From NCBI GenBank assembly GCA_041737385.1, contig JBGSRU010000002.1, positions 269,437 through 333,436 on the forward strand: a DNA stretch of 64,000 bases. The letters run 5' to 3'. This stretch comes from Candidatus Saccharimonadales bacterium. Lineage in GTDB: Bacteria > Patescibacteriota > Saccharimonadia > Saccharimonadales > SZUA-47. The notes under the pieces were generated by a model. That model was not told the origin of the DNA and ran no database searches. It saw only the letters and a program-made list of their open reading frames with translations. Numbering within the stretch: the stretch's first letter is position 1; each line of letters begins with the position of its first letter. Below, one piece after another: positions 1 through 64,000 of this stretch. The position numbers and the translations under genes are program-made.

Positions 1-1101
1 AAGAATTTTGATGTCACACTCATAACCCCGCGAAGTCGGTTTGAATACCACGGTGCTATGTATCGAAGCGCCACTGGCAAGTCTCCTCTTGAAGTAGTGA
101 TACCCTTATCAGAGATATTTGCAGATTCTCTAAACGTCCGTGTTGAGCTCGATTCAGTCGCCGAATTACGACCACAAACTCGTGAGGTCGAAGGAGAATC
201 TGGTCGTGCCTACCCATACGACTACTTAGTTATGGCAGTTGGTTATGTTGTTAATTATTTCAATATTCCAGGTATGGCCCTATATGCTGATTCAATGTAC
301 AGCATTTCTGAAGCGATTAAATTACGGCATCGTTTAGTTGGTGCATTTCGGAATACAAAACCGCATCATCCAATACATATATCAATTATTGGTGCTGGCC
401 CAACTGGTGTTGAAATTGCCTCTGACATTCAGAATTTTTCGCAAGTAGTCGCCGGCAAGCATGGCATTCGAGACCTTGATGTGCAAGTGAGGCTAATCGA
501 AGCATCAACAAAAGTGTTGCCGATGCTGAGCGAAAAGAGCTCAAGCGCTGCACTAAAAAGACTCCAAGAGTTGGAAGTAGAAGTTTTGTTAAATGCAAAA
601 GTAACTAAGTGCTCAGAGCGGACAGTACTAGTTAACGGTGAGAAATTGGCCAGTGATATAACAATATGGACAGCAGGCAACAAAGCAAATCCGTTATTCA
701 GTTATTACCCAGATTTGTTTACGGTAAACGAACGCGGAAGAGTACAAGTCAGTGAATATTTCAATGCAAACAGCCCGAATATATTTGTCATCGGGGATGC
801 AGCCGATACTCCGTACAGTGGCATGGCGCAAACTGCAATTCATAATGCAATTGCACTCGCGACCAACCTAAAGCGCAGCGTAGCTAACCAACATCAACAA
901 GCGTACGTGCCTAAAAAGCCCGAGTACGTCGTACCTGTCGGCGGAGAGTGGGCGCTATTAGAGACGCAACATGGAGTTATCTCGGGAAAAGAAGGATGGA
1001 AAGCTAGGCGAGAAGCAGATAAATGGGTGTTACAGAACTTTTTGGTGTATGATTTAGCTAACAAACATTGGCAACAAGGCGACAGAATTGCAAATTTTTA
1101 G
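1..1101 (+). CDS. Type II NADH dehydrogenase-like FAD/NAD(P)-binding oxidoreductase, 5' end cut by the window edge
   Basis: Frame 1 is open from base 1 (KNFDVTLITPRSRFEYHGA precedes the listed Met at 58). It carries the dinucleotide-binding motif IIGAGPTGVE and a C-terminal FVIGDAA motif typical of NDH-2/pyridine nucleotide-disulfide oxidoreductases. Confidence 0.7.
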   Translation, partial: KNFDVTLITPRSRFEYHGAMYRSATGKSPLEVVIPLSEIFADSLNVRVELDSVAELRPQTREVEGESGRAYPYDYLVMAVGYVVNYFNIPGMALYADSMYSISEAIKLRHRLVGAFRNTKPHHPIHISIIGAGPTGVEIASDIQNFSQVVAGKHGIRDLDVQVRLIEASTKVLPMLSEKSSSAALKRLQELEVEVLLNAKVTKCSERTVLVNGEKLASDITIWTAGNKANPLFSYYPDLFTVNERGRVQVSEYFNANSPNIFVIGDAADTPYSGMAQTAIHNAIALATNLKRSVANQHQQAYVPKKPEYVVPVGGEWALLETQHGVISGKEGWKARREADKWVLQNFLVYDLANKHWQQGDRIANF

Positions 1102-1109
1102 GGGGTGAA

Positions 1110-2765
1110 ATGAAACAATTGTTTAACGTACTGAAAGACACTTTAGCAGGAGACATTAGCTTCCAAGAGGATGATTTAGACTACTATTCGACTGATGGAG
1201 GTGTTTTTGAAATTACTCCATCGGCAATTGTTTTCCCTAAAGATGCTAACGACGTAGCCAGTCTTGTTACCATAACCGATCATTTTCATCAGAACGGCAA
1301 TGATAAGATCTCTTTAACTGCTAGAGGCAATGGCACCGATCAGGGTGGTGGCCCTATAAATACAGGTATCATTGTAGACTTTATGAAATATATGAATCAG
1401 ATTTTAGAAATCGGGGATGACTATGCAGTTGTGCAGCCTGGGTGTCTATATGGGCGTTTACAGTCAGAGTTAAAAAAGCATGGCCAATACATCCCAGCAT
1501 ATCCAGCTTCTGTAGAGATTTGCACCATTGGCGGTGCTGTTGCAAACAACTCTGCAGGTGAAAAAACTGTTAAATATGGTTCTACACGTGACTATGTTGA
1601 AGCAATTCAAGTTGTGCTAGCAGATGGTACTGTAACTTGGCTACACTCGATGACTGATAACCAATTACAACATCGTAAAGGATTGCAGACCCTTGAAGGC
1701 GATATATTTACGAAGCTCGAGAAACTCATACATGATAACCACAAAACAATTCATGAAGATCATCCCCACGTGACAAAAGACTCTTCTGGCTACGCATTAT
1801 GGAGAGTTCTAGATCATGGACAGTTTAATCCAGCGCAAATAGTGATAGGTTCACAAGGAACGCTTTGTTTTATTACTGCAATCCGTATTAAAACCATCCC
1901 ACTTCCTGATCCAAACAAAGTAAGCTTACTTGTCAGTTATTACGACTCGCTTGAAAAGGCAGGACAAGCAGCGCAAGCAATTCACGCGCTTCAGCCAAGT
2001 GCACTAGAAATTGTTGACGAGAACTTACTACGACTTGTTCAAGGCCAAAAACCTGAATTATTAGAGGGTTTATTGCCTAAAGGTGATATTCCTGCAGTTG
2101 TGCTTCTGACAGAATTTGACAATCAAGATGACCAGGAACGAATGTCCAAAGAGACTGAGGCTGAAAAAATTATGAGTGAGTTCGCGTATAAAGAGGTGAC
2201 GAAACACAAGCCAGAAGAAGAGAGCCAGTTATGGAAATTACGTCGATCAGCTGCAGCAGTCATGTGGACTATTCCAGGAAAAAGAAAAGCTCTCCCGATA
2301 ATTGAAGATGGTACTGTTCCGCCAGAAAAACTAACGGAATTTATTACTCGAGCCTATAAAATTTTCGACAAGTACAATTTAGAAATAGCGATTTGGGGAC
2401 ATGCAGGCGACGCAGATCTACACATGCAACCATTTATCGACCTTTCTAAAAATAACGAGCGCAAGAAACTATTTGCGATGACAGATGAATTCTACGCTAT
2501 GGTTAAAGACCTAGGAGGAACGCCGGCAGGTGAACACAATGATAGCCTGATGCGCGCAGTGTATAGACCAACGATGTTTAGCCCAGAGATTGAAAAGCTA
2601 TTCAATGAGGTTAAGCATATTTTTGATCCAGAAAACATGATGAATCCCCATAAAAAGATCGGTGTCGATTTCAACTTTGTTAAAAAACATTTGCGCCATG
2701 AATACACGATAGAATCTATTGCAAAAATGGAGCGAGAAAAAGCACAAGACACTATCGATAGATAG
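1110..2765 (+). CDS. FAD-linked oxidase (GlcD / D-lactate dehydrogenase family)
   Basis: N-terminal FAD-binding PCMH-type pattern (ARGNGTDQGGG, GGAVANNSAGEK) and a C-terminal oxidase domain. The likely start is ATG 1110, preceded by GGGGGTGA; the listed 1068 start overlaps the upstream gene. Confidence 0.7.
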   Translation: MKQLFNVLKDTLAGDISFQEDDLDYYSTDGGVFEITPSAIVFPKDANDVASLVTITDHFHQNGNDKISLTARGNGTDQGGGPINTGIIVDFMKYMNQILEIGDDYAVVQPGCLYGRLQSELKKHGQYIPAYPASVEICTIGGAVANNSAGEKTVKYGSTRDYVEAIQVVLADGTVTWLHSMTDNQLQHRKGLQTLEGDIFTKLEKLIHDNHKTIHEDHPHVTKDSSGYALWRVLDHGQFNPAQIVIGSQGTLCFITAIRIKTIPLPDPNKVSLLVSYYDSLEKAGQAAQAIHALQPSALEIVDENLLRLVQGQKPELLEGLLPKGDIPAVVLLTEFDNQDDQERMSKETEAEKIMSEFAYKEVTKHKPEEESQLWKLRRSAAAVMWTIPGKRKALPIIEDGTVPPEKLTEFITRAYKIFDKYNLEIAIWGHAGDADLHMQPFIDLSKNNERKKLFAMTDEFYAMVKDLGGTPAGEHNDSLMRAVYRPTMFSPEIEKLFNEVKHIFDPENMMNPHKKIGVDFNFVKKHLRHEYTIESIAKMEREKAQDTIDR

Positions 2766-2769
2766 TAAG

Positions 2770-3369
2770 CTACTTTGTTAGTTTGTTTACGAAAGAGTTT
2801 TTGACTTGCAAAGTGGCTGCAAGTAATCCTAGCTTATAAAGTGAAAAAATAATTAGTATACTGCTCACTAGGTTTAGCAATAGCGATATATCTCTTAAAA
2901 ATGCACCTGATGTTGCGCCAAATGTTACTGCAATTGGTGTGAGAAGTGAAGTGCCGCATGCCACGCAGCCACCACTTATAACTGCAAAGACAAGTCCAGC
3001 GCCACTAGTACCTGATTTTTTAGCCATATCTTTAAGTCCTATGTTGCTAAGAACATAGCTGAAAAGAGCAATATTAATGCCGAAAAGTACAGAAAATATC
3101 GCTATACCTAGTGCTTGTGTACTCTCATAAGTAGTGAAGATATCTCTCACCGACGAGCTGAAGAAATATAACTTATCTGCAATATTTAAACTTTGTTCAC
3201 GAAGTATGTACTGAGCTAACTCTAGGTTCAAAGACCAAATAATAAGGTTTGCTGATATAAATATAACAATGATAGAAATTGCGAAATATTTAGGGTGTCT
3301 CATAACTCTGAGCATTGCGATTGTTGATACTTTTAGCTTCAACAGCAAAATCTGTAGGTTCTGCTTCAC
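2770..3369 (-). CDS. Polytopic membrane protein with an intramembrane CxxC (GGCVACG)
   Basis: Several hydrophobic segments, with the motif SGGCVACGTSLL inside one of them. It lies 2 nt downstream of the DsbA-like gene on the same strand. Confidence 0.5.
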   Translation of the reverse strand: MKQNLQILLLKLKVSTIAMLRVMRHPKYFAISIIVIFISANLIIWSLNLELAQYILREQSLNIADKLYFFSSSVRDIFTTYESTQALGIAIFSVLFGINIALFSYVLSNIGLKDMAKKSGTSGAGLVFAVISGGCVACGTSLLTPIAVTFGATSGAFLRDISLLLNLVSSILIIFSLYKLGLLAATLQVKNSFVNKLTK

Positions 3370-3371
3370 AA

Positions 3372-4082
3372 CTACTGAGCCTTCAGCTGAATATCTATAA
3401 GGGTTTTGAATGTCGTAAAGTTAGTTGGCCCAGTTATTTTTTGGTCGCCTATAACAAAACCAGGGGTGCCGGTAACTTCATCCTCTGCGCCTAATAATAG
3501 ATCAGCATCAATATAGCGGTTATAGTCTGTCGCGGCTATACATGACTCGAAAAGTACAACATCCTCTAGATCGCTGCCGATGATTTCTACTATTTTTTCT
3601 GAAGTGAATATATCACGAAATTCAGCAGGGAGGTCTCCAACATTATAATGATTATCCCAGAGATAGTTGTACAGTTTGTCATGATATTGTGTGAAAACAC
3701 CTTGATCATTTGCGCAATACGAACCTCGTGCTGTTCTACCGGAGTCTGGGCCAATAAATGGATAGTTTCTAAACTCTATATTTACTATGCCATCATCAAT
3801 GTATTGTTCACGTAACTGCGCACCAGCTTGATGATGAAACGAATTACATGAAGGACACTTAAAGTCTGCGTATTCAACAATTGTCACTTTAGCTTCTGGA
3901 CTCCCGATTAGAAGTTTAGGTTTATTTTCTATGTCTGCGTTTTCAATAATAGTTTTGTCTTGAGTAACTTCTGTAGGAGCTATAGTTGCTGTGTCAGTTC
4001 GTACTTCAGTTGGTGCTGTGAAGAGAAACAGTAAGAATAATCCGACGAGTAGGGTAGTGAAGCCAACGATAAACTTGTACAT
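3372..4082 (-). CDS. DsbA-family thiol:disulfide oxidoreductase (exported thioredoxin fold)
   Basis: N-terminal signal/anchor (FIVGFTTLLVGLFLLFLF), an active-site FKCPSCNSFH (CPSC) motif and a C-terminal GTPGFVIG motif typical of DsbA-like thioredoxins. Confidence 0.8.
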   Translation of the reverse strand: MYKFIVGFTTLLVGLFLLFLFTAPTEVRTDTATIAPTEVTQDKTIIENADIENKPKLLIGSPEAKVTIVEYADFKCPSCNSFHHQAGAQLREQYIDDGIVNIEFRNYPFIGPDSGRTARGSYCANDQGVFTQYHDKLYNYLWDNHYNVGDLPAEFRDIFTSEKIVEIIGSDLEDVVLFESCIAATDYNRYIDADLLLGAEDEVTGTPGFVIGDQKITGPTNFTTFKTLIDIQLKAQ

Positions 4083-4121
4083 ATAAGTATTTTAGCGAAT
4101 ACTTAAATATAGGGCAAATTT

Positions 4122-4153
4122 AAAACCTCGGCTTACGCTTAAGCCGAGGTTTT
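4122..4153 (-). terminator. Intrinsic terminator hairpin downstream of the large surface-protein gene
   Basis: A perfect 14-bp stem AAAACCTCGGCTTA / TAAGCCGAGGTTTT with a 3-nt loop, flanked by A/T runs, 20 nt past the stop of the 4174 gene. Confidence 0.75.
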
Positions 4154-4173
4154 AAAAAGTGTTTTTTGTATTT

Positions 4174-7100
4174 TTATTTATTTTCGTTTTGTCGGCTTCG
4201 GTAGTACAAGTATCCTATGACTAATGCGACAGGGATCGCGTACCAGTACCAGCAGATTCCAAAGACATCAAAGCAAGAATCATCCACAGTATCGTTATCT
4301 GTTTTCTGCTCATCACTACTATCATCTTCTGTTGAACTTTGTAATACCTGTGGAATGTCTGACTCTGTTCCGACATTATCTTCTTCTTGAGAATCGTTTA
4401 AAGATCGTCCATTAGCTTGAACTAGGAATGGTTGACCACCTGTTCCGTTATTTGTAACTGCGACCGGAGTCCCAACCTGCTGAGAAGTTGTTAGCGCACC
4501 AAGAACTGCAGTATTACCAGTAGGAGTCGAAGCTGGAGTTGGAGCAGTGATCGTAAGTCCATTAGCGAATGTTTGCGTTGAAGCGTTACCTACACTGTCA
4601 GTTGCAGTTACTATAATGTCATAGCTTACTCCTGCGCCTAGTGCAGAGATAGTATTGTCAGCAATCGTCCAAGTAGCGCCAGAAACGGCTGCAGGATACG
4701 TTTGTCCGTTTACAGTTACTTCAACTGATGCATTAGAATCGTCTACTGATCCTGCTAGCGGTGGAGTAGTATCAGTTGTAGATACATTCGTGAAGGCAGT
4801 CGTTGGTGCTGTGTTATCGAGCAAGAAAGAGACTGAGCTTGGTGAACTAGCATTGTTATTTCCTGCTGTATCGTAAGCAACCAGATTAACTGTGTAGCTA
4901 CCATCAGGTAGACCAGTCAAGTTAATGCCGCCAAGCTGGCCGCTCACGCTTACTGACGTAAATGTTGTCGTACATGCTGCATCTCTCACACCTACTTCTT
5001 GACCAGCGGTGTAAGTGCTGCCGTTAAAAGTGATAGTTTGGTTGGTTACAAGATAACAATAGTAATATCTAATATTTTCATCTGACACTATGCCGGACAC
5101 ATTCAAAGTTGTTCCAGCTAGTACCTGTGCCGCCGTTGGAGCGGATATGCTTGAATTTGGAGCAACCAAATCAATCGTAACTTTCCAAGGAGCAGTCCAT
5201 GAACTCTTGTTGCCGGCTGCGTCTACTGAACGAACCTGCCAGTACCATGCGCCATTTGCTCCTACAGAACGCGCTTCTGAATTGGTTGGCTGATTACTCT
5301 GGTAATCTCCTGTCCAGTTAACTGTCTGAAATGCACCTGTTGCATCAACTGCAGAATTTAGAGAGTATTGTGTCTCATATCTATCTGCACCTATTGCATC
5401 AGTCCAATTAAAGTAAAAATCATTGAAATTTATATACGCATTATTAACCGGATACTCATGAACCGGCTGTTCTGGTGCCGTGTTATCAACAGTAATAGTT
5501 CGCAGAGCTTGACCCCAAGCACCGTTACCGTCAAGAAATTGTGCAGATAAGACATATACACCATCATCTAAAGTAGTTGTATCAATAGCAGGGCATGTAA
5601 CATCTTGCGATGTTCCTAGCAAGTATGCTCCCGGAGCACTAAAGCAGTTATTTGAAACTAAATTCGTTATACCAGATTCGAAAGCACCCTTCCAAAGTCG
5701 TATATAGTAACTACCCATTCCTGTATCGTCAGTGGCTACTACGCGCGGAGTCATCATTCCGTTAACATACGAATCGGCAATCGGAGTAAGAGTTTCGAAT
5801 GAAACAACTGGAGGAGTGTTGGTCTTAGCCGTAAATCTTACTATACCGCTACCGTTAGCATCTACGCCTTCGACGAAACCGGCAGAAGTACGATTTCTGA
5901 AATTGCTTCCACTAATAGTATCAATTCCAACCGTAGGAGCACTCGCTGTGAGCGCAACATTTAGTGAATCGTATGGACCAGTTACACCTAGTGGTAATGA
6001 ACCATAGGTCATAGTATTGTAACTAATGCCGTAAACAACACTGTCAGGTACAGTTATGCCATCTAGATTAAACACGACTACATTATTGTATCCATTGAAA
6101 CAGTTACCATTCGTGTCTCTCCACGTTGTTGGGGTAGGGCAGCTTGGGTCAGACGACGGACGGAAAGGAATTTCAAAGCTCTGCGTGACTGAGCCTACTT
6201 GACTTCCAGCGCTACCGTCACCATTTACACTATATAAAGTAAGTGTAACAGGATGAGTAAATGTTGTTCCTGCAGTGGTCAAGCAGCTAGTATTCCATGC
6301 GCCATTTTCGCATGCCCAACTTGTTAAGGTGACTGCTGCTGAAACAAGCTGACGCTCAGTACTAGCAAAGGTAATTTTATCACCAAATTCTGCTGTTTGT
6401 GTTGCCTGATATCCGTAACTTGCAGAGCTTGAAGGTAGAACGCTTGGCATAGTTTCATAGATTACCGTTCCGTTTTGAGTAGGAATTGTCGGTGGTGCAG
6501 TAGGTGTGTATGGAATAGCGACACCCAGCCTATAAACTTGGTAAGTAGTACCTGCAATCGGAAAGCTTTCTATTAGATATTGACTATCAGAATCTACTAT
6601 AGATGCAGGGGCTCCTTCAATTCTGAGAATGTGTGCGCGCGGCACAGGTTCAGCATGCACTGATGTACCGTTTACCGTTAAAGCCGATGGAGAAGACACT
6701 TGATTGCTCGAAACATCTATAACCGCCCAGTTAAGTGAGTCGGTTCCGTTACCTGAAGTTGTGATACCAGTGATAGTCACTCCTGAGCGATTAACAACAA
6801 CAGCAGAGCGGTTCATATTGTTTATTGTGAGACCATTAAGAAGTGCTGCATCGGACTCGTAAACGTTTACACCGTGTAGTTGCGTTCCTGAAGTACCGTC
6901 GATTGTGAGATTATTGATTGTTACATTGTCAGCATTGATGATGCCGATTGCTGAGTTATTGTCATTACACGTTGGGCATGGTTTTGCAAATACAGGACTC
7001 ACGGTGAAACCATCACCGTTTATTGTTATTGATTTAGTAATTGTAACTTGAGAAACTGTTGTCAGGTTTTGATTAATAGTTATCGTGTGTCCATTGAGCG

Positions 7101-8190
7101 TATCGCTGTCGTCATTCGCTTCTTGCAAACTCGCGAAGTTCTCTCCAGTCGTAGTGTTTGTTACTGCACTTAGTACGATCGGAGTGGCTTGGTACGTATA
7201 GGTTCTTGTTTCAGTCGAGCCTACTAGGCCACCTTGGTCTGTAGCATTAACTACGAGGGTGAACTGGTCGCCATCATTTAGATTCATCGATGTTGCGAGA
7301 AGTGCACCTGTTCTATCAATACCAGCATTACCACTCAATACACCGGCCCCAAAAGTTGTTGAAACGGTATGTGGAGCTTGGCCAGAAGCAATAGATGTCG
7401 GAACAAAGTTAAAGTCAATTCTTCTTCCAGCAACAGGAGAATCAGCGTCAGCAGTATCTATAAAAAAGTCATATGTTGAAGCTTCCTGAATTATACTGCC
7501 GTCTGCTGGGGGGAGAGGACTAGAAAAAACAGTGCCAGGCTGCCCGTAGAAAGCCACTGCTGGCGCTATAGCTGGAGCGACAATTGGATTTCCGGTTACA
7601 ACGATCGCGTCTACTTGGAATTTTTCAGTAGATGGCGCACTTGTTAGAACACCAAAACCAAGTCTGAAGTTAGGATTATTATCTAGTGAAGCTGGTAAAT
7701 CTGATCCATTGATTAACCAATCCGTGTCAGTGACACCTTCAGCATTTGTCAATCCAGTCCCTGGAAATGGTCCACCGTTTAAAGTTGAAGCTCCACCGTC
7801 AGATGAATATGAAAAATAACCATAGTCAGCAGCTTCAAGCCCAATGCGCTTGTAGGCAAAAGATACATGAATGTCTTCATAGCCTGTCGTATCAATTGTT
7901 CTAAATATCGTTCCAACGCCACTTTCTGCACGTTTTGTGCTCTCATAACCATTGGCAGCAATCACGTCCCAATCTGTGCCACCACTTGTATCCCAGTTCT
8001 GAAATTCTGTTGCAGATTCAAAACTTTCGCTTAGTAGAACTGTACTACCAGCAGCTGCTGAAGTGCCACTTAGTAACAGCTCCATTCCTGGCATTGCAGG
8101 CACTGCGACCAAAATAATAGCTAGTAAAGAAACTAGCGTGGCTTTTTGTACTTTATTATAAAATGAAAATGCTCCTTGTAGTGATACCAT
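4174..8190 (-). CDS. Giant secreted, membrane-anchored surface protein (beta-helix and Ig-like repeats)
   Basis: 1339 aa from ATG 8190, which has a GGGAGA RBS; the listed start at 8202 is a TTG. It has an N-terminal signal-like hydrophobic stretch and parallel beta-helix style repeats (NLTIDG, LTINNMNRSAVVVNRSGVTITG). The body is Thr/Ser/Gly/Asn-rich with low charge, followed by an acidic stalk (SSTEDDSSDEQKTDNDTVDDS) and a C-terminal TM segment with a basic tail. Confidence 0.8.
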   Translation of the reverse strand: MVSLQGAFSFYNKVQKATLVSLLAIILVAVPAMPGMELLLSGTSAAAGSTVLLSESFESATEFQNWDTSGGTDWDVIAANGYESTKRAESGVGTIFRTIDTTGYEDIHVSFAYKRIGLEAADYGYFSYSSDGGASTLNGGPFPGTGLTNAEGVTDTDWLINGSDLPASLDNNPNFRLGFGVLTSAPSTEKFQVDAIVVTGNPIVAPAIAPAVAFYGQPGTVFSSPLPPADGSIIQEASTYDFFIDTADADSPVAGRRIDFNFVPTSIASGQAPHTVSTTFGAGVLSGNAGIDRTGALLATSMNLNDGDQFTLVVNATDQGGLVGSTETRTYTYQATPIVLSAVTNTTTGENFASLQEANDDSDTLNGHTITINQNLTTVSQVTITKSITINGDGFTVSPVFAKPCPTCNDNNSAIGIINADNVTINNLTIDGTSGTQLHGVNVYESDAALLNGLTINNMNRSAVVVNRSGVTITGITTSGNGTDSLNWAVIDVSSNQVSSPSALTVNGTSVHAEPVPRAHILRIEGAPASIVDSDSQYLIESFPIAGTTYQVYRLGVAIPYTPTAPPTIPTQNGTVIYETMPSVLPSSSASYGYQATQTAEFGDKITFASTERQLVSAAVTLTSWACENGAWNTSCLTTAGTTFTHPVTLTLYSVNGDGSAGSQVGSVTQSFEIPFRPSSDPSCPTPTTWRDTNGNCFNGYNNVVVFNLDGITVPDSVVYGISYNTMTYGSLPLGVTGPYDSLNVALTASAPTVGIDTISGSNFRNRTSAGFVEGVDANGSGIVRFTAKTNTPPVVSFETLTPIADSYVNGMMTPRVVATDDTGMGSYYIRLWKGAFESGITNLVSNNCFSAPGAYLLGTSQDVTCPAIDTTTLDDGVYVLSAQFLDGNGAWGQALRTITVDNTAPEQPVHEYPVNNAYINFNDFYFNWTDAIGADRYETQYSLNSAVDATGAFQTVNWTGDYQSNQPTNSEARSVGANGAWYWQVRSVDAAGNKSSWTAPWKVTIDLVAPNSSISAPTAAQVLAGTTLNVSGIVSDENIRYYYCYLVTNQTITFNGSTYTAGQEVGVRDAACTTTFTSVSVSGQLGGINLTGLPDGSYTVNLVAYDTAGNNNASSPSSVSFLLDNTAPTTAFTNVSTTDTTPPLAGSVDDSNASVEVTVNGQTYPAAVSGATWTIADNTISALGAGVSYDIIVTATDSVGNASTQTFANGLTITAPTPASTPTGNTAVLGALTTSQQVGTPVAVTNNGTGGQPFLVQANGRSLNDSQEEDNVGTESDIPQVLQSSTEDDSSDEQKTDNDTVDDSCFDVFGICWYWYAIPVALVIGYLYYRSRQNENK

Positions 8191-8268
8191 TGTTTCTCCC
8201 AAAACTTATATAACTCTAGTATAACCTCATTTGGCATGTAATGCATGCGTGAGCGGTATAATATTGAC

Positions 8269-8640
8269 ATGAAAGAAGTTACTAGCGAGGAGTTTGAAAA
8301 ATTAGTTAGCGAAGCGATCGATCATATACCAGAGCAGTATAGTAGTGTGCTGGAAGAAGTTGTATTCAAAGTAGAAGAGCAGCCGTCTAAAGAACAGCGA
8401 GTGAAGCTAGGGCTTCGAGATTGTGACGCGTTGTTCGGATTATATGAGGGAGTGCCGCGCACCAAAAGAAATGGACAGGTGCATATGCTACTTCCTGACA
8501 TAATTACCATTTTCAAATTTCCAATGATTCAGATGTTTCCTGATAAACAATCGCTAAAACAACAAATCTATGAAACGGTATGGCACGAGGTTGCTCACTA
8601 TTTTGGCCTCAATCATGAACAAATACACGCTTTCAAATAA
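8269..8640 (+). CDS. Zinicin-like metallopeptidase family protein (HExxH)
   Basis: C-terminal WHEVAHYFG motif typical of the small possible-zinc-metallopeptidase family (COG3824-like). TATAAT at 8257-8262 lies 6 nt upstream of ATG 8269, so the listed 8245 start is probably inside the promoter. Confidence 0.65.
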   Translation: MKEVTSEEFEKLVSEAIDHIPEQYSSVLEEVVFKVEEQPSKEQRVKLGLRDCDALFGLYEGVPRTKRNGQVHMLLPDIITIFKFPMIQMFPDKQSLKQQIYETVWHEVAHYFGLNHEQIHAFK

Positions 8641-8680
8641 CACTTTGTTTTTTGTAGCGTTATAAGCTAGCATTAAGCTA

Positions 8681-9382
8681 ATGTTCAATAAAAAATCTCT
8701 GAAGTTCTATTGTTTCTCGCCACCTGTAATGATTGCTACGTTTTTTATTGAGGTTGGGCTAGCTCTTTATATCGTCTTATTTCGTAAAATGAATCTTGCA
8801 TCAAGACTCAGTATCTTTTTGCTCGTTTGTTTAGCAATTTTTCAACTTGCTGAGTACGGTATATGTGAATCATGGGGAGCCAGTTCAACGGCCTGGGTGA
8901 AGATTGGCTTTGTTGCAATCACACTGTTACCCCCTCTCGGGTTACATCTTGTATATGTTATAGGTGGACGCAAAATAGACTGGGTGGTAAGAGTGTCTTA
9001 TCTAGTGGCGGTTGTCTGGATAGGTTTCTTTATTTTTGGAACATTGCTCAAGGGTGCCGTCTGTGAAGGCAATTACGTCATATTTCATATTCCTGAGCCA
9101 CACGAAGGCTGGTATTATTTTTACTACAACGTCACAATAGTAATCGCGATGACAATAGCTTATACGACGAGTAAGGTAGTTTCTTCTAAGAGAACAAAGG
9201 CTGCATTACAAAGCCTCATTGTCGGTTACCTGGCATTCATTGTTCCATCGATTGTCTTTACAACATTTGATAGTTACAGCGGTACAGATAGTCCGTTACC
9301 GTCGATTATGTGTGGCTTTGCTGTTTTGTTCGCTCTTATACTCACAATAAACGTGGTTCCTAAAGTAACCGAAAAGAAGTAA
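8681..9382 (+). CDS. Polytopic membrane protein, function unknown
   Basis: About seven hydrophobic segments and no recognisable catalytic motif. Confidence 0.45.
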   Translation: MFNKKSLKFYCFSPPVMIATFFIEVGLALYIVLFRKMNLASRLSIFLLVCLAIFQLAEYGICESWGASSTAWVKIGFVAITLLPPLGLHLVYVIGGRKIDWVVRVSYLVAVVWIGFFIFGTLLKGAVCEGNYVIFHIPEPHEGWYYFYYNVTIVIAMTIAYTTSKVVSSKRTKAALQSLIVGYLAFIVPSIVFTTFDSYSGTDSPLPSIMCGFAVLFALILTINVVPKVTEKK

Positions 9383-9384
9383 CG

Positions 9385-10050
9385 ATGAATTACATACATA
9401 TAAATAACTCAACTAGAATCGTCGTTGACTTAACCAGCACGATTCAACAGGAACTCGATCAAGGTAAAAGTGTTTTGTGGCTTTTGTCTGGTGGATCATC
9501 GATTGAGATTGCCGTGAATGTACAAAACAATATTAGAAACTCAAATCAAAACTTGCTTCACATAGGACTTATTGATGAACGTTATGGTGATGTGGGCCAC
9601 AAATACTCGAACTGGCATCAGCTCCTCATGAGTGGTTTTAGTACAAAAAAAGCAACTCTACACCCCATTTTAACCGGACTGAATATGAAAGATACGACTA
9701 AAAGCTATAACGATGAATTAGTTCATCTTATAAAACAAGCTGACGTTAAAATAGGCATTTTTGGTATTGGTGCTGATGGACACACTTCGGGGCTACTTCC
9801 TAACAGCGATGCACTTAAAAGCAACGAATTAGTCGATTCATATACAGGACCTGATTTCCAACGAATTACGACAACTGCGCATCTAATACCAATATTAGAT
9901 AAGATCTTTGTATATGCAGTTGGCGATGCTAAATGGCCTGCCATTATTGACATGCAGGACGAAGGATCAGTTTCAGAGGTTCCTGCCAGAATACTCCGTG
10001 ATGGTCACGACGTTACCGTGTATACTGATTATAAAGAGGAGAAAGTATGA
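9385..10050 (+). CDS. pgl: 6-phosphogluconolactonase
   Basis: LLSGGSS and GIGADGHTSGLLP motifs of the 6PGL/NagB family. It is the first gene of a pgl-gnd-zwf operon with 4-nt overlaps or short gaps. Confidence 0.8.
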   Translation: MNYIHINNSTRIVVDLTSTIQQELDQGKSVLWLLSGGSSIEIAVNVQNNIRNSNQNLLHIGLIDERYGDVGHKYSNWHQLLMSGFSTKKATLHPILTGLNMKDTTKSYNDELVHLIKQADVKIGIFGIGADGHTSGLLPNSDALKSNELVDSYTGPDFQRITTTAHLIPILDKIFVYAVGDAKWPAIIDMQDEGSVSEVPARILRDGHDVTVYTDYKEEKV

Positions 10051-10949
10051 AAATCGGTTTTATTGGACTCGGAAAAATGGGATCACAAATGGTAAAGCGT
10101 ATCACAGATGCGGGCCATGATGTTATTGGGTACGATGTAAACGATCTATTAGTTGAAGGTATGAGTGCAGTCGGAGGAAGTGGGGCTACTTCTCTAGAAA
10201 ATCTCGTCGAAACACTCGGTGAAAATCCAATAATCTGGATCATGATTCCTCAGGAATTTGTAACAGATACAATCACCGAGTTGCTCACACTAGTTCCGAC
10301 TGGAAGTATCTTAATCGACGGTGGGAATTCAAACTATCGGAATACCCTCGTCCATGCTGAACAGTGCGAAAAATCTACAGTTGCACTAATTGATGTTGGA
10401 ACGAGCGGTGGTGTGCATGGTTTAGCTCATGGTTTCTCCATGATGGTTGGCGGTAGCCAGCAAGCCGTTGAAGCTATAACCCCAATTTTAGAAGCACTTG
10501 CACAAGAAAAGGGTTACGGACACTTTGGCAAAACAGGTGCTGGACACTTTATAAAAATGGTGCACAACGGTATAGAATATGGCGTGATGCAAGCATTTGC
10601 TGAAGGGTTTCACATCATGAAAGAAGGACCGTTTGAAAATCTGGACTTAGGTGAGATTGCCGGAGTATGGCAACACGGAAGTATAAATGAGTCGTTCTTA
10701 AACGGACTTAACGAAACTATGCTGCGTCGAGATCAGCAGTTCAATGGAGTTGAAGGATTTGTAAAAGAGTCAGGAGAGGCTAGGTGGACACTTGAGACTG
10801 CCAAAGAGCTCGGTATCAGCACTCCAGTTATTCAGGCTGCTTTCGATGTACGTGTCGCGTCACAGGCCGGAAATGTCTCATATGCAACTAAATTTCTTGC
10901 TCAGCTTAGAAACGAATTCGGCGGGCACGCTACGAATAAGGAACAATAG
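10047..10949 (+). CDS. gnd: 6-phosphogluconate dehydrogenase, decarboxylating (short ~300-aa form)
   Basis: N-terminal Rossmann motif MKIGFIGLGKMGSQM, plus GAGHFIKMVHNGIEYG and a C-terminal 6PGDH domain. Operon context with pgl and zwf. Confidence 0.85.
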   Translation: MKIGFIGLGKMGSQMVKRITDAGHDVIGYDVNDLLVEGMSAVGGSGATSLENLVETLGENPIIWIMIPQEFVTDTITELLTLVPTGSILIDGGNSNYRNTLVHAEQCEKSTVALIDVGTSGGVHGLAHGFSMMVGGSQQAVEAITPILEALAQEKGYGHFGKTGAGHFIKMVHNGIEYGVMQAFAEGFHIMKEGPFENLDLGEIAGVWQHGSINESFLNGLNETMLRRDQQFNGVEGFVKESGEARWTLETAKELGISTPVIQAAFDVRVASQAGNVSYATKFLAQLRNEFGGHATNKEQ

Positions 10950-10954
10950 GCGGT

Positions 10955-12421
10955 ATGGCCGTTGCTTTAGAACCTGCAATTCTGACAATTTTTGGTATAA
11001 CTGGCGATCTTGCACACAGAAAATTACTACCAGCACTCTACAATCTTGCCGACAGCGGCATATTGCCCGAGACGCTACGGATTGTCGGAATTACAAGGAG
11101 TGGTACTACTGTTAAAGAACTTCTCGTTTCAATAAAGAAATCAGTTGAAGATAGCGGCAAGACGTGTAACGACATAACGCTTTCATGGATAGAGCGTGCA
11201 ATGAACGTCGTTACTATGGATATCACCGATTCAGATGATTACAAAAAATTAAAATCTGCATTAGACGAGATCGAAACCGATCTAGGTGTATGTATGCAGC
11301 GGTTGTTTTATTTAGCAATCCCGTCAACTGTGTTCGAACCAGTTGTTAATAGGCTTGGTGAGCACGGACTTAGGAACGGTTGTCAGCACGGTGAAACCGA
11401 AAGTCGCTTACTAATCGAAAAACCGTTCGGCTATGATCTTGCATCAACTGAGACTTTAATTGCAACACTGCAACAATCTTTTAACGAAGATCAGATCTAC
11501 CGTATAGATCATTACCTTGCAAAAGAGACCGTTCAGAACGTGTTATCTTTCAGGTTTGAAAACCCATTGTTTAACGGCGCTTGGGATAAAGTCTCCGTAA
11601 GTCACATTATGATTACCGCTGCAGAATCTATAGGTATCGAAGGTCGAGTTGCCTTTTATGAACAAATGGGAGCAATGCGTGATCTAATTCAGAGCCACTT
11701 ACTTCAGTTGCTCGCTCTCGTGACAATGGAAGAGCCCACAGCAGCAACTGCTACTGCAATACATACAGCGAAAGAAGCAGTTTTTAGCACAATGCAGCCG
11801 CCAAAAGACAACGAAATGGATACTAAAACGGTTCGAGGACAATACACAGGGTACAAACAAGAGATCAAAAACCAAAACAGCAAAACTGAAACCTACGCTG
11901 CACTAGAGATTTCTATTGATAATGACCGTTGGCGCGGTGTACCAATGTTTATTAGAACGGGGAAGGCTCTAGCTAATAAAGTCACCGAAATAACTGTTGT
12001 TTTCAAAGATAGATACGGCACCAAGCGCACAAATACTTTGACGCTACGCATCCAACCTCATGAAGGAATTGTTATGGATCTAATTATAAAGAAACCTGGA
12101 TATGATAAATCCCTTCAGCATGTGCAGATGGATTATTGTTATGAGCAAGATGACCAAGATAGTCCTGAAGCTTATGAGCGTGTACTGGTTGACTCCATGC
12201 GTGGAGACCGAACGTTATTTGCAACCAGCCAAGAGGTGTTGTCAAGTTGGCATGTTGCTGAGCCAGTTATTAAAGCATGGGAAAACGATAGAAGTCCGCT
12301 GCATATATACCGCAAAGAAAGCTGGGGGCCAATATCAGCAAACAAACTCGTGGAAAGGCATGGGGGGTCGTGGCTGACCGATATTTTACAGATATGTTCA
12401 ATACACTTGCCTAAAAACTAG
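10955..12421 (+). CDS. zwf: Glucose-6-phosphate 1-dehydrogenase
   Basis: FGITGDLAHRKLLPALYNL NADP-binding motif, the RIDHYLAKE active-site signature and EKPFG. Confidence 0.9.
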   Translation: MAVALEPAILTIFGITGDLAHRKLLPALYNLADSGILPETLRIVGITRSGTTVKELLVSIKKSVEDSGKTCNDITLSWIERAMNVVTMDITDSDDYKKLKSALDEIETDLGVCMQRLFYLAIPSTVFEPVVNRLGEHGLRNGCQHGETESRLLIEKPFGYDLASTETLIATLQQSFNEDQIYRIDHYLAKETVQNVLSFRFENPLFNGAWDKVSVSHIMITAAESIGIEGRVAFYEQMGAMRDLIQSHLLQLLALVTMEEPTAATATAIHTAKEAVFSTMQPPKDNEMDTKTVRGQYTGYKQEIKNQNSKTETYAALEISIDNDRWRGVPMFIRTGKALANKVTEITVVFKDRYGTKRTNTLTLRIQPHEGIVMDLIIKKPGYDKSLQHVQMDYCYEQDDQDSPEAYERVLVDSMRGDRTLFATSQEVLSSWHVAEPVIKAWENDRSPLHIYRKESWGPISANKLVERHGGSWLTDILQICSIHLPKN

Positions 12422-13062
12422 CGTTTTAGTACTGAAAATGCATGATCCCAAGTATCGTTTCGTGCGCCGTACTCAATCCACAAAAGACATAGCGGCTCCA
12501 ATAAACGACTTTTCTCAATGCTCCCGACGTCCTGTATATCTTTCCAGCCGAGCTCAATTAACAGCTCACCTACATGGTTTTTAGCTGATTCATTGTTTCC
12601 ACACATAAACATTGTCGGTGTGCCAGAACTAAATTTGGGCTGAATCATATTCTTGAAGTTAACTGTGTTCAATGTTTTCACCACATGACTGTCGGTTAGT
12701 GTCTGCTGCACCATTTCACCTGCACTCATATTGTGGCCAACAGCAAGTTGCGGCTCTTCATCGTCAGAAAACAATAGCGGGTTTGTCACATCTATAACAA
12801 TCTTGCCAGATAGCTCAGGTCGAATTATGGCAAGCACGTTTTCAGTTGCGTGCCATGCGACAGCCAAAACTGCTAGTTCTCCAAAATCTGCCGCTTCGGC
12901 AAAAGAACCAAGCTGCAATTTATCTTTATGGTGTTTTTTAGCCCACTTTAAATCTTTTTTAGTTGTATCACGCGTCCCGATCATCACGCTATGTCCACTT
13001 GCGACAAGACCTTTAGCTAAAGCCTGTCCAACATCTCCAGAACCTATAACTGCTATCTTCAT
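12418..13062 (-). CDS. NADP-dependent oxidoreductase, F420-dependent-NADP-reductase-like dinucleotide-binding family
   Basis: MKIAVIGSGDVGQALAKGL Rossmann start, and a length and layout typical of COG2085-type proteins. Confidence 0.6.
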   Translation of the reverse strand: MKIAVIGSGDVGQALAKGLVASGHSVMIGTRDTTKKDLKWAKKHHKDKLQLGSFAEAADFGELAVLAVAWHATENVLAIIRPELSGKIVIDVTNPLLFSDDEEPQLAVGHNMSAGEMVQQTLTDSHVVKTLNTVNFKNMIQPKFSSGTPTMFMCGNNESAKNHVGELLIELGWKDIQDVGSIEKSRLLEPLCLLWIEYGARNDTWDHAFSVLKR

Positions 13063-14213
13063 AATCCCATTTTACGGTATTTCTTCGGTTTTTTTGTACG
13101 TTTTTTAGGTTTCTTTTTAGTTTCACTCGTCTGGACGGGTGGAGACTTGAATGTTTTTGGATCATTTCGAATGCTTTTACCAATGCTCGAGCTCATACCA
13201 GAGCGCCTCGCAAGTCCTGCATACATACTCTGCGGTCTACTCATCCGCTCAAGCACTATTATAAGTACCGCAAGAGCGATGATTTGTAGTGCAGTGTTAA
13301 TAATTATAATGTCAAAACGTCTAGTTAATATCTCCGTGACTGTATTAATTTGTGTGATTGTATCGTTACCTTGAAGTGTAAACGTATCAGTTACAGTAGG
13401 GAGTACGAATCCAAATATCACTGTTGCGATAATTAGCGTGGCACCGTTTGACAGCAGATCCCGTCCAAGCGACTGAAACCCTTTACGGTAAGTTTTGCGA
13501 GCTTTTACAAATAAACCAGCAGCTATGACAAACACAACAATAAACAACCATAAGTATGAGTTAAAAAATTGCATAACAGATGGTAAGAATAATACTTTTT
13601 CGTATACTAACGTTCCATCTTCTGTCTTTGGCAAATTTTGTTCAGTAAGGATAAATTCAGCTTTTAGCGTATCACTGCTTCGGAGATCTGCACTCATTTT
13701 ATCTTTTACAAATTGGAGGGGAACATTCTCTGGTCGACACTCCAGCTCAAATATAGTGACTTCAGGAATTTCATTAGTTTGGCACAGCGGTAAGCTGCCA
13801 ACGTATTCTGCTGCGAACGTACTAACACGTTCGATAAATTGTTGCTTTTCATCTTCAAGGTTGACCGCAAACGATAATACTTCGCTATCACCATTAACCC
13901 AGTCGTAAATTCCGTCAACAGCTTTTTCAGCATTTAGACGTAAAATATTTGAAGGGAAGGTATTCTCAGCAATTTCAGTGAGTCGTTGATCCTCGTATGG
14001 CAATACACTTCTTTTTCCTTCGTTCGATTTTCTGTTATCTTCGATAAAAGAAGGGACAATTGTCGTATAAATTCTAGACTCAACCAATGAGTCCTTTATG
14101 ACTTGCCTATTACCAAATAAGAAAATAACACTGATTGAAGCAAATAGTAATAATAGCGCACCATGCAAGAAAAGTGACGAGAGCCAACGAAGTAAGAGGT
14201 GAACAAACTTCAT
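13059..14213 (-). CDS. Membrane protein with a lysine-rich C-terminal tail, function unknown
   Basis: An N-terminal TM segment, a large middle domain, several C-terminal TM segments and a KKKPKKRTKKPKKYRK tail. A 4-nt overlap couples it to the downstream reductase gene. Confidence 0.45.
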   Translation of the reverse strand: MKFVHLLLRWLSSLFLHGALLLLFASISVIFLFGNRQVIKDSLVESRIYTTIVPSFIEDNRKSNEGKRSVLPYEDQRLTEIAENTFPSNILRLNAEKAVDGIYDWVNGDSEVLSFAVNLEDEKQQFIERVSTFAAEYVGSLPLCQTNEIPEVTIFELECRPENVPLQFVKDKMSADLRSSDTLKAEFILTEQNLPKTEDGTLVYEKVLFLPSVMQFFNSYLWLFIVVFVIAAGLFVKARKTYRKGFQSLGRDLLSNGATLIIATVIFGFVLPTVTDTFTLQGNDTITQINTVTEILTRRFDIIIINTALQIIALAVLIIVLERMSRPQSMYAGLARRSGMSSSIGKSIRNDPKTFKSPPVQTSETKKKPKKRTKKPKKYRKMGL

Positions 14214-14303
14214 ACGTTTTCTAACAATCTATAATTTTTATGTTTATGTATTTACTTTTCAACATCTAAACAGATTATAGGTAACCTTTATGTTTATCGC
14301 AAC

Positions 14304-14687
14304 TTAGATGGTTTTTAATCTATCTGCAAAGTAGACTCGTACTTCTTGTTCGTCTGTTTTCATTTGCACAATAAGTGCTTCAATAGAAGTAAATTTTTCG
14401 TTATCACGCATTTTCTTTTCAACAGAAAAAACAACTGGTTTGCCATACAAATCCACATCTTCGAAGTCTAGAATATGAGCTTCAGCTCGTTTAATATCGT
14501 CGTCAAGAGTCACGGGCGCACCAATGAAAATTAATGCAGGTAGATATTCGCCATCCAAAAGCACGGTGCCAGCGAATAAGCCTTCATCAGAATTTACAGA
14601 AATTGGAATATTAGCAGTTGGATAACCTAACTTACGACCATTGCCAGTGAATGGAGTTACAATGCCTGAAAATTCGAACTGATCCAT
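14304..14687 (-). CDS. Riboflavin kinase (stand-alone RibF C-terminal-type domain)
   Basis: GNGRKLGYPTANI, EAHILDFEDVDLYGK and RDNEKFTSIEALIVQMKTD match the riboflavin kinase signature regions. Confidence 0.7.
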   Translation of the reverse strand: MDQFEFSGIVTPFTGNGRKLGYPTANIPISVNSDEGLFAGTVLLDGEYLPALIFIGAPVTLDDDIKRAEAHILDFEDVDLYGKPVVFSVEKKMRDNEKFTSIEALIVQMKTDEQEVRVYFADRLKTI

Positions 14688-14801
14688 GTATAGATGTTAG
14701 CATGCAGAGAAAATACTGACTTTACTTTTAGACGATTTTTTCTGATTAGCGCCAGCCGTATATATTTTGTGAATGGGTTAAACAGATATAGAATATAGTT
14801 A

Positions 14802-16550
14802 ATGATTAAGAAAACTCTGTCTATTTATTGGGCCATTATGAGGCCGCATAGGTTGCTCTGGGCTATTTCTTTGTTTACTGGTGTATTGTTCTTTACGGGC
14901 ATAAATGTAATATTGCCTTTTCTTATAAGCAAATTTATAGGTAGTTTAACAAACGTAGACGGTAAATCATTTAATGATTTTTCTGCATTCCTATGGGCTT
15001 GGGGGGGCGTACGCTTCTCGCTTGTGATAATCGGCAGAATTGAAATTATAACCACTAACATAGCTTTAACAAGAACGTTGCGTGACATTGATTTAAAAAG
15101 CTTCTCCGTTACTTTGGCTCATAGTAGTGATTTTTTTGCTAATAACTTTACTGGTTCGATAGTGACAAAATTTAATAGATTCGCTCGATCGTTTGACGCA
15201 CTTTCTCAAGCTGTAGTGTTTGAATTTACTTCTCTTGTAGTGCAAATTGTATTCCCGTTTATTATATTGTTATATATAGCACCGACAATAGCCTTCATAT
15301 TTTTAGTGTGGGCACTAATCTTTGGTGCAAGTCTTGTGTACGTACACAAGAAAAAAATACCACAGTCGCGCAGAGTGTCCGAGTTTGATTCTAGAGTAAC
15401 TGGCGCCGTTGCAGATACAATTACAAACGCATTGTCAGTAAAAATGTTTTCTAGTTTCACGTCTGAATTTAAATCTTTCACCAAGTTAAGTCAGCAAAAA
15501 GCAGATGCACGATTTAAAAACTTACTTTACGGTGATTTTATTCGAGTATATAAATTTATATTCATTACAGCGCTTGAATTACTTATTTTTATATTCACCA
15601 TACAAGCCGTTACTTCAGGCAGTATTGATGTAGCTGATGTTGTGCTAATTCAACTCTATGTATTGCAGCTCGTTACTAGTCTGTGGAACTTTGGTAAGAT
15701 CGTAGAAAAATTAGAAGAAGCCTTAGCAGACGCCACAGAAATGACAGAAATTTACGATTTAGAACCAACAATCTTGGACGTTTCTAAACCAGATAAATTT
15801 GAAAACATCTTAGGTTCAATAAAACTAAAAAATGTTGGTTTTAAATACAAAGGCAATAGAGAGCAAGCTGTTTTTAATTCGCTTGACCTAGACATACCAG
15901 TCGGGCAAAAAATCGGATTCGTGGGCCCAAGTGGTGGGGGTAAAACAACTTTAACTAAATTACTGTTAAGATTTATGGATGTTACAAACGGCAAGGTTAC
16001 AATAGATGGTATAAATATTGCCGATGTGTCTCAAGACGATTTACGTAGGTGCATTGCATACGTACCACAGGAACCATTACTGTTCCATCGTTCGATTTAT
16101 GACAACATTTTATATGGCGATCCTGATGCTAGCAAGGAAGAGGTCTTAAAGGCATCGAAACTTGCACATGCAGATGAATTTATTAAAAAACTTCCGTATG
16201 GCTACGAAACTTTAGTTGGAGAGCGAGGAGTAAAGTTATCTGGTGGACAAAAACAAAGAGTAGCAATAGCAAGAGCAATGCTTAAAAAGGCCCCTATACT
16301 TATTTTAGATGAAGCCACTTCAGCACTAGACAGCAAGAGCGAAAAACTTATAACAAGCGCACTTGATAAACTCATGGAGAGTCGTACGACTATTGTTATT
16401 GCTCATAGACTATCAACCATCAAGAAGCTAGATAGAATTGTTGTACTAACAGACGGTGAAGCTATAGAAGACGGCACGCACAATGAGCTGCTAAAGCTAA
16501 ATGGTCTCTACAGCGAACTCTGGCACCACCAACACGATGATTTCCTTTAA
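14802..16550 (+). CDS. ABC exporter, fused permease and ATPase (MsbA/ABCB-type)
   Basis: Six-TM N-terminal domain, then Walker A GPSGGGKTT, the signature LSGGQKQR and Walker B ILILDEATSALD. TAGAAT at 14789-14794 lies 7 nt upstream of the ATG. Confidence 0.85.
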   Translation: MIKKTLSIYWAIMRPHRLLWAISLFTGVLFFTGINVILPFLISKFIGSLTNVDGKSFNDFSAFLWAWGGVRFSLVIIGRIEIITTNIALTRTLRDIDLKSFSVTLAHSSDFFANNFTGSIVTKFNRFARSFDALSQAVVFEFTSLVVQIVFPFIILLYIAPTIAFIFLVWALIFGASLVYVHKKKIPQSRRVSEFDSRVTGAVADTITNALSVKMFSSFTSEFKSFTKLSQQKADARFKNLLYGDFIRVYKFIFITALELLIFIFTIQAVTSGSIDVADVVLIQLYVLQLVTSLWNFGKIVEKLEEALADATEMTEIYDLEPTILDVSKPDKFENILGSIKLKNVGFKYKGNREQAVFNSLDLDIPVGQKIGFVGPSGGGKTTLTKLLLRFMDVTNGKVTIDGINIADVSQDDLRRCIAYVPQEPLLFHRSIYDNILYGDPDASKEEVLKASKLAHADEFIKKLPYGYETLVGERGVKLSGGQKQRVAIARAMLKKAPILILDEATSALDSKSEKLITSALDKLMESRTTIVIAHRLSTIKKLDRIVVLTDGEAIEDGTHNELLKLNGLYSELWHHQHDDFL

Positions 16551-16562
16551 AATTTATACAGG

Positions 16563-17825
16563 ATGAAAATGAAATATAATAAAATAGAATATGACGTAAT
16601 TGTAATAGGTGGTGGAGCTTCTGGCATGATGGCAGCTATTGTTGCCGCAGAGCAAGGTGCTTCAGTGTTATTGCTTGAAAAGAATAAGAAATTAGGGAGG
16701 AAACTTTCGATCACTGGAGGAGGTCGTTGTAATATACTTAATGCAGAAGAAGACACAAGACTGTTGCTTGCAAATTACGGGTCATCTGATAAATTTCTGT
16801 TTTCAGCTTTTTCAAGATACAGTATGCAAGATACACGTAATTTTTTCGAATCCCGAGGTCTACCTATCAAAGTAGAAGCAAAAAAACGAGCATTTCCAAA
16901 TACCGAAAAAGCACAAGACGTCGTCGACTTTCTGCAAAACGAACTACAAAAACAAAAAGTCGAAATTAGGACAGAAACAACTGTTCAATCATTTTACTCA
17001 TCAAACGGAGCTATTAACTATCTACAAGTCGATGGAAAACGCTTAAACGCTAATCGTTATATTCTAGCAACCGGCGGAACCTCACGTCCTGAAACCGGTG
17101 CAACTGGTGACGGATTCAAGTGGTTGAAATCAATGGGCCATACCGTACGACAGCCCACGCCCGACATAACCCCGCTGTCCGTTAAAGATCGTTGGGTGCG
17201 TGAAATCGCTGGTGTTAGTGTCAGATCAATTACCGCAACATTTAGTCTAGATGAAAAACCGGTATTCAAGGTGCGAGGAGACATACTATTTACTCATTTT
17301 GGTGTATCGGGACCAACAATTCTTAATAGCGCCAGTAGAGTATCAAAGTTATTGGAAAAGGGAACCGTACAGCTAAACATTGATTGCTTTCCTTTATTAA
17401 ACGAGAAACAACTAGACGAGCAGGTTATAGCTATACTGCAACTTCACAAAACTAAACAGTTGCGAAACACGCTACGTTTTATTGTTCCAGCCGGTATGAC
17501 TAAAGCATTCTTAGCACTACTGCCTGCTGTAAACCTAGAAACAACGAACAGCGAGCTCAGCAGGTTAGAACGACTTAAAATTGTTGCATTATGTAAAGCT
17601 TTACCGCTAAATATAAATAGTTTAATGGGCTTAGAGAGGGCTGTAGTAGCAGATGGTGGTGTAGATCTTAGAGAAATAATAACCAGCACGATGCGCTCTA
17701 AAAAGATCGATAATCTATATATAACAGGTGATCTTTTGGATATTAGCCGTCCGACGGGAGGGTTTTCGCTACAACTATGTTGGACAAGTGGCTACATTGC
17801 AGGCCTAAACGCTGCAAAGAATTAG
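16563..17825 (+). CDS. NAD(P)/FAD-dependent oxidoreductase, HI0933/YhiN/BaiN family
   Basis: YDVIVIGGGASGMMAAI FAD motif, and GGGRCN and ITGDLLDI motifs characteristic of the HI0933-like family. Confidence 0.7.
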   Translation: MKMKYNKIEYDVIVIGGGASGMMAAIVAAEQGASVLLLEKNKKLGRKLSITGGGRCNILNAEEDTRLLLANYGSSDKFLFSAFSRYSMQDTRNFFESRGLPIKVEAKKRAFPNTEKAQDVVDFLQNELQKQKVEIRTETTVQSFYSSNGAINYLQVDGKRLNANRYILATGGTSRPETGATGDGFKWLKSMGHTVRQPTPDITPLSVKDRWVREIAGVSVRSITATFSLDEKPVFKVRGDILFTHFGVSGPTILNSASRVSKLLEKGTVQLNIDCFPLLNEKQLDEQVIAILQLHKTKQLRNTLRFIVPAGMTKAFLALLPAVNLETTNSELSRLERLKIVALCKALPLNINSLMGLERAVVADGGVDLREIITSTMRSKKIDNLYITGDLLDISRPTGGFSLQLCWTSGYIAGLNAAKN

Positions 17826-19489
17826 TGCATATAAAAGCCGCGGCCGGTTTTGTCGGGAACCATCATAACTGCGACGCCCGCTTTTTGTAGCTCTGCCACA
17901 ACCGTTTCATCGGCCCTAGAACCACTACTAGTCAAAATAGCTTTTACCCCAGCACCTGAAAGGAGCATTGGACCGTCAGGAAACGGGAAAAAGCTGTCGC
18001 TGTATGCAACGGCACCTTGTAGTTTATCTTGATCGATTAGAACAGTCATAGATCTACCGTCGCTAGCAATAATTGGGATCTGGATAGTAGTGCGAGTGAT
18101 CGCTAGCTGTCCAGCACCAACACGGTCTTGTTGACCAACTCCGTTACCGATTAACGCTCCATTTTTAACAATAGTTATAGTGTTACTGTTACTCGTCGAG
18201 CCGACAGCCCATCCAAGAATCATATCTCGTTTCTGATCTTCAGAGATTTCGCCATACTGTTGCATTCCATCAGCCTTCAAATCTTGCACGAAAGTATAGT
18301 TTGGTTGCTTCAAGTAACCACCTCGAACTTGGCGGTATAGGGGAGTATGATCAAGAGATATTTCAGACAAGCCAGCAAGTGCAGGGTTGACGATGACACG
18401 AAGTTTATTTCTGCTTAAGATTTCAAGCGCTTCTTCGCCCACACTTGATCCGATGACACCGTCGAGAAGTCGTTTCATATCATTATCCATAGAATGATGC
18501 ATCAATGTTTCAGCGATTTCTTCAGTAATTTCGCCATTTATCATCACGACACCGCCAAATATTGCTCGAGTATCACCTTCAAGCATTTTTTTAATGGCCT
18601 CGTTTGGCGTGTCACCGACTGCCGCACCACACGCATTGCCATGTTTGACACCAACAGCAATATACGGAACAGTACCAAAGTTTCTGTCAAAACCAGCTGC
18701 AACATGCGTCACCGTTTGCAACAGCCGATCAATGTCGGTTGTATTGATATGGCTTTTTTCCATACCTTGGACATGATCAAAGTTAGCTAAACTCAGTGGG
18801 TCCGAAGCGCTATTCTTGTCCGCATACAGACCAGTTGTTCCATTTTGTTGCGGGTTCTCGCCGTATTTTGTTGGCATATTTAACTTACCGATGAATCCGA
18901 TCGCTGTTTCTCCTTGCAAGTACAAGGCACTCTGCATAATATATCGTGCTGATTCGTATTCTGCAGCTGCTGCAAGTTTTTCAACAAACAAATCTGCATC
19001 TGGTTTTCCGTTCTTTAACCACGAGACAACTTCTTTTCTCTGCGATGCAGATGAAAGCACGATTCGTCGTCCTTTTGCAGCAGCACGTATCATTGTTGGT
19101 CCACCTATATCTGTTTGTTGCGTTACACTTTCACGCGTGGAGTTATCTTTAGCAATCTCTTCCTCAAGTGGATACATATCGACACAAACAAGATCAATAA
19201 CAGGTATGTTTAATTCTCTCAATTCTTTCATGTGAGCAGGATCAGCTGTGTCCGCAAGTATACCCGCATGTATCTCCCTTGATAGCGTCACAACTCTATG
19301 ACCGAGTATTGCTTCTCCACCAACTAGTTCTACAACATCGATTACAGGTATACCAGCAGCAGCAATTGCTTTAGCTGTTCCGCCAGAAGCATAAATAGCC
19401 CAAGACATCTCATGTAGTTGACGAGCAAATTCTTCGATGCCCGACTTGTCGTATACGGACAGTAGTGCGTTTCCTGCTGATTTAGTCAT
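17822..19489 (-). CDS. purH: Bifunctional AICAR transformylase / IMP cyclohydrolase
   Basis: MGS-like N-terminus ALLSVYDKSGIEEFARQL...ASGGTAK and a C-terminal AICARFT domain. It lies immediately downstream of purL. Confidence 0.9.
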   Translation of the reverse strand: MTKSAGNALLSVYDKSGIEEFARQLHEMSWAIYASGGTAKAIAAAGIPVIDVVELVGGEAILGHRVVTLSREIHAGILADTADPAHMKELRELNIPVIDLVCVDMYPLEEEIAKDNSTRESVTQQTDIGGPTMIRAAAKGRRIVLSSASQRKEVVSWLKNGKPDADLFVEKLAAAAEYESARYIMQSALYLQGETAIGFIGKLNMPTKYGENPQQNGTTGLYADKNSASDPLSLANFDHVQGMEKSHINTTDIDRLLQTVTHVAAGFDRNFGTVPYIAVGVKHGNACGAAVGDTPNEAIKKMLEGDTRAIFGGVVMINGEITEEIAETLMHHSMDNDMKRLLDGVIGSSVGEEALEILSRNKLRVIVNPALAGLSEISLDHTPLYRQVRGGYLKQPNYTFVQDLKADGMQQYGEISEDQKRDMILGWAVGSTSNSNTITIVKNGALIGNGVGQQDRVGAGQLAITRTTIQIPIIASDGRSMTVLIDQDKLQGAVAYSDSFFPFPDGPMLLSGAGVKAILTSSGSRADETVVAELQKAGVAVMMVPDKTGRGFYMH

Positions 19490-19491
19490 AA

Positions 19492-22400
19492 TTACTCCTT
19501 TATACTATTTTCTTCAGTCCACTCGCGCGCATTTTGGAACATTTTAAGCCACGGTGAATCACTATCCCAATCTGAAGGATGCCATGAAAGTTGTCTCGAC
19601 TGAAACACACGCTCCGGATGAGGCATCATAATCGTTACGCGCCCATCCGGCGTCGTTAGTGACGTGATTCCATCAGGTGATCCATTGGGGTTACTTGGAT
19701 ACTTTTGGGTTGGCTTCATCGTACTATCGGTATACTGCATAGAAATTAGTTTTTTAGTTGTTGCATGTTTCATATCGTCTTTATTCATAAACACAACTCG
19801 TCCTTCACCATGCGCAACGGGTAACGGCAGTACTGCTCCTTCCATACCTTTAAAAAATAGAGAGGGCGATGAGTTGATTCGAACCGTCGCAACTCGTGCC
19901 TCGAATTGGTCTGAAGTATTTTTAAGGAATCTTGGCCACAGCTCTGCGCCAGGAATAATCTCTTTTAGTGCTGAGAGCATCTGACAACCATTGCACACAC
20001 CCAGTGTGAAGGTATCTGATCTTTTAAAGAAATCTTCAAACCTGTTACGTAGCTGCGCATTGTTCAATATTGTTTTTGCCCAACCTTCGCCCGCGCCCAG
20101 TACGTCGCCGTAAGAAAATCCACCGCATGCAACAAGACCAGAAAAATCATCAAGCGAGTGACGTCCGCTTAGAAGATCCGTTAGATGAACGTCTACTGCA
20201 GTGAAGCCAGCTTCAGTATATGCTGCAGCCATTTCAACCTGACCGTTCACGCCTTGCTCTCGAAAAATCGCAACTTTCGGACGAGTATCGAAAGCCTTGT
20301 TGCTAAGTGTAACTGTATTATTTACTTGCAAACCGTTGTATTGTTCACTAATCAGCACGCGCTCGTCATCTGCAGAGTCAGGGTTATCTCTTAATTTTTG
20401 GATCTGATAACTTGTATCTGACCATAGTAGCTCCGCTTCAGCGCGCGTCATTGTGAGCGACTCATTTTCGTCTTCAATCTGTATCTTTTCTTCTTTAGTC
20501 GGCGAACCAATACTATGTACTACGCTCCCAAGCTGTTTTTCTAGACTAGAAACAATTCGTTTTTCGTCAGACTTTCTTATTTGCAGTACACAGCCAATCT
20601 CTTCGTTGAATAACTTTTCGTTTAAAGATCCGGTTAATGATGTAAGGTTAACGTTGATTCCGCAACGACTTGCGAATGCCATCTCGCACAACGTCGCCCA
20701 CAGACCGCCGTCTGAACGATCATGATATGCAAGCACTTCCGAGGATGCCTTTAGCTTTGAAACCGCACTAAACATTTTACTGAGAAGTTCAGGCTCAACA
20801 TCAGGCGTTTCATCTCCGATTTGGTTATAGACTTGAGCGAGTGCAGATCCTGCTAATCTATTTTTTCCAGCACCAAGATCAATCAGAATTAGTGAGCTAT
20901 CTTGTGATACATCTAAATAAGGCGTCAATGTATTAGTGACATCAGCAACTGGCGCAAATGCCGTGATAACAAGCGACAGCGGGGAAGTAACTTGCTTCTT
21001 CTTATTAGTTATTCCGTCTTCCCAGACCGTACGCATACTAAGTGAATCTTTTCCGACGGGAATCGTAATCCCAAGAGCTGGGCAGAACTCTTCGCCAACT
21101 GCTTTAACCGCGTCGTATAGTTTTTTATCCTCATCAGGCGTGCCAGTTGCTGCCATCCAGTTTGCTGACATTTTTATATCTGAAGTATTTTCAACATTTG
21201 CTGCAAGGATATTGGTAACTGCTTCTGCGACAGCCATTCGAGCTGAGGCAGCCGCATTTATTAGAGCCAGCGGAGATCGTTCACCCATCGACATCGCTTC
21301 ACCTTTTTCACTATCAAAACTTACAGCACTAACCGCAACGTCGCTCACCGGCACTTGCCACGGCCCGACCATCTGATCACGCATAATCAATCCACCAACT
21401 GTTCTATCACCGATAGTAATAAGGAATTTTTTGCTTCCAACTGAAGGCAACAACAATATCCTTTTTGCGGCTTCAAGCGTATCGACAGTAGTGTCAATTT
21501 TATGTAGTTGTACTTTACTTGACACGGCTATTTTTGTAAGTCGCGGTGTCTGACCAAAAAGCATACTCATTGGTATATCTATTGGGGTTTCATTTAAAAG
21601 TGCATCTGATACAATTAATCGATCTTCCTTAGTCGTTGTTCCTACGACAGCGAACGGGCAACGCTCTCTTTCACAAAGTGCAGTAAATAATTCCAAGTCT
21701 TTTTCTGAAATACCCAACACATAGCGTTCTTGTGCTTCGTTACACCAGATTTCGAGCGGGGACATACTTGGTTCCGCACTAATCAAATCACGTAATTCTA
21801 TTTCAGCTCCTAAGTCCGAGTCATGCACAAGCTCGGGTAATGCATTAGAGAATCCACCGGCTCCAACATCATGAATACTTATAATCGGGTTTGCTTCTCC
21901 TAGCGACCAACAAGCATCAATAACTTGTTGTGCACGTCGCTCCAACTCTGGATTTCCGCGCTGAACTGATGCGAATTCTAAATCTGCACGAGATGATCCT
22001 GCTTGCATACTCGACGCAGCACCGCCGCCAAGACCGATAAGCATCGCAGGTCCACCAAGAGTAATTAGCTTTGCACCAACCGGTAAAGCTTTTTTATCAA
22101 CATGCTCTGGACGAATATTTCCAAGCCCACCAGCTATCATAATCGGCTTATGATACCCCCATCTATTTCCGTCAAAAGTATCCTCATATGTACGGAAATA
22201 GCCCAGAACATTTGGTCGACCGAATTCATTACTGAACGCAGCACCGCCTAGCGGCGCGTCAATCATTATTTCTAGAGCTGAGCTAATCCTATCAGGTTTA
22301 CCATAGTGTGACTCCCATGGTCTGACGCCGTCAGGAAGATATAAATTAGAAACGCTGAATCCGCTTAATCCCATTTTTGGCTTTCCGCCTCGGCCAGTTG

Positions 22401-23346
22401 CACCTTCATCTCGTATTTCACCTCCGATGCCCGTGGCAGCGCCAGGGAAAGGAGCTATAGCAGTTGGGTGGTTGTGTGTTTCAACTTTCAATACAGAATG
22501 AATGTTCTCGGTATGCGCGCTGTATTCACCAGTTGCGTCAGCAAAGAAGCGACCACCGCTTCCACCGGCCATAACTGCCGCATTATCAGAATACGCAGAC
22601 AACACGCCTTTTGAGTTGTGCTCGTAGGTATTTTTTATCATTTCAAACAAACTTTTATCTTGTTTTTTATGGTCAATAATCCAGTCAGCATTGAATATTT
22701 TATGTCGACAATGTTCACTATTAACTTGAGCAAACATCATTAGCTCAACGTCTGTCGGGTTTCTATCTAATTTCGTATAGGCGTCATACAAATAATCAAT
22801 TTCTTCGTCAGCTAGTGCTAAACCAAGATTTTTATTTGCTTCCACCAACGCTTCTTTACCGTTTTCACGGATTTCAACTTTGAAGAGCTGTTTCTGTGTT
22901 TTCGTATCAAACAAATTTTCAATATTAGAAAAAGAATCGCTCACGTGTTCAGTCATACGGTCACTTACTACATTAACTATCTTTGTTCTATCGATAGGTT
23001 TCTCGGAAACGACATAATACACTGTGCATCGTTCAACTCTAGTAACGTGATCTAGGCCTGCGTTAAGAGCAATATCAGTTGCCTTAGAAGACCAGGGAGA
23101 TATTGTGCCAGATCGCGGTGAGACTATAAAGAGTTCGCCGCTTTTTTCACCTTTAAAAGGACTGCCGTAGCTAAGAAGCTTTTTGAGCGTTATTTCTGAC
23201 GCTGTATCAAGTTTTGCACTTGTGTCTACGAGGTGAATATACTCTGCTTGTACGTCTACAATAGCTCCATCATTAAGACGTAAAGCTCGTAGCAGCTTTT
23301 GAGATTCTGCCGGCGAAAGTGCTGCTATATCGCCTACCGTCAGCAC
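19492..23346 (-). CDS. purL: Phosphoribosylformylglycinamidine synthase, single-chain large form
   Basis: A protein of about 1284 aa with an FGAM synthetase domain and a C-terminal glutaminase (GVCNGCQML). GTG 23346, preceded by GGAGGTG, gives an N-terminus that aligns with large PurL proteins. The listed 23376 start is a TTG inside purM. Confidence 0.9.
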
Positions 23347-23347
23347 G

Positions 23348-24454
23348 TTATCGCACCTCCAATGAGTCGCCCGCAAAAACGATAGATTTAGGTTCTATAA
23401 TCACTTGCTTAGGACCATCTTCAACGCAACCCGCATCAACAGCTTTAAAGCCACAGACTTCAGCAGATTTAAGCACATTAGCAACCTCTTTTTCAGGTAC
23501 ATACACTGCAAATCCAGCGCCCATATTAAAATTTCCATACATTTCACTGTCATCAACATCGACAGTTTTTTGCATAAATACGAACTCAGGTTGAGCGACT
23601 GTCACGTCTGATAACCGATAAGTAAAATTTTTATTTGCACGCATTAGCTTACGCCAGCCGTGACCGGTAATATTTACCATGTAATGGATGTCTGTCTTCA
23701 GTTCCTGCATGCGTTTCACGAAATCTACATACAAGTGTGTAGGGGTAAGAATAGCTTCACCGAAAAGCCTACCATCAGTAAGCTTCTGGCTGTATATTGT
23801 AGAGTCTTTTTCAGCCATTGAGCGAACGAAAGTAATGCCGTTAGCGTGTATGCCACTACTTTCAATCAGTACTATCCGGTCACCAGCAGTTAACTTTTCG
23901 CCCAAAACAAGATTTGATTTTGGACTGACGATACCCGTTGCTGATCCGGCTAAGTCAATAGTGTCGGGGTGAATGATATTTTTTAGCGTCGGCGTCTCAC
24001 CACCTCCCCAAGAAGCACCTGATTCAACGCAAGCTTGTGCCCAACCGTTGATTAGATCTGTTGCTCGTTGCTCGTCAAGCATCCACTTTGAATCACCGAT
24101 TGCAAAATACGCATTGACTACTTGGGGAAGCGCACCGACAACAACTAAATCATTCACAATCATTGCTATTGTATCTTTAGCTATCGTGTCGTAGTGTGAT
24201 TTTCCAGTCACTGATCTCATTACATCTGCAACTAGGTTTTTTGTACCTAGTCCTTCTATCACAAGTGACCGATAGGAATCATTTTCTTCCCATACATAGG
24301 CCGACTCTCCACGGCTCTCAGTAACTTCATTCGCTTTAAAAGCGAGTAATTGAGAAGAAGTCGATGCAGCCTTTTTTTGCGCCAAAACTTTGATCGGATC
24401 CATAGCGCTGTAATCAACCCCAGACTCAGCATAAGTGTTTTTGTTTTTACTCAA
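23348..24454 (-). CDS. purM: Phosphoribosylformylglycinamidine cyclo-ligase (AIR synthase)
   Basis: PurM-family motifs: [43 protein letters not shown] and FNMGAGF. Confidence 0.85.
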
Positions 24455-24456
24455 AT

Positions 24457-24948
24457 TTAATACTCCAAAGCTTTATCTTTTTTAATGACTTCTGCAGTTT
24501 GACTCTCACGAAATTCTTCGTACTTTTTCAAGACTGTGGTGTCAGCTAAAGCGAGTATTTCAACTGCAAACAACGCAGCGTTCTTAGCACCATTTTCTGG
24601 CATTGTTGCCAGTGAAACACCTGAAGGCATTTTTATGTTTGACCATAGCGCCTCATGATCATGGTTGTCTTTTTTTATTGGAACAGCAATAACGGGCAAA
24701 GTAGTGTGTGACGCAGTCATGCCAGGCAAATGCGCAGAACCGCCGGCTCCTGCAATGATAATTTGCAGCCCTCTTTGAGCCGCAGACGAAGCGTATTTAG
24801 CCATAGTATCAGGTGTACGGTGCGCAGATATAATCCTCATCTCAAACGGTATACCAAAACTTTCAAGTGTCTCTGCCGCTTCACGCATGCAGTCCAGATC
24901 AGAATCTGAACCCATAATAATACCCACCAACGGTTTTGCATCACTCAT
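24457..24948 (-). CDS. purE: N5-carboxyaminoimidazole ribonucleotide mutase
   Basis: VGIIMGSDSD, SAHRTP and AGGSAHLPGM signatures. Confidence 0.9.
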   Translation of the reverse strand: MSDAKPLVGIIMGSDSDLDCMREAAETLESFGIPFEMRIISAHRTPDTMAKYASSAAQRGLQIIIAGAGGSAHLPGMTASHTTLPVIAVPIKKDNHDHEALWSNIKMPSGVSLATMPENGAKNAALFAVEILALADTTVLKKYEEFRESQTAEVIKKDKALEY

Positions 24949-24957
24949 ACTTATATA

Positions 24958-26088
24958 CTACACTCGTAGGTGCTTTCTCGCCAGACGAGCACGACTTTTC
25001 GCTTCTACCATTGTGTCTGCTGTTGCGGTTATGTGTCCCATTTTTCGGTCTATTTTAGTTGGTGACTTTCCATATAAATGGACAGATACTCCGCTGATTG
25101 ACAGCGCCAAATCAAGACCTTCACTTGTCGTTTCACCGTCACGATCACCGAGTATATTTACCATGACAGCTGCTGGAACTATCAACGACGTATCACCTAG
25201 AGGCAGGCCAGTAATAGCCCGAATATGTTGTTCAAACTGTGATGTTCGGTTACCTTCAATCGTGTGATGGCCAGAATTGTGTACACGTGGTGCAATTTCA
25301 TTTACAAGAATCTTGTTATCTTGACTCAAGAACATTTCTATCGCGAACACACCAGCTCCACCCAATTTTTCTGCGACGTTATGCGCCACTTGTCGAGCCT
25401 CTTTGCTGATTTCATCACTAACTTGTGCTGGCGATAACACTTCAACGCAGATATTCCGCTCGTGCCTCGTTTCAACAACTGGATAGGTTGCTACCGTTCC
25501 ATCCATTGCTCGAGCCACAATTACTGCTAGCTCTTTTTTAAAAGGTACAAATTTTTCTGCATACAGCTCAATATTTTTAAACTTACTCAGCGCTTCATCG
25601 ATATCAGCAACAGATGACACCACCATATTTCCCCGACCATCATAGGCGCCATGACGAGTTTTGATTAACATTTTTCCGCCGTAAGTTTTGAGTGCAGTAG
25701 TGGCGTCCTTTTTGTTCTTTACGCCAACAAAATCAGCTACTGGAATATTGTTCGCAGACAAGAATTTCTTTTGTTGCAATTTGTCTTGGATAAACTGTAC
25801 TGTTCTCGGATGTGGGTTTATTACAGCGCCTCCGTCAGAAAGCGTTTCTAGCGTTTTCGCATCAAGATGCTCTATTTCAATTGTCACATAGTCAGCGACT
25901 GAAGCTAGCTCGCGTAGAGCAGATGGATCATAAAGGTCAGCCACGATTTCTTTCGCACCAACTTGTGCAGCTGGACTGTTCGGCGACGGATTGATGACTA
26001 TTACTTCAAACCCTAGCGGCAAGGCAGTCAGAGTAAGCATTCGTCCAAGCTGTCCACCTCCAACAATGCCAATAATTTGTTTGCTCAT
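24958..26088 (-). CDS. purK: N5-carboxyaminoimidazole ribonucleotide synthetase (ATP-grasp)
   Basis: IGIVGGGQLGRML N-terminus, an ATP-grasp core and NEIAPRVHNSGH. The start is ATG 26088 (MSKQIIGIV) with a GGGAG RBS; the alternative is 26103. Confidence 0.85.
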   Translation of the reverse strand: MSKQIIGIVGGGQLGRMLTLTALPLGFEVIVINPSPNSPAAQVGAKEIVADLYDPSALRELASVADYVTIEIEHLDAKTLETLSDGGAVINPHPRTVQFIQDKLQQKKFLSANNIPVADFVGVKNKKDATTALKTYGGKMLIKTRHGAYDGRGNMVVSSVADIDEALSKFKNIELYAEKFVPFKKELAVIVARAMDGTVATYPVVETRHERNICVEVLSPAQVSDEISKEARQVAHNVAEKLGGAGVFAIEMFLSQDNKILVNEIAPRVHNSGHHTIEGNRTSQFEQHIRAITGLPLGDTSLIVPAAVMVNILGDRDGETTSEGLDLALSISGVSVHLYGKSPTKIDRKMGHITATADTMVEAKSRARLARKHLRV

Positions 26089-26297
26089 AATCTCCCTTAA
26101 CATCTAAGTTTGGTGTAGGTAACATCTGTAAATACGATTCTTAGCTAATGCAGATTGCCTTAAATAATTCGCTTTCGTAGCAACTACTACCAATAAGAAT
26201 TATTTAGGGCGAGATGGACAGATAAGATTTGTATTTATCTGGGCTTATTTTACACAAAGCTTAGATTAATAGTAACGTAAATATATTGTGGTGTACA

Positions 26298-27248
26298 ATG
26301 ACGATAAATATGAAAAATCAATCAAAAATTCAGTTCAGCGGTCAGACAAACTTCTATCAAGGCAAGGTACGCGATGTCTACACGCTGGATAGTGGACATA
26401 TCGTCATGGTTGCGAGCAACAGACTTTCAGCATTTGATGTTGTACTACCTAAACCAATCCCGTTTAAAGGCCAAGTGCTTACGCAGCTCGCCACATATTT
26501 TTTGCGCGAGACGGCAACTGTTGCTGAAAACTGGCTGATCGATACACCACACCCGTGCGTCAGTGTTGGCTACGCGTGCACCCCATATCCGCTTGAAATA
26601 GTAGTACGTAATTGTCTCGTCGGTCATGCGTGGCGAACCTACAAGTCAGGTGAACGCAGGCTATGTGGTGTGACGCTCCCGGATGGGATGAAAGAATACG
26701 ACCGTTTTGATCCGATCATCACGCCAGCTACTAAAGCAACTTCTGGCCACGACGAAGACATTAGCTACGAAGAAATTCTAGAACGCAAACTAGTTAGTAA
26801 ATCTGAGCTAGATATAATGTATGCAACTGCTCTAAGGCTTTTTGCAAAAGGCCAAGAAATGGCAAACGAGCGGGGTTTGTTCTTGGCCGACACAAAATAC
26901 GAATTCGGAGAGAGAAATGGAAAGATCCTCGTCATTGATGAAATTCACACTCCAGACTCGTCCAGATACTTTGATCTTGATAGCTACGAAGCATTTATAT
27001 CAGGCAATTCAGACTCAGAACCGAAACATCTCTCGAAAGAATTTGTGCGTGAATGGCTGATGGAGCAGGGCTTTAGCGGCCAAGAAGGCCAAAAGATCCC
27101 AGATCTAACTGACGATTTCATCGAATCAATTTCAGAAAGATATATAGATCTCTATGAAAAAATAACTAGCAGAACTTTCATCAAATCATCTGTCACGAAC
27201 GAAAAAGACATCGAAACAGTTGTCAGCGAAGCTATAAGGAATCTTTAA
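26298..27248 (+). CDS. purC: Phosphoribosylaminoimidazole-succinocarboxamide (SAICAR) synthase, long form
   Basis: GKVRDVY, NRLSAFD, LADTKYEFG and IDEIHTPDSSRY motifs. The start is ambiguous (ATG 26298 or 26310; the listed 26286 is a TTG). Confidence 0.85.
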   Translation: MTINMKNQSKIQFSGQTNFYQGKVRDVYTLDSGHIVMVASNRLSAFDVVLPKPIPFKGQVLTQLATYFLRETATVAENWLIDTPHPCVSVGYACTPYPLEIVVRNCLVGHAWRTYKSGERRLCGVTLPDGMKEYDRFDPIITPATKATSGHDEDISYEEILERKLVSKSELDIMYATALRLFAKGQEMANERGLFLADTKYEFGERNGKILVIDEIHTPDSSRYFDLDSYEAFISGNSDSEPKHLSKEFVREWLMEQGFSGQEGQKIPDLTDDFIESISERYIDLYEKITSRTFIKSSVTNEKDIETVVSEAIRNL

Positions 27249-27269
27249 CATCTGTGAGATAATTACATA

Positions 27270-28148
27270 ATGCGTAACATTGGCCTAGTCACAGACACTC
27301 TCAACCCTCTTGAAGGCGATGAACTTTTACTACTACAAGCCTTACAAGCTGATGGCGAATTTTCTGTCGATGTTGCTAGTTGGGATGATCCTTTGGTTGA
27401 TTGGAACAGATTTGGTACTTTAATCATTCGTTCTGCTTGGGATTACACCAATTCAATTGATGAGTTCGTTCACTGGACACAACATTTAGCGCGCGATGGT
27501 ATAGACCTACTCAATCCTCCGGAGGCAATTGCTTGGAATGCAAACAAGAAATATTTACTAGATCTCGCAGCATCTGGTATACCCATGCTTCCAACAGTTC
27601 TAGCAGATAAGTTATCTATTGATTCGCTAGAGATTCCGAGTAGCGAAACTGGATGGATTGTGAAGCCAACTATAGGCGCATCTTCTAAAAAAGTTCAGAA
27701 ATTTGATGCTGGAAGTGCAGACGAAACTAGAAAATACGCTACAGAACTAGTTAGTTCTAATATGGATGCGTTGATCCAGCCGTTTGCAAAAGAAATTGAA
27801 AATGGTGAAGTTTCATTTGTATTTTTTGGTGATGAATACTCGCATGCATGTATAAAAACACCTGCCAAAGGAGACTTTAGAGTACAGCATGAATATGGTG
27901 GTCGAGATAGATACTTTGACGCAACACCTGACCAAATAGCTCAAGCAAGAGCTGTTCTTGAGGCTGTTCCATATGATCTATTGTATTGTCGAGTCGATAT
28001 GGTTGAGATAGATGACAGGTTTATGCTAATGGAGCTAGAAGCGATTGAACCGTATCTTTTCTTTGGATATAACAACGCACCACAAGTTTTTTTGTCAGCC
28101 TTGAAGAAGCACATTGCTAGTTTAGAGAGTAACCAAGGCGCAAGCTAG
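27270..28148 (+). CDS. ATP-grasp fold protein of unknown specificity (RimK/glutathione-synthetase-like)
   Basis: It has the pre-ATP-grasp pattern IIRSAWDY...WNANKKYLLDL...GIPMLPT. The central region is W.VKPTIGASS. The C-terminal Mg-binding region is YCRVDMV...LMELEAIEP. It is embedded between purC and purF. Confidence 0.55.
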   Translation: MRNIGLVTDTLNPLEGDELLLLQALQADGEFSVDVASWDDPLVDWNRFGTLIIRSAWDYTNSIDEFVHWTQHLARDGIDLLNPPEAIAWNANKKYLLDLAASGIPMLPTVLADKLSIDSLEIPSSETGWIVKPTIGASSKKVQKFDAGSADETRKYATELVSSNMDALIQPFAKEIENGEVSFVFFGDEYSHACIKTPAKGDFRVQHEYGGRDRYFDATPDQIAQARAVLEAVPYDLLYCRVDMVEIDDRFMLMELEAIEPYLFFGYNNAPQVFLSALKKHIASLESNQGAS

Positions 28149-28207
28149 CTTTGCATTGATTAAGGGTTTCGTCTACAATTAGTTTTTAAGCTAGTGAGGG
28201 ATATCTT

Positions 28208-29599
28208 TTGCACTCTATTAATGAAAAGTGCGCTGTAATCGCTGTTTCTAATTCGCAAGACTTCGATGTCGCGCGCCTCGTATACCTCGGCCTCTGGGCG
28301 ATGCAACACCGTGGACAAGATAGCTCTGGAATCGCAAGCTATAACGGCAGCAAACTTCATCACCGCAAAAAACGTGGACTGGTAACGCAAGTGTACGATG
28401 AAGAATCATTAGCCTCCTTAAAAGGTCAAGCAGCAATTGGCCATAACCGCTACTCCACTTCAGGTGGCGATGACAGTTTCCTTAACCAACCGTTTACAAA
28501 TGAAGGATTAGGGTTCGCGTTTGCACATAACGGCAATCTTCCATTCACTACGAAGCTTCGAGAATACGCATTTGAACAAAAACTCACCGTAAACGGGCAT
28601 AACGATTCTGGGCTTATGGCACTAGCACTTGCTAACGAGCTAAAAAATAATGGTGGATCAATAGAAAAAGCCGTTCGAAGTTGTTGGCCACTGTTCGAAG
28701 GAGCTTTTTGTTGCGCTGGCTTATTAGAAAAAAACGTTTTCGCGTTTCGAGATGGATACGGCATACGACCGCTCAGTCTCGGTGAGACAACTCATGGCTA
28801 CGTCGTTGCATCAGAAACCGCAGCGCTTGACGCAATTGGGGCAACATATGTGAGAGACATAAAGCCGGGTGAGCTCGTCGTAATCAATAAAAAAGAAATT
28901 CAATCTTTCCAGATAGTAGAGGGCACCGAAATGCTTGATGCATTTGAATTCGTCTATCTCGCTCGTCCTGATAGTAAACTCGCAGGTAAAAGTATATTCA
29001 TGATCAGAAAAGATGCAGGAAGATTACTTGCCAAAAACTCTCCAGCAGAAGCAGATATTGTGCTTGCTGCACCGGATTCAGGTACCCCAGCTGCAGTTGG
29101 CTACTCTGAGGAGTCGGGCATCCCAATGGGCCACGGACTTATTAAAAACCGATATATCGGACGAACATTTATTGAGCCAGAAAAAATCAGGAAGAGTTCT
29201 GTCGAGCTAAAATTCAATGTCATACCTGAAGTCATTGAAGGGAAGCGAATAGTGTTGGTTGATGATTCGATAGTGCGTGGCAATACCTTAAAGCACCTGA
29301 CTAAACTGCTCAAAAAAAACGGCGCAAAAGAAGTACACCTCCGTATCGCTTCACCTCCTGTGAAATATCCAGATTTTTATGGCATAGACACGCCCAACGG
29401 GTTTGATCTACTTGCGCATTCGTACACTGTAGAAGAAAGCAGAGAGCGTCTCGACGCCGATAGTCTTGAATATCTAAGCGTTGGTGATCTAGTAAAGAGT
29501 ACTGGTCTTAGCCGCGGTAAATTATGTTTATCGAGCTTCACTGGAGAATACCCAATTCCTGTTCCTGACCAAAAACAACAAAGAGAAAGTAACGAATAG
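28208..29599 (+). CDS. purF: Amidophosphoribosyltransferase
   Basis: Ntn-type Cys after a short propeptide (MHSINEK-CAVIAV), HRGQDSSG, the PRT motif IVLVDDSIVRGNT, and a TTG start with a GAGGGA RBS. Confidence 0.9.
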   Translation: MHSINEKCAVIAVSNSQDFDVARLVYLGLWAMQHRGQDSSGIASYNGSKLHHRKKRGLVTQVYDEESLASLKGQAAIGHNRYSTSGGDDSFLNQPFTNEGLGFAFAHNGNLPFTTKLREYAFEQKLTVNGHNDSGLMALALANELKNNGGSIEKAVRSCWPLFEGAFCCAGLLEKNVFAFRDGYGIRPLSLGETTHGYVVASETAALDAIGATYVRDIKPGELVVINKKEIQSFQIVEGTEMLDAFEFVYLARPDSKLAGKSIFMIRKDAGRLLAKNSPAEADIVLAAPDSGTPAAVGYSEESGIPMGHGLIKNRYIGRTFIEPEKIRKSSVELKFNVIPEVIEGKRIVLVDDSIVRGNTLKHLTKLLKKNGAKEVHLRIASPPVKYPDFYGIDTPNGFDLLAHSYTVEESRERLDADSLEYLSVGDLVKSTGLSRGKLCLSSFTGEYPIPVPDQKQQRESNE

Positions 29600-30891
29600 T
29601 GGAGAAAAACGTCTTGATCGTAGGTGCAGCCGGTCGAGATCATGCGCTCGCATGGAAACTTTCACAAGCTAGTAGAATCGGAGAAATATTTGTCGCACCA
29701 GGAAACGGAGGGACTGCGCTGATTGCTACAAACGTAGCCATCGCAGTTGATGCATTTGATGAACTCATTGCTTTTGCAAAAGCCAACGCTGTAGACATAG
29801 TCTATGTCAGTGGTGACGACGAGCTAGGAGCTGGACTTGTAGATATGTGTAACGCTGCTGGGCTAAAAGCTTTTGGACCAACCAAAGCCGCAGCAAGAAT
29901 TGAATCGTCTAAAGCGTTCTCCAAAGATTTTATGATTAGCCACGATATTCCGACCGCAGCCTACAAAACATTCAAGGATTACGATGCCGCCAAAACATAT
30001 ATACAGACTCAGCCCTTGCCGGTTGTGATAAAAGCTAGTGGACTCGCAGCTGGTAAAGGAGCAATAATTTGCCGTACACTCGACGAAGCAGAAACGTCGC
30101 TATATGAAATTATGGTTGATAAGATGTTCGGATCAGCTGGCGACAAAGTAGTTATCGAAGAATTCATGGAAGGACCAGAAATATCTATTCATGTATTCAG
30201 TGACGGCAGTACATACAAGCTATTCCCCCCAGCGCAAGACCACAAGGCTATTTATGAAGGTAATAGTGGCCCTAATACAGGGGGCATGGGTACGCTTGCA
30301 CCGCTTCCTTATGTCAGCGATGAACTTATGAATGAAATAGACCGTAAAATTGTCGCACCTGTTATCTCTGGTATGAGAGAGATGGGTTGTGAGTTCAAGG
30401 GCGTTTTATACCCAGGTATTATGCTCACTTCAGAAGGGCCTAAGGTGCTTGAATACAATGCACGGTTTGGTGATCCTGAAACACAATCATATCTTCGCTT
30501 ACTTGAAACTGATTTACTGGAAATATTAGAAGCATGTATAGACGGGACCTTGGATAAGGTTAATCTCAAATGGTCAGACAAAACTGCAGTCAACATTGTT
30601 CTTGCTTCAGCTGGATATCCAGAAGCTTACGAAAAAGGTAAAGAAATTATCGGGATCACAGAAGCTGAAAATAACGATGATATTGTTGTATTTCAAGCAG
30701 GAACTACGCTAAAAGACAACGCATTGCTTACAAATGGCGGACGTGTGCTGGGAGTTAGTGCAGTCGGCGACAATCTTGACGATGCATTAGCCAAAGCATA
30801 CAGTGCTGCCGAGCATATCCAGTTCGAAGGCAAAACACTCCGAACAGACATCGGAAAAGCACACAACAATGCTCGTTTAAGGGACTTTTAA
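29599..30891 (+). CDS. purD: Phosphoribosylamine-glycine ligase
   Basis: VLIVGAAGRDHALAWKL, VAPGNGGT, an ATP-grasp core and ARFGDPE. The GTG start overlaps the purF stop by 1 nt. Confidence 0.9.
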   Translation: MEKNVLIVGAAGRDHALAWKLSQASRIGEIFVAPGNGGTALIATNVAIAVDAFDELIAFAKANAVDIVYVSGDDELGAGLVDMCNAAGLKAFGPTKAAARIESSKAFSKDFMISHDIPTAAYKTFKDYDAAKTYIQTQPLPVVIKASGLAAGKGAIICRTLDEAETSLYEIMVDKMFGSAGDKVVIEEFMEGPEISIHVFSDGSTYKLFPPAQDHKAIYEGNSGPNTGGMGTLAPLPYVSDELMNEIDRKIVAPVISGMREMGCEFKGVLYPGIMLTSEGPKVLEYNARFGDPETQSYLRLLETDLLEILEACIDGTLDKVNLKWSDKTAVNIVLASAGYPEAYEKGKEIIGITEAENNDDIVVFQAGTTLKDNALLTNGGRVLGVSAVGDNLDDALAKAYSAAEHIQFEGKTLRTDIGKAHNNARLRDF

Positions 30892-30897
30892 TAACGT

Positions 30898-31539
30898 ATG
30901 AAGAAAATTGCGATTTTGGCATCCGGAAGTGGCACCACAGCCGAAGCCGTAGCAATTGCAACACAGAACGGAACATTACAAGCAGAAATCGCACTTATTG
31001 TCATCAATAACCCTACTGCTGAAATCAAAAATCAGCCATCTATAGCTACTCTAAAGATTCCGGTGGTTTGTATAAACAGCCGCACACATCCAGGCGACAC
31101 TGAAAAGGGCAGTATGACTGATGCGGAATCACAAGCAATTCTTAGCGCCGTAGAAGCAACAAATTGTGAACTCGTTGTGTTGCTTGGGTACATGAAAAAA
31201 GTAAGAGGACCGCTATTAGACAAATTAGGTGAAAAGCACGGGAGGCTAGGTCGAATACTCAACACCCATCCAGGCCCGCTACCAGAAACTGCTGGGTTAC
31301 ACGGTGAATCAACTCATGAAGAAGTTTTTAAACTTTATAAATCTGGGCAATTAACACACACCGGTCCGACTCTCCACCAAGTAACTGCAGGTTACGACGA
31401 AGGGTCAATCGTCCAGTTCGCTAGCTTGGTCGAACTGCAAGATTCAGATACAGTAAGTAGTATTGAGTCGAGAGTTCGAACCGTCGAAAGAGAACAAACC
31501 CCAATAGGAATACAAAACTACTTAGGAGATTTAACATAA
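30898..31539 (+). CDS. purN: Phosphoribosylglycinamide formyltransferase
   Basis: KIAILASGSGTTAEA, LNTHPGPLP and HQVTAGYDEGSIV motifs of the formyltransferase family. Confidence 0.8.
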   Translation: MKKIAILASGSGTTAEAVAIATQNGTLQAEIALIVINNPTAEIKNQPSIATLKIPVVCINSRTHPGDTEKGSMTDAESQAILSAVEATNCELVVLLGYMKKVRGPLLDKLGEKHGRLGRILNTHPGPLPETAGLHGESTHEEVFKLYKSGQLTHTGPTLHQVTAGYDEGSIVQFASLVELQDSDTVSSIESRVRTVEREQTPIGIQNYLGDLT

Positions 31540-32342
31540 TGCCAACATATTTGAGCAGTAAAATAGCGGTTGAAGAAACGCGCATCAAACAAACAGAGCA
31601 AGTAAAATCACTTTTGGCTAAATGCGGTAACACACCGAAACTGGTCATCATCCAGATCAAAGACGATCCTGTCATAAACGTATATGTAAATGCTAAAAAA
31701 CGATATGGAGCTCGTATTGGTGTCGACGTCGACATTCTCAAGATAGAGCAGAGTGAAGCACTAACAACTATTCAGAAAATGAACAATGACAAATCGGTAC
31801 ATGGCATCATCGTGCAGTTGCCGATCGATGATACATCACAAACTGACGAAATAGTTAACGCTGTCGCTAAGTCGAAAGATGTCGATGGCCTAAGCAAAGA
31901 TTCACCATTTACGCCAGCAACTCCGCTGGCAATTATGTTCATACTAGCGCACTACAAAATAACGTTTGAAGATAAAAATGTCGCAGTTGTTGGTCGTGGA
32001 TCGCTTGTCGGTGCGCCAATCATGAAGATACTCGATGGGATGGGCGTTCCATATACGAACATCAACTCTAAGACAATCAACCCTGAAGAAGTTATGAATG
32101 GTGCGGATATATTGATTTCGGCAACCGGCATACCGAGCTTAGTAAAGTCAGAGAACATCAAATCAGGCGCAGTCGTTGTAGATGCGGGTACGGCGACTGA
32201 CAGCGGCAAAACTGTCGGCGATGTCGCTGATGAAGCCTATGAGCGTGATGATATCAGCATCACTCCGAAAAAAGGAGGCGTCGGTCCTATGACCGTCTGC
32301 GCTCTTTTCAGCAACGTCCTCACTGCGTACGAAAGCGAGTAG
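31539..32342 (+). CDS. folD: Bifunctional methylenetetrahydrofolate dehydrogenase / methenyl-THF cyclohydrolase
   Basis: HGIIVQLPI, DVDGL, VVGRGSLVGAPI and GGVGPMT motifs. Its start overlaps the purN stop. Confidence 0.85.
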   Translation: MPTYLSSKIAVEETRIKQTEQVKSLLAKCGNTPKLVIIQIKDDPVINVYVNAKKRYGARIGVDVDILKIEQSEALTTIQKMNNDKSVHGIIVQLPIDDTSQTDEIVNAVAKSKDVDGLSKDSPFTPATPLAIMFILAHYKITFEDKNVAVVGRGSLVGAPIMKILDGMGVPYTNINSKTINPEEVMNGADILISATGIPSLVKSENIKSGAVVVDAGTATDSGKTVGDVADEAYERDDISITPKKGGVGPMTVCALFSNVLTAYESE

Positions 32343-32517
32343 GCCCGTATACGGTAATTCTATCGGGTATTGCTAGTAAATTGTTCAAACATCCATAAAC
32401 AGAATAAACTTTTCTTAAAGTATACAAAGTGTTTGAAGCAGCAATAAACATCACCGCAACACACTCGGCACGACGTACGACGCTCCAACTGATTAATTAA
32501 ATATTGTCTGGGAAAGC

Positions 32518-32570
32518 GGGGATATATTCAATAACTTTTTTCTGGCTCAAGTCTGCAGGTCTGAAACCTA
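32518..32570. repeat. Direct repeat: a 30-bp flank plus a degenerate copy of the tRNA-Gln 3' half
   Basis: GGGATATATTCAATAACTTTTTTCTGGCT (32518-32547) is identical to 33141-33169. The following CAAGTCTGCAGGTCTGAAACC aligns, with an indel and mismatches, to the tRNA 3' half GGGTCGGCAGGGATCGAACC. Confidence 0.7.
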
Positions 32571-32594
32571 GCACTTTGTATAACAAATTATCGC

Positions 32595-33002
32595 TTATTT
32601 CTTATCAGGTATAGTGCAGAATTTCATTACAGCAAAGAATAGTATTGCAGCTACAATGCCGAATACTGCATCTATAGGGTCCGCTGTATTAAAATCAACC
32701 CAGGTCACCCCAAGAGGTAGTTGGATGTCATCAATACTTATTAACTCAACAACTATATTCAGTACTATTGAAATGACTACCAACGAGCGAAGTTGAGTAA
32801 CCAAATATTCACCTTTTCTTACACTTTTGAACATTTCTAACGACATGATAAGGCCTGTAATCGCAAAATTGGAAATGTGCAGACTAATAAAATTTGCGTG
32901 ATCCTGGGAGACAATCTTATATATAAAAGGTAATGTGTATAAGCACAGTAACCCAAAAATAGGATATTTATATTTCAACTTTAGTACTTGTTGTTTCGTC
33001 AC
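32595..33002 (-). CDS. Small membrane protein, function unknown (between the tRNA-fragment repeats)
   Basis: 135 aa with four hydrophobic segments and no motif recognised. Confidence 0.4.
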   Translation of the reverse strand: MTKQQVLKLKYKYPIFGLLCLYTLPFIYKIVSQDHANFISLHISNFAITGLIMSLEMFKSVRKGEYLVTQLRSLVVISIVLNIVVELISIDDIQLPLGVTWVDFNTADPIDAVFGIVAAILFFAVMKFCTIPDKK

Positions 33003-33140
33003 AAGTTTATTTTAACACTACTGATATGATGCCAAAGCCCTATTAATATAAATCGTTATCGTAAAATTGGTTTCTTATAAAATAGCAGAATTAGTGACAT
33101 AGGTCTCAAATTCTGCTGTCGTATATAGCTCAAGTCAGGA

Positions 33141-33183
33141 GGGATATATTCAATAACTTTTTTCTGGCTGGGTCGGCAGGGAT
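33141..33183. repeat. Direct repeat: a 30-bp flank plus an exact 19-bp copy of the tRNA-Gln 3' end
   Basis: TGGCTGGGTCGGCAGGGAT at 33165-33183 is identical to 33318-33336, which is the CCA end, acceptor arm and start of the T arm of the intact tRNA. The preceding flank equals 32518-32547. Confidence 0.8.
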
Positions 33184-33317
33184 ATAAGGCATAAAATCCG
33201 ACCTTTTTGCGAACAAGTTCGCGGGGGATTAAACGAACGCTGCGCGCAGGTTCGATCCACCGCGAATCGCGGTCCAACAAAAAAAGCCTAACTGTAGAAC
33301 AGATAGACTTCTTTTGT

Positions 33318-33392
33318 TGGCTGGGTCGGCAGGGATCGAACCTGCGAATGCCAGTACCAAAAACTGGTGCCTTACCACTTGGCGACGACCCA
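33318..33392 (-). tRNA. tRNA-Gln (anticodon UUG), CCA encoded
   Basis: The minus-strand sequence reads TGGGTCG-TC-GCC-AAGTGGTAA-GGC-A-CCAGT-TTTTGGT-ACTGG-CATTC-GCAGG-TTCGATC-CCTGC-CGACCCA-G-CCA. It folds as a 7-bp acceptor stem, a 5-bp anticodon stem with loop positions 34-36 = TTG, and a canonical T arm. Total length is 75 nt. Confidence 0.85.
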
Positions 33393-33531
33393 TTACTTGT
33401 GTGGTTAATAACTCCGGTAGATTATACCAAAAATTTCCACAATTACATACTAACACTATTAATAACTACTACTAGAAAATGTTGTAAATAAACCTATTGC
33501 GAAATTAGCTTAACAAGTTTAGTCTATATAA

Positions 33532-34398
33532 ATGAGAAACATACCAAGTGCTGGAACTCTTGAAACAATGGCACCCATAGATTGGGACACACACGCCAAG
33601 CAAGTTCTCGAACTCGGAGGCGATCATTACGAATTCATAAAAAGACAAAAGATTGCAGAGTTATACGGCGCAGCAGCCGTGTTTTTTATTTCTGAGGACA
33701 TAGACAGGCAATTAATGCCAGCTGCTACGCAAGCTATTCAATCCGGTCAAACAGATCACGCAGTATTTATTCCAATTATGAAAGGCGCTAGACCATTCTT
33801 CAGCGATTTAGAAAGAACAATTTATGACCGCCAAGAGCGCCGACTCAGAACAGAATGGATGAGGACGAGTACTTTCGTCGGGACAGACAGAGTACCGACT
33901 TATGTTGTTGTGAATGATCCGGATCTACCGCTACCTGATATTGAGTCTATTACACCGGATGATACAGTAATTTTTGTTGATGATGGGCTAGACAACGGCG
34001 AAACTCTTGAAGTGATAGCAGATTTCGTGCACGAACGACATGGTGTCACTGATTTCGAGGTATTTGTAGCACTTACTAAACAACCTGGCTTTGTTATTCC
34101 GAGAATAAGTAGAATATCCAGTCTCTTCACTACACCGCACGGCGTTTACGGGTCGATGTATGGATTCAACGGCGGCCTTGAAGGAATTGAAATAGGCGGT
34201 AAAAGAGAATCATCGGATGAAGTCGGTAGGTTTGTTCGCGCAATAGGCATGGCGATGATTCAGCCAAAAGAGTCAGTCGACAGTGGACTCGTAACTGCAA
34301 CGCTTGAAACCTTAGGTGGCAAGGACGGATTTGCTCGAGCAACAATCGATGATATCGTCAAATACAACCAAGTTTACAACAGTAGCTGGGCGAATTAG
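33532..34398 (+). CDS. Atypical phosphoribosyltransferase-domain protein with N- and C-terminal extensions
   Basis: PRPP-binding signature VIFVDDGLDNGETL within a 288-aa protein. The flanking regions are not recognisable. Confidence 0.5.
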   Translation: MRNIPSAGTLETMAPIDWDTHAKQVLELGGDHYEFIKRQKIAELYGAAAVFFISEDIDRQLMPAATQAIQSGQTDHAVFIPIMKGARPFFSDLERTIYDRQERRLRTEWMRTSTFVGTDRVPTYVVVNDPDLPLPDIESITPDDTVIFVDDGLDNGETLEVIADFVHERHGVTDFEVFVALTKQPGFVIPRISRISSLFTTPHGVYGSMYGFNGGLEGIEIGGKRESSDEVGRFVRAIGMAMIQPKESVDSGLVTATLETLGGKDGFARATIDDIVKYNQVYNSSWAN

Positions 34399-34946
34399 CC
34401 TTTACTAACTGAGCGCTGGTGCAGCGTCCCAATCGGATCAATAACTTCCCAAGGATAATATACCCAACCACTAGTCGCTGTGACGTAGAAATCAGGCACG
34501 AAGTTAGTTTTATTTTTGCTAGGTTTGTAATGAATAGCCGCTGTTACCACCGATTTTGCACCAAGTGCGAGCAGCTCTTTAACCGCTCGCTCAACTGTCT
34601 CACAGCTATCAAATATCTCTTCAGCAAGCAATACTGTTTCGCCCTCGACGTCTGACTCAACTGGCATTTGTCCAATCTTGAATTCCCCCGCTTGCTTCGC
34701 ATCTTCTCGGTCATATCGTGACATACCTAGCGAAAGCACTTTGTCTCCAGATAGCGCCAACTGACGAGCCAATACATTGACAACGTACATCCCGCCCCTT
34801 GGTATACAGGCTATTTTTGTTATTGTTGGCGTTTTGCCTTGGTGCATCGAATTCTGTATATCAACACCGAGTGTCATCGTCTTGAGGAGCACGCTATCCC
34901 ACGTCTCCCATATAGTTTCTACAGTATCCTGTTTGTTATTGCTCAT
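34395..34946 (-). CDS. Purine phosphoribosyltransferase (Gpt/Xpt/Hpt-like)
   Basis: PRPP motif VLLAEEIFDSCET, with the size and layout of type I purine PRTases. Its stop overlaps the stop of the convergent 33532 gene. Confidence 0.6.
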   Translation of the reverse strand: MSNNKQDTVETIWETWDSVLLKTMTLGVDIQNSMHQGKTPTITKIACIPRGGMYVVNVLARQLALSGDKVLSLGMSRYDREDAKQAGEFKIGQMPVESDVEGETVLLAEEIFDSCETVERAVKELLALGAKSVVTAAIHYKPSKNKTNFVPDFYVTATSGWVYYPWEVIDPIGTLHQRSVSKG

Positions 34947-34973
34947 AGCGTTAATGATACTACAGTAGCCTGG

Positions 34974-35954
34974 CTACAAGATCAACATAGCGTCACCAAA
35001 ACTGTAGAACCGGTACTTGTTTTCAATCGCATGATCATATATTTTTTGCATCTCAGCACTAGAACCAACAAAAGCTTCGATCATGAGTAATAGTGACGTT
35101 CCGGGTAAGTGGAAATTCGTAATCATACTGTCAACTGCTTTGAACTCGTACCCAGGCCGAATAAATATGTCAGTGTCTCCGGAGACATTGTCTGTTTGCT
35201 TCCATGATTCCAGCGTTCTGGTTGTTGTTGTCCCCACGGATGTGATGTGCTTTGCATGTTCAATTGTGCTGATTGTCGCTTCGTTGATTTCATAGGTCTC
35301 AGCGTGCAATCGACCAGTTTTATAGTTTTCATCAGTTAAACCAGCAAATGTTCCAAGCCCAACATGCAACGTCACCTCGGCAAATTCATGATTCTTTTTA
35401 ATAGCGTCAAGCAAACTCTCCGTAAAATGTAGCCCAGCAGTTGGTGCCGCCTTAGAGCCACCAGACTCAGACAACTTTGCGTATATTGTCTGATATTCTT
35501 CGGCTAATGTATCATTTTGAGCTATATAAGGTGGAAGCGGTACGTGTTCAATAGCACTAAGTCGCGTATCGTCATGCTCTATGTTTAGCCTAATCGTCCG
35601 TATACCATCCTCATCAATTGCAGTTGTCTCAGCTTTCAGCCAATCATTTATCTGACTGTTCGTACCTAGCTTAAACTTCTTCCCGGGCCGGACGAGCGCC
35701 CGAATAGTATGCTGATCTAATTTTTCTAAAACAAAAATCTCAGTTTTATTATCATCAAATAGCCACCGACAATGCTCAACTTTAGAGTTGTTCACTACAA
35801 GAGTTGTATTTTCAACCAAATATTCAGGTAAATCTGAAAACACAGCATCAGTTATCTCCTTCGTTTTCCTGTCATACACAAGTAACCGCGCTGAATCACG
35901 CGGGATTGCAGGTTCTTGTGCAATTAATGTTTTAGGCAATTCAAAGTTTATCAT
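34974..35954 (-). CDS. queA: S-adenosylmethionine:tRNA ribosyltransferase-isomerase
   Basis: N-terminus MINFELPKTLIAQEPAIPRDSARLLV, AAPTAGLHFT, VGLGTF, VGTTTTRTLES and FHLPGTSLLML signatures. Start at ATG 35954. Confidence 0.9.
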   Translation of the reverse strand: MINFELPKTLIAQEPAIPRDSARLLVYDRKTKEITDAVFSDLPEYLVENTTLVVNNSKVEHCRWLFDDNKTEIFVLEKLDQHTIRALVRPGKKFKLGTNSQINDWLKAETTAIDEDGIRTIRLNIEHDDTRLSAIEHVPLPPYIAQNDTLAEEYQTIYAKLSESGGSKAAPTAGLHFTESLLDAIKKNHEFAEVTLHVGLGTFAGLTDENYKTGRLHAETYEINEATISTIEHAKHITSVGTTTTRTLESWKQTDNVSGDTDIFIRPGYEFKAVDSMITNFHLPGTSLLLMIEAFVGSSAEMQKIYDHAIENKYRFYSFGDAMLIL

Positions 35955-35978
35955 CTCAAAAATTGTAGCATATTGACA
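35894..35978. repeat. Copy 1 of an ~85-bp direct repeat (queA 5' coding end plus the divergent promoter -35)
   Basis: AATCACGCGGGATTGCAGGTTCTTGTGCAATTAATGTTTTAGGCAATTCAAA...TGTAGCATATTGACA recurs at 36580-36665 with few mismatches in the first ~55 bp and again in the last 15 bp. Confidence 0.8.
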
Positions 35979-36001
35979 AAATACATACAATTTGATATAA
36001 T
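35973..36001 (+). promoter_or_regulatory. Sigma70-like promoter for the leaderless ORF at 36009
   Basis: TTGACA (35973-35978), a 17-nt spacer, then TATAAT (35996-36001). ATG 36009 lies 7 nt downstream of the -10 box. Confidence 0.6.
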
Positions 36002-36008
36002 ATGTTAA

Positions 36009-36572
36009 ATGGGCTTTAGCGCTTTAGAAATACCAATAATAGATCCTGAATACGTGAACGAAATGAGAGAACAAGGTTTCTCGGTAGCTCGTCAAGTAAT
36101 TCCTGTTGAGATATACTCTGGATTAGTTGATCTAGCAACTAATAAAGCTGGAAGGCAGTTAGATTTATCTGACGAGGCAACAAATCAACAGTTTGACATC
36201 ACTGACAACACCAGAAAAATCGCATTATCAGTTTATGAAGCATTTTTTCAAGCAGGCTTAACAGAGTGGAAGCCAAATCTTTCGACTTTTTTGAAAAACG
36301 GTCCGCTTCAAAATCCACATGCTGATAATCCACGCTACAAATATGGAGTTGCACTAGCTTACTTATCTGGTGAATTAGATATGCAGGTTGCTTCTACTTA
36401 CAGTGGCTTAGGCCTAGAAACTACAATTAAAGGAATTGAACCAGGTGACGTCGTATTTCTTAGAGCAATAGAGCCTGAAGTGCAGCATTGTAACTTTACG
36501 AGCGACGGTCGAACGTGGCATAACGCAATTGGCAGCGATCGTCGCATGCTCCATCTAGGGTATGAGAAGTAA
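36009..36572 (+). CDS. Hypothetical protein (possible HxD...H cupin/dioxygenase-like, weak)
   Basis: 187 aa. NPHADNP and a later TWHN could form an HxD...H facial triad. It is flanked by the duplicated queA 5' segment. Confidence 0.45.
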   Translation: MGFSALEIPIIDPEYVNEMREQGFSVARQVIPVEIYSGLVDLATNKAGRQLDLSDEATNQQFDITDNTRKIALSVYEAFFQAGLTEWKPNLSTFLKNGPLQNPHADNPRYKYGVALAYLSGELDMQVASTYSGLGLETTIKGIEPGDVVFLRAIEPEVQHCNFTSDGRTWHNAIGSDRRMLHLGYEK

Positions 36573-36579
36573 GTTGTAA

Positions 36580-36665
36580 AATCACGCGGGCTTGCAGGTT
36601 CTTGCGCAATTAATGTTTTAGGCAATTCAAATGAAATCATACTAACAGAGTGTAGCATATTGACA
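36580..36665. repeat. Copy 2 of the ~85-bp repeat: an orphan queA N-terminal fragment plus a duplicated promoter -35
   Basis: The minus strand encodes ISFELPKTLIAQEPASPRD, which matches the queA N-terminus. The segment ends in TGTAGCATATTGACA as in copy 1. Confidence 0.8.
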
Positions 36666-36688
36666 TATAGAATAGAATGTGTTATCAT
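36660..36688 (+). promoter_or_regulatory. Duplicated sigma70-like promoter
   Basis: TTGACA (36660-36665), a 17-nt spacer, then TATCAT (36683-36688). Confidence 0.45.
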
Positions 36689-37196
36689 TAGATCTTATGC
36701 ATACCTTCACGAACACAACAACCCTAACAGCTCAGGTGAAGTGACAAAAGGTTTTGTACTATCAGCCACACAAGAAAATGATGGCTTTAGCTTTGAGCTT
36801 TTATTTGGTCGAGCGCCGTCACATGATGATTTATTAATACATGCACCGTTTGATTATTCTATGCATAATCGACCAAATATACCACTCGTTGGTGTAAGTG
36901 CAGATGACCAAGTTGAAGCTTTTGATTTCGAGGTAAACTTTGAGCATGATTCTATAGATGGGTTTACAAAGATATCAATGTTCGATGAGACAGATAGTGT
37001 TGAGAACGTTGACGAAGCGTACGTGCATAAGTTTGTCGGCGGATTATGGCACGCCATAAGCAAAATTAAAGCGTTTGAAAACGGCGAAATTCTAAGATTA
37101 AGATTTATGAGCGGCTATGATTTAAGCAATCATTACATCAGGATATTTGAGTGTGGCTCAAAGGGTGAGTTGGTCGTTATTGGTCTGGGTGATTAG
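36660..37196 (+). CDS. Hypothetical acidic protein, start codon uncertain
   Basis: The frame is open from 36660, but that TTG is the promoter -35 itself. The first plausible in-frame start is GTG 36741. ATG 36697 is out of frame and opens only a 15-codon ORF. Confidence 0.4.
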   Translation: MTYRIECVIIRSYAYLHEHNNPNSSGEVTKGFVLSATQENDGFSFELLFGRAPSHDDLLIHAPFDYSMHNRPNIPLVGVSADDQVEAFDFEVNFEHDSIDGFTKISMFDETDSVENVDEAYVHKFVGGLWHAISKIKAFENGEILRLRFMSGYDLSNHYIRIFECGSKGELVVIGLGD

Positions 37197-37222
37197 ACAG
37201 CTAAACGCTGTATACTATAGAT

Positions 37223-37747
37223 ATGAAAACTATTGTACTTGGCGGTGGATGTTTCTGGTGTATTGAAGCAGTGCTACAGATAGTAATAGGCATCGATAAA
37301 GTCGTTTCTGGATATGCAGGTGGCGGCACAGAAATAGAGCCAAGTTATTGGGATCTACACTCAGGAAAATATGGCCACGCTGAAGTTGTTGAAGCAACCT
37401 ACGATCCAGCTATAATTTCTCTTAAGACTATTCTAGAAATGTTTTTCTACACCCATGATCCGACAGTATCAAGACAGCCAGGAACTGGTGACGAAGGGCC
37501 TGAGTATCGATCAATAATCCTGTGCGAAAATGATGAGCTAGAAATTGCAGAAAGAGCAAGAGAAGAAGCACAAAATTTATGGGATGATCCTATCATTACA
37601 GAAGTTAAAGTAATAGATAAATTTTACCCAGCAGAAGAAAACCATCAAAACTTTTATAACAACAACCCCAATTCCGGCTACTGCCAAGTGATCATCAACC
37701 CCAAAATAGCCAAATTCGAGAAAAAGTTCGCAGAGTATCTCAAATAA
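37223..37747 (+). CDS. msrA: Peptide-methionine (S)-S-oxide reductase
   Basis: GGGCFWCIEAV active-site motif, HAEVVEATYDP and YHQNFY-like ENHQNFY. TATACT at 37211-37216 lies 6 nt upstream of the ATG. Confidence 0.9.
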   Translation: MKTIVLGGGCFWCIEAVLQIVIGIDKVVSGYAGGGTEIEPSYWDLHSGKYGHAEVVEATYDPAIISLKTILEMFFYTHDPTVSRQPGTGDEGPEYRSIILCENDELEIAERAREEAQNLWDDPIITEVKVIDKFYPAEENHQNFYNNNPNSGYCQVIINPKIAKFEKKFAEYLK

Positions 37748-37767
37748 TCGCGTTATACTATCTCTAG

Positions 37768-40700
37768 ATGAAAGAGATTAAACTAAACGCAGCGCAACAA
37801 CAGGCAGTTGATCAGATTTATGGTCCGCTATTAGTTTTAGCAGGTCCAGGGACAGGCAAGACGCAGCTACTCTCAGCTCGCATTGCAAACATACTTGAGC
37901 AAACTGATGCTTCAGCGCAGAACATATTGTGTTTGACGTTCACTGAAAAGGCTGCACTAAACATGCGTGAACGTTTGGCTGGAATCATCAAAGACGATGC
38001 TTATGATGTGCATATCAACACCTACCACGGATTTGGTAGCGATATTATCCGCCAATATCCAGAATATTTTGAAGAAATTAATCTAGAGACAGGTGAAGAT
38101 TCGCGGCTTGAGCGACCAATCGACGATCTACAGCGCATTCAGATCATCACTGAGTTAGTAAATAAACTTCCGTATTCGAGCCCACTTATCGGCGCACGGC
38201 ATTATGTCAAAAACGTAGCAAGCACCATTAGCGAGCTGAAACGTGGTTTATATACTCCCGAGTCACTACGCACTCTAGCCAGCGACAATCTTCGACAAGT
38301 ACAAGAGTTGTCTCCGAAGCTTGCTGATTATATAGGCATAATCAAATCCTTCCCACGTACTGCAGACAAAGCCGTAGAATTATTTTCTGGCGTAGAAGAT
38401 ATTTTATCTGATCACAAAGGACTCGCTGAAATCGCCCATGAAGAACTTGAGCAGGCTATTGCTGAAGCCGTGGAGACTCAAAAATCTAAACCACTTACCG
38501 CTTGGAAGAATGTTTGGCTTACAAAAGATGCTCAAAACAACTACAGATTTACTGACGAACAACAGCATTTACGTATAGCTGAATTAGCAAACCTCTACGA
38601 GAAATATCAGCAAGCGCTCGAAGCAAGTCAACTCTATGATTTTGACGATATGATTTTGCGCTCGATTGACGCACTGAAGAACAAAGATGAGTTGCGCTTC
38701 AACCTCCAAGAAAAATATCAGTTTATTTTACTCGATGAGTTCCAAGACACCAACGCAGCACAATTTGAGCTAGTGAAACTACTAGCTGATAATCCGATCA
38801 ATGAAGGCCAGCCCAATATTTTTGCAGTTGGTGATGACGATCAGGCAATATACGCATTTCAGGGAGCTCGCGTTAGTAATATGCTCGGCTTCATCAACGC
38901 GTTTCGTGATGTCAAAGTTATAAACCTCACAGAAAACTATCGTTCACATCCAGACCTCATTCATACCGCGCACAATGTGGCTAGTCAAATCGAGTCACGG
39001 CTTCACTACAATCTAGAGGGAGTCAACAAAACATTACAGGCAAGCGCGAGCGACTTACCGGCCGACGCCAGCATTGAGCGACATGAGTTTGCAAGTGAAG
39101 CAAGCGAGTATGCATGGGTTGCTGACCGTATTGCGTCGCTGATAGCAGGCGGGACAAATCCTAGCGAGATTGCCGTGCTCGCACCGAAACACAAACTACT
39201 CGAAAACATCGTCCCGTTTATGGTCGCCAACGGCATACCAATTAGTTATGAGAAACGCGAAGACATACTTCATACACCGTTAATGCGCGCCTTCCGCAGT
39301 ATGATTGAACTTGTTCGTGCTGCACATGATGGTGATGATATACGTATAAACGAATTACTACCTCGTGTGTTGTCACTCGATTTTTACCAGATACCCGTGG
39401 CGGACATATGGAAAGTGAACTGGGCCTACCGGACACGGGATGAAGATCGAAGCTGGGTAGAGATTGCACTTGAAACTGACAGCTTAGCTCCGCACGTTAT
39501 GTTCTACTTATCACTGGGCTTAAAAGCAGCCGAAGAACCACTTGAATACTTGCTAGATTATCTGACTGGTAGCGCACCACTAGTTATCGATGCTGAGATT
39601 TCATACACCTCGCCACTTAAAGAATTTTACTTTAGCGATAGAGATTCTGATCCGTTGAAGTTCTATGAAACATTGGCAAATCTGTCCACCATCCGCGAGC
39701 ATTTACGCGCGCACCAAACTGGTGAAGTCCGGCTGTTAGGCCTGCAAGATTTCCTAGACTTCATCGATGCGCACGAAGCAGCAGATCAACCGCTCATCAA
39801 CACGCATCCGATTGCACAGGCGCAGAGTTCAGTGCAGCTCATGACCGCCTATAAAGCCAAAGGCTTAGAGTTCGAACATGTATTTTTACTGTCGGTTCAT
39901 GACGACGTATGGGGCAAAAAAGCCCGAGTCAACTCCAACAAACTATCACTTCCGGCCAACCTCCAACATATACGCTACCAAGGCAGCTCAGAAGACGAAC
40001 TTCGACGTATATTGTTCGTTGCTATCACTCGTGCCAAACACGGCTTGTACCTCAGCTCGCACGCCAACAAAGACAATGGTCGTAGCACCGAAGCAGTCAA
40101 ATACTTATTGGAATTTGACGACGGCGAAGCTCGCAAGACAACCGTGTTTCCAGAAGCTAAACAGATACTCAGAGAAACATCATTTACTCCAGCGGAAACC
40201 ATGCAGCATATTGATACCATGTGGCATAGCCGGCACGTTACGCTTGATGCAGATTTAAAGAGCCTGTTATCTTCCCGATTAGAAACCTACCAAATGTCAC
40301 CGACACATCTCAACACATTTATAGATATGGAATACGGTGGACCTGAACAATTCTTGTTGAATACGCTCCTTCGGTTCCCGAAGGCGCCAGGAGAAGACGG
40401 CGAATTCGGTAACGCAGTCCACACTACATTAGACTGGTATCAGAAGCGCATCGGCGAAGACTCCAAACCAGAGCTAGACAAAGTTTTAGTAGAATTTGAC
40501 AAGCAATTATCGCGCCGTTATATCCCGGCAGATCGCATGGATGATTTTAGAGACCGCGGGCATCATGCGTTGAAGCTGTACATTCCAGCGTCAGAAGATA
40601 CGTTCACTCGCACCGCCAAAGCAGAGGTTGATTTCAAAGGTGAAGGCGTTATGTTAGGCGAAGCGCACCTAGCCGGCAAGATTGACCGACTAGAAATTGA

Positions 40701-41067
40701 TACAGAAAACAAGACAGTGAACATCGTCGACTTCAAAACGGGCAAGCCACATGACAAATGGGAGCGCAGCGTCAAACTTCTTAAATACAAACAGCAGCTA
40801 TACTTCTACAAATTCTTGATAGAAGGCTCACACACATGGAGTGGGTATAAAGTAGCAGAAGCCCGCCTCGAATTCGTCGAGCCAAACAGTGAAGGCAAGG
40901 TATTGCCGCCGTTAAAGATTGAGTTCAGTGTTGCAGATGTAAAAGAGACAAAAGCGCTGATTCAAGCAGTCTGGAACAGGATCGAAGCTCTTGATCTACC
41001 CGATGTTTCAACATACTCTGACGATTACAAAGGTACGTCAATGTTTATAGAGTCTTTGCTGCTATAG
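37768..41067 (+). CDS. UvrD/PcrA-family helicase fused to a C-terminal PD-(D/E)XK nuclease (AddA/RecB-like)
   Basis: Walker A AGPGTGKTQ, LLDEFQDTN, VGDDDQAIYAFQGA, TAYKAKGLEF and VAITRAK, plus the C-terminal nuclease motif GKIDRLE...IVDFKTGK. TATACT at 37754-37759 lies 8 nt upstream of the ATG. Confidence 0.85.
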   Translation: MKEIKLNAAQQQAVDQIYGPLLVLAGPGTGKTQLLSARIANILEQTDASAQNILCLTFTEKAALNMRERLAGIIKDDAYDVHINTYHGFGSDIIRQYPEYFEEINLETGEDSRLERPIDDLQRIQIITELVNKLPYSSPLIGARHYVKNVASTISELKRGLYTPESLRTLASDNLRQVQELSPKLADYIGIIKSFPRTADKAVELFSGVEDILSDHKGLAEIAHEELEQAIAEAVETQKSKPLTAWKNVWLTKDAQNNYRFTDEQQHLRIAELANLYEKYQQALEASQLYDFDDMILRSIDALKNKDELRFNLQEKYQFILLDEFQDTNAAQFELVKLLADNPINEGQPNIFAVGDDDQAIYAFQGARVSNMLGFINAFRDVKVINLTENYRSHPDLIHTAHNVASQIESRLHYNLEGVNKTLQASASDLPADASIERHEFASEASEYAWVADRIASLIAGGTNPSEIAVLAPKHKLLENIVPFMVANGIPISYEKREDILHTPLMRAFRSMIELVRAAHDGDDIRINELLPRVLSLDFYQIPVADIWKVNWAYRTRDEDRSWVEIALETDSLAPHVMFYLSLGLKAAEEPLEYLLDYLTGSAPLVIDAEISYTSPLKEFYFSDRDSDPLKFYETLANLSTIREHLRAHQTGEVRLLGLQDFLDFIDAHEAADQPLINTHPIAQAQSSVQLMTAYKAKGLEFEHVFLLSVHDDVWGKKARVNSNKLSLPANLQHIRYQGSSEDELRRILFVAITRAKHGLYLSSHANKDNGRSTEAVKYLLEFDDGEARKTTVFPEAKQILRETSFTPAETMQHIDTMWHSRHVTLDADLKSLLSSRLETYQMSPTHLNTFIDMEYGGPEQFLLNTLLRFPKAPGEDGEFGNAVHTTLDWYQKRIGEDSKPELDKVLVEFDKQLSRRYIPADRMDDFRDRGHHALKLYIPASEDTFTRTAKAEVDFKGEGVMLGEAHLAGKIDRLEIDTENKTVNIVDFKTGKPHDKWERSVKLLKYKQQLYFYKFLIEGSHTWSGYKVAEARLEFVEPNSEGKVLPPLKIEFSVADVKETKALIQAVWNRIEALDLPDVSTYSDDYKGTSMFIESLLL

Positions 41068-41964
41068 ATAATACCGTCTGCTGTTCGTATTTCCAGTTGC
41101 CTTAATCCGACCAGCATGTACGAGTTTCTGCAGATAACCTGACGTTAGTTTTTCTGATAGATTAATTTGGTTTGCGATAGAGTGCACGGTCGTTTGCGAG
41201 TTAGCTCTCACTATTTTTTCAATTGCATCCATCATGTCGTTCATATGTGCTTTTCGGTTACTGTTTGATTGTGCCCGTGCGCCTGCAATATGTTCACGTG
41301 CCCACAGTCGACGCGCTGCATCTAGTTCATCGCTGGTTAATGCTAATACTCGTTCCGGCACACCTTCAGTATCTTTATCTACATGTTCAGCAGGCACCGG
41401 AGTTGCTTCTTCTGCTTTTATTTCTTCGACTTTCTTCTCAACCTCAATATCCTTCCTCACTTCTGTCTCCACTTTGGGAGTTACCGGCGCTACAGGTGGT
41501 GTTGTTTCTGGCGCAGTTATTTTTGGCCCCACTACAGGTGGTGTAGACGCTACAGGTGGTGGTGTATCAACTTTTGGTGCTTCGTCCTTTGGTTGCTCAA
41601 CTGCAACAGCCTCTGCAGCTGGTTCTTTCTCAACTATCAAATTTGTATTATCAATTATTCCTGTACCTTCAGATTCCTGTGTTGGAGCAGGGGGAGCTGG
41701 AAGTGGAACTGTTTCCTCAGCAGCTGGTTCATTTTCAAGTATCAAGTTTGAATTATCAATTATTCCTGCATCTTCGGGTTCTTGTGTTGGAGTTGGAGCG
41801 GGAAGTAGAGCTGTTTCCTCAGCAGCTGGTTCTTCCTCAACTATCAAATTTGAGTTATCAATTATTCCTATATTTTCAGGTTCTGTTGCCTCAATTATCA
41901 CCGTATCATTATCAGATATATCCGCTGCTATAGGTTCTTCTGGCATGGCTTGATTATAGCGCAT
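41062..41964 (-). CDS. Acidic, proline-rich repeat protein with a C-terminal winged-helix-like domain
   Basis: Three ~33-aa tandem units (GIIDNSNLIVEEEPAAEET...PAPTPTQ), a P/T/V-rich linker and a C-terminal TVHSIANQINLSEKLTSGYLQKLVHAGRIKATG resembling a wHTH. Confidence 0.5.
   Translation of the reverse strand: MRYNQAMPEEPIAADISDNDTVIIEATEPENIGIIDNSNLIVEEEPAAEETALLPAPTPTQEPEDAGIIDNSNLILENEPAAEETVPLPAPPAPTQESEGTGIIDNTNLIVEKEPAAEAVAVEQPKDEAPKVDTPPPVASTPPVVGPKITAPETTPPVAPVTPKVETEVRKDIEVEKKVEEIKAEEATPVPAEHVDKDTEGVPERVLALTSDELDAARRLWAREHIAGARAQSNSNRKAHMNDMMDAIEKIVRANSQTTVHSIANQINLSEKLTSGYLQKLVHAGRIKATGNTNSRRYYL
41590..41886. repeat. Three in-frame tandem repeats of about 100 bp inside the 41062-41964 gene
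   Basis: ATTATTCCT...TCAACTATCAAATTTG-type units recur three times on the plus strand. They correspond to the GIIDN(S/T)NLI(V/L)E repeats of the protein. Confidence 0.7.
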
Positions 41965-42003
41965 ATGCTAAAAGTGCTTTTTTATTTTTGATTTTAAAAT
42001 TTT

Positions 42004-42308
42004 GTGGGTTACCTCGTCCCACACCCACGACATACTTTCTTGTGTTGACTATAAAGTATGCAAAGAAACAACAGCAGGGCAATATAGCACTATAGAAAAG
42101 CATGCAACTGCTCCAGTTCTTGCGGAACACTAAGGCGGTCAAAAGTGTTACATGTTTTAATTACTTTTGACTGGTCCTCAGAAATGATTCTGAATCAGCT
42201 CCATACTTTTCATCGGTATATCGCCTTTATGCTGGTTTAAAGCAAACTCAGGCATCAATTATCAGACATCAGACATTACTCATACTAGTTATATGCTGGT
42301 TTGGCTGC
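42004..42308. repeat. Structured intergenic repeat, copy A (hairpins H1, H2 and H3 plus two ATGCTGGTTT modules)
   Basis: H1 is GTGGG-N9-CCCAC (42004-42022). H2 is CATACTTT-N14-AAAGTATG (42031-42060). The conserved CAAAGAAACAACAGC follows. H3 is GTCAAAAGT-N16-ACTTTTGAC (42138-42171). ATGCTGGTTT occurs at 42229 and 42293. The copy is homologous along its whole length to 52017-52255. Confidence 0.8.
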
Positions 42309-42415
42309 AAACTGTAAATCTAAAATCAATAATCTAATATCTAATATCTCCATCGTCTATCAAACCATTTGACTGCAACTAGTAACAAGCTTCGATACAG
42401 AGTAAAATAAAATTA

Positions 42416-42829
42416 ATGGCAATTTATAAATCTAAATACAGCAAAATTAAAGCAAGTTCTCACTCTGTATTAATAAAAGAAACTAGAAAACAGTACCACA
42501 CTATTCAGAAAAAGAACCCACGTAGAGTGCCCTACGTTAGGTCTGCATACTTTACAAAGGATAAAATATTTGTAAATCTATTTTGGCCGCATTTACAACA
42601 AAAGACATCAGGAGATCAAGTTAGGCGATTGCAGTTATATGCATGTGCTATTGATTTAATTCGCAATTCAAAAAATACTCCAGAAACAATATTCACCCAC
42701 ACAGACAAAGAACACGCACTGCATCGCTTTGAAGGGTTAAGTGCTGATGGTGCAAAATTCTATGTTCAAATAAGAGAGAATAAACGGACAAACAGAAAAG
42801 ATTTTATGTCTTGTTTCCCTGCAAAATAA
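42416..42829 (+). CDS. Basic hypothetical protein
   Basis: 137 aa, Lys/Arg-rich. The YVQIRENKRTNRKDFMSCFP C-terminus resembles uncharacterised proteins I recall from small-genome bacteria. No functional motif found. Confidence 0.45.
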   Translation: MAIYKSKYSKIKASSHSVLIKETRKQYHTIQKKNPRRVPYVRSAYFTKDKIFVNLFWPHLQQKTSGDQVRRLQLYACAIDLIRNSKNTPETIFTHTDKEHALHRFEGLSADGAKFYVQIRENKRTNRKDFMSCFPAK

Positions 42830-43007
42830 AAAGGCCCTTTGCGCTGGGTAGCCTAGAAACTACGGGCAAAAGGTCTTAAAATTATATTAGCATAAGGGTA
42901 TGCCATATGTCAATTTGTGTAGAGGCAGTTCGGTAGGGTGTAAAAAGGCAGTCGTTCATTTTAAACATGCTTTTGTATAGACGCATCAATTACTATAAAA
43001 TTTGACG

Positions 43008-43562
43008 ATGAGCTCAAGCATAAATAGACTAGAATCTTTATTCGGAGAAGATAGACCACAGTTAGATGTGACCGCAGGATATGAGGATAGGAGTCCTGAT
43101 GGTATTGCTACAGAATTTTTAGCAGGCTTAGATGAGACGGAAAGAGAAGCTATTCAATCGCTAGCCGAAAGGGGACTAAATGATCCTTTATTATTTCCCG
43201 CCCATATTCACGCATTACTTGATGAGCTGGATGGCTATGACCCTAACCGCACTAAAGGTAGTAGCTACTATGCAACTGAAGAACTTAGAAGAATTGAACT
43301 ATGGTTTTCTGTACTGCATAATCGTGGAGCAGTTCCATATTTAAGGACTGAGTTTGACACAAAAACGAGTGTTGATGCCTCAATTACTTTTTGGGATATT
43401 TTAGAAATAGATCAGGTAAATAAACTAGAAGAACTTATGCACCCACCCTTTGAGCTTATAAACAGACACATACAAGATGAGGCTAATCCAAGCAGCAATT
43501 TCATGAAGACGATGTATGCTGTACTGGCACAGAGTATGCTAAGAGATAAAGCACAACAATAG
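43008..43562 (+). CDS. Hypothetical protein
   Basis: Open frame from TTG 43002 or ATG 43008. No recognisable motif. Confidence 0.4.
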   Translation: MSSSINRLESLFGEDRPQLDVTAGYEDRSPDGIATEFLAGLDETEREAIQSLAERGLNDPLLFPAHIHALLDELDGYDPNRTKGSSYYATEELRRIELWFSVLHNRGAVPYLRTEFDTKTSVDASITFWDILEIDQVNKLEELMHPPFELINRHIQDEANPSSNFMKTMYAVLAQSMLRDKAQQ

Positions 43563-43614
43563 ATTAGTAGTTCTTAAAATATCCGCCGTTTAAATTGTGC
43601 ATTATGCGTTGCTT

Positions 43615-44127
43615 TTAAAACAGCATCTTTTCAAGTGCTTTGATATCTCGTTGACGCCATTTATCTTGAGATATTAGGCCTTTATTATTAGCAATAATTG
43701 CTTCTTTTGATAGTAACGGGAGTGTAAAGCCTTCAAACTCGACATTCTCAACTTCAGGGAACCCATCTTTATAATACTTACTAAATACACTAACTTTTGG
43801 GTTATAAACAAGTAGTTCATCCATAGTGCACATATCTAAAACTTGTCCTTCAATATTTAACTCTAAATTATAGTTATTGTAATTCTCATCAACATAGTTA
43901 ATTAAATCTTGCGAAATATGTGGCTTTACATCCTTCAAAAAATTCCTAAACTCTGGGCTGTCTTTTGACGTATCAATGTCTATATCGATATCAGTCAGCA
44001 GCCTATCTACTCCGTATACATAGCATGCAAAACCACCTGTTATAACCCAGTCAAACTTATATATATTTAGTAAGGGGATTATGAAGTTTAAGGCTTTTCG
44101 GGCTTTTTGATTTTCTTTATGTGTCAT
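43615..44127 (-). CDS. Nucleotidyltransferase-fold protein (Lnu/ANT-like)
   Basis: WVITGGFACYVYGVDRLLTDIDIDID matches the GG...G..R...D.D pattern of lincosamide/aminoglycoside nucleotidyltransferase-like enzymes. The start is probably ATG 44127 (MTHKENQ), because the listed 44214 start runs into repeat copy B. Confidence 0.55.
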   Translation of the reverse strand: MTHKENQKARKALNFIIPLLNIYKFDWVITGGFACYVYGVDRLLTDIDIDIDTSKDSPEFRNFLKDVKPHISQDLINYVDENYNNYNLELNIEGQVLDMCTMDELLVYNPKVSVFSKYYKDGFPEVENVEFEGFTLPLLSKEAIIANNKGLISQDKWRQRDIKALEKMLF

Positions 44128-44184
44128 GAGAGGAGTATAGCAAGAATTGGAGTGAAGAACCGGCTGTCTTTTTAGAACCTGTTT

Positions 44185-44338
44185 GTGGGGTACCTCGTCC
44201 CATACTCTCAGCATTGATTCGGAAAATTATTGGACACATCACTCAGTTTTCACGCTTTATGCTGGTTTAAAGCAAACTCAGGCATCAATTATCAGACATC
44301 AGACATTACTCATACCAGTTTTATGCTGGTTTGGCTGC
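44185..44338. repeat. Structured intergenic repeat, copy B (H1 plus the right-hand 86-bp module; H2 and H3 absent)
   Basis: GTGGGGTACCTCGTCCCAT at 44185-44203. Segment 44253-44338 is nearly identical to 42222-42308 and includes both ATGCTGGTTT motifs (44259, 44323). Confidence 0.8.
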
Positions 44339-44352
44339 GAGCAGACAGGATA

Positions 44353-44381
44353 TTGACTTTTAGTACTCTTTGTGTTACTAT
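44353..44381 (+). promoter_or_regulatory. Sigma70-like promoter for the leaderless ORF at 44388
   Basis: TTGACT (44353-44358), a 17-nt spacer, then TACTAT (44376-44381). ATG 44388 lies 6 nt downstream. Confidence 0.55.
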
Positions 44382-44387
44382 ACAATT

Positions 44388-44960
44388 ATGAGTAATTGGG
44401 TACATTTTCCCCTTGACGTTCCGCGCCCTGATATAAACTCGGACTTCAACGAAAAACAAAGGGATGAGCTTGAACTACTTGTAGCACATCAAGTAAGCGG
44501 CTTACTTCGACATTACGGAGAAATAATTGATCAAGGCGTTGACAATTCAGGTTGCCCGGACGTTGACGAACCTCAAACGTTTTACGGTATTGAAGTCGAC
44601 TGCTTCGTTTTTGATGATGACAGCGAGTTACTATTAGGTCAATTTCCGGATAGCCCTGACGGATTCGTCACATCTGCAGGAGCTCATGCAGTACGGAAAT
44701 TGGATGATGATGGTTCGCCTGAATTTTGTATTACTGTCTGGGATCCCGAAGTTGATTCAGCAAATCGAGTACATACTTCCACAGGGGATAAAGTTGAACT
44801 TGCTACGCTAAACGAGCTTTATCATGTATTATTTGTAATAGCATCTGATTTTGCATTTACACACGACGCACCAGAAAATAATGATCCTTCAGAATATCCA
44901 ATACCAGTCGTTGAACCCATAATTGAAACTATGGCACAACAATTTTTAGGTGATGAATAG
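44388..44960 (+). CDS. Highly acidic hypothetical protein
   Basis: 190 aa from ATG 44388 (MSNWVHFPL), rich in Asp and Glu. No motif recognised. Confidence 0.45.
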   Translation: MSNWVHFPLDVPRPDINSDFNEKQRDELELLVAHQVSGLLRHYGEIIDQGVDNSGCPDVDEPQTFYGIEVDCFVFDDDSELLLGQFPDSPDGFVTSAGAHAVRKLDDDGSPEFCITVWDPEVDSANRVHTSTGDKVELATLNELYHVLFVIASDFAFTHDAPENNDPSEYPIPVVEPIIETMAQQFLGDE

Positions 44961-45116
44961 CTAATAACTTTCAACTAGGTCTCATAGACTGATTCAGCGC
45001 AGCAGCGTCACTCGTCACCTCTTTTTGCTGAAAAAGAAACTTGCATTAACCTTAATAAAGATTACGCCGTATTAAAATTATTTGTTTTTGTATAAATTTT
45101 ATTATATAATAATCTT

Positions 45117-45842
45117 ATGAGATCTGACCAACTACCATTCCATCCGTCTTTTGAGCGTACACGTAGAACAGACGAGGGTCACTTGATGTCTTCAGATCGT
45201 TTTCCTGATATAGTGATTAGAGATAGCACATATATCGATCCGAACGAAGACAGAATGTTTCTTGTCAGATCAGGCAATGAACAAATAAAGTTACTAGAGA
45301 CTCTAGGAATACAAACTGTAAACCCTCGACCGATAATTACTGAAACTGGAATTGCACTAGTGGTAGACAGAGTCCAAGGAAACACCCTGGAGGAAGAAAT
45401 AGAATCTGGCAACACAGAGGCAACAACTGAATATGGAAGAACTTTGGTTAAGTTGACTCAGTACTACAAAGGCAGTATAGAAGAACCCGGTACTGCTGTA
45501 CTGGGCGACATCGTTGCCTCATGCCAGTTCACGTGGCAGAATAACGAAGCCGTACTGCATGACATAAGCACCGTAAAAATGGATAAACTAAGCTTCGTTT
45601 TACTTAACAGCTGTCATATCGCTTACGAATTAGCCAGACATCATAAGTCATTTGACGAAGCCACAATAACAGAAATCACGAAAGGTCTTGGTGAAATAAG
45701 TAAATCTTTAGATGATAGTCAAGACATTGACCGTAAATCGAAATTATTCTTAAGCCTGACGCTAGCACTAGTAGAAAGTTCCCGGTCAGATACACTGCAA
45801 CTTCTAGCTGATGCTTACGATGCAGATGTTTTTGAAAATTAA
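45117..45842 (+). CDS. Hypothetical protein (weak kinase-like N-lobe resemblance)
   Basis: 241 aa. TATAAT at 45105-45110 lies 6 nt upstream of the ATG. LVVDRVQGNTLEEE resembles the hinge of APH/choline-kinase folds, but no clear catalytic loop is present. Confidence 0.4.
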   Translation: MRSDQLPFHPSFERTRRTDEGHLMSSDRFPDIVIRDSTYIDPNEDRMFLVRSGNEQIKLLETLGIQTVNPRPIITETGIALVVDRVQGNTLEEEIESGNTEATTEYGRTLVKLTQYYKGSIEEPGTAVLGDIVASCQFTWQNNEAVLHDISTVKMDKLSFVLLNSCHIAYELARHHKSFDEATITEITKGLGEISKSLDDSQDIDRKSKLFLSLTLALVESSRSDTLQLLADAYDADVFEN

Positions 45843-46191
45843 AAACATCTATTCCTGTCAACTATCCGCCTATACCGAATTCTTAATAGAATAGATACCA
45901 AAATAATCGCAGCGGGATAAAAAAGCAGGGTAAACTCATAGTCTATTTTTGCTTAAGTCAAGAACGCTTTGGCGTCCAGCAAACAATTCTTACGTTGTGT
46001 GTTTCTGGATTAGCTTTCTGCTTGACTCAAAAATAAACTATAAGCCTTCTCTGACTCCTCCTCATTATGCTGGTTTAGCTGCAGAGATATTAAAAAACTA
46101 ACAACTATAAATTTATAATGGTTAAATTAATAATCTGTAATAATTGCCATCCGTAAAAGGTCAGAATTTCATTTTTATTTTTTTAAATTGA

Positions 46192-47664
46192 TTATTTATT
46201 CCTATTATTTAATTTTATTGTTTGTGTAACACCAATAGCTTTGAAGAAAAATTCATCATGTGATGAAATCAGCATAGCGCCTTTATATTTTTCTAAAGCC
46301 TGTTCGATGTTTTCTCTTGTTGGTATGTCTAAGTGATTTGTCGGTTCATCTAAGATCAACAAGTCATTTTTAGCAAGTAGTAACTTTGCGAAACTTAGCT
46401 TAGACTGTTGGCCACGAGATAATTCACTTGGGTATTTTTTCAAATCTGTTCCACCCATGCCGAGTGCGCGCGCCTCACGGTAAATGTCTGTTATGTCCGC
46501 ATCGGAGTCAAGCAAGTTATCTAACGCAGTTTTAGAGGTATCAATTCCGTCGACATCTTGTGACAGATATCCAATAGAAATATTTTCTCCGACAGTAACT
46601 TTACCACTTGTTGGACTAATTTCACCTAATGCTATCTTTAGTAGAGTAGATTTACCGCTACCGTTCTTGCCATTTATCCTAAATCGATCATTGCCCCGCA
46701 CTTCAAAAGACAGGTTGCTAAAAAGTTTTTTACTGAACTCCATCGAAACATCTTCCACGCTCAATACAAGTTTGTGCAAATGTGCTCCGCCATCAATAGC
46801 TATTTTATAGCTTCTTTTGTTCTCTGGTTTATCGAGCTCACTAATTTGCTTCAAACGCGATTCCATAGAACGTACTTGCTGTCCATACTGCCTAGTTACA
46901 CGGTTCTTGAAATAGTCCCGTTGAGCCTTGTCATTATCCGTGCGCTTGATGTGTTTATGAGTGTGCAGTTCTAATTCACGACGCTGTCTAAGAGCACTCT
47001 CTACCCGTCTACGTTCTTCGATGCTTGCTTCGTACGCTTCTTCTGCGTGGAGACTTTCAAGGTCCTTTTGTTGCCTATAGTTATCATAGTTTCCGCTATA
47101 GACTTTCAGGATTCCTGATTTAAGATCTAATATCTTAGATGCAGATTTATTAATGAAGTTACGATCATGGCTTATTATCACTACTGAGCCCTTAAAATGT
47201 TTTACATATTTTTCTAACCACACTAGGCCTTCCGCATCAAGGTTATTGGTAGGCTCATCTAGTAGTAGTACGTTAGGTTTAGGCTGTTTTGCTAGAACTA
47301 TAGCTATAGCAAGACGAGTTTTCTCACCACCGCTTAAAAGCTTCGTGTTAAAATCCATTGGTTTTTTTAAGCCAACGTCTTGCAACGCTAAATCAATTCG
47401 CCATTGTTCAGTATCGTCATCAAAGCACTGATTAATAGCCGTTCCAAAATCCTCTTGCTGTGGTACATAACCAGCAGCTGCACTCGGAACCTCGACTTTT
47501 CCATTATCGGGCTTGATTTTACTTAGCAGAATCTTTAACAGCGTCGTTTTGCCAGCTCCATTTTCACCAATAAGAGCAATAACCTCGTTGTGAAGCGTGA
47601 GGTTTATATCTTTAAGGACTTCTTTAGCCCCAAAGGATTTACTAATATTTATGAGTTTATACAT
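46192..47664 (-). CDS. ABC-F family ATPase (two ABC cassettes, no TM domain), ARE/translation-factor type
   Basis: Walker A GENGAGKTT and GKNGSGKST, signatures LSGGEKTR and LSRGQQSK, and Walker B LLLDEPTNNLD and LILDEPTNHLD. A charged interdomain linker is present. The start is ATG 47664 with a GGAGA RBS. Confidence 0.85.
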   Translation of the reverse strand: MYKLINISKSFGAKEVLKDINLTLHNEVIALIGENGAGKTTLLKILLSKIKPDNGKVEVPSAAAGYVPQQEDFGTAINQCFDDDTEQWRIDLALQDVGLKKPMDFNTKLLSGGEKTRLAIAIVLAKQPKPNVLLLDEPTNNLDAEGLVWLEKYVKHFKGSVVIISHDRNFINKSASKILDLKSGILKVYSGNYDNYRQQKDLESLHAEEAYEASIEERRRVESALRQRRELELHTHKHIKRTDNDKAQRDYFKNRVTRQYGQQVRSMESRLKQISELDKPENKRSYKIAIDGGAHLHKLVLSVEDVSMEFSKKLFSNLSFEVRGNDRFRINGKNGSGKSTLLKIALGEISPTSGKVTVGENISIGYLSQDVDGIDTSKTALDNLLDSDADITDIYREARALGMGGTDLKKYPSELSRGQQSKLSFAKLLLAKNDLLILDEPTNHLDIPTRENIEQALEKYKGAMLISSHDEFFFKAIGVTQTIKLNNRNK

Positions 47665-47676
47665 ATTTTCTCCAAA

Positions 47677-47723
47677 CAAAAAACCGAGCACGTTGTTGAC
47701 TAGTAGTCACACGAATGCTCGGT
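47677..47723 (-). terminator. Leader terminator (attenuator) immediately upstream of the ABC-F RBS
   Basis: The minus strand reads ACCGAGCA-N25-TGCTCGGT followed by TTTTTT, and ends 7 nt before the GGAGA of the ABC-F gene. Confidence 0.65.
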
Positions 47724-47785
47724 ACTTTTAGATAGAGTTAACTGATATAACAATCAATAGCAAAGTCTGCACGAATTCGTGTGAT

Positions 47786-47809
47786 CTAGCTGTTGATTGT
47801 GTCTATCAT
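47786..47809 (-). CDS. 7-codon upstream ORF (MIDTINS) in the ABC-F leader
   Basis: ATGATAGACACAATCAACAGCTAG on the minus strand, preceded by AAGGAG. The stop is followed directly by ATCACACGAAT, which is complementary to ATTCGTGTGA inside the terminator loop. Confidence 0.5.
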   Translation of the reverse strand: MIDTINS

Positions 47810-47836
47810 TTGTATAAAAACTCCTTATTTGTATAG

Positions 47837-47865
47837 ATATTACCATAAACAAGAAGGTTGGTCAA
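47837..47865 (-). promoter_or_regulatory. Sigma70-like promoter of the ABC-F leader
   Basis: The minus strand reads TTGACC, a 17-nt spacer, then TAATAT. Confidence 0.55.
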
Positions 47866-47922
47866 CAATATTGCTTGTGTTTTTCAATCTGCCAGCCCTC
47901 AAGAGAAACTCAGCTGTTGATA

Positions 47923-48861
47923 TCAACTAATCTGCTCGTTAAACTTATCCACCAATTCTGTTACGTGTGACCATTCCTTCATGAGATTCATGGTATCTAG
48001 TAAGATATATGCTTTTATCCTATCTTTAAGCAAGGGATGTTTGAACATTTCAGGGTAGTACTTTTCATACCAACTGCGGAGGTTTTTGTAGTCTTCAGGC
48101 ATAGCAAACTTTTCGTTTTCTTCAGTAGCGTACTTCTTTGGGTCGTCCATGAGCTTCGTTACTACAAATAGAGGATAGTCTACAGCACAGACATCAACAC
48201 TCTCTAGATCAATGAGAGCTTTAAGCTTAAAATTATCATCAACAATAATATTGTCGAAATGTACGTCCCAGAAAACAGGGCACATTTTATCCGTCTTGAG
48301 GGCGTCTAGATACTTACTAAACGTATTCTTTAGCGCAGAATCCTGAGCCTGAGCGATTATATTCTTATCAAGTAGTTCTCTGGCCATATCCTCAAGTCTT
48401 GTTTGCAGGTAAATGTGCCAGGGCTGGTCTTGCTCGCTAGGCAAAAACTCGACGCTAATCTTGTTAATTTTTCTTAAAATAGTTGATAGGTCTTTGACGA
48501 TGGCTTCTCTTTGAGCGTCGGTTGCAAGATGCCATACATGCCCTAAAACAGGGCCGTCTACGAACGCCATGAATATGTAATGTCTTCTATCGTCCGTCTC
48601 TCCTTCGGCAACAAAAGATGGTCTTGCAAAATCTATATCCGAGCTAAGTATCGCACGTTCAGTTTGGTACCGCTTATTACCATCTTCAGACTTATAGATT
48701 TTAAGTACCAGGTCATCATTAATTTTATAGACCTCGTTCATAAAGCCTATTGTTATTCGTGAATGAGTAAAATACTCTATGTCATTTAGTTCGCATAGTT
48801 GCTTGATCTGGTCTGTGCTGAACGTTGATTCTGGATTCATTACGCTAAATATCTTCCACAC
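47923..48861 (-). CDS. Aminoglycoside/macrolide phosphotransferase-like kinase (APH/ChoK fold)
   Basis: Catalytic-loop-like FWDVHFDNIIV (D-x4-N) followed by ALIDLES (the DFG equivalent), in a protein of about 300 aa. Confidence 0.65.
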   Translation of the reverse strand: MWKIFSVMNPESTFSTDQIKQLCELNDIEYFTHSRITIGFMNEVYKINDDLVLKIYKSEDGNKRYQTERAILSSDIDFARPSFVAEGETDDRRHYIFMAFVDGPVLGHVWHLATDAQREAIVKDLSTILRKINKISVEFLPSEQDQPWHIYLQTRLEDMARELLDKNIIAQAQDSALKNTFSKYLDALKTDKMCPVFWDVHFDNIIVDDNFKLKALIDLESVDVCAVDYPLFVVTKLMDDPKKYATEENEKFAMPEDYKNLRSWYEKYYPEMFKHPLLKDRIKAYILLDTMNLMKEWSHVTELVDKFNEQIS

Positions 48862-48905
48862 ATATGGTTAGCTTATTTATCTGGCCTTCAAGTTTTTCGA
48901 TTGTG

Positions 48906-49460
48906 CTATTCACTGATCAACTCCTTAATACGCTGTGTACCCTCGTTAATAGGCTGTGTCCCGTCAATAACCATATCTGCGTACTCTTTTGGCGCATCTC
49001 GAACTAAATATTTATCTTCATTTTCAAACCACTGATCCCACATAGCTACAATTTCTTCATCTGACTTGCCTTCATTTCCTTTATCCCTAGCAAGTCCGCG
49101 CTCCAGACAAATTTCTTTTGGCGTATCTACATACACCCCAAAGTCTATATACTCACGAAGCTCTTTGCGCAGTGCCGATACGCCCTCTAGAATCATGATC
49201 TCGGTAACTGGCTGATCAACAACAGGTTCTGGTTTGTGGTCTGCCCACCATTTTGACCTTGGATAACTTAATTTTGTTGCGCCTTGCCTGACCGGCTCAA
49301 GAACCCGTTCAATCACAAGTGGCCACCAATTGATAGGATTATAAAAGGACGCGAAATCATCAGTATGAATAATCTCTGCGCCCAGCTCTTTAGCTAATTC
49401 TTGGGCAAGAGTAGATTTACCAGATCCACCATGTCCGTCTATTGCTATGAACTTAGTCAT
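48906..49460 (-). CDS. P-loop nucleoside/nucleotide kinase-like protein
   Basis: IAIDGHGGSGKSTLAQELAKELG Walker A at the N-terminus, with the size and layout of uridine-kinase/NMP-kinase-like proteins. Confidence 0.6.
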   Translation of the reverse strand: MTKFIAIDGHGGSGKSTLAQELAKELGAEIIHTDDFASFYNPINWWPLVIERVLEPVRQGATKLSYPRSKWWADHKPEPVVDQPVTEIMILEGVSALRKELREYIDFGVYVDTPKEICLERGLARDKGNEGKSDEEIVAMWDQWFENEDKYLVRDAPKEYADMVIDGTQPINEGTQRIKELISE

Positions 49461-50046
49461 TCCTTAAATCATTCCAATTCGTTCTAGGCAATAATGCCTC
49501 TGATCCATTTCTACAAAGCACACATTCGTCAGGAGAATACTTACTGGTCTTCATGGATGCAGCCGATAGTATTCTACGGCGATTGAGCGTTTCTTGACCG
49601 GTCATATTTGCAAGACAGTATACGAGATCGACTACTTTGATGCCCTTTGACTCTAATTCCTGAATTGTAGCTAAGGCAGCACCTCCGCCGTACATATCAT
49701 CTGCGACCACAAGTGCCGTTGATCCATCAGGAATACTGAATGTTGTCACGTATTTTTCTGATGGCAGAGTGTACGCAAACTTAGCACCTAAGAGCTTCGC
49801 TGCTTCAAAAGCGATAGGAATGCTGTAGGGAGCATAGCCAACAATATAATCAATATTGTCTGAGAGTTCAGGCAATAAAGTTGATTTGATAATTTCAGAT
49901 ATAAGCTGCGGTTCTTGAGTTATCACATCCGAATTAAAGTATGCATCTACATACTTGCCAGACATGGATGTTTTGACGTGAGGACCAACTCCACCGTAGC
50001 ACCAAAACGCTCCTTTTTCTTCAAGAACTTTTTTCCAATTAGTCAT
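49453..50046 (-). CDS. Phosphoribosyltransferase (orotate-PRT-like)
   Basis: PRPP motif ALVVADDMYGGGAA and the upstream IVGYAPYSIPIA pattern. An 8-nt overlap couples it to the downstream kinase gene. Confidence 0.6.
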   Translation of the reverse strand: MTNWKKVLEEKGAFWCYGGVGPHVKTSMSGKYVDAYFNSDVITQEPQLISEIIKSTLLPELSDNIDYIVGYAPYSIPIAFEAAKLLGAKFAYTLPSEKYVTTFSIPDGSTALVVADDMYGGGAALATIQELESKGIKVVDLVYCLANMTGQETLNRRRILSAASMKTSKYSPDECVLCRNGSEALLPRTNWNDLRND

Positions 50047-50449
50047 TTTTTCGTCTTTCTTGCTATGGATTATGACACAAAGAACAATCTGAGTACATTA
50101 CGGCTTGTTTGGCACACAAGAATAATTGTTAGACTGTAGAGTTAAATCACTTCACCTTTGTTATTCGCTTCATGCTGGATTAACTAATTTATTGACTATT
50201 TTTCTAAAGTTAAAATATTTTAGCTTCATTAGAGTATAATAAACTCGGCGATATAGTCACTTTCATAAATTTAGACTATAGGCTTTTAACTCAAGCAATC
50301 ACACTTCGGTCACTGTGCGCTTGCAATCCATATTTAGTTTCCCAGTATTGGCTATCGTGAGTAACGGCTCTTACATAGTTTTAGCTCGGTAACTACTAAA
50401 CCAAAACCCGTTATATATCACTTAATATCTCTTTTAGGTTTAGTTTAAT

Positions 50450-50734
50450 ATGGATCCAACTCAAGTAATAAATCAGCGTGTTGAAGTGGCTGTCTTTTAC
50501 AGAAAAGATTGCGACATTAGTATGTTGGCGTACCCGGTTAAAATGAAATATAAAAACCAAGAAATACTTTTTACTCGTTTAGGTCTCAGGCACGAAACAG
50601 CTAAAGGCAAAAGAATGATTCACGTGTTTGATATGTCAGATGGTGTAAATGATTATAGATTAGAATTTGATGCACAAGGCTTAACCTGGACACTCGTTGC
50701 GATTATCCCGGGCGTCTATGAGGCAGGGAAATGA
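50450..50734 (+). CDS. 94-aa hypothetical protein translationally coupled to the Y-family polymerase
   Basis: Its stop overlaps the polymerase start (ATGA, 50731-50734). It shows no S24 peptidase (UmuD) or YolD motif. Confidence 0.5.
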   Translation: MDPTQVINQRVEVAVFYRKDCDISMLAYPVKMKYKNQEILFTRLGLRHETAKGKRMIHVFDMSDGVNDYRLEFDAQGLTWTLVAIIPGVYEAGK

Positions 50735-51987
50735 ACTACGATTTAAACCAAGACGAACCAAGAATAATGTGGGTAGATTTGAATAGTGCATTTGCAATGG
50801 CAGAACAGCAAGCCCATCCATCACTGCGCAACAAACCACTAGGCGTGACGAACAGACTGTCAAAAGAATGCTGCGTCATTGCAGCCTCATATGAAGCGAA
50901 GGCTCTTGGAATAAAGGTGGGGGTTAGACGCTCCGAAGCGAAAGCACTCTGTCCCGACTTCATCATGCTAGAGACTGATCCACCAAAATACCATCACGTA
51001 TACAAAAAACTAGCGGCAATAATGAAAAGTTACTGTCCAGATGTAAAGATGAAAAGTATAGATGAAGGAATTATGGACTTTAGAAAGATGGACAAAACTT
51101 ACACAACAGAGCGCCTGATTGCTATCGGCTACGAAATGAAAGAGCGCGTCAAAACTGAAATTGGAGACTATATAAAAATAAACGTAGGAATCGCGCCTAA
51201 TAGATTCTTGGCTAAAACAGCAGCCGGTTTGCACAAGCCGGACGGGCTTGACGTCATAGACCATAGGAACCTAATAAAAGTCTACAGGTCGTTAGAACTA
51301 CAAGATTTAAACGGCATAGCTGATGGCTATGGAAGCAGGTTAAGATCGTTTGGCATTGCAACACCAATGCATTTTCTTAATGCTCGTGAAGACCTACTCC
51401 GCAAACAAGTTTTCAAAAGTATAAACGGAATGCACTGGTATAAGAGACTTAGGGGCTATGAAGTGGACGACTACGAAACCAACATAAGCATGGTTGGCCG
51501 TCAGTGGGTAGTGAAGAGTCCAAGCAACAACGAAGACTACCTGCGTTCATGTCTGCATTTCCTAGCTGAAACAACTGGCATGAAACTACGTTACAGAAAT
51601 GTCGAAGCTAGAGGCGTTGCAGTCTGGCTGGCCTTCCAGTCTGGGGAAGTATTCTCAGACAAAAAAATGTACAAAACTGGAGTTTTTACTAACGAAGATA
51701 TTTGGCTTCGTGTATCGAAAATATTTAACAACCGCCCCAAGCATATGGTGGTCAGAACCATGGGGCTATATTTATATAAACTTGAACCGTCTAGTCGCAG
51801 TCAAATTGGCTTATTTCACAATACTGAAAAATCACAATACATTACCGAGGCAATGGATGAGATAAACGATTTCTATGGTTCATTCACCGTGTTTTCAGGC
51901 GACTCACTTGAAGGAACCAAGCACGTGAAACAGAAAATTCCATTCGGCGGTACAGAGTATTTCGATTTATTATTAAAGAGACAATAA
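50731..51987 (+). CDS. Y-family DNA polymerase (UmuC-like translesion polymerase)
   Basis: MWVDLNSAFAMAEQQ...LRNKPLGV resembles the UmuC N-terminus (D-x-N-x-F-Y-A-S-x-E). The catalytic SIDEG motif is retained, and little-finger-size C-terminal domains are present. Confidence 0.8.
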   Translation: MNYDLNQDEPRIMWVDLNSAFAMAEQQAHPSLRNKPLGVTNRLSKECCVIAASYEAKALGIKVGVRRSEAKALCPDFIMLETDPPKYHHVYKKLAAIMKSYCPDVKMKSIDEGIMDFRKMDKTYTTERLIAIGYEMKERVKTEIGDYIKINVGIAPNRFLAKTAAGLHKPDGLDVIDHRNLIKVYRSLELQDLNGIADGYGSRLRSFGIATPMHFLNAREDLLRKQVFKSINGMHWYKRLRGYEVDDYETNISMVGRQWVVKSPSNNEDYLRSCLHFLAETTGMKLRYRNVEARGVAVWLAFQSGEVFSDKKMYKTGVFTNEDIWLRVSKIFNNRPKHMVVRTMGLYLYKLEPSSRSQIGLFHNTEKSQYITEAMDEINDFYGSFTVFSGDSLEGTKHVKQKIPFGGTEYFDLLLKRQ

Positions 51988-51993
51988 TTTATT

Positions 51994-52255
51994 GTGGCTT
52001 TTCGCGCCACACTAAAGTGGGTTACTTCGTCCCACACCCTCGACATACTTTCTTGTGTTTACTAGAAAGTATGCAAAGAAACAACAGCGGGCGATAAAAG
52101 CGCGACACACTCAAAACAACTTTGCACTGTGCCTGCGGGACTCCCGTTGGTCGGTCAAAAATGTTTCTTGAAGTTACATATTTTTGACTTGTCCTCGGCA
52201 ATGACTCAGCGCGAAGTTGCTCCAAGTGATCGGTTTTACCGCTTCATGCTGACTC
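51994..52255. repeat. Structured intergenic repeat, copy C (H0, H1, H2, H3 and one ATGCTG module)
   Basis: H0 is GTGGC-N7-GCCAC (51994-52010). H1 is GTGGG-N9-CCCAC (52017-52035). H2 is CATACTTTC-N12-GAAAGTATG (52044-52073). H3 is GTCAAAAAT-N17-ATTTTTGAC (52154-52188). ATGCTG occurs at 52246. Confidence 0.8.
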
Positions 52256-52284
52256 AATACAAGCTTGAGAAGTATTGACAGATG

Positions 52285-52293
52285 TGATATAAT
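52285..52293 (+). promoter_or_regulatory. Extended -10 promoter (TGaTATAAT) for the leader transcript
   Basis: TGATATAAT at 52285-52293, with ATG 52301 lying 7 nt downstream. The nearby TTGACA (52275-52280) is only 7 nt away and so is not a functional -35. Confidence 0.5.
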
Positions 52294-52300
52294 ATATCTA

Positions 52301-52399
52301 ATGAATAAAATCAGTATTTCAGTTTCAACAGAACACCTTTTGCAGCAAGCTGCGGTATTTTTTGGTTTTATCTCTTTTATCCAGGCGGTAGCTCCTTAG
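52301..52399 (+). CDS. Candidate 32-aa Phe-rich leader peptide (MNKISISVSTEHLLQQAAVFFGFISFIQAVAP)
   Basis: Leaderless ATG. Four TTT Phe codons fall within seven codons (52358-52378), and the ORF end overlaps the antiterminator segment GGCGGTAGC (52384-52392). Confidence 0.45.
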   Translation: MNKISISVSTEHLLQQAAVFFGFISFIQAVAP

Positions 52400-52431
52400 A
52401 ACGTATTAAACGACCATAAATAATTACAAAA

Positions 52432-52457
52432 GCGACCGCCAGAAAGCGGTCGTTTTT
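52432..52457 (+). terminator. Leader terminator of the PheRS-like operon (attenuator)
   Basis: CGACCGC-cagaaa-GCGGTCG followed by TTTTT, 14 nt upstream of the GGAGA RBS of the 52485 ORF. Its 5' arm is complementary to 52384-52392. Confidence 0.6.
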
Positions 52458-52484
52458 AATTAAATATTAATTGGAGAAATTACT

Positions 52485-52676
52485 ATGAGTGAAATACAAA
52501 AATATATTGGAGAAGAGTTAGATAAACCAGAAACCCTAAGCAAACAGTTAGATAAACAAGATGATGGGCTTGAAGTTGAAGCCAGTGTAGCGCCTGTAAC
52601 CGAACTTGGAGCTGGTGAAATAATAGCCTTATCACTAGATGATATTGTTCCGCGTAGCTGGAAAAGCTGGGAATAG
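52485..52676 (+). CDS. 63-aa acidic protein, function unknown
   Basis: The GGAGA RBS lies 8 nt upstream, and the stop lies 2 nt before the next start. It is very acidic and has a C-terminal ALSLDDIVPRSWKSWE. Confidence 0.5.
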   Translation: MSEIQKYIGEELDKPETLSKQLDKQDDGLEVEASVAPVTELGAGEIIALSLDDIVPRSWKSWE

Positions 52677-52678
52677 TC

Positions 52679-53818
52679 ATGAAAATGAATATTAAGCCAC
52701 TAACAAAGGCTCAGGCAGATTACTACCTGAGCCTCCCAGATCTTACAAAAGAAGAGAGCAATCATGCGGTTGGCTTGCTGTACAGAAAAATCAAAAAGAA
52801 AATAGAATCAACACATCCAGATAGTGAAATTATGATCTATCGGGATAATCAGATCATTTCTATTGAAGATAACTATGAAAACTTGCTGATTCCAAAATAC
52901 AATATTAGTCGTTCATCTACCTACACACATTATGTAGATGGGGGTACGTTGCTACGAACTCACGCATCATCAGCAATACCTGGCGCTATGCGTGAGCTTG
53001 CAAAACGCAGCGACTGGAATGACGTCGTGATTCTCGTTCCAGGACTCGTATACAGGCGTGATGTGGCAGATAAGAAACATGTCGGACAGATTCACATGCT
53101 AGATGTTTGGCGTGTTGTAAGAACAGCCGGCAGGCCAGAAGTTACTCACGATACACTTCTAGGTGCAGTTAAAGATATAGCAGCAACAGCTGCACCTGGG
53201 TGGATGCTACGCATTGAGGATTCACCTCATCCATACACTGACGGCGGCATTGAGGTTAATGCCGTCAACAAAGATGATGGACGAGATATAGAAATACTAG
53301 AGTGTGGACTCATCAAAAAAGAAGTCTTAAAAATCAATGGCCTAGACCCACGGGTCTATTCAGGATGGGCGCTCGGTATGGGGCTCGACAGACTCGTTAT
53401 GACGCTGAAGGATTTACCAGATATACGTTATTTGCGTTCAGGTAACCCTAAAATAGCTAAACAAATGCTAAACCTTAATACGTATTTGGAAGTGTCTAGT
53501 CAGCCTGCAATACAGCGCGATATGTCCTATTCAGTACCTGAAAGTTACGTTGAAGAGGATATATCTCAAGACATAATGTCTGCAATGGGTGATGATATAG
53601 CAGCTCTTGAAGAAGTAGAGATATTAAACGAAACCAGCTACGAAGACTTGCCGGATACAGCACGTAAAAATCTTGGCATACAATCAGACCAAAAGAATGT
53701 GCTAGTTCGTGTGACGTTGAGGCATCTAGAAAAAACGCTAACTAGTAAAGAGGCCAACATAATCTATGACAATATCTACCCACAAATTAACTACGGGGCA
53801 GCGGGGTACGCATCATGA
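52679..53818 (+). CDS. Single-chain PheRS-like class II aminoacyl-tRNA synthetase homolog (alpha-type catalytic core plus a C-terminal FDX-ACB-like domain)
   Basis: LLRTHASSAIPG aligns with LLRTHTS. Motif 2 is GLVYRRDVADKKHVGQIHMLDV. Motif 3 is GWALGMGLDRLVMTLKDLPDIRYL. The C-terminal PAIQRDMSYSVP...VLVRVTLRHLEKTLTSKEANIIY resembles the ferredoxin-fold anticodon-binding domain. Confidence 0.7.
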   Translation: MKMNIKPLTKAQADYYLSLPDLTKEESNHAVGLLYRKIKKKIESTHPDSEIMIYRDNQIISIEDNYENLLIPKYNISRSSTYTHYVDGGTLLRTHASSAIPGAMRELAKRSDWNDVVILVPGLVYRRDVADKKHVGQIHMLDVWRVVRTAGRPEVTHDTLLGAVKDIAATAAPGWMLRIEDSPHPYTDGGIEVNAVNKDDGRDIEILECGLIKKEVLKINGLDPRVYSGWALGMGLDRLVMTLKDLPDIRYLRSGNPKIAKQMLNLNTYLEVSSQPAIQRDMSYSVPESYVEEDISQDIMSAMGDDIAALEEVEILNETSYEDLPDTARKNLGIQSDQKNVLVRVTLRHLEKTLTSKEANIIYDNIYPQINYGAAGYAS

Positions 53819-53863
53819 TTATTTCGACAACATCAACTAACTTATATTTGATAGACTAAACAT

Positions 53864-54883
53864 ATGAAACAAGAAAAAATTATCAGAACAGTTTGTGTAT
53901 TTACAAAAGAACCCAATGATTCGTCCATTGATAGATTAGACTTAATTGTTCAAAAACTCGAGCAAAACGGCTATATTGTGCAAACAAAACGAGTCGCATC
54001 GACAGTTGATTATCTTAATGAGCTTGTTGCGCTTACGCAGAAAGGCATTGAATACGTGAGTGTTGGCGATGTAACTACTGAACAAGCACTAGAAATACTG
54101 CCTACTTTCTATGAAAACAAGGCACTTACATTCAATATAGAGCTAGCAAAAGAAGAAATATCTCAGAAGCATGTAGATATACTCCACAAAATCATAGAAA
54201 ACAACGCTTCGAAAACATTTAGCTTCACCTATACCTTCAACAACGCAGCTTCCAGCCCATATTTTCCATCTGCTCGCTTCGTAGAAGATGGTTTTGCCAT
54301 AGGACTGCAGCCAACCGATCTGTCTGTCGGCTGTGATACGCTCGAAGAATGGCTAGAAAACATGCATAAAACATGGCAAGAGATTACCGATCTATTTGCC
54401 AACGAACCAGATTTTCTAGGTATTGATAGTTCTATAGCCCCGCTACTTGACGGAAATAGCAGTTTTATAAACTTCATAAAACGGCTTGGGCTTACATTCG
54501 AACAAACAGTAACTACGGATATGTACACGACAATAACGAAGTTTCTAAAAGAACAGAACCCTAAGCCTATAGGTCTATGCGGCATGATGCTCCCGTGTTT
54601 AGAGGATTTTGAATTAACTACAGAATACGAGGCAGGAAACTTTTCTATTGAAAGAAATGTTTTCTTGTCATTACATTCAGGGCTAGGTATAGATACCTAT
54701 CCCATTGGCGTCGATGAAAAGCCAGAGCGTGTAATAGAAATACTAAAGCTAATCCAGTCGCTGTCAAATAAGTACAATAAGCCACTTTCTGCTCGTTTTG
54801 TTTCAGACGGCAAAGCTAAAATCGGTGAAAAATCTGATTTTCAAAATCCTTATCTCAAAGATTGCGTGATTCGTCCGCTTTAG
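53864..54883 (+). CDS. DUF711 / UPF0210-family-like protein (shortened, 339 aa)
   Basis: Collinear similarity, judged from memory, to UPF0210 proteins. The matching segments are IIRTVCVF, QTKRVA, SSPYFPSARF, LGIDSSIAPL, GLCGMMLPCLED and GLGIDTYPIGVDEKPERV. Confidence 0.55.
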   Translation: MKQEKIIRTVCVFTKEPNDSSIDRLDLIVQKLEQNGYIVQTKRVASTVDYLNELVALTQKGIEYVSVGDVTTEQALEILPTFYENKALTFNIELAKEEISQKHVDILHKIIENNASKTFSFTYTFNNAASSPYFPSARFVEDGFAIGLQPTDLSVGCDTLEEWLENMHKTWQEITDLFANEPDFLGIDSSIAPLLDGNSSFINFIKRLGLTFEQTVTTDMYTTITKFLKEQNPKPIGLCGMMLPCLEDFELTTEYEAGNFSIERNVFLSLHSGLGIDTYPIGVDEKPERVIEILKLIQSLSNKYNKPLSARFVSDGKAKIGEKSDFQNPYLKDCVIRPL

Positions 54884-55056
54884 TTTCTAGTAATAGTATC
54901 AATAATTACTATTTGCTCGTCTATTTCTTGTTTTGTGCGCGGATCGGGTTTCTTGGGGCCTAAGATTTTTGAAAATATACCCATATTTATTTATATATAG
55001 TAGCAACTTTTTTATTTTTCTAAGGCGGAGAATTCTTCCGAACAAGTTAAGAGTTT

Positions 55057-55125
55057 GTGGCTTTTCGCGCCATGTTGAATTCTTCATTTCTTGTGTCGAC
55101 CAGAAACGAAGCAAAGAAGCGACGG
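55057..55125. repeat. Structured intergenic repeat, copy D (H0 plus an H2 with compensatory substitutions)
   Basis: GTGGCTTTTCGCGCCA (55057-55072) equals 51994-52009. H2 is CTTCATTTC-N12-GAAACGAAG (55082-55111), with the conserved loop TTGTGT and the trailing GCAAAGAAGCGACGGCGGG. Confidence 0.65.
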
Positions 55126-55404
55126 CGGGAAATAGACGAAAAGCTATGAGTTTTTGTTGATTGTAATCACAATGCAGACTATTTAGGCGTTCTCTTGAAG
55201 TTCACTTCCTCCTCAAGCTGCAACGTCCGCAATATTGTAATTAACAACAACAAACTCATCGGTTCGCCATTCTTTTATGCCGATTGACTGCAGAAACTCA
55301 CTTCAGGAGTAAGAATATAACGGAAATTTACTCTCGAACATCCGCAAATCATTCGACAAAAGCTACCTACCCAACACCAAAAGGTAAACCACCCGCGCCG
55401 CCGC

Positions 55405-55445
55405 TTGCCATAAAAGTGGCAAATTCTCCCGAACAGAGGTAGAAT
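55405..55445 (+). promoter_or_regulatory. Putative mod promoter with an overlapping palindrome
   Basis: TTGCCA-taaaag-TGGCAA forms perfect 6-bp arms (55405-55422). TGGCAA, a 17-nt spacer, then TAGAAT (55440-55445). Confidence 0.35.
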
Positions 55446-55470
55446 AGTATTTATAACTACTGGAAAAAAC

Positions 55471-57699
55471 ATGAATTTAAGCGATAACGAAAAACGAGAT
55501 GTAATTAAATATCTAGAGGCTGGCAAGCCCCTGCCAGAGAAATATCGTTTTTTGTTATTTGATGACGCTCGCGAAGTTGAATTACTGTGGAATGGCAAGA
55601 CTAATGAAGTTACAAATACCGTCCTACCATTCCAAGTTATTGAACAGATTGATGAGCCACGGAGTGACGACAAAATTGGACTACAATCAACATTGTTTGA
55701 CGATAGCGGTAGACAGTTAACAGGTTGGACTAACAAGTTAATATGGGGCGATAACAAGCTAATTTTGTCATCCCTGAGTAATGGCCCATTTCGTAAAGAA
55801 ATTGAAGCTCAAGGCGGATTAAAGCTGATATATATTGACCCGCCTTTTGATGTTGGTGCAGATTTTTCAATGGATATATCAATTGGAGAAAGCCAAGACG
55901 AACAAAGTTTTACAAAGAAACCGTCCGTCATTGAAGAGATTGCATATCGTGACACTTGGGGTAAGGGTGCTGACAGCTTCATATCAATGGTGTATGAACG
56001 CCTAAAATTAATGCATGATTTACTGGCTGAAAACGGTAGTATATATGTTCATTGTGACTGGAGAGTAAATGGTTACATGCGTCTAGTGCTAGACGAAATC
56101 TTTGGTAAAGATAATTTTTTGAATGAGATTTTATGGAAAAGAAGAACAAACACAGTAAAAGCTATATCAAATAAATTTCAAATCAATACAGATACAATCT
56201 TCGTTTATACGAAGTCAAAGGGGAGCTATCAGTTTAATCTTCAGTATGGAGAGTATCCGAAAGAATATCTAGATAGGTTTAAGTACGAAGATGAAAAAGG
56301 TAAATTCAGGTGGCAAGTAATGGCTACATACTCAGAGGCAAGGCTAGCTTCTCTACAAAGAGAAGACAAAGTTAGATTTTCAAAGGGTGCAAAATATCCC
56401 GAGTTCAAGCAGTATGTATACGAATTAAAAGGTAAGCCCATAGAGAATGTTTGGGATGATTTAAACATGATAAATGCTATGGGAGATGAAAGACTCGGCT
56501 ATGCTACCCAGAAGCCTGAAGTGCTACTTGAAAGAATTATCAAGGCGTCGTCAAATGAGGGTGACTTAGTCGCTGACTTCTTCTGTGGTTCAGGAACAAC
56601 CATGGCTGTAGCTGAAAAATTAAATAGAAAATGGATAGGCTCGGACCTAGGCAAGTTTGGCGTCCATACTTCTCGGAAGCGAATGATTGATGTACAGCGT
56701 AAGTTAAAAAAAGACGGTGTTAACTTCAGAGCTTTTGAAATATTAAATGTCGGTAGATATGAACGAGATAGCTACTTAAATGTTAATGACGACTTGCGTG
56801 TCGAAGAAAAGGCCCAGCAAGCTATAAGAAAAGAAAAAGAGTTTGTTAAGCTAATTATTACAGCATACAAGGCAGAGCCTGTTGAGTCGTTTGTAAACAT
56901 TGTTGGGAAGAAAAGAGATAGGTTAGTAGCAGTTGGTCCAATTAGTACGCCTGTTTCGTCTAAGCAAGTGGACGATATAGTAGCTGAGTGTAAAGACAAA
57001 GGCATTACAAAGGTTGACATACTTGGGTTTGACTACGAAATGGGATTAGATTTTCATGCATACGCCAGTCAAGGCATAGATGTTGCATTTAGGATAATAC
57101 CAAGGGAAGTGTTTGATAAAAAAGCTGTGGAGCGAGGACATGTTAAGTTCTACGATGTTGCTTTTATTGAAGCTAAACCAACCGTTAAAGGTCCGATGAA
57201 TAAGAAAGAAGTATCAATAGAATTGACCGACTTCTCCGTTTTTTATAATCAAGATGACTCCGGCGAAGTTGCAGAGGCATTACGCCCCGGCGGAGAAAAG
57301 GTCATTGTAGAAAACGGCCAAGTAGTAAAAGTTTCAAAAGATAAAGAGAGCGATATTATCTCAAAAGAAGTACTAACCAAAAAATGGAGCGACTGGGTTG
57401 ACTATTGGGCTGTGGACTTTGACTTTTCAAGCCGAAAAGAAATGATTAGAGTACCAAAAACTCATGGAGATAATCTATTTGAAAAAGGTAAAGTTCAGGA
57501 ATTGCTTGAGTTTGAAGATGTGTGGACTGGAGACTACATATTTGATAACGAATGGCAGAGTTTTAGGACAAAAAAGAACAGAGAGCTTGAACTGACCTCA
57601 GCGGCAAAAGAAGTTGGGCGAGGCAAATATAAAGTAGCAATCAAAGTTGTAGACATATTTGGTAATGACACTACTCGGGTTATTGAGGTAGAGGTATAG
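55471..57699 (+). CDS. mod: Type III restriction-modification DNA methyltransferase (Mod, N6-adenine/N4-cytosine beta class)
   Basis: Motif IV LIYIDPPFD precedes motif I DFFCGSGTTMAVAEKLNRKWIGSDL. The N-terminal EKYRFLLF...LIWGDNKL region is typical of type III Mod proteins. It lies directly upstream of res. Confidence 0.85.
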   Translation: MNLSDNEKRDVIKYLEAGKPLPEKYRFLLFDDAREVELLWNGKTNEVTNTVLPFQVIEQIDEPRSDDKIGLQSTLFDDSGRQLTGWTNKLIWGDNKLILSSLSNGPFRKEIEAQGGLKLIYIDPPFDVGADFSMDISIGESQDEQSFTKKPSVIEEIAYRDTWGKGADSFISMVYERLKLMHDLLAENGSIYVHCDWRVNGYMRLVLDEIFGKDNFLNEILWKRRTNTVKAISNKFQINTDTIFVYTKSKGSYQFNLQYGEYPKEYLDRFKYEDEKGKFRWQVMATYSEARLASLQREDKVRFSKGAKYPEFKQYVYELKGKPIENVWDDLNMINAMGDERLGYATQKPEVLLERIIKASSNEGDLVADFFCGSGTTMAVAEKLNRKWIGSDLGKFGVHTSRKRMIDVQRKLKKDGVNFRAFEILNVGRYERDSYLNVNDDLRVEEKAQQAIRKEKEFVKLIITAYKAEPVESFVNIVGKKRDRLVAVGPISTPVSSKQVDDIVAECKDKGITKVDILGFDYEMGLDFHAYASQGIDVAFRIIPREVFDKKAVERGHVKFYDVAFIEAKPTVKGPMNKKEVSIELTDFSVFYNQDDSGEVAEALRPGGEKVIVENGQVVKVSKDKESDIISKEVLTKKWSDWVDYWAVDFDFSSRKEMIRVPKTHGDNLFEKGKVQELLEFEDVWTGDYIFDNEWQSFRTKKNRELELTSAAKEVGRGKYKVAIKVVDIFGNDTTRVIEVEV

Positions 57700-57700
57700 C

Positions 57701-60391
57701 ATGGCTCTACATAAAGACTTTCCAACAGACCCTTACGCTATATTAGACCCAAGTATTCGCTGGTTTCCCGCTGATGAAGATTTGAGGGACAAGGGGCACG
57801 AGAAGCTACTCCCACCACTTGTTGCTGACTTGCGAAAAAAAGTTAAGGAATGGCGACTGCTCAATTATGAGGGTGCAAGTGATACATCTATTGCACTGCT
57901 AAACTGGTGGTTCAAAGAAGACCATATTCAATACAATCAAGACGGCTCTTCGTACATTTTTAGATACTACTTTGCACAGCGTGAAGCACTTGAAACAGTT
58001 GTCTGGCTTTACGAAGTTGCTAAGGTAAAAGATAAGTACGACCTCATACGATACAACTCCACTGGTGTGCTAAGTGCAGGCATGTTTACAGAGGAATGGC
58101 TTCGGTTCGTAATCAAGATGGCTACTGGTGCTGGAAAGACAAAAGTCATGAGCCTTGTGCTCGCATGGGCTTACTTTCACAAAAAATATGAGGAAGACTC
58201 ACAACTGTCAAAGAACTTCCTCTTAATTGCCCCCAATGTGATTGTGTTTGAGCGTATAAAGAATGACTTTGAGGGATTGAAGATATTCCATGAAGACCCT
58301 GTACTTCCTGATAATGGCTATCGTGGTCAGAATTGGCAGGATGACTTCCAACTCACGCTTCACTTACAAGACAATCTACGGAACATTTCTGACACGGGCA
58401 ACATCTTCCTTACTAACATACATCGTGTGTTCGAGTCGGATGTTAAGAACGCCAGTGCTGATGACGAAGACTCATCGACCTATTTCTTAGGCGACAAGCC
58501 TGTGACTAAAACAAATGACTCAACAGTTGACCTAGGAATGATAGTTAGAGATATTGATGAGTTGATTGTTATCAATGATGAAGCTCATCATATATGGGAC
58601 GAAAAGTTAGCATGGGCAAAGTCAATTCAAGATATAGACAACCAGTTAAAGCAAAAGGGCTCAGGGTTATCACTACAGCTTGATGTTACGGCTACACCAA
58701 AGAAGCGAGACGGTTCAATCTTTGTACAGACAATTAGTGACTACCCTCTTGTCGAGGCAATACACCAACAGATTGTTAAAAACCCTGTTGTGCCTGACGC
58801 CGCAAGTCGGGGTAAGTTACATGAAAACCAAAGCTCACTGTTTAGTGAAAAATATAGAGACTTTATTAACCTTGGTATTGAAGAGTGGCGTAAAACCTAC
58901 GATGAATTGAAGCCTATGGGCAAGAAGTCAATCTTGTTCATAATGACAGATGACACTAAGAACTGTGATGAAGTAGCAGAATATATCAGAACTAGCTTTG
59001 CTGATTTGCGAGACGGCGTACTAACTATTCATACCAATAAGAGTGGCGATATCTCAGAAAGCGTTTCAGGAAAGAACAAAGACGAGCTAGATATACTCCG
59101 TAAGCAAGCTAACGAGATTGATAGTTGGGAAAGCCCATTCAAAGTAATCATTTCTGTAATGATGTTGAAAGAGGGTTGGGATGTTAAGAATGTAACTACT
59201 ATTGTTGGACTAAGGCCATATGCCGCTGACTCTAAAATCTTACCCGAACAAACACTTGGTCGTGGTTTGCGTAGAATGTTCTTTGGTCGAGATGATGTAA
59301 AAGAATATGTCAGCGTAGTTGGTACGCCAGCCTTTATGGAGTTCGTGGAGTCAATCAAGGGCGAGGGCGTTATCTTAGAAAAGAAAGCCATGGGCACAGG
59401 CTCTAAGCCAATAGCACCTATGGTTGTTGAGGTAGACAGCGAAAATCCACAAAAAGATATTGAAAAGCTAGATATTGAAATACCAATCATGACTCCAAGA
59501 ATACAGCGGGAGTACAAGAACCTTTCTGACTTAGATGTATCAAAGTTTGGTAACAAAAAAGTTTCAATAAAAACATTTACTGAGCAAGAAAAGCGAGAGA
59601 TTGTTTTCAAGGATGTTGTTGGCGAAAACGAACATCACACTACTGTACTTAGTGGCGAGATAAACCCTGACTACCAAAGCGTGATTGGCTTCTTCGCACA
59701 AGCGATTATGCGAGAGCTAAGACTGTTTGGTTGCTATGACATTTTGTTTGGCAAGGTCAGAGAATTCGTGCACCAGTATATGTTTGAGAACGAAGTTGAG
59801 CTGTCTGATTTGAACATGCTCAGAAACCTATCCGAAGTTGAGTATATTCATCTGATAAAAGACTCGTTCAAAAAAGCAATCAACGAACTAACGGTTCAAG
59901 ATAGTGGCGATACCGAGATAAAGAACTATATCAAGATAAGTGAGTCACGCCCATTCGTCGTGAATGACAAGGGTTTCGTTGTACCTAAAAAGTCAGTCTT
60001 CAATAAAATTGTCGGCGATAGCGATTTTGAGCTAGTGTTTGCTGGCTTTATAGAGGGATGTGAGGATGTTATTTCGTTTACCAAGAACTTCCAAAACAAA
60101 GAAGCTAGTGCCCTGCGAATTGAGTATAAAAACTCTGAGGGCTTCATAGCTAACTACTACCCTGACTTCTTTGTAAAAACTGATAGCAAAACGGTCTATA
60201 TAATTGAAACTAAGGGTCGTGAAGAAGAAGATGACAAGCTAAAATTTGAGCGTCTAAAAAAGTGGTGTGATGATGTTAATGACCGCCAAAGCAAAATGGC
60301 CTATAATGCTCTCTACATAAAACAAGAAGAATGGAATAGAGACAGACTAAAGAGCTTCGATGAGGTTGTCCGAGTATTTGGAGATAAGTAG
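57701..60391 (+). CDS. res: Type III restriction endonuclease Res subunit (SF2 helicase plus PD-(D/E)XK nuclease)
   Basis: Walker A MATGAGKT, DEAHH, MLKEGWDV and the C-terminal YYPDFFV...YIIETKG nuclease motif. It starts 1 nt after the mod stop. Confidence 0.85.
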   Translation: MALHKDFPTDPYAILDPSIRWFPADEDLRDKGHEKLLPPLVADLRKKVKEWRLLNYEGASDTSIALLNWWFKEDHIQYNQDGSSYIFRYYFAQREALETVVWLYEVAKVKDKYDLIRYNSTGVLSAGMFTEEWLRFVIKMATGAGKTKVMSLVLAWAYFHKKYEEDSQLSKNFLLIAPNVIVFERIKNDFEGLKIFHEDPVLPDNGYRGQNWQDDFQLTLHLQDNLRNISDTGNIFLTNIHRVFESDVKNASADDEDSSTYFLGDKPVTKTNDSTVDLGMIVRDIDELIVINDEAHHIWDEKLAWAKSIQDIDNQLKQKGSGLSLQLDVTATPKKRDGSIFVQTISDYPLVEAIHQQIVKNPVVPDAASRGKLHENQSSLFSEKYRDFINLGIEEWRKTYDELKPMGKKSILFIMTDDTKNCDEVAEYIRTSFADLRDGVLTIHTNKSGDISESVSGKNKDELDILRKQANEIDSWESPFKVIISVMMLKEGWDVKNVTTIVGLRPYAADSKILPEQTLGRGLRRMFFGRDDVKEYVSVVGTPAFMEFVESIKGEGVILEKKAMGTGSKPIAPMVVEVDSENPQKDIEKLDIEIPIMTPRIQREYKNLSDLDVSKFGNKKVSIKTFTEQEKREIVFKDVVGENEHHTTVLSGEINPDYQSVIGFFAQAIMRELRLFGCYDILFGKVREFVHQYMFENEVELSDLNMLRNLSEVEYIHLIKDSFKKAINELTVQDSGDTEIKNYIKISESRPFVVNDKGFVVPKKSVFNKIVGDSDFELVFAGFIEGCEDVISFTKNFQNKEASALRIEYKNSEGFIANYYPDFFVKTDSKTVYIIETKGREEEDDKLKFERLKKWCDDVNDRQSKMAYNALYIKQEEWNRDRLKSFDEVVRVFGDK

Positions 60392-60969
60392 TGGATGACC
60401 TAGAGTTGTCCGCTAATGTATTCCACGAACAAGCTGTACAGGCTTATGTGTCCTCTAGAATGTTGCTGGCTACTACCTCGTTATTCCCAGTAGGTTTGTA
60501 TAGCGCGCATCTAGCATGTGAATGTATGTTGAAATCATTAACTGCTCAGTCAGGCTCACATCCTGTGCAGAAGCACGATTTATTAATGCTGAACACTAAC
60601 TTGCAGATAGCAATAAATGACAATGATTTATTAGGACAAGAATATATACGAATACTTACTTGGCTCAATCCATATAGTGAGCTAGGTAGGTATGGTGCTT
60701 TAGCAAGGCCACAAAATGATCCCGATAGAGTTATATCAGGACCAGTACAAGTAAGAGGTGCTGTATCATCACAACCGTCGGGTGATATGAAAGATATAGA
60801 TTTTGTTTTCACTCTGTTAAGAAGTATATCAACGGTTGAAAATGATATAATAAGTAAAATTGTTGCTGGCAAAACAGTCAGAGGCTGGAACTCATCTGTT
60901 TCCATCGAGGAAGTAGTGCTGGCGCATAACAAATATACTAATCTTCTCAATAAATCAACAGGGATCTAA
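60391..60969 (+). CDS. HEPN-domain-like protein coupled to res
   Basis: The GTG start overlaps the res TAG by 1 nt. The pattern AHLACECMLKSL...VQKHDLLML...YSELGRYG fits the HEPN helix arrangement (A.E..LK.L...H.L..L......RY). Confidence 0.5.
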   Translation: MDDLELSANVFHEQAVQAYVSSRMLLATTSLFPVGLYSAHLACECMLKSLTAQSGSHPVQKHDLLMLNTNLQIAINDNDLLGQEYIRILTWLNPYSELGRYGALARPQNDPDRVISGPVQVRGAVSSQPSGDMKDIDFVFTLLRSISTVENDIISKIVAGKTVRGWNSSVSIEEVVLAHNKYTNLLNKSTGI

Positions 60970-61008
60970 ATCACAGCTTTAATGTTTATAAATGCGATTC
61001 TTAAATAA

Positions 61009-61034
61009 AATAAGAGGCTACGCAGCCTCTTATT
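61009..61034. terminator. Bidirectional terminator hairpin between convergent genes
   Basis: AATAAGAGGCT-acgc-AGCCTCTTATT, an 11-bp stem with A/T-rich flanks on both sides. Confidence 0.55.
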
Positions 61035-61167
61035 GTTGGAAGGTGTGACCTTTCTAGCGCTGTTGGTGTTTTGAATACAATCTAAATTGCACAGGTAGCT
61101 CCTCAAGTTCTCTATAATCCAGCCACTTTTCCATTGACCCCTAACACTATACGAACACGTTGAACTT

Positions 61168-61383
61168 TTACACTGTGTGGCAGTTAGTGCAGAATGCGCA
61201 ACCATCAATCACTGCCTGACTATATCTAAGTCTGGCTTCATTAACCGCAAGTGCACAGTTAGCATGAAAGCCTAGATCTATGCGATGCTCTGGCAATGGG
61301 TACGTACACTGATTCGTATGTTGAGTATCATGAACTTCATGATGACCGTTATATTCTTGCGAGTTTAATACGTAAAATGGCAT
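61168..61383 (-). CDS. Small Cys/His-rich protein, function unknown
   Basis: 71 aa with HHEVH, C..LP, and C and C..C.H at the C-terminus, suggesting metal binding. It resembles a widespread uncharacterised small-protein family (from memory). Confidence 0.45.
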   Translation of the reverse strand: MPFYVLNSQEYNGHHEVHDTQHTNQCTYPLPEHRIDLGFHANCALAVNEARLRYSQAVIDGCAFCTNCHTV

Positions 61384-61618
61384 ATTGTCTCCTTTCTTGA
61401 TTTTACAGTCTTTTTATACCCTCGTGACTGTTTAACGATGTTTGTGTTCCAGAAGCTTTTATTCTTCGTTGTTTCTTGTTTTATATTGTATCAAAATAAT
61501 TAGACAATAACTCCTTATATTACGATTTTAAACATTGTAATATTGACATATTTGACATTGCTCGTTATACTTCCCAGCAAGCATAACGAGCAAAATTATT
61601 AAAAGACGGGCAACTATT

Positions 61619-62395
61619 ATGACTTTTCCACAAATTATTCGAAAATTAAGAGCAGATAACAGCTTAAGCCAGCAGGATCTTGCTGACTACGTTGATATTG
61701 CTCGCGCAACCTATGTTGGCTTGGAGAACGGTCGACGTGACCCGAATTTGAGCGAAATTAAGGCAATTGCCGAGTACTATCAAATATCGCCCCAGGAATT
61801 AATTGACGGGAAGTTGACTGATAAGAAGGCTCCTGCTGTAGTCATTCTCGAATCTAACACAGCCGAACTAACACAAGTTGTTAATCTCAACAAAGAAAAG
61901 TTTAGAGAAGTAGTTCTGTATATACTCAACAAAGTAGGCGCCAAACCTAATGTGGGCGAAACTGTGTTATATAAGCTATTGTACTTTATTGACTTTGATT
62001 ATTACGAGCAAAAAAATACATCTATAACGGGTATGCAGTATGTGAAAAATCACTTCGGTCCGACTCCAAGAAAGAGGGATTTTGACGCAATTATAGATGC
62101 AATGAGCGCTCAAAAAGAAATCGAATTAATCAAAACAAAATATGCAACAAAAGATCAAAAAAAGTACCTCCCAGCAAAGAGCCCTCAACTTACTAATTTG
62201 AGTGCAGATGAGATTAAGCATATCGACGAAGTACTTAGCAGATTAAGCGACAAAAACGCCACAGAGCTATCTGACCTGTCCCACAGGGATATGCCATGGA
62301 TAGCATCAGACCCAAACGAGGTTATAGATTACGACCTTGTTTTTTACCGTACACCAGTAACAGCTAGAAGTAACAGCAGCGATGATCCCCTTTGA
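61619..62395 (+). CDS. XRE-family HTH fused to a Panacea (DUF4065/SocA-like) antitoxin domain
   Basis: N-terminal IIRKLRADNSLSQQDLADYVDIARATYVGLENGRRDP HTH. The central KLLYFIDFDYYEQKNTSITGMQYVKNHFGPTP is typical of DUF4065. Confidence 0.7.
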   Translation: MTFPQIIRKLRADNSLSQQDLADYVDIARATYVGLENGRRDPNLSEIKAIAEYYQISPQELIDGKLTDKKAPAVVILESNTAELTQVVNLNKEKFREVVLYILNKVGAKPNVGETVLYKLLYFIDFDYYEQKNTSITGMQYVKNHFGPTPRKRDFDAIIDAMSAQKEIELIKTKYATKDQKKYLPAKSPQLTNLSADEIKHIDEVLSRLSDKNATELSDLSHRDMPWIASDPNEVIDYDLVFYRTPVTARSNSSDDPL

Positions 62396-62774
62396 TCAGG
62401 CACCTGAGTTTGAGAAAGAATTAAAAAAGCTTTCTAAAAAATGGCGATCTCTACCTACGGATTTAATTCGTGCCCAGAGAGTTATATCCGGTATATATGA
62501 GCCTCAGCGAGGCGTTTCTGCTTCTGAAATTAAAAGTGAGTTTTTTGCAGGCAACAATGTGACTCAGATAAAAATAGCTGATAGTTATGAAGTGGTAAAA
62601 ATGCGACTGTATTGCAAGGATCTTCGGACAGATAAAATGATTAGAATCGTGTTTATTTTTATAAAAACTCATGACCAAATTCTGCTGATTGAAATGTATG
62701 CTCACAACGATAAAAGCAGAGAAGATGATTATCGTATAGATAAATACTCCAAGAAAATCGAGACAGACATATGA
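62382..62774 (+). CDS. Putative toxin partner of the Panacea antitoxin (RelE/ParE-superfamily-like, weak)
   Basis: It overlaps the antitoxin gene by 14 nt. It is 130 aa. EFEKELKKLSKKW...RIVFIFIKTHDQILLIEMYAHNDKSRED resembles the RelE/ParE-type toxin layout. Confidence 0.45.
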   Translation: MIPFDQAPEFEKELKKLSKKWRSLPTDLIRAQRVISGIYEPQRGVSASEIKSEFFAGNNVTQIKIADSYEVVKMRLYCKDLRTDKMIRIVFIFIKTHDQILLIEMYAHNDKSREDDYRIDKYSKKIETDI

Positions 62775-63187
62775 AAAATTGGTGGTTATACGTTTTAAGA
62801 CTAGAGCAAGGGAAGTACTACGTTGGTATCACTTCTCAAACACCTGAGATACGGATGCAAGAGCATGTTGATGGAGTACGCGGTGCGTACTGGACAAAGC
62901 AGTACAAGCCTATAGAAATTTTCTACAAAGAACAAATTGGTGCAATGGAAAAAGCAGATGCAGAGAAAATAGAAAATGTTTCAGTTAGAAAATACATGAA
63001 ACAGTTTGGTTTAAATAATGTTAGAGGCGGGGACCTGACTGGAAACCTAACAGTTTCAAAAACTGGTGAATACTCGAAATTTTTTGGCTATATTTATATG
63101 AAGCGTGAACTAGACGCAGCTAAATTCATATACTTTTTGATTTTTTGTATGCTTGTTATGTTTTTCCTTGGTCGCCTTTCAGCATAA
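62771..63187 (+). CDS. GIY-YIG nuclease-domain protein with a C-terminal TM segment
   Basis: WWLYVLRLEQGKYYVGIT...R..EH...E...NVRGG motifs. A hydrophobic tail FIYFLIFCMLVMFFLG. An ATGA overlap with the upstream toxin gene. Confidence 0.65.
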   Translation: MKNWWLYVLRLEQGKYYVGITSQTPEIRMQEHVDGVRGAYWTKQYKPIEIFYKEQIGAMEKADAEKIENVSVRKYMKQFGLNNVRGGDLTGNLTVSKTGEYSKFFGYIYMKRELDAAKFIYFLIFCMLVMFFLGRLSA

Positions 63188-63285
63188 AGGCTACATACCT
63201 ATGAAGAGTAGGCTGCTGCAGAACACACAGCAAGATAAGTGTTAGTCCCGCTAGTTACTGTGCTGCTACTTAGATTTGATTGTGC

Positions 63286-63314
63286 TTGACATATTATATA
63301 TAAAGTAATATAAT
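63286..63314 (+). promoter_or_regulatory. Consensus sigma70 promoter of the terminal methyltransferase gene
   Basis: TTGACA (63286-63291), a 17-nt spacer, then TATAAT (63309-63314). ATG 63324 lies 9 nt downstream. Confidence 0.6.
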
Positions 63315-63323
63315 ATTATAATT

Positions 63324-64000
63324 ATGCGAAGCAGTTTTGAAGGTGTTCCAAGTAACCCTGTAATATTTAATAATAGCGGAAACCACATTGGCCCGAACAA
63401 TGCAGGCACCATTGATGATCCTCAGAACTTGTGGGCGAGTGTCCAAAACACTTTGGGGTGGTCAATGGGCACAATATTCGTTGATGGTGACTTTGGTCAG
63501 CATGCGAACGAAAGAACTGTGAGTGAAGAAGTAGCCAAAAACGACGCTGCTAGACTCGTTGATAAAGCTAATGGTACTTATGCCGACCATCGTGGGCTAG
63601 CAAGTCTTGGTCTTTTTCTAGGCGTATTTGATCCTATAACAGGAACTATCGACGACGAACGATTAAAGGCAGAGTTTCATGGTGGTAAATCAGTTTTAGA
63701 TGTAGGGGCAGGACTAGGAATATTGAGTCAGGATTTGCGTGATAACACGGATGCTTTTGTTGTTGATGTCGATTTTTCTACTGAAGTACTACAAGGTGCA
63801 AACGACAGAGCGTCTAGAGCACAAGTTTGTTCTGATGGGCTTACTTTGCCTTTTGCTGATAATACATTCGATCGCACAATAGCAATGCTATCAACCAATC
63901 TACATACACCTACGCTTGAAGGCCACCTTGGAGCGTTAATGGAAAAACTACGCGTCACAAATGTCGGAGGTAGAGTATTGTCTACGCCAGTTTTCCCGGC
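63324..64000 (+). CDS. Class I SAM-dependent methyltransferase (3' end beyond the window)
   Basis: My own translation is open from ATG 63324 to the window end. This ORF is not in the supplied track. It has motif I VLDVGAGLGIL, post-I VVDVDFS and LPFADNTFD. Confidence 0.6.
   Translation, partial: MRSSFEGVPSNPVIFNNSGNHIGPNNAGTIDDPQNLWASVQNTLGWSMGTIFVDGDFGQHANERTVSEEVAKNDAARLVDKANGTYADHRGLASLGLFLGVFDPITGTIDDERLKAEFHGGKSVLDVGAGLGILSQDLRDNTDAFVVDVDFSTEVLQGANDRASRAQVCSDGLTLPFADNTFDRTIAMLSTNLHTPTLEGHLGALMEKLRVTNVGGRVLSTPVFP

Follow-up and report, generated by a model that had tools for sequence, protein, structure and literature searches.

What governs the gene of a ligase related to phenylalanyl-tRNA synthetase (PheRS) in a saccharibacterial genome, and what is the function of the short open reading frame (ORF), crowded with phenylalanine codons, that precedes it? 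The question is raised by a locus on the plus strand of the 64,000-nucleotide stretch of DNA analysed here (the window), where a promoter, a 32-codon ORF and a hairpin followed by a T tract lie one after the other upstream of three genes, encoding a 63-amino acid ORF, the PheS paralog SrmL and a DUF711-family protein. From the nucleotide sequence and the modelled RNA folds it is highly probable that the element is a leader-peptide transcription attenuator that senses Phe-tRNA and acts on the three-gene operon. Its most likely effect would be to raise the expression of SrmL upon shortage of charged tRNA-Phe. Sensing of Phe-tRNA would be functionally coherent, since the regulated gene is a PheS paralog provided with an anticodon-binding domain.

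The extended −10 box TGATATAAT (TGaTATAAT, 52285-52293, plus strand) reported in the initial annotation is found at that position by direct reading as well as by promoter scan, in which the promoter was the second-best match in 20 kb. A −35 box, TTGAGA (52265-52270, plus strand), had been overlooked; it is separated from TATAAT by a 17-nt spacer, giving 11 of 12 matches in addition to the TG, and a TTGnnn box at the same 17-nt spacing is also present upstream of related loci. The ATG at 52301 follows the −10 box after seven bases (52294-52300), a distance read directly and equal to that first described. In the related leaders, TG precedes the −10 box in 32 of 43 promoter-ORF candidates, and of the same 43, 27 have a 7-nt spacer between the −10 box and the ATG and 6 have one of 6 nt. 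A TGnTAnnnT box placed 6-7 nt before the ATG, with no Shine-Dalgarno sequence, is the rule in most leaders of all classes. Because of this 6-7 nt spacing and the absence of a Shine-Dalgarno sequence, the leader mRNA of the window is probably leaderless, with a start at, or adjoining, ATG 52301.

The leader ORF (52301-52399, plus strand), delimited by direct reading and by the spacing in related leaders, lacks a Shine-Dalgarno sequence and contains the 32 codons of MNKISISVSTEHLLQQAAVFFGFISFIQAVAP followed by TAG at 52397-52399, exactly as annotated. The putative regulatory codons were likewise read directly: four of seven consecutive codons (52358-52378, plus strand) are TTT, located at 52358, 52361, 52367 and 52376, and this agrees with the earlier count. 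Only two of the 514 small ATG ORFs within the window reach at least four Phe in seven codons. The other one, at 14694-14798, is followed by an ABC transporter gene; it is regarded as a chance occurrence. Taken from the window alone, the case for a leader ORF would be modest.

Downstream of the ORF, the GC-rich hairpin followed by TTTTT is present at 52428-52439/52446-52457, with a stem of 12 bp, and it does lie just upstream of the ribosome-binding site of the first structural gene, GGAG at 52473-52476, 8 nt before ATG 52485. Among the terminator-like sites in 20 kb it heads the list, where it is reported in the minus orientation, and its flanks are symmetrical, an A tract preceding it and a T tract following. 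Four plus-strand segments can be delimited around it. Segment 2, AGGCGGTAGCTC (52383-52394), is the 5′ strand of the antiterminator and encodes the last codons of the leader. Segment 3 (52428-52441) comprises the 5′ arm of the terminator (52428-52439) and the stretch that pairs with segment 2 (52430-52441). Segment 4 with the T tract, GCGGTCGTTTTT (52446-52457), is the 3′ arm of the terminator. The complementarity on which the initial annotation had built its proposal, between GGCGGTAGC (52384-52392) and GCGACCGCC (52432-52440), holds at 8 of 9 positions. A further helix of 8 bp, formed by AAACGACC (52408-52415) with GGTCGTTT (52448-52455), had escaped notice. Its first strand, termed segment 2b, has its complement in the terminator's 3′ arm and is proposed here as a second antiterminator strand. 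The helix energies are −17.8 kcal/mol for the terminator, −12.7 kcal/mol for 2:3 and −8.0 kcal/mol for 2b:4, and the fold z-score was −2.9. The energy of 2:3 and 2b:4 together would be comparable to that of the terminator, and the two could coexist only as a pseudoknot; the 6 nt that connect segment 3 to segment 4 may be too few for it.

The reading gains its strength from comparison. The sample contained 85 related loci, 56 of them non-redundant and with enough upstream DNA. A short plus-strand ORF with at least four Phe in seven codons is located directly upstream of the ligase operon in 26 of these 56 loci, and one with at least three in 36 of 56, while for the 2180 small ORFs at other positions of these loci the corresponding frequencies are 0.37% and 2.9%. 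The residue enriched in the leaders is Phe, which accounts for 13.3% of leader residues versus 4.1% in the genes of the window, whereas the runs in the background ORFs are mostly of Leu, Ser or Arg. The recurrence of a Phe-rich leader upstream of SrmL across related loci is thus far beyond chance and, judged by sequence comparison, these ORFs recur in independent lineages. An ORF arising by chance beside the ordinary terminator of a neighbouring gene would be in keeping with the weak statistics of the window alone (2 of 514 small ORFs, Rfam E-values of 1.2-4) and with the symmetry of the hairpin. It is contradicted by the comparative data, in which dozens of loci keep the whole arrangement although their flanking genes differ; moreover, the upstream gene of the window ends 440 nt earlier with the promoter in between, and no minus-strand gene converges on the hairpin. 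Coincidence is hence scarcely credible.

At least four classes of leaders can be distinguished, with unrelated peptides in which the Phe run and its position alone are kept. Class A, the commonest, is marked by …FFFFGFFAA; class B, which includes the window, by …FFGF.SFIQAVAP or …FIQAVASRTY; class C by …NFFMTSSLGGLAGFTK; and class D by MKTCSHNLFFNFILN…. Aligning orthologous leaders had been recommended in the initial annotation, and in such alignments the Phe runs are conserved and the stems covary through compensatory changes. The invariable location of the short ORF directly upstream of an uncharacterised ligase, the apparent conservation of the class A peptide within its class and the annotation of the ORF by gene callers in two loci would also be expected of a functional hydrophobic peptide, either a precursor or substrate of the ligase or a small membrane peptide, with the hairpin setting the peptide:enzyme stoichiometry. 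We find this quite improbable. The sequences are unrelated between classes, and the variability at the three codon positions is nearly flat in the leaders (0.74/0.90/1.01 and 1.06/1.10/1.16), unlike that of the ligase gene, which shows the usual coding pattern (0.57/0.29/1.24); this flatness indicates that codons and RNA are under selection and the peptide is not. What follows the Phe run is set by RNA pairing, with QAVA encoded by CAGGCGGTAGC; the hairpin covariation inside class A ORFs alters amino acids; and class C manages with just two adjacent Phe and a classical four-segment RNA.

The RNA elements of the window were followed in an alignment of 12 distinct class B leaders, which is good over the whole stretch between the Phe codons and the T tract. 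The terminator, with 92% of cells paired, is conserved in 12 of 12 class B loci. For the antiterminator (52383-52394/52430-52441) 89.6% of cells are paired, versus 27-44% when the partner is slid, and for the 2b:4 helix (52408-52415/52448-52455) the value is 100%. In the clade L078-L081 four columns change jointly, G to A in segment 2, C to T in segment 2b, C to T in segment 3 and G to A in segment 4, and the changes keep all three helices, the 2:3 pair passing from G-C to A-U and the 2b:4 pair from C-G to U-A. Further compensatory changes are found in the outer pairs of the antiterminator. As the class B covariation comes mostly from one clade and represents few independent events, it is supportive rather than conclusive. 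The Phe codons of every in-frame class B leader begin at conserved offsets of −7, −16 and −19 to −25 nt from segment 2, and in 8 of 12 class B relatives the leader stop codon abuts segment 2b. A ribosome at the stop codon would have a footprint on segment 2b and part of segment 2 in the relatives, and in the window on the whole of segment 2 and the initial bases of 2b.

These positions bear on whether the leader acts through translation. The Phe codons of the window form a T run preceded by a small hairpin (52340-52355) that was flagged as terminator-like by the scan, and in the minimum free energy (MFE) structure the pairing partner of the run is the A-rich 5′ end and not segment 2. A structural T-rich run in an element independent of translation, such as a small RNA, a riboswitch, a T-box-like element or a protein-dependent antiterminator, could account for both features, as well as for the richness of frame 2 in TTY triplets; the counts in the leaders are 163 in frame 0 versus 63 and 107 in the other frames, the last value being that of frame 2. 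Such an element would leave without explanation a start codon fixed 6-7 nt from the −10 box, Phe triplets that are in frame in four unrelated classes, and stop codons at conserved positions relative to segments 2 and 2b. Several leaders, moreover, have non-U codons interspersed among the Phe codons, as in TTC ACT TTT AAC ACC TTT (L078) and TTT GCC TTT GCC TTC TTT TTT (L002). Rfam gave no T-box or riboswitch match, and for the T-box this covers E ≤ 10 in 50000-54000 of the window and E ≤ 1 in eight related loci. A translation-independent element is accordingly judged very improbable.

Folding of the nascent RNA reproduces the mutually exclusive structures that the initial annotation had suggested looking for. 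With RNA extended to 52445, the 2:3 helix forms without a ribosome or with a ribosome at F20, F21 or F23, and it does not form with the ribosome at F26, the last Phe codon, or at the stop codon. The claim that a ribosome at the stop codon masks the antiterminator, and that one stalled at the early Phe codons leaves it free, is thereby borne out in masked-ribosome folding. Were the ribosome to stall at the fourth Phe codon (52376), roughly half of segment 2 would be covered. Each of the 12 class B sequences has 9-12 bp of 2:3 in its nascent MFE structure, while the MFE structure of the full-length RNA is always the terminator. Antitermination would consequently be either kinetic or exerted via the 2:3 and 2b:4 pseudoknot.

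The sequence elements, their conservation and covariation, and the mutually exclusive predicted folds are computational observations, and from them we infer where transcription starts, that the ORF is translated with stalling of the ribosome and a response to Phe, and what part 2b plays, in the following model. Transcription from the strong extended −10 promoter would begin at, or adjoining, ATG 52301, and the 32-codon leader would be translated leaderless. When Phe-tRNA is scarce, the ribosome would stall at the early TTT codons (52358-52369) leaving segments 2 and 2b free. Segment 2 would then pair with the 5′ arm of the terminator, and 2b could pair with the 3′ arm. With the terminator blocked in this way, RNA polymerase would proceed into the operon. 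When Phe-tRNA is plentiful, the ribosome would reach TAG 52397 and mask segment 2 together with the beginning of 2b. The hairpin (52428-52457) would form, and transcription would stop at the T tract giving rise to a leader RNA of about 157 nt.

A weakness admitted in the initial annotation, that no segment would sequester the antiterminator in untranslated RNA, is real: nascent folding gives the antiterminator in this state. An anti-antiterminator (1:2 helix) was sought by folding in class B and none was found, and the 2:2b pairing is weak there (−2.3 to −6.5 kcal/mol). Lacking segment 1, and with so weak a 2:2b pairing, class B would miss the classical superattenuation state, and untranslated transcripts are predicted to read through.

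The other classes bear on the logic of the switch. Class C has FF codons and, after them, the helices 1:2, 2:3 and 3:4, for which L036 shows compensatory changes; by its sequence it looks like a textbook four-segment attenuator, and this lends support to an attenuator interpretation of the whole family. Class A is built differently. Its leader stop codon is located in the loop of a conserved, covarying hairpin with a U-rich stretch after it, a separate hairpin pairs the Shine-Dalgarno sequence, and a CUUUGG within the Phe run matches a downstream CCAAAG. RNAalifold recovers for this class only the N-terminal hairpin and the stop-codon hairpin, and no clear T-tract terminator was found in class A leaders. 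Since this geometry is not classical, the leaders could be translated Phe sensors with another output or the opposite logic, control being exerted on translation initiation of the downstream gene or, as in pyrBI, through a ribosome that follows closely and blocks the terminator, so that stalling lowers expression. For the window this is unlikely. The Shine-Dalgarno sequence of its class (52473-52476) lies outside any conserved helix, the T-tract terminator is strong, and the competitor of its 5′ arm is conserved exactly at the position of the terminating ribosome.

The operon begins with the GGAG ribosome-binding site and an acidic 63-codon ORF (52485-52676; 52473-52676 with the GGAG, plus strand), whose stop codon lies 2 nt before the SrmL start. 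This ORF is conserved at the same position in L073 and L074, and profile searches of Pfam, PADLOC and NCBIfam found no family match for it. SrmL (52679-53818, plus strand; 379 amino acids) consists, by Pfam and NCBIfam, of a tRNA-synt_2d core and an FDX-ACB anticodon-binding domain. It is followed by the DUF711-family gene (53864-54883, plus strand; Pfam), the third of the probable operon. The 45-nt gap and the shared strand make co-transcription of SrmL and the DUF711 gene probable, and a DUF711 neighbour is common to L073, L074 and L085.

The description of the ligase as a non-canonical PheRS homolog proved apt. SrmL matches the NCBIfam model NF051887, 'PheS-related mystery ligase SrmL', with 389.3 bits (cutoff 300), and remains below cutoff for TIGR00468, PheRS alpha (pheS; 88.1 bits, cutoff 237), and for TIGR00469, mitochondrial PheRS (pheS_mito; 131.7 bits, cutoff 258). 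Among solved structures its best relative is the human mitochondrial PheRS, laid out in the same two domains. The FPF and HQLE of the human mitochondrial enzyme are replaced in SrmL by HPY and HMLD, and H184, P185 and Y186 of SrmL are invariant in 37 homologs. The FPF and HQxE motifs of PheRS bind the substrate. The amino acid pocket of SrmL differs from that of PheRS, and its substrate may therefore not be Phe.

More than 1000 homologs of SrmL exist, at roughly 60-85% identity, and the named ones are almost all from Candidatus Saccharibacteria. The purH gene of the window, a housekeeping gene, likewise finds its best named relatives in Patescibacteria and Saccharimonadales, which makes a saccharibacterium the most likely source of the window. 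The initial annotation had placed the ligase in an accessory region. This is correct insofar as the flanking genes vary between SrmL loci and a cultivated saccharibacterium has no SrmL, and misleading insofar as ligase and leader are widespread, the leader being conserved across Saccharibacteria. In the window the flanks contain a Y-family polymerase, a Type III restriction-modification pair and a HEPN protein. PADLOC matched neither the leader peptide nor any of the three operon proteins to a defence system, its only matches being the neighbouring Type III restriction-modification genes, and a defence-system reading of the operon was dropped after this result. BLASTN of 51990-52700 against plasmid and E. 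coli collections gave no match. That SrmL might be the sole PheRS of the phylum was also considered and rejected: the cultivated Southlakia epibionticum has a canonical, essential PheS (SEML1_0572) and PheT (SEML1_0562) and only one PF01409 gene (PMC10633639 and its supplement). Given these canonical subunits and the single PF01409 gene, SrmL is an extra paralog and not the housekeeping PheRS of the phylum. A second PheS-like gene was not found by tBLASTn within the window.

The element would be a real attenuator of the leader-peptide type, in a design variant found neither in the literature nor in Rfam. The literature search returned nothing relevant on SrmL, on bacterial monomeric PheRS or on Saccharibacteria leader peptides, and neither an Rfam family nor a paper describing the window element was found. 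It would extend leader-peptide attenuation to Saccharibacteria, for which literature and Rfam gave no described case. Its design is compact, as it combines: (i) a leaderless start; (ii) one competitor strand for each arm of the terminator, and (iii) no anti-antiterminator. Loss of the start codon is predicted to give readthrough in this design, versus superattenuation in the classical one. For SrmL, a widespread PheS paralog, the leader provides a first functional clue, since its expression appears tied to the availability of Phe-tRNA. Saccharibacteria are generally described as epibionts that depend on their hosts for amino acids, and a ligase induced by Phe starvation may be relevant to the way they deal with fluctuations in Phe supply. 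We put forward more tentatively, as possible and short of probable, that these are the first ribosome-mediated attenuators in Patescibacteria (CPR) and that SrmL takes part in a response to Phe-tRNA shortage, either as a starvation-induced, editing-free monomeric PheRS of the mitochondrial type or as a tRNA-Phe-dependent ligase with an altered pocket. The leaders also constitute a sequence signature for finding further attenuators in CPR genomes.

Among known systems, the T-box controls secondary aminoacyl-tRNA synthetase genes in Firmicutes, for example thrZ and tyrZ of B. subtilis. The proposed regulation resembles theirs in that an extra synthetase paralog would be induced as charging of the cognate tRNA falls. 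In the T-box, uncharged tRNA is sensed directly by RNA-tRNA pairing, whereas the element described here has no T-box match and sensing would run via ribosome stalling.

The E. coli pheST and pheA leaders (RF01859) share with the window a short ORF that is adjacent to the promoter and contains a run of Phe codons, an intrinsic terminator before the structural genes, and an antiterminator strand that would be masked by a ribosome at the stop codon and not by one at the Phe codons. As in pheST, the target is a PheRS-type enzyme. They differ in that the start of the window leader, inferred to be leaderless, is Shine-Dalgarno-led in E. coli, the class of the window is devoid of the 1:2 anti-antiterminator, its second helix (2b:4) would capture the 3′ arm of the terminator, the host belongs to the Saccharibacteria/Patescibacteria, and the target is a monomeric PheS paralog. 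The equation of its geometry with that of the E. coli pheST, pheA and trp attenuators in the initial annotation is consequently valid for the layout, which is analogous, and not for descent, as the Rfam scores lie below threshold. The window scored 20.8 bits against Phe_leader (RF01859; gathering threshold 55, E = 4) and 20 bits against Trp_leader (RF00513; threshold 41, E = 1.2), neither being significant, and the best relative, L073, reached 30.3 bits against Trp_leader, still below 41.

Classical attenuators before aminoacyl-tRNA synthetase genes are described in gamma-proteobacteria and Streptomyces (PMC1262725). In mycobacteria, leaderless polycysteine short ORFs are reported to act as Cys-responsive attenuators (10.1101/834739). 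They resemble the leader of the window in being a leaderless first cistron at the 5′ end that is rich in codons for the sensed amino acid, and differ in amino acid, phylum and targets (10.1101/834739). Set beside these mycobacterial ORFs, the element of the window is distinguished by a clear intrinsic terminator and an antiterminator that covaries.

The PheS-related ligase SrmL (window 52679-53818) has the domain layout of the mitochondrial PheRS type, a catalytic core followed by an FDX-ACB domain. Its motifs depart from those of that enzyme, with HPY at the place of the FPF motif and HMLD at the place of HQLE. Since both motifs are exchanged and H184, P185 and Y186 are invariant among 37 homologs, the substrate, as judged from the protein sequence, may be other than plain phenylalanine.

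Some lineages carry a small ORF positioned between the leader terminator and SrmL. It encodes 63 aa in the window (52485-52676) and in the related locus L073 (2807-2998), and a product in the range of 84-101 aa, with a sequence unlike the 63-aa version, in L001 (1084-1347), L077 (1410-1664) and L085 (33-338); elsewhere it is missing or shortened to about 11 codons (L048). A family search with the small ORF gave no match. The start of SrmL adjoins or overlaps the stop of the small upstream ORF, an arrangement that suggests translational coupling of the two.

A DUF711 gene is the neighbour of SrmL in the window, L073 and L085. In other loci the gene after SrmL encodes an AlaX-like protein of 245 aa with tRNA-synt_2c and tRNA_SAD domains (L078, 2310-3047; L079, 4175-4912; L080, 4600-5337; L081, 2947-3684) or, in L083 (1353-2710), a class II synthetase that combines tRNA-synt_2b and HGTP_anticodon domains. 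The neighbourhood of the operon is variable and island-like. Its upstream flank (window 50450-51987) holds a Y-family polymerase with IMS domains, overlapped by a 94-aa ORF, and on the downstream side (55471-62774) are the mod and res genes of a Type III restriction-modification system, a gene for a HEPN protein and, at 61619-62774, a pair of short ORFs that overlap. Farther away, window 17822-29599 contains a gene for glucose-6-phosphate dehydrogenase together with genes of purine biosynthesis, namely purH, a purF-like gene and one for an FGAM synthase made as a large single chain of 1294 aa; the purine genes are noteworthy because Saccharibacteria are usually described as being without nucleotide synthesis.

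The stretch from the polymerase gene to the leader promoter contains three inverted repeats, two with 13-nt arms (window 51975-52001 and 52044-52073) and one with perfect 9-nt arms, GTCAAAAAT/ATTTTTGAC (52154-52188); they could be a terminator of the upstream gene or protein-binding sites. Within the leader, a small hairpin, TTGCAGCAAGCTGCGG (52340-52355), is located directly 5' of the T-rich Phe codons and was marked as terminator-like by the terminator scan. Related hairpins are present in L073 and L048, and the element could act as a polymerase pause site keeping translation in step with transcription. The sole other small ORF of the window with four Phe in seven codons (14694-14798; MLACRENTDFTFRRFFLISASRIYFVNGLNRYRI) ends 3 nt upstream of an ABC transporter gene and is probably a chance occurrence.

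Some leaders of related loci appear decayed or frameshifted. In L005/L064 (2311-2475), the T run of L005 is longer by two T's, which shifts the Phe codons away from the reading frame of the first ATG; the additional T's could be a homopolymer assembly error. The peptide of L033, L034 and L051 reads …FKPCFSHSFAA, and in L035 the leader frame is lost close to the stop-codon hairpin.

Class A leaders (alignment A3: L002, L006-L010, L013, L014, L016, L017, L022, L029, L037, L039, L046, L062 and L069) share the peptide pattern …FFFFGFFAA and a covarying hairpin, UGCYGC…GCRGCA, that holds the leader stop codon in its loop and is followed by a U-rich stretch. The CUUUGG/CCAAAG complementarity is also present, and the Shine-Dalgarno sequence is paired within a hairpin. 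No clear T-tract terminator was found in the class A leaders of this alignment, so that control, as read from the aligned sequences, may be translational or follow a different logic.

Class C leaders (L020, L024, L026, L036, L050 and L066), with the peptide pattern …NFFMTSSLGGLAGFTK, follow the textbook attenuator design with four segments, GACCUCU / GGGGGUC / GCCCCC / GGGGGC, and U's after the last; L036 has matching changes in all four of them, GGUCUC / GGAGGCC / GCCUCC / GGAGGC.

Follow-up and report, generated by a model that had tools for sequence, protein, structure and literature searches.

A phenylalanine-codon leader peptide with a predicted attenuator precedes the genes for SrmL, a PheS-related ligase, and for a compact DUF711 protein in Saccharibacteria

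In Escherichia coli, the attenuators of pheM-pheST and pheL-pheA combine a short ORF carrying Phe codons with a Rho-independent terminator and a competing antiterminator, and the pheM attenuator, whose 14-residue leader peptide is taken here as precedent, governs the genes of phenylalanyl-tRNA synthetase (PheRS). In Streptomyces coelicolor, an auxiliary TrpRS gene, trpRS1, a duplicate of the resistance type whose pocket is canonical, is placed under a Trp-codon leader peptide. Paralogs of aminoacyl-tRNA synthetases (aaRS) also include the amino acid:[carrier protein] ligases, which are truncated, SerRS-like and devoid of a tRNA-binding domain, and whose partners are true phosphopantetheinylated carrier proteins. 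Human mitochondrial PheRS (FARS2; PDB 3CMQ, 3TUP, 5MGH) is a single-chain enzyme composed of a catalytic core, a PDIR hinge and a C-terminal anticodon-binding domain (FDX-ACB), without an editing domain; a monomeric PheRS outside organelles is not described in the literature searched (PMC12525003). DUF711/UPF0210, represented by SP0239 (2HA9), adopts a ten-stranded beta/alpha barrel fold akin to PFL and RNR, with no glycyl-radical site reported (PMC4390871).

Here, we analyzed a 64-kb window (the whole stretch of Candidatus Saccharimonadales DNA under study), in which three plus-strand ORFs follow one another at distances of 2 nt and 45 nt (Table 1). The original prediction had described three tightly spaced ORFs behind a single attenuator, and the ORFs, both gaps and the upstream terminator were all confirmed; its remark that no link between DUF711 and an aaRS-like enzyme had been described likewise agrees with the searchable literature, where none was found. 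New here is the identity of the attenuator, by sequence a leader peptide built around Phe codons and coupled to an antiterminator/terminator switch that is conserved; the SrmL family itself is already catalogued. With slightly more confidence than doubt, we propose that the locus is a Phe-limitation-inducible operon for the auxiliary PheRS-type tRNA ligase SrmL and a co-regulated DUF711 enzyme, together with a weakly constrained 63-aa ORF.

Table 1 Positions of the annotated and predicted features of the locus within the window.
Feature	Position	Strand	Description
Promoter-like site	52265..52293	+	TTGAGA, 17-nt spacer, extended -10 TGnTATAAT; 11/12 consensus matches (consensus scan)
Leader peptide ORF	52301..52399	+	32 codons, MNKISISVSTEHLLQQAAVFFGFISFIQAVAP*; includes ..VFFGFISF..; stop codon 52397-52399
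Putative regulatory Phe codon cluster	52358..52378	+	TTT TTT GGT TTT ATC TCT TTT; 4 Phe per 7 codons
Predicted antiterminator 5' strand	52383..52394	+	AGGCGGUAGCUC; within last leader codons; ends 3 nt 5' of stop codon
Predicted intrinsic terminator	52431..52457	+	Stem CGACCGC / GCGGUCG, loop CAGAAA, then U5; GC-rich hairpin with U5 at 52433-52457, dG -11.9 kcal/mol
Small acidic ORF (63 aa)	52485..52676	+	pI 4.2; fills variable small-ORF slot 3' of type-B leaders
SrmL, PheS-related (379 aa)	52679..53818	+	Class II PheRS core fused to ferredoxin-fold anticodon-binding domain
Compact DUF711/UPF0210-fold protein (339 aa)	53864..54883	+	CPR short subfamily; Pfam PF05167, AF2 model

The Phe codons of the leader cluster start at 52358, 52361, 52367 and 52376. 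Upstream of SrmL, 30 distinct Phe-rich short ORFs, homologous or analogous, were found in Saccharibacteria lineages that are 54-100% identical, and in most lineages of Saccharibacteria SrmL is preceded by such a leader. At least five Phe within eight residues occur in 16/48 distinct SrmL upstream regions (33%) compared with 0.24% of 3400 control windows. Phe is encoded by TTT and TTC in a ratio of 96 to 51, with C confined to third codon positions, and the leaders upstream of SrmL contain no runs of Tyr, His or other residues, only of Phe. The leader is a short, conserved coding ORF enriched in codons of the amino acid that it would sense, and can be regarded as a translated Phe sensor. Actinobacterial SrmL genes differ in this respect from those of Saccharibacteria: they are preceded by another conserved ORF (RFLRPRPG-type) with a single Phe codon, and Phe sensing is therefore not a family-wide property of SrmL. 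Equivalents of the -10 box lie 6-9 nt 5' of the leader ATG in lineages L011, L064 and L103. The predicted transcript start would fall at, or a few nt before, the leader ATG, so that the leader ORF would itself be leaderless.

The terminator lies 28 nt from the first ORF, and its 5' arm doubles as the antiterminator 3' strand (52431-52441). The resulting antiterminator duplex (52383-52394 / 52431-52441) has a predicted dG of -15.9 kcal/mol compared with a shuffled mean of -5.7, and 0/300 shuffles were as good. This alternative pairing is kept in seven distinct leaders of the same design, here termed type B (dG -12.8 to -17.4 kcal/mol, p <= 0.003), in which the antiterminator 5' strand stops 3-12 nt before the stop codon; the terminator stem is identical in L006/7, L011-13, L019, L034, L064, L080, L102 and L103. 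In ribosome-masking folds, the antiterminator forms on the nascent RNA with a ribosome at Phe1 or Phe2 and is blocked with a ribosome at the stop codon. These folds reproduce classical attenuation logic; when the full leader is folded at equilibrium, however, the terminator prevails. Computationally predicted throughout are the mutually exclusive antiterminator with its dependence on ribosome position, the promoter and the leaderless start. Type A leaders (..FFFFGFFAA*) appear to realize the same regulatory logic by a second design, in which the tract of Phe codons base-pairs with the ribosome-binding site of SrmL downstream (mean dG -15.0 vs ~-7; significant in 13/17 leaders) and the stop codon lies within the loop of a covarying hairpin.

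As in pheM-pheST, the attenuator would govern a PheRS-type gene; here, however, it controls a PheRS paralog and a DUF711 gene instead of pheST. The leader also deviates from the E. coli Phe attenuators in being predicted leaderless and in its type A variant with pairing between Phe codons and the downstream SD, and a region 1:2 anti-antiterminator comparable to theirs was not found in the leader analyzed here. The enterobacterial Phe_leader family of Rfam (RF01859) was rejected with 20.8 bits (E 0.61) against a gathering score of 55, the two structures being analogous rather than homologous. T-boxes gave no Rfam match at E <= 10 in positions 51950-52550 and none at gathering score across the whole window. 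The parallel to S. coelicolor trpRS1 is a second synthetase gene that would be induced, through codons for its cognate amino acid, once the charged tRNA drops, whereas amino acid and enzyme class differ, and SrmL has a remodelled pocket and a co-regulated gene outside the aaRS group.

The distribution of the parts is modular. The three-gene block and its leader were found again in independent metagenome contigs (L006/L007) amid different flanking genes, and the arrangement is therefore not due to chance. Type-B leader and terminator also precede DUF711-like genes without adjacent SrmL in three further lineages (L011-13, L101/102, L103/104), and this sharing of one leader type suggests that SrmL and DUF711 belong to a common regulon. 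Co-occurrence of the two families, for which the original prediction had proposed a survey across genomes, was found in the recurring block, but direct adjacency is restricted to 4/50 distinct SrmL lineages; SrmL and DUF711 are therefore connected mainly through common regulation, not position. DUF711-like genes of CPR bacteria also exist without any leader (L014-L017).

The middle gene, predicted to be PheRS-like, indeed contains Pfam domains tRNA-synt_2d (PF01409, residues 35-262, 1.3e-28) and FDX-ACB (PF03147, residues 273-370, 6e-8), and belongs to a family that NCBIfam already lists as NF051887 ("PheS-related mystery ligase SrmL"; 389.3 bits, cutoff 300; residues 20-371, model 2-347 of 349). 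It remains below the cutoffs for PheS (TIGR00468, 88.1 bits vs 237) and mitochondrial PheRS (TIGR00469, 131.7 bits in two stretches vs 258). Its best PDB match is human mitochondrial PheRS (2e-21), aligned over both domains (5MGH and 3CMQ; query residues 53-146 and 180-364). Core, PDIR hinge, C-terminal FDX-ACB, single chain and absence of an editing domain are common to SrmL and FARS2, and the mitochondrial motifs FHQLE and FPFTHPS correspond to IHMLD and HPYTDGG; unlike organellar FARS2, SrmL is bacterial. The gene evolves with a dN/dS of ~0.06.

Catalytic residues are kept in SrmL, including R126 of motif 2, R238 of motif 3 and the H-T-S triad (H95/S97), as are A231, equivalent to E. coli A294, and an acidic side chain where E. 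coli has E210; R126, R238 and A231 are invariant in the SrmL alignment. The Phe pocket is remodelled relative to E. coli at F248 (H184), F250 (Y186), G271 (E208), Q208 (M140) and F206 (I138), such that the canonical PheS motifs F-P-F-T, FHQxE and L-G-C-G are absent and replaced by H184-P-Y186-T, I138-H-M140-L-D142 and L-E208-C-G. H184, Y186 and E208 are invariant in 52/52 aligned sequences of the Saccharibacteria clade (1/53 gapped), M140 nearly so, and the H, Y and E residues are also present in the actinobacterial clade. The cognate amino acid of SrmL may therefore not be Phe.

SrmL is widespread in Actinomycetota (Nocardia, Microlunatus, Kocuria), which encode pheST as well. Members of NF051887 from these bacteria match the window protein in two-domain architecture and in the H-P-Y-T / E-C-G signature; the Saccharibacteria clade is ~39% identical to them and scores 377-389 bits compared with 514-529. 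In a cultured Saccharibacterium (Southlakia), canonical pheS and pheT are essential, a second PF01409 protein is lacking and SrmL is absent (PMC10633639 supplement). As judged from these comparisons, SrmL is an accessory paralog of PheRS. The proposal that the operon acts outside housekeeping translation thus stands as far as the accessory nature of SrmL is concerned, but not with respect to an unrelated modification pathway, since control by Phe codons ties SrmL to Phe-tRNA supply.

The last gene had been assigned to DUF711, and its product exceeds the cutoff of Pfam PF05167 (69.8 bits vs 25; 2.5e-19; profile 97-406 of 413). Its AF2 model (pLDDT 93, pTM 0.90) has a single significant structural match, 2HA9_A (SP0239; E 4.9e-15, probability 1.00, TM 0.66 / 0.56), to which it is 16% identical while being ~110 residues shorter; phmmer against PDB sequences gave no match. 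The protein fails the full-length UPF0210 equivalog (NCBIfam NF003700, ~450 aa; 18.1 bits vs 440), with only the C-terminal 90 residues aligning. It had been described as shortened, and it does lie below the length of the Pfam model, yet more than 100 CPR homologs of 335-341 aa make 339 aa the normal length of a CPR-wide subfamily and not a truncation. The third gene therefore encodes a true, compact DUF711 fold of a separate CPR subfamily. It further deviates from SP0239 in that one Saccharibacteria subclade carries DUF711 behind a Phe leader. The ACT-domain (UPF0237) partner typical of DUF711 in Firmicutes is absent here.

Orthologs of the 63-aa ORF occur in L006/7 (59% identity), L011 and L103, and share an N-terminal M-[SC]-E and [IV]PRSW near the C-terminus. 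Compared with its closest relative in L006, pN (0.217) and pS (0.218) are nearly equal, corresponding to a dN/dS of ~1. The ORF is shrunk to ~10 codons in L064, where leader, SrmL and DUF711 remain, is absent from 46/50 SrmL lineages, and accompanies DUF711 alone in L011 and L103; elsewhere, unrelated small ORFs occupy its slot. It is probably translated and weakly constrained. An LSLDD-type motif, originally placed at the end of the protein and likened to a phosphopantetheine-attachment site, is present (..IIALSLDDIVPRSWKSWE), though near the C-terminus and not at its end, and Ser50 of LSLDD is aligned to Pro in L011 and L103. No Pfam or NCBIfam match, PP-binding included, was obtained for the ORF even at E <= 10. 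A role as carrier or acceptor protein, as initially suggested, was consequently rejected on the missing domain match, the unconserved Ser, a dN/dS of ~1, loss in one lineage and a slot filled otherwise elsewhere. The locus resembles those of amino acid:[carrier protein] ligases in the position of an aaRS paralog beside a small acidic ORF, but SrmL keeps its anticodon-binding domain and the small ORF is dispensable and without conserved Ser.

According to the proposed mechanism, transcription would start from the promoter-like site at or a few nt from the ATG of the leader. With ample Phe-tRNAPhe, the ribosome would reach the stop codon and cover the antiterminator 5' strand, so that the terminator forms and transcription halts. 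With scarce Phe-tRNAPhe, ribosome stalling on the first Phe codons (52358-52363) would let the antiterminator pair with the terminator 5' arm, and RNA polymerase would enter the three genes. SrmL would most likely be an auxiliary, editing-less, monomeric PheRS-type ligase for tRNAPhe that boosts or backs up Phe-tRNAPhe synthesis, and the DUF711-like protein a co-regulated enzyme serving the same need, either in Phe supply or in a tRNAPhe-linked reaction. The 63-aa acidic ORF would accompany the leader cassette as a passenger or serve in coupling, rather than being a substrate or carrier. The remodelled Phe pocket, scores far below the cutoffs of both PheS models, the "mystery" label and the 4/50 adjacency count against this explanation, as do DUF711-like genes lacking a leader, the single Phe codon upstream of actinobacterial SrmL, the equilibrium fold in favour of the terminator, the fact that neither pheS nor pheT turned up in the loci covered, and the predicted status of promoter, leaderless start and RNA switch.

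In a doubtful alternative, SrmL is not a functional PheRS and activates another substrate (for example an aromatic amino acid carrying a hydroxyl or amino group, or some other acid), transferring it onto tRNAPhe or a non-tRNA acceptor, with DUF711 as pathway partner and the Phe leader tuning the pathway to Phe status; this is essentially the "uncharacterised amino-acid transfer or modification pathway" of the original prediction. The invariance of H184, Y186 and E208, and near invariance of M140, substituting for the F, F, G and Q that bind Phe, would fit such a change, as would the PheS scores, the curated name, the missing editing domain, the essentiality of canonical PheST in one Saccharibacterium and the ten-stranded-barrel enzyme DUF711 adjoining SrmL in four lineages. 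Retention of the anticodon-binding FDX-ACB under purifying selection, however, favours a tRNA as acceptor, regulation by Phe codons specifically points to Phe-tRNAPhe supply, and the 63-aa protein suggested as acceptor lacks conservation. Moreover, both 'F-P-F' positions read N-P-Y in the cytosolic PheRS alpha of eukaryotes, in which case Tyr in the SrmL pocket would not exclude Phe.

A special case of the auxiliary-ligase explanation, and an unlikely one, would make SrmL a spare PheRS that is insensitive to inhibitors or discriminates against analogues. It would come into play once the main enzyme is poisoned, for example by an inhibitor from host or competitor or by a toxic analogue (m-Tyr, for instance). 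Poisoning would throw the switch by lowering Phe-tRNAPhe, since the attenuator should answer any fall in charged tRNAPhe. Resistant auxiliary aaRS genes such as trpRS1 and ileS2 offer models, the remodelled pocket sits beside an intact catalytic core, the family is common to Saccharibacteria and Actinomycetota, which are their hosts and prolific antibiotic producers, and the neighbourhood is accessory in character and rich in defence genes (a type III R-M system, HEPN, Panacea antitoxin, ABC-F protein). Yet SrmL in most loci lies amid housekeeping genes without resistance-gene context, DUF711 is left without explanation, and we know of no inhibitor that would suit the scenario. Housekeeping function proper, with monomeric SrmL replacing PheST in a reduced genome and the operon corresponding to pheST and its attenuator, is very improbable. 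It would share its regulatory logic with E. coli pheM-pheST, and mitochondria show that a monomer of such architecture can be the sole PheRS (PMC12525003). Canonical pheS and pheT were found neither in the 64-kb window nor in 883 kb of related loci, but the window is far too small for showing their absence. Furthermore, SrmL is patchy in Saccharibacteria, is absent from Southlakia with its essential pheS and pheT, coexists with PheST in Actinomycetota, where the presence of PheST is established knowledge, and has a remodelled pocket; NCBI curators, who see whole genomes, gave it no PheRS name.

Under the favoured explanation of a Phe-limitation-inducible operon, shortage of charged tRNAPhe would be the first functional clue for two orphan families: SrmL, explicitly labelled a "mystery" although Actinomycetota and Saccharibacteria encode thousands of members, and DUF711/UPF0210, an orphan of structural genomics. 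The open question about both is narrowed to direct experiments. The locus documents predicted ribosome-mediated attenuation in Patescibacteria/CPR, where regulation is almost unexplored, with two mechanistically distinct attenuator designs acting on the same Phe codons. The presence of a mitochondrial PheRS architecture in bacteria bears on the origin of the organellar enzyme. Practical value is modest: thousands of proteins gain a hint for their annotation, and one candidate for a natural genetic switch responding to Phe emerges. Taken jointly, and only tentatively, these observations may describe a previously unrecognised Phe-starvation regulon of Saccharibacteria with leaderless Phe-codon leaders in transcriptional and translational variants and with SrmL and compact DUF711 as effectors. 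SrmL would then be the first bacterial monomeric PheRS of mitochondrial type, or a ligase charging tRNAPhe with a Phe surrogate, DUF711, a PFL/RNR-type barrel orphaned since 2006, would catalyze a Phe-supply or tRNAPhe-linked reaction, and the sharing of SrmL with actinobacterial hosts would reflect gene transfer between host and epibiont.

The three co-directional ORFs of the operon, separated by gaps of 2 nt and 45 nt, were found as the original prediction had placed them, and homologs of the two larger proteins, SrmL and the DUF711-like protein, belong overwhelmingly to Candidatus Saccharibacteria (TM7, Patescibacteria/CPR). The key finding of this analysis is a leader ORF of 32 codons (52301-52399; MNKISISVSTEHLLQQAAVFFGFISFIQAVAP) that lies between promoter and terminator and carries four Phe in seven codons. 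Comparison of the window leader with Rfam yielded neither a T-box nor a riboswitch, only sub-threshold matches to Phe_leader and Trp_leader (enterobacterial Phe_leader, 20.8 bits vs 55). The element is therefore analogous, not homologous, to the pheM/pheL leaders of E. coli.

Features of the operon, its 3' flank and the leaders of related loci (window positions unless a locus is named)
Feature	Position	Strand	Basis or remark
Promoter TTGAGA-17-TGnTATAAT	52265-52293		near-consensus, 11/12 matches
Terminator, GC-rich hairpin then T5	52431-52457		
Small acidic ORF, 63 aa	52485-52676	+	ORF call
SrmL, 379 aa	52679-53818	+	ORF call, Pfam, NCBIfam
DUF711-like, 339 aa	53864-54883	+	ORF call, Pfam
Type III R-M methyltransferase	55471-57699		PADLOC MTase_III 3.7e-111
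ResIII helicase/endonuclease	57701-60391		
HEPN protein	60391-60969		
HTH-Panacea (SocA-like) antitoxin	61619-62395		
Type A leader, ..FFFFGFFAA-stop	64-71 nt 5' of SrmL start		
Type B leader (window type), ..FFGF[TI]SFIQAV[AT]P(RTY)-stop, LFFGSFILADAPRTY-stop or LFFFDTFIQAVTPRKY-stop			then same strong terminator
Type C leader, NLFF[SN]FILNP[PS]RG-stop			then another terminator
Actinobacterial region with upstream ORF	L085 5750-5988; L099 6834-7000; L100 6817-7000; also L086, L087, L088, L089, L090		

Phe-rich short ORFs precede SrmL in many related loci: 30 distinct leaders, taken from lineages whose identity is 54-100%, fall into three types. At least five Phe within eight residues occur in 16 of 48 distinct upstream regions, compared with 0.24% of 3400 control windows, and at least four Phe in 24/48 compared with 4% of controls. 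Among the leader Phe codons (96 TTT, 51 TTC) C is confined to third positions, and an open frame of 19-36 codons starting with an in-frame ATG is kept despite sequence divergence; the leaders are therefore coding and not mere U-tracts. In several lineages the leader ATG stands 6-9 nt after a -10 box, a spacing which suggests that translation may be leaderless. A search for further Phe-leader-controlled genes across the related loci was dominated by spurious ORFs inside coding regions, DUF711 leaders alone standing out.

In the nascent type B transcript, AGGCGGUAGCUC, formed by the final leader codons at 52383-52394, would pair with AGCGACCGCCA (52431-52441, the 5' arm of the terminator). This antiterminator duplex (dG -15.9 kcal/mol) is stabler than the terminator hairpin (-11.9) and is kept in seven distinct type B leaders (-12.8 to -17.4 vs ~-5.7 for shuffled sequences, p <= 0.003), where pairing-preserving changes such as GGCGGUAGCU and GGCGGACGCU are tolerated. 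In computed folds, the antiterminator forms with a ribosome footprint at the first two Phe codons and cannot form with the footprint at the stop codon. Following classical attenuation logic, low Phe-tRNAPhe would thus lead to read-through. The terminator wins in the equilibrium fold of the whole window leader, as would be expected of a kinetic switch. Inside the leader ORF, a small hairpin GCAGC-AA-GCUGC (52340-52355) comes right ahead of the UUUUUU that the first two Phe codons make up; a scan marked it as terminator-like, it is only weakly conserved in other type B leaders, and it could be an RNA polymerase pause site synchronising transcription and translation. In type A, a small hairpin holds the stop codon in its loop, and one of its pairs covaries (U-A to C-G in 6/17 sequences); the pyrimidine tract of the Phe codons pairs with the SrmL ribosome-binding site, which is rich in purines (mean dG -15.0 vs ~-7 kcal/mol), significantly so in 13 of the 17 leaders. 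Alignment-based consensus folding of type A recovered the stop-codon hairpin only, since the alignment does not keep the SD region in register, and per-sequence duplex statistics were used instead. A ribosome stalled on the type A Phe codons would free the SrmL SD, and the logic of either type predicts induction on Phe-tRNA shortage.

Conserved co-occurrence of SrmL and DUF711 held in part. The whole block (leader, 63-aa ORF, SrmL, DUF711) recurs between different flanking genes in the related loci L006/L007 (SrmL 85% identical), and a DUF711-like gene directly follows SrmL also in L018 (82%) and in L064 and the partial L063 (SrmL merely 60% identical), but the adjacency extends to only 4 of the 50 distinct Saccharibacteria SrmL lineages having downstream sequence. 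In other loci SrmL stands by itself among housekeeping genes; DUF711-like genes likewise occur alone, e.g. after rplM-rpsI in L014/15 or among toxin-antitoxin genes in a Daviesbacterium. Two SrmL-only lineages carry an uncharacterised ORF of 159-171 aa 3' of SrmL (L003 11408-11923, L004 11211-11690), that of L004 with weak matches to Rv0361-type membrane protein models. Three Saccharibacteria lineages (L011-13, L101/102, L103/104) have no adjacent SrmL, and in these a type B leader (..AAVFFGFTSFIQAVTPRTY-stop) and the same terminator precede a small ORF and the DUF711-like gene. The cassette therefore drives SrmL alone, DUF711 alone, or both. On this sequence evidence, what truly links the two families is their shared control, not their adjacency.

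Membership of the third protein in DUF711 was borne out by Pfam (69.8 bits vs cutoff 25, profile positions 97-406 of 413). Its apparent shortening was not: more than 100 homologs from Saccharibacteria and Levy-, Moran-, Pace-, Woese- and Daviesbacteria, 55-79% identical, are 335-341 aa long, so that the compact length is a subfamily trait. A truncated or pseudogenised DUF711 is ruled out by this constant CPR length, a confident model and many invariant residues, C11, C245, E247, D248 and H271 among them. The AlphaFold model, built from 28 homologs, reaches pLDDT 93 and pTM 0.90, and its sole significant structural neighbour is SP0239 (2HA9; E 4.9e-15, TM 0.66). DUF711 has been classed with the ten-stranded PFL/RNR barrels and lacks both a recognised glycyl-radical site and a known function (PMC4390871). 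Literature searches on DUF711, UPF0210 and COG2848 returned no functional study and none later than that report, in agreement with the earlier statement that the family lacks an established function.

The small acidic protein (pI 4.2) had been likened, loosely, to carrier proteins on account of its Ser-containing LSLDD motif. Its orthologs in L006/7, L011 and L103 have a common M-[SC]-E.. N-terminal and ..[IV]PRSW.. near the C-terminus, but conservation of the ORF is otherwise limited: it is weakly constrained (pN 0.217 vs pS 0.218 against L006, with neighbouring genes strongly constrained) and cut to ~10 codons in L064, where leader, SrmL and DUF711 all persist. The LSLDD Ser is Pro in L011 and L103. 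Elsewhere the same slot holds an 81-96-aa helical protein, found in the SrmL operon of L008 and the DUF711 operon of L102 (60% identity, E 4e-21), or, in L018 (32-337), a 101-aa ORF that replaces the acidic ORF, shares an ATGA overlap with the SrmL start and has no similarity to the other small ORFs of the slot. Profile comparison gave no support for homology of the acidic ORFs (63-65 aa) to the helical ones (81-96 aa; hhalign probability 0.1%). None of the small ORFs has a domain match, the 63-aa protein having none in Pfam. Taken with the non-conserved Ser, pN close to pS, the loss in L064 and the unrelated slot ORFs, a carrier or acceptor role is therefore unsupported.

The surroundings of the operon look accessory. 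The 5' side has a 94-aa ORF with a Y-family DNA polymerase, beyond which an ABC-F protein and two kinases, one APH-type and one PRK-like, are encoded. The 94-aa ORF overlaps the start of the polymerase gene (DinB/UmuC-like; IMS 4e-34) by 4 nt, and the pair (50450-51987), which separates the operon from the PRK-like kinase block, is an insertion in comparison with the relative L006, where it is missing. Directly 3' of the operon, positions 55471-62395 form a small defence island; PADLOC defence-system models matched 0/3 operon proteins. Both the window (46192-47691, -) and the DUF711-only locus L011 (11200-12678, -) encode an ABC-F type ATPase (two ABC_tran + ABC_tran_Xtn) no more than ~5 kb from the Phe-leader operon. 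ABC-F proteins act on stalled ribosomes, so that this closeness could be functional or a coincidence. A tRNA-Gln (UUG; 33318-33392, -) is the sole tRNA/Rfam family at gathering score in the 64-kb window.

The SrmL family is already catalogued, though not understood. The protein matches Pfam tRNA-synt_2d (1.3e-28) and FDX-ACB (6e-8) as well as NCBIfam NF051887, "PheS-related mystery ligase SrmL" (389 bits vs cutoff 300), and falls below threshold on the curated models of bacterial PheS (88 bits vs 237) and mitochondrial PheRS (132 bits vs 258). Human mitochondrial PheRS is the nearest solved structure (2e-21), and the alignment spans catalytic core, PDIR hinge and C-terminal anticodon-binding domain; SrmL architecture is therefore of the monomeric organellar type. 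In searchable literature this monomeric architecture is described for organelles only, and searches found no functional study of SrmL or a bacterial monomeric PheRS; a bacterial enzyme of mitochondrial PheRS architecture, such as SrmL, appears undescribed there. An exact look-up of the window's SrmL sequence gave no match. SrmL is under strong purifying selection (dN 0.093, dS 1.49 vs the 85% relative). When 53 Saccharibacteria-clade and 8 outgroup sequences were aligned with E. coli PheS, the class II machinery proved invariant (motif-2 R126, motif-3 R238, H95/S97 and A231, equivalent to A294), with an acidic residue kept where E. coli has E210. The pocket for the Phe ring is altered systematically: H184, Y186 and E208 invariably replace F248, F250 and G271, outgroup included, M140 replaces Q208 in most sequences, and F206 has become I, V or L.

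The outgroup proteins, ~39% identical, come from Actinomycetota (Nocardia, Microlunatus, Kocuria, Microbacterium, Sanguibacter and others), are already named SrmL in NCBI and UniRef, and score above the Saccharibacteria members on the NCBIfam model (514-529 bits). Their genes are monocistronic with unrelated neighbours and therefore give no partner clue. The pocket signature H-P-Y-T / E-C-G is common to both groups. Actinomycetota are known hosts of Saccharibacteria, and host-epibiont horizontal transfer of SrmL between them is possible. Upstream of SrmL, an ORF of 24-27 codons is conserved in 8/8 actinobacterial genes examined (e.g. MTSQRRFLRPRPGYGRGVVRVRLYA-stop), with one Phe codon only and an R-P-R motif; three copies of a GC-rich palindrome, CCCGGCCGGG, surround the ORF and can form alternative hairpins. 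The region has no Rfam match at gathering score and appears to be a distinct attenuator of this gene family, so far undescribed.

SrmL retains what adenylation and anticodon recognition need, and E. coli pheST is controlled in exactly the same manner, so that the simplest reading of SrmL is an auxiliary ligase of PheRS type acting on tRNAPhe. We accordingly lean, with some reserve, towards a Phe-limitation-inducible operon in which SrmL would serve in this way and DUF711 would be co-regulated. The remodelled Phe pocket leaves room for two other readings: a different amino-acid substrate for SrmL, which we regard as rather unlikely, and a drug- or analogue-insensitive spare enzyme, which seems improbable. 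A housekeeping enzyme replacing PheST in the window's genome is the reading we hold to be very improbable. As to canonical pheS/pheT, the E. coli proteins served as tblastn queries on the window and on 883 kb of related loci and recovered SrmL genes only. Nocardia, Microlunatus, Kocuria and others encode canonical pheST, and SrmL is therefore an additional paralog there. In the cultured Saccharibacterium Southlakia epibionticum, pheS (SEML1_0572) and pheT (SEML1_0562) are essential (PMC10633639), and the supplementary tables examined contain neither a further PF01409 protein nor any PF05167 protein.

Neither protein family is new to the databases, and aaRS genes under leader-peptide attenuation are known as well. 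Phe leaders in Patescibacteria with their two mechanistic variants, Phe-leader control of SrmL, and the presence of DUF711 in the same regulon all appear undescribed in searchable literature. To our knowledge, gene context had offered no hint of what DUF711 does before this shared regulation, which suggests that DUF711 may have a role in Phe supply or tRNAPhe-linked metabolism.

Follow-up and report, generated by a model that had tools for sequence, protein, structure and literature searches.

The question raised by this locus is what a protein built like the mitochondrial phenylalanyl-tRNA synthetase (PheRS), FARS2, does in a bacterium. Mitochondrial PheRS has been reviewed as the only monomeric enzyme on the class II catalytic module (PMC3275996). 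An earlier note on the window, as we call the whole 64-kb stretch of DNA analysed, had described a 379-aa open reading frame joining a PheS-type core to a domain of the ferredoxin-fold anticodon-binding (FDX-ACB) type, had reported an altered amino-acid pocket, and had offered three readings, namely a drug-insensitive second PheRS, the organism's only PheRS, or an enzyme activating a different substrate. The gene and its domains are placed as follows:

52679 to 53818, forward strand: coding sequence of SrmL, the PheS-related mystery ligase, with an ATG start and 379 aa, just as the note had given it
52781 to 53464, forward strand: class II PheS-type catalytic core, residues 35-262 (tRNA-synt_2d, PF01409, E 1.3e-28)
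53495 to 53788, forward strand: FDX-ACB-type C-terminal domain, residues 273-370 (PF03147, 33.4 bits)

Pfam searches recovered both domains as the note had described them, the PF03147 score lying barely over the gathering score of 31.1 bits, and gave no match in the protein to PF02912, the N-terminal tRNA-binding arm. An AlphaFold2 model of the chain had a mean pLDDT of 93.8 and a pTM of 0.89. When it was searched against solved structures, the top whole-chain match was human mitochondrial PheRS (3cmq; TM 0.75/0.70, E 1.4e-28, 22% identity over 387 columns), whereas bacterial PheRS alpha-subunits matched the core alone; the predicted C-terminal domain matched the FARS2 anticodon-binding domain in fold. 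The Pfam domains, the model and its top match all bear out the claim of a single-chain, FARS2-like architecture in a bacterium. SrmL is a stand-alone, single-chain class IIc aminoacyl-tRNA synthetase paralogue in which a PheS-type core is followed by an FDX-ACB (PheT B8-type) domain.

The novelty supposed for this protein did not survive comparison with curated families. It is a full-length member of NF051887, the NCBIfam equivalog 'PheS-related mystery ligase SrmL', scoring 389.3 bits (cutoff 300), with residues 20-371 aligned end-to-end to positions 2-347 of the 349 in the model. Both PheRS models were failed, with 131.7 bits on pheS_mito (TIGR00469, cutoff 258) and 88.1 bits on bacterial pheS (TIGR00468, cutoff 237). 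All 51 diverse single-chain relatives examined matched NF051887, close homologs of the window protein number more than 1,100, and the name SrmL is already used by RefSeq and UniRef in Anaeromyxobacter, Pseudomonas, Arthrobacter and Saccharospirillum. Membership was also judged by layout, a single chain of ∼370-385 aa carrying a class II core and then an FDX-ACB-type domain, which is 105-130 aa long in all SrmL representatives; the window protein has this layout, and it shares length, domain order and invariant residues with the RefSeq-named members. Close homologs have been given a catalogue entry and a name but await characterisation, and full-text literature searches on SrmL and on PheS/PheRS paralogues found no paper on the family. 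The window gene is a member of a catalogued but uncharacterised family, and is not new as a kind.

The residues of the active site were compared by HMMER alignment to FARS2 and in a 350-sequence alignment, anchored at E. coli T251 (SrmL T187) and E. coli A294 (SrmL A231). Within the catalytic core R126/R127, H134, E205 and G235-L-D-R238 are invariant; R126, R127, H134, E205, G210 and R238 were conserved in 100% of the 296 SrmL sequences of two clades, and the arginines of motifs 2 and 3, like the ATP-site residues, are unchanged across clades that share only ∼37% identity. Judged from this conservation, the class II adenylation residues of SrmL are intact.

The amino-acid pocket, in contrast, appears remodelled at N75, M140, D142, W144, H184, Y186, E208 and L232 of the window protein. 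The altered motifs listed by the earlier note are real and not misaligned: HPAR/HPSR has become N75-I-S-R78, F-H-Q-x-E has become I138-H-M140-L-D142, and GFAFG/GWAFG has become G229-W-A-L232-G. Three further changes had been missed, namely FPFT to H184-P-Y186-T187, LGCG to L-E208-C-G, and Leu to W144. H184, Y186, W144 and E208 are 100% conserved in SrmL at positions where canonical enzymes carry F, F, L and G. The signature derived here, H184-P-Y186-T187, H139-x-x-(D/E)142-x-W144, L-E208-C-G and Q-K-N340, is complete in the window protein, and conservation of its residues was 100% across 179 sequences from Saccharibacteria and 117 of the Anaeromyxobacter type. The altered pocket, supported by the FARS2 alignment and by the conservation table, is thus genuine, and by alignment the phenylalanine-selecting residues are replaced family-wide. 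Two of the exchanges flagged by the note, Met for Gln and Asp for Glu, are present in the protein but are features of a lineage and not of the family. Met140 reaches 96% within Saccharibacteria and is Gln in other clades, and residue 142 is Glu in 83% and Asp in 13% of Saccharibacterial members, the window protein carrying the minority Asp. The Anaeromyxobacter-type clade, which scores up to 508 bits on NF051887 as against 389 for the Saccharibacterial clade, has Gln at 140, Asp at 142, Leu instead of Trp at 230, and G-A-A-R instead of N-I-S-R. In PheRS, ttPhe258 and ttPhe260 form the aromatic recognition network (PMC3275996). Since human cytosolic PheRS, with Asn and Tyr at these positions, still selects Phe (PMC3275996), the H-P-Y of SrmL would by itself be compatible with an aromatic substrate or even with Phe.

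A similar replacement was seen on the tRNA-reading surface. In human mitochondrial PheRS, G34 of tRNA-Phe is read by Asp364, which is essential, together with Phe366, Ser375 and Arg414 (PMC7540514). The equivalents of the first three in the window protein are N317, T319 and N340; the Arg414 equivalent was not alignable, so that the comparison covers three of the four residues. Across SrmL the Asp364 position is Ser, Asn or Gly, the Phe366 position is Thr319 in 90-94% of sequences, and the Ser375 position is Asn340 in 100%, so three of the four G34-reading residues are, on this alignment, replaced family-wide. Single-chain bacterial proteins with a canonical pocket retained the Asp in three of six cases (Ser or Thr in the rest), as well as an aromatic residue and the Ser. 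The C-terminal domain of SrmL is nevertheless strongly conserved, including an RD-x-S motif, and it carries a family-specific conserved insertion, LPxxAxxxLG. With both pocket and tRNA-reading residues rebuilt, SrmL is therefore very unlikely to be the ordinary Phe-charging enzyme of the cell.

The relation of SrmL to canonical PheRS was further approached with tblastn, using E. coli PheS and PheT as queries against the window and 95 SrmL loci (∼950 kb of flanks); SrmL alone was matched. In the cultivated Saccharibacterium Southlakia the canonical PheS and PheT are present and essential, and SrmL is absent. SrmL would on this comparison be an accessory enzyme beside normal PheS/PheT and not in their place.

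The family is very large and patchily distributed over several phyla, including Saccharibacteria, Anaeromyxobacter, Pseudomonas, Arthrobacter and Saccharospirillum, and was also found on Glutamicibacter and Azotobacter plasmids and in one 635-kb phage record; on plasmid pGnB68 the gene adjoins a Cmx/CmrA chloramphenicol-efflux gene. A profile search with the family alignment returned Saccharibacterial SrmL members only and none additional. The neighbours of SrmL vary over the 95 loci, and clustering of 932 neighbouring ORFs from 87 loci gave no conserved operon partner, no family occurring in more than nine loci. A downstream DUF711 gene was limited to three or four close relatives, EF-P was nearby in two loci only, and RecA and Y-family polymerase neighbours were likewise anecdotal. 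Metabolic genes adjoined SrmL sporadically: a kinase and a group II PLP decarboxylase precede it in loci L077 and L084, L080 has an aminotransferase, a decarboxylase and a kinase, alanine racemase, class IV aminotransferase, SrmL and amidase form a block in the Anaeromyxobacter clade, and an amino-acid ABC transporter lies downstream in Saccharospirillum. No dedicated tRNA was found near SrmL in the 95 loci, adjacent tRNAs being ordinary and of varying identity; the sole tRNA in the window is a tRNA-Gln(UUG) 19 kb away. An anti-phage defence role was considered and rejected, as PADLOC gave no match for SrmL, the DUF711 gene, a 63-aa ORF, a 94-aa ORF or the Y-family polymerase. The single PADLOC match around the window gene was a downstream type III restriction-modification pair.

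Upstream of SrmL the following elements were delineated:

52265 to 52293, forward strand: promoter-like TTGAGA-17-TATAAT, upstream of the leader, 11 of 12 consensus matches with a TG extension
52368 to 52465, forward strand: conserved 5' leader element, found upstream of SrmL only, in this sub-lineage
52433 to 52457, forward strand: invariant GC-rich hairpin and T-run at the leader's 3' end, resembling an intrinsic terminator
52485 to 52676, forward strand: 63-aa ORF between leader and SrmL, beginning at the ATG that serves as SrmL start in relatives

The promoter-like site is a consensus match only, such sites being no more numerous in the region than expected from shuffled sequence. The leader, a possession of one Saccharibacterial sub-lineage, retained 77-84% identity at the nucleotide level where the SrmL proteins are just 60-74% identical, and its covariance model, R1, matched solely upstream of SrmL, in nine loci. 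A search of the window with R1 gave no second copy on the forward strand and only a weak opposite-strand match on the same hairpin (22 bits, E 0.14). The hairpin stem is without covariation because it is identical in all five distinct leader sequences. A GGCGGT at about 52385-52390 could pair with the 5' arm of the hairpin as an antiterminator. Rfam models, covering the T-box, amino-acid leaders and riboswitches, gave no family at gathering score; the best sub-threshold matches, Phe_leader (20.8 against 55) and Trp_leader (20 against 41), aligned through the terminator hairpin only, and a T-box or other known leader was discarded on these grounds. A GAA triplet in the terminator loop of the window is absent from the other four leaders, and a tRNA-Phe anticodon mimic was therefore rejected. 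For the 63-aa ORF, tblastn against 87 loci and searches of Pfam, NCBIfam and PADLOC all came back empty. It is probably either an upstream ORF or an insertion specific to the lineage; as it is conserved nowhere, a role as peptide substrate or partner of SrmL was also rejected.

Of the three readings offered by the earlier note, a different substrate would fit best, and we consider it probable that SrmL is an accessory, active aminoacyl-tRNA synthetase-like ligase with non-Phe specificity. Such an enzyme would adenylate, with ATP, a carboxylate that resembles an amino acid but is not plain L-phenylalanine; to judge from the new His184, Tyr186, Glu208 and Trp144, its side chain would be charged or more polar. 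The activated group would then be transferred to whatever acceptor the remodelled C-terminal domain binds, the simplest candidate being an RNA or tRNA recognised otherwise than through G34, and in the Saccharibacterial sub-lineage expression would apparently be gated by the leader with its terminator hairpin. More specifically, and tentatively, SrmL may represent an additional monomeric class IIc specificity that charges an amino acid other than Phe, perhaps a D-amino acid or one outside the proteinogenic set, onto a tRNA recognised by the rebuilt FDX-ACB domain, the product serving a non-ribosomal use or conditional recoding. Transfer to a non-tRNA acceptor, protein or small molecule, by a repurposed FDX-ACB-like domain has precedents in EpmA/PoxA acting on EF-P, the amino-acid:carrier-protein ligases and AsnA, and it is consistent with the lost G34-reading residues, the gained insertion, the lack of a dedicated tRNA nearby and the metabolic neighbourhoods described above. 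Those associations, however, are confined to about five lineages among the 95 loci and are not alike, EF-P is nearby in just two loci, and in PheRS-type enzymes the FDX-ACB fold is not known to do anything but bind anticodons, in a domain that SrmL strongly conserves, so that we consider such an acceptor rather doubtful.

A second, inhibitor- or analogue-insensitive PheRS, conditionally charging tRNA-Phe for resistance or as a back-up, would agree with the FARS2-like fold, with horizontal mobility and carriage on plasmids, beside Cmx/CmrA in the case of pGnB68, with the tolerance of Asn and Tyr in eukaryotic cytosolic PheRS, and with leader regulation, which is common among aminoacyl-tRNA synthetase genes. 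This reading is weakened by the family-wide replacement of the G34-reading residues: SrmL carries Ser, Asn or Gly where human mitochondrial PheRS has Asp364, a residue that it cannot lose without becoming inactive, and Thr in place of the stacking aromatic. It is further opposed by several pocket changes, including Glu for Gly in the conserved LGCG strand, and by the wide margins by which both curated PheRS models were failed, and there are separate bacterial single-chain proteins whose pocket is canonical throughout (P0218 type), which are better candidates for such a role; we regard it as unlikely. A catalytically dead protein with a regulatory or RNA-binding role, like HisZ or the catalytic-like module of PheT, might be imagined from the lack of a known function and of a partner gene, and yet the motif 2/3 arginines and ATP-site residues are invariant across distant clades and the pocket residues are invariant too, as for a working active site, which makes this reading quite unlikely. 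That a CPR bacterium with a small genome has replaced PheST by a reduced monomer, leaving SrmL as the organism's sole PheRS, would suit the reduced genomes of Saccharibacteria and a window free of pheS and pheT, but the window is only ∼12% of a 531-kb contig, Southlakia depends on its canonical pair, orthologs occur in free-living Pseudomonas, Arthrobacter and Anaeromyxobacter, on plasmids and in the phage record, and pocket and G34 triad are both remodelled; this option is very unlikely and we reject it on these indirect grounds.

The PheRS label, which JGI gives to homologs, is unsuitable for this gene. The window gene is a catalogued orphan rather than a discovery. Through this family the same monomeric architecture is nevertheless widespread among bacteria: its sequences run to thousands, come from at least four phyla as well as from plasmids and a phage record, and have both specificity-determining surfaces rewritten. 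Should substrate and acceptor be found, SrmL could provide a new aminoacyl-tRNA synthetase-type activity, a new tRNA-dependent or -independent modification pathway, or a scaffold for genetic-code engineering, which is what the remaining non-Phe enzymes of the subclass, PylRS and SepRS, have become.

PylRS and SepRS are also the precedent for a PheS-like core evolving to charge a non-canonical amino acid. Their models (TIGR02367, TIGR00470) gave no match to the window protein at E ≤ 0.01, a few distant SrmL-like representatives matched PylS_Cterm and sepS weakly, and SrmL differs from both systems in having no pylT-like or dedicated tRNA gene near it in the window. With the bacterial enzyme SrmL shares a homologous core, 27-31% identical to E. 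coli PheS, and a C-terminal domain homologous to PheT B8, but it is without the N-terminal coiled-coil arm, a beta subunit in the chain and the B3/B4 editing domain, and the pocket aromatic residues of PheS are replaced. FARS2 (TIGR00469; 3cmq, 3tup) is likewise a single chain of PheS core and FDX-ACB domain and shares the DIR-x-(L/F) linker as well as the conserved motifs of class II, and the SrmL model adopts the 'closed' arrangement of apo FARS2. Its HPSR, FHQLE, FPFT, GWAFG and LGCG stand against NISR, IHMLD, HPYT, GWALG and LECG in the window protein, its Asp364, Phe366 and Ser375 against Asn317, Thr319 and Asn340, and the additional conserved insertion in the C-terminal domain is peculiar to SrmL. 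FARS2 is organellar and essential, whereas SrmL is bacterial, mobile and apparently accessory; together with the single-chain bacterial proteins that keep a canonical pocket, it may represent the bacterial stock behind the monomeric architecture of mitochondrial PheRS.

The open reading frame and its single-chain architecture, which an earlier note had likened to mitochondrial monomeric PheRS (FARS2), were both borne out.

52679..53818, + strand, SrmL ORF, ATG start, 379 aa

Residues 35-262 form a PheS-type class II core (Pfam PF01409, E 1.3e-28) and residues 273-370 a ferredoxin-fold anticodon-binding domain (Pfam PF03147), whose 33.4 bits barely exceeded the gathering score of 31.1; this weak call for the C-terminal domain was supported by structure prediction. 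An AlphaFold2 model based on a 106-sequence alignment was confident along the whole chain (mean pLDDT 93.8, pTM 0.89), and its top whole-chain matches in a search of solved structures were human mitochondrial PheRS entries (3cmq: TM 0.75/0.70, 387 aligned columns, 22% identity); the match to bacterial PheS chains was restricted to the core.

In an NCBIfam scan the protein matched the curated equivalog NF051887 (SrmL) from end to end (389.3 bits, cutoff 300), whereas it fell far short of the PheRS models pheS_mito (131.7 versus 258 bits) and pheS (88.1 versus 237 bits) and failed the archaeal-type model (60 bits, cutoff 350). The object picked out in the earlier note is therefore an already named family, and the window gene belongs to this catalogued orphan group. 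On our own reading, the name seems to abbreviate 'pheS-related mystery ligase', and a full-text literature search returned no paper mentioning the SrmL family.

More than 1,100 homologs of the window protein were found. The best 120 are 60-85% identical and 372-380 aa long, their named sources are all Candidatus Saccharibacteria or Saccharimonadales MAGs, and they are labelled 'hypothetical' at NCBI and 'PheRS alpha chain' at JGI. When 1.8 billion cluster representatives were searched exhaustively, 96 reached E 1e-30 or better, and many of those 96 are full-length, with 26-57% identity. NF051887 was matched by all 51 representatives tested, and as the best score was 508 bits, the centre of gravity of the model must lie outside Saccharibacteria. 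Members occur in Anaeromyxobacter dehalogenans, A. oryzae and A. oryzisoli, Pseudomonas gregormendelii and other Pseudomonas, Arthrobacter, Pseudarthrobacter and Saccharospirillum mangrovi, and several of these already bear the name SrmL in RefSeq/UniRef; a search seeded with the Anaeromyxobacter-type protein gave more than 6,100 matches with E values of 1e-20 or better. Full-length homologs with 40% identity are also located on mobile records of three kinds:

NZ_CP142605.1 49734-50852 (locus L094), Glutamicibacter nicotianae plasmid pGnB68
NZ_CP066311.1 46090-47202 (locus L095), Azotobacter chroococcum plasmid
LR745206.1 613830-614906, 'uncultured phage' record of 634,780 bp

The pGnB68 gene adjoins a Cmx/CmrA (chloramphenicol) efflux gene, with umuD and a Y-family polymerase 5 kb away, and that of A. 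chroococcum is surrounded by IS elements and a VapBC pair. Another locus, L007 (protein P0134), has a phage-like look and is dense in small unknown ORFs.

The three motif substitutions from which an altered amino-acid pocket had been proposed (NISR, IHMLD and GWALG) were all real, both in the HMMER alignment to FARS2 and in a 350-sequence alignment. In the former, FARS2 P-A-D-H-P-S-R aligns with SrmL P-K-Y-N-I-S-R, Y-R-R-D...H-Y-P-I-F-H-Q-L-E with Y-R-R-D...H-V-G-Q-I-H-M-L-D, F-P-F-T-H-P-S with H-P-Y-T-D-G-G, and G-W-A-F-G-L-G-L-E-R with G-W-A-L-G-M-G-L-D-R. A register test in the latter placed E. coli T251 and A294, known specificity residues (PMC3275996), on SrmL T187 and A231. Further pocket changes had been overlooked, namely FPFT to HPYT, LGCG to LECG (a new Glu208) and Leu to Trp144. 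Conservation was compared among 179 Saccharibacterial, 117 Anaeromyxobacter-type and 52 diverse sequences, and the adenylation residues showed no variation across the 296 sequences of the two large clades and prevailed in the 52 diverse ones:

Arg126, motif 2 (E. coli R195)
His134 (E. coli H202)
Glu205 (E. coli E268)
Gly210
Arg238, motif 3 (E. coli R301)

Because these residues are conserved, SrmL is predicted to be, very probably, enzymatically active. The non-canonical pocket residues were themselves invariant in both large clades, and the HPxR histidine was likewise missing:

H184, canonical F
Y186, canonical F
W144, canonical L
E208, canonical G
position 232, L or M, canonical F

The FPF pair, ttPhe258 and ttPhe260, provides the edge-to-face aromatic network recognizing the phenyl ring (PMC3275996). 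Human cytosolic PheRS, however, carries Asn and Tyr at both Phe positions and yet selects Phe via a shifted aromatic triad (PMC3275996), and thus HPY alone is no proof of a non-Phe substrate.

More telling for specificity is the surface reading G34 of tRNA-Phe. Human mitochondrial PheRS reads it through Asp364, Phe366, Ser375 and Arg414; activity of the D364G variant was not detectable, and Phe366, the counterpart of Thermus Tyr-beta-731, stacks on G34 (PMC7540514, whose residue numbering is the same as the PDB chain index in our FARS2 alignment). SrmL has Ser or Asn317 at the Asp364 position (Asp in ≤2% in the two large clades), Thr319 at that of Phe366 (90-94%) and Asn340 at that of Ser375 (100%), and a conserved insertion, L-P-x-x-A-x-x-R-L-G, lies between the G34-reading strands. 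In these alignments both halves of PheRS specificity are rewritten and then frozen, a pattern that marks a change of function rather than decay or simple drug resistance.

The earlier note had allowed for a drug-insensitive second PheRS, the sole PheRS of the organism or an enzyme for another substrate. Neither pheS nor pheT was present in the window or in the roughly 950 kb of sequence flanking SrmL. The gene table of the cultivated Saccharibacterium Southlakia epibionticum lists a canonical PheT (SEML1_0562, 853 aa) and PheS (SEML1_0572), both essential by Tn-seq, and no further PF01409 protein (PMC10633639 supplements); the housekeeping PheRS of the phylum is therefore ordinary, and a Saccharibacterium can do without SrmL. 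SrmL is also found in free-living members of the Pseudomonadota, Actinomycetota and Myxococcota as well as on plasmids. These free-living groups are known to encode PheST, and SrmL in them and on plasmids can only be an extra gene. Southlakia, the distribution and the specificity residues make a strong, albeit indirect, case against SrmL as the PheRS of the cell. Most likely the protein would be an accessory aaRS-type ligase that is active but specific for neither Phe nor G34. The observation in the earlier note stood, and its interpretation was supported in part, the option of a different substrate fitting best.

For the neighbourhood, 95 SrmL loci (948 kb) were collected from genome, metagenome, plasmid and exact-sequence look-ups. 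Clustering of 932 neighbour ORFs from 87 loci gave no family in more than nine loci; the usual flanks are unrelated genes, often on the opposite strand, and EF-P, RecA or Y-family polymerase neighbours were anecdotal. The recurrent minority neighbourhoods all concern amino-acid or small-molecule metabolism:

L077 2612-9113, L084 596-8130 and L080 539-6878, metabolic clusters on CPR-like contigs
L088 5772-12720 (A. dehalogenans CP000251.1) and L090 6245-12710, Anaeromyxobacter-clade block

About four lineages have a group II PLP decarboxylase (PF00282, 6e-66) close to SrmL. Both L077 and L084 have an APH-type (APH/choline-kinase-like) kinase, the decarboxylase and SrmL in succession on one strand, with a Gfo/Idh/MocA oxidoreductase and a class IV aminotransferase close by, and L080 additionally has a class I/II aminotransferase. 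These clusters, whose SrmL proteins are about 43-46% identical to that of the window, are the clearest hint at a small-molecule or amino-acid pathway. The block confined to the Anaeromyxobacter clade comprises alanine racemase, class IV aminotransferase, MarR, SrmL and an amidase-signature (GatA-like) enzyme, and is a possible tie between SrmL and D-amino-acid or amide metabolism. Downstream of SrmL in Saccharospirillum comes a polar-amino-acid ABC transporter. Such neighbours serve as leads rather than rules and perhaps point to an unusual or D-amino acid.

The window itself contains the following features around SrmL:

33318-33392, - strand, tRNA-Gln(UUG), sole RNA gene detected in the window
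47923-50046, - strand, operon-like trio: APH-family kinase (312 aa), uridine-kinase/PRK-like P-loop kinase (184 aa), phosphoribosyltransferase-like protein (197 aa, below Pfam cutoff)
50450-51987, + strand, Y-family (DinB/UmuC-like) DNA polymerase with an overlapping preceding 94-aa ORF
53864-54883, + strand, truncated DUF711/UPF0210-type protein, 339 aa, profile positions 97-406 of 413
55471-60969, + strand, type III restriction-modification pair (Mod 742 aa, Res 896 aa), then a HEPN-domain protein

SrmL had no PADLOC match; Mod was identified as PADLOC MTase_III (3.7e-111), and the type III pair and HEPN neighbours therefore place SrmL beside a defence or variable island. The DUF711 gene, 45 nt downstream of SrmL, recurs in only three to four close relatives, the adjacency being kept in L008, L050 and L051. 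The trio looks like nucleoside salvage or modification. The 94-aa ORF is of unknown family; its relatives lie 4-5 ORFs from SrmL in L011 (~3.7 kb), L012, L014 and L071, where there is no polymerase. A dedicated tRNA was not found among the gathered loci. tRNA genes lie within ~450 nt of SrmL, mostly within 300 nt, in L002, L004, L010, L015/L016, L022, L028, L049, L068 and L078, by a rough estimate more commonly than by chance in a 1-Mb genome; in L010 and L068 a tRNA-Gln(UUG)-type gene is directly upstream of the SrmL leader. The abutting tRNAs are ordinary and varied (Pro, Gln, Leu, Val, Trp, Phe), and were dismissed as cognate tRNAs since their identity varies. This variety fits placement of SrmL at variable, tRNA-adjacent sites, and the proximity may mark island or integration sites.

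A non-coding leader (covariance-model match 52368-52465) precedes SrmL and is 77-84% identical where the SrmL proteins are only 60-74% identical, its nucleotides thus being better conserved than the protein downstream.

52265-52293, strong promoter-like site upstream of the leader
52433-52457, invariant GC hairpin and T-run (terminator) at the 3' end of the leader
52485-52676, + strand, 63-aa ORF between leader and SrmL

From 5' to 3' the order is promoter-like site, conserved single-stranded-looking blocks (TTTATyCAGGCGG..CTCC..ACGTATTAAACGACC..TAAATAAGTAC), hairpin with T-run, GGAG and ATG. Because the upstream GGCGGT could pair with the 5' arm of the terminator as a putative antiterminator, the leader suggests an attenuator or riboswitch-like switch; the stem, identical in all copies, showed zero covariation. 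A covariance model built from five distinct copies matched only upstream of SrmL (nine loci) and, elsewhere in the 64-kb window, gave nothing except a weak match to the hairpin region on the opposite strand; Rfam holds no family for this leader. Two relatives start SrmL at the ATG that follows the leader. In the window that ATG opens the 63-aa ORF, which ends 2 nt before the SrmL ATG, is conserved nowhere in the loci compared, has no family match and probably represents either an insertion specific to the lineage or an upstream ORF.

Six single-chain representatives (P0218, P0220, P0232, P0247, P0255 and P0257) kept the canonical H, F-H-Q, F-P-(F/Y) and W-A-F, and P0232 passes the mitochondrial PheRS model. 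Their stacking residue is always aromatic, Ser375 is always Ser and Asp364 is Asp in half of them (3/6). A rough neighbour-joining tree built on the catalytic core, with one bacterial outgroup and without support values, places them outside SrmL and groups the Saccharibacterial proteins into one clade within SrmL. P0218 (L096 10001-11197, 398 aa) has a fully canonical Phe pocket (HPSR, FHQIDG, FPFTDPS, GWAFG), and suggests that bacterial monomeric PheRS-like enzymes exist separately from SrmL. As its gene lies on an unmistakably bacterial contig, single-chain PheS-type enzymes are not confined to organelles; in contrast to the textbook statement in the PheRS review (PMC3275996), this architecture is also bacterial, which bears on the origin of mitochondrial PheRS.
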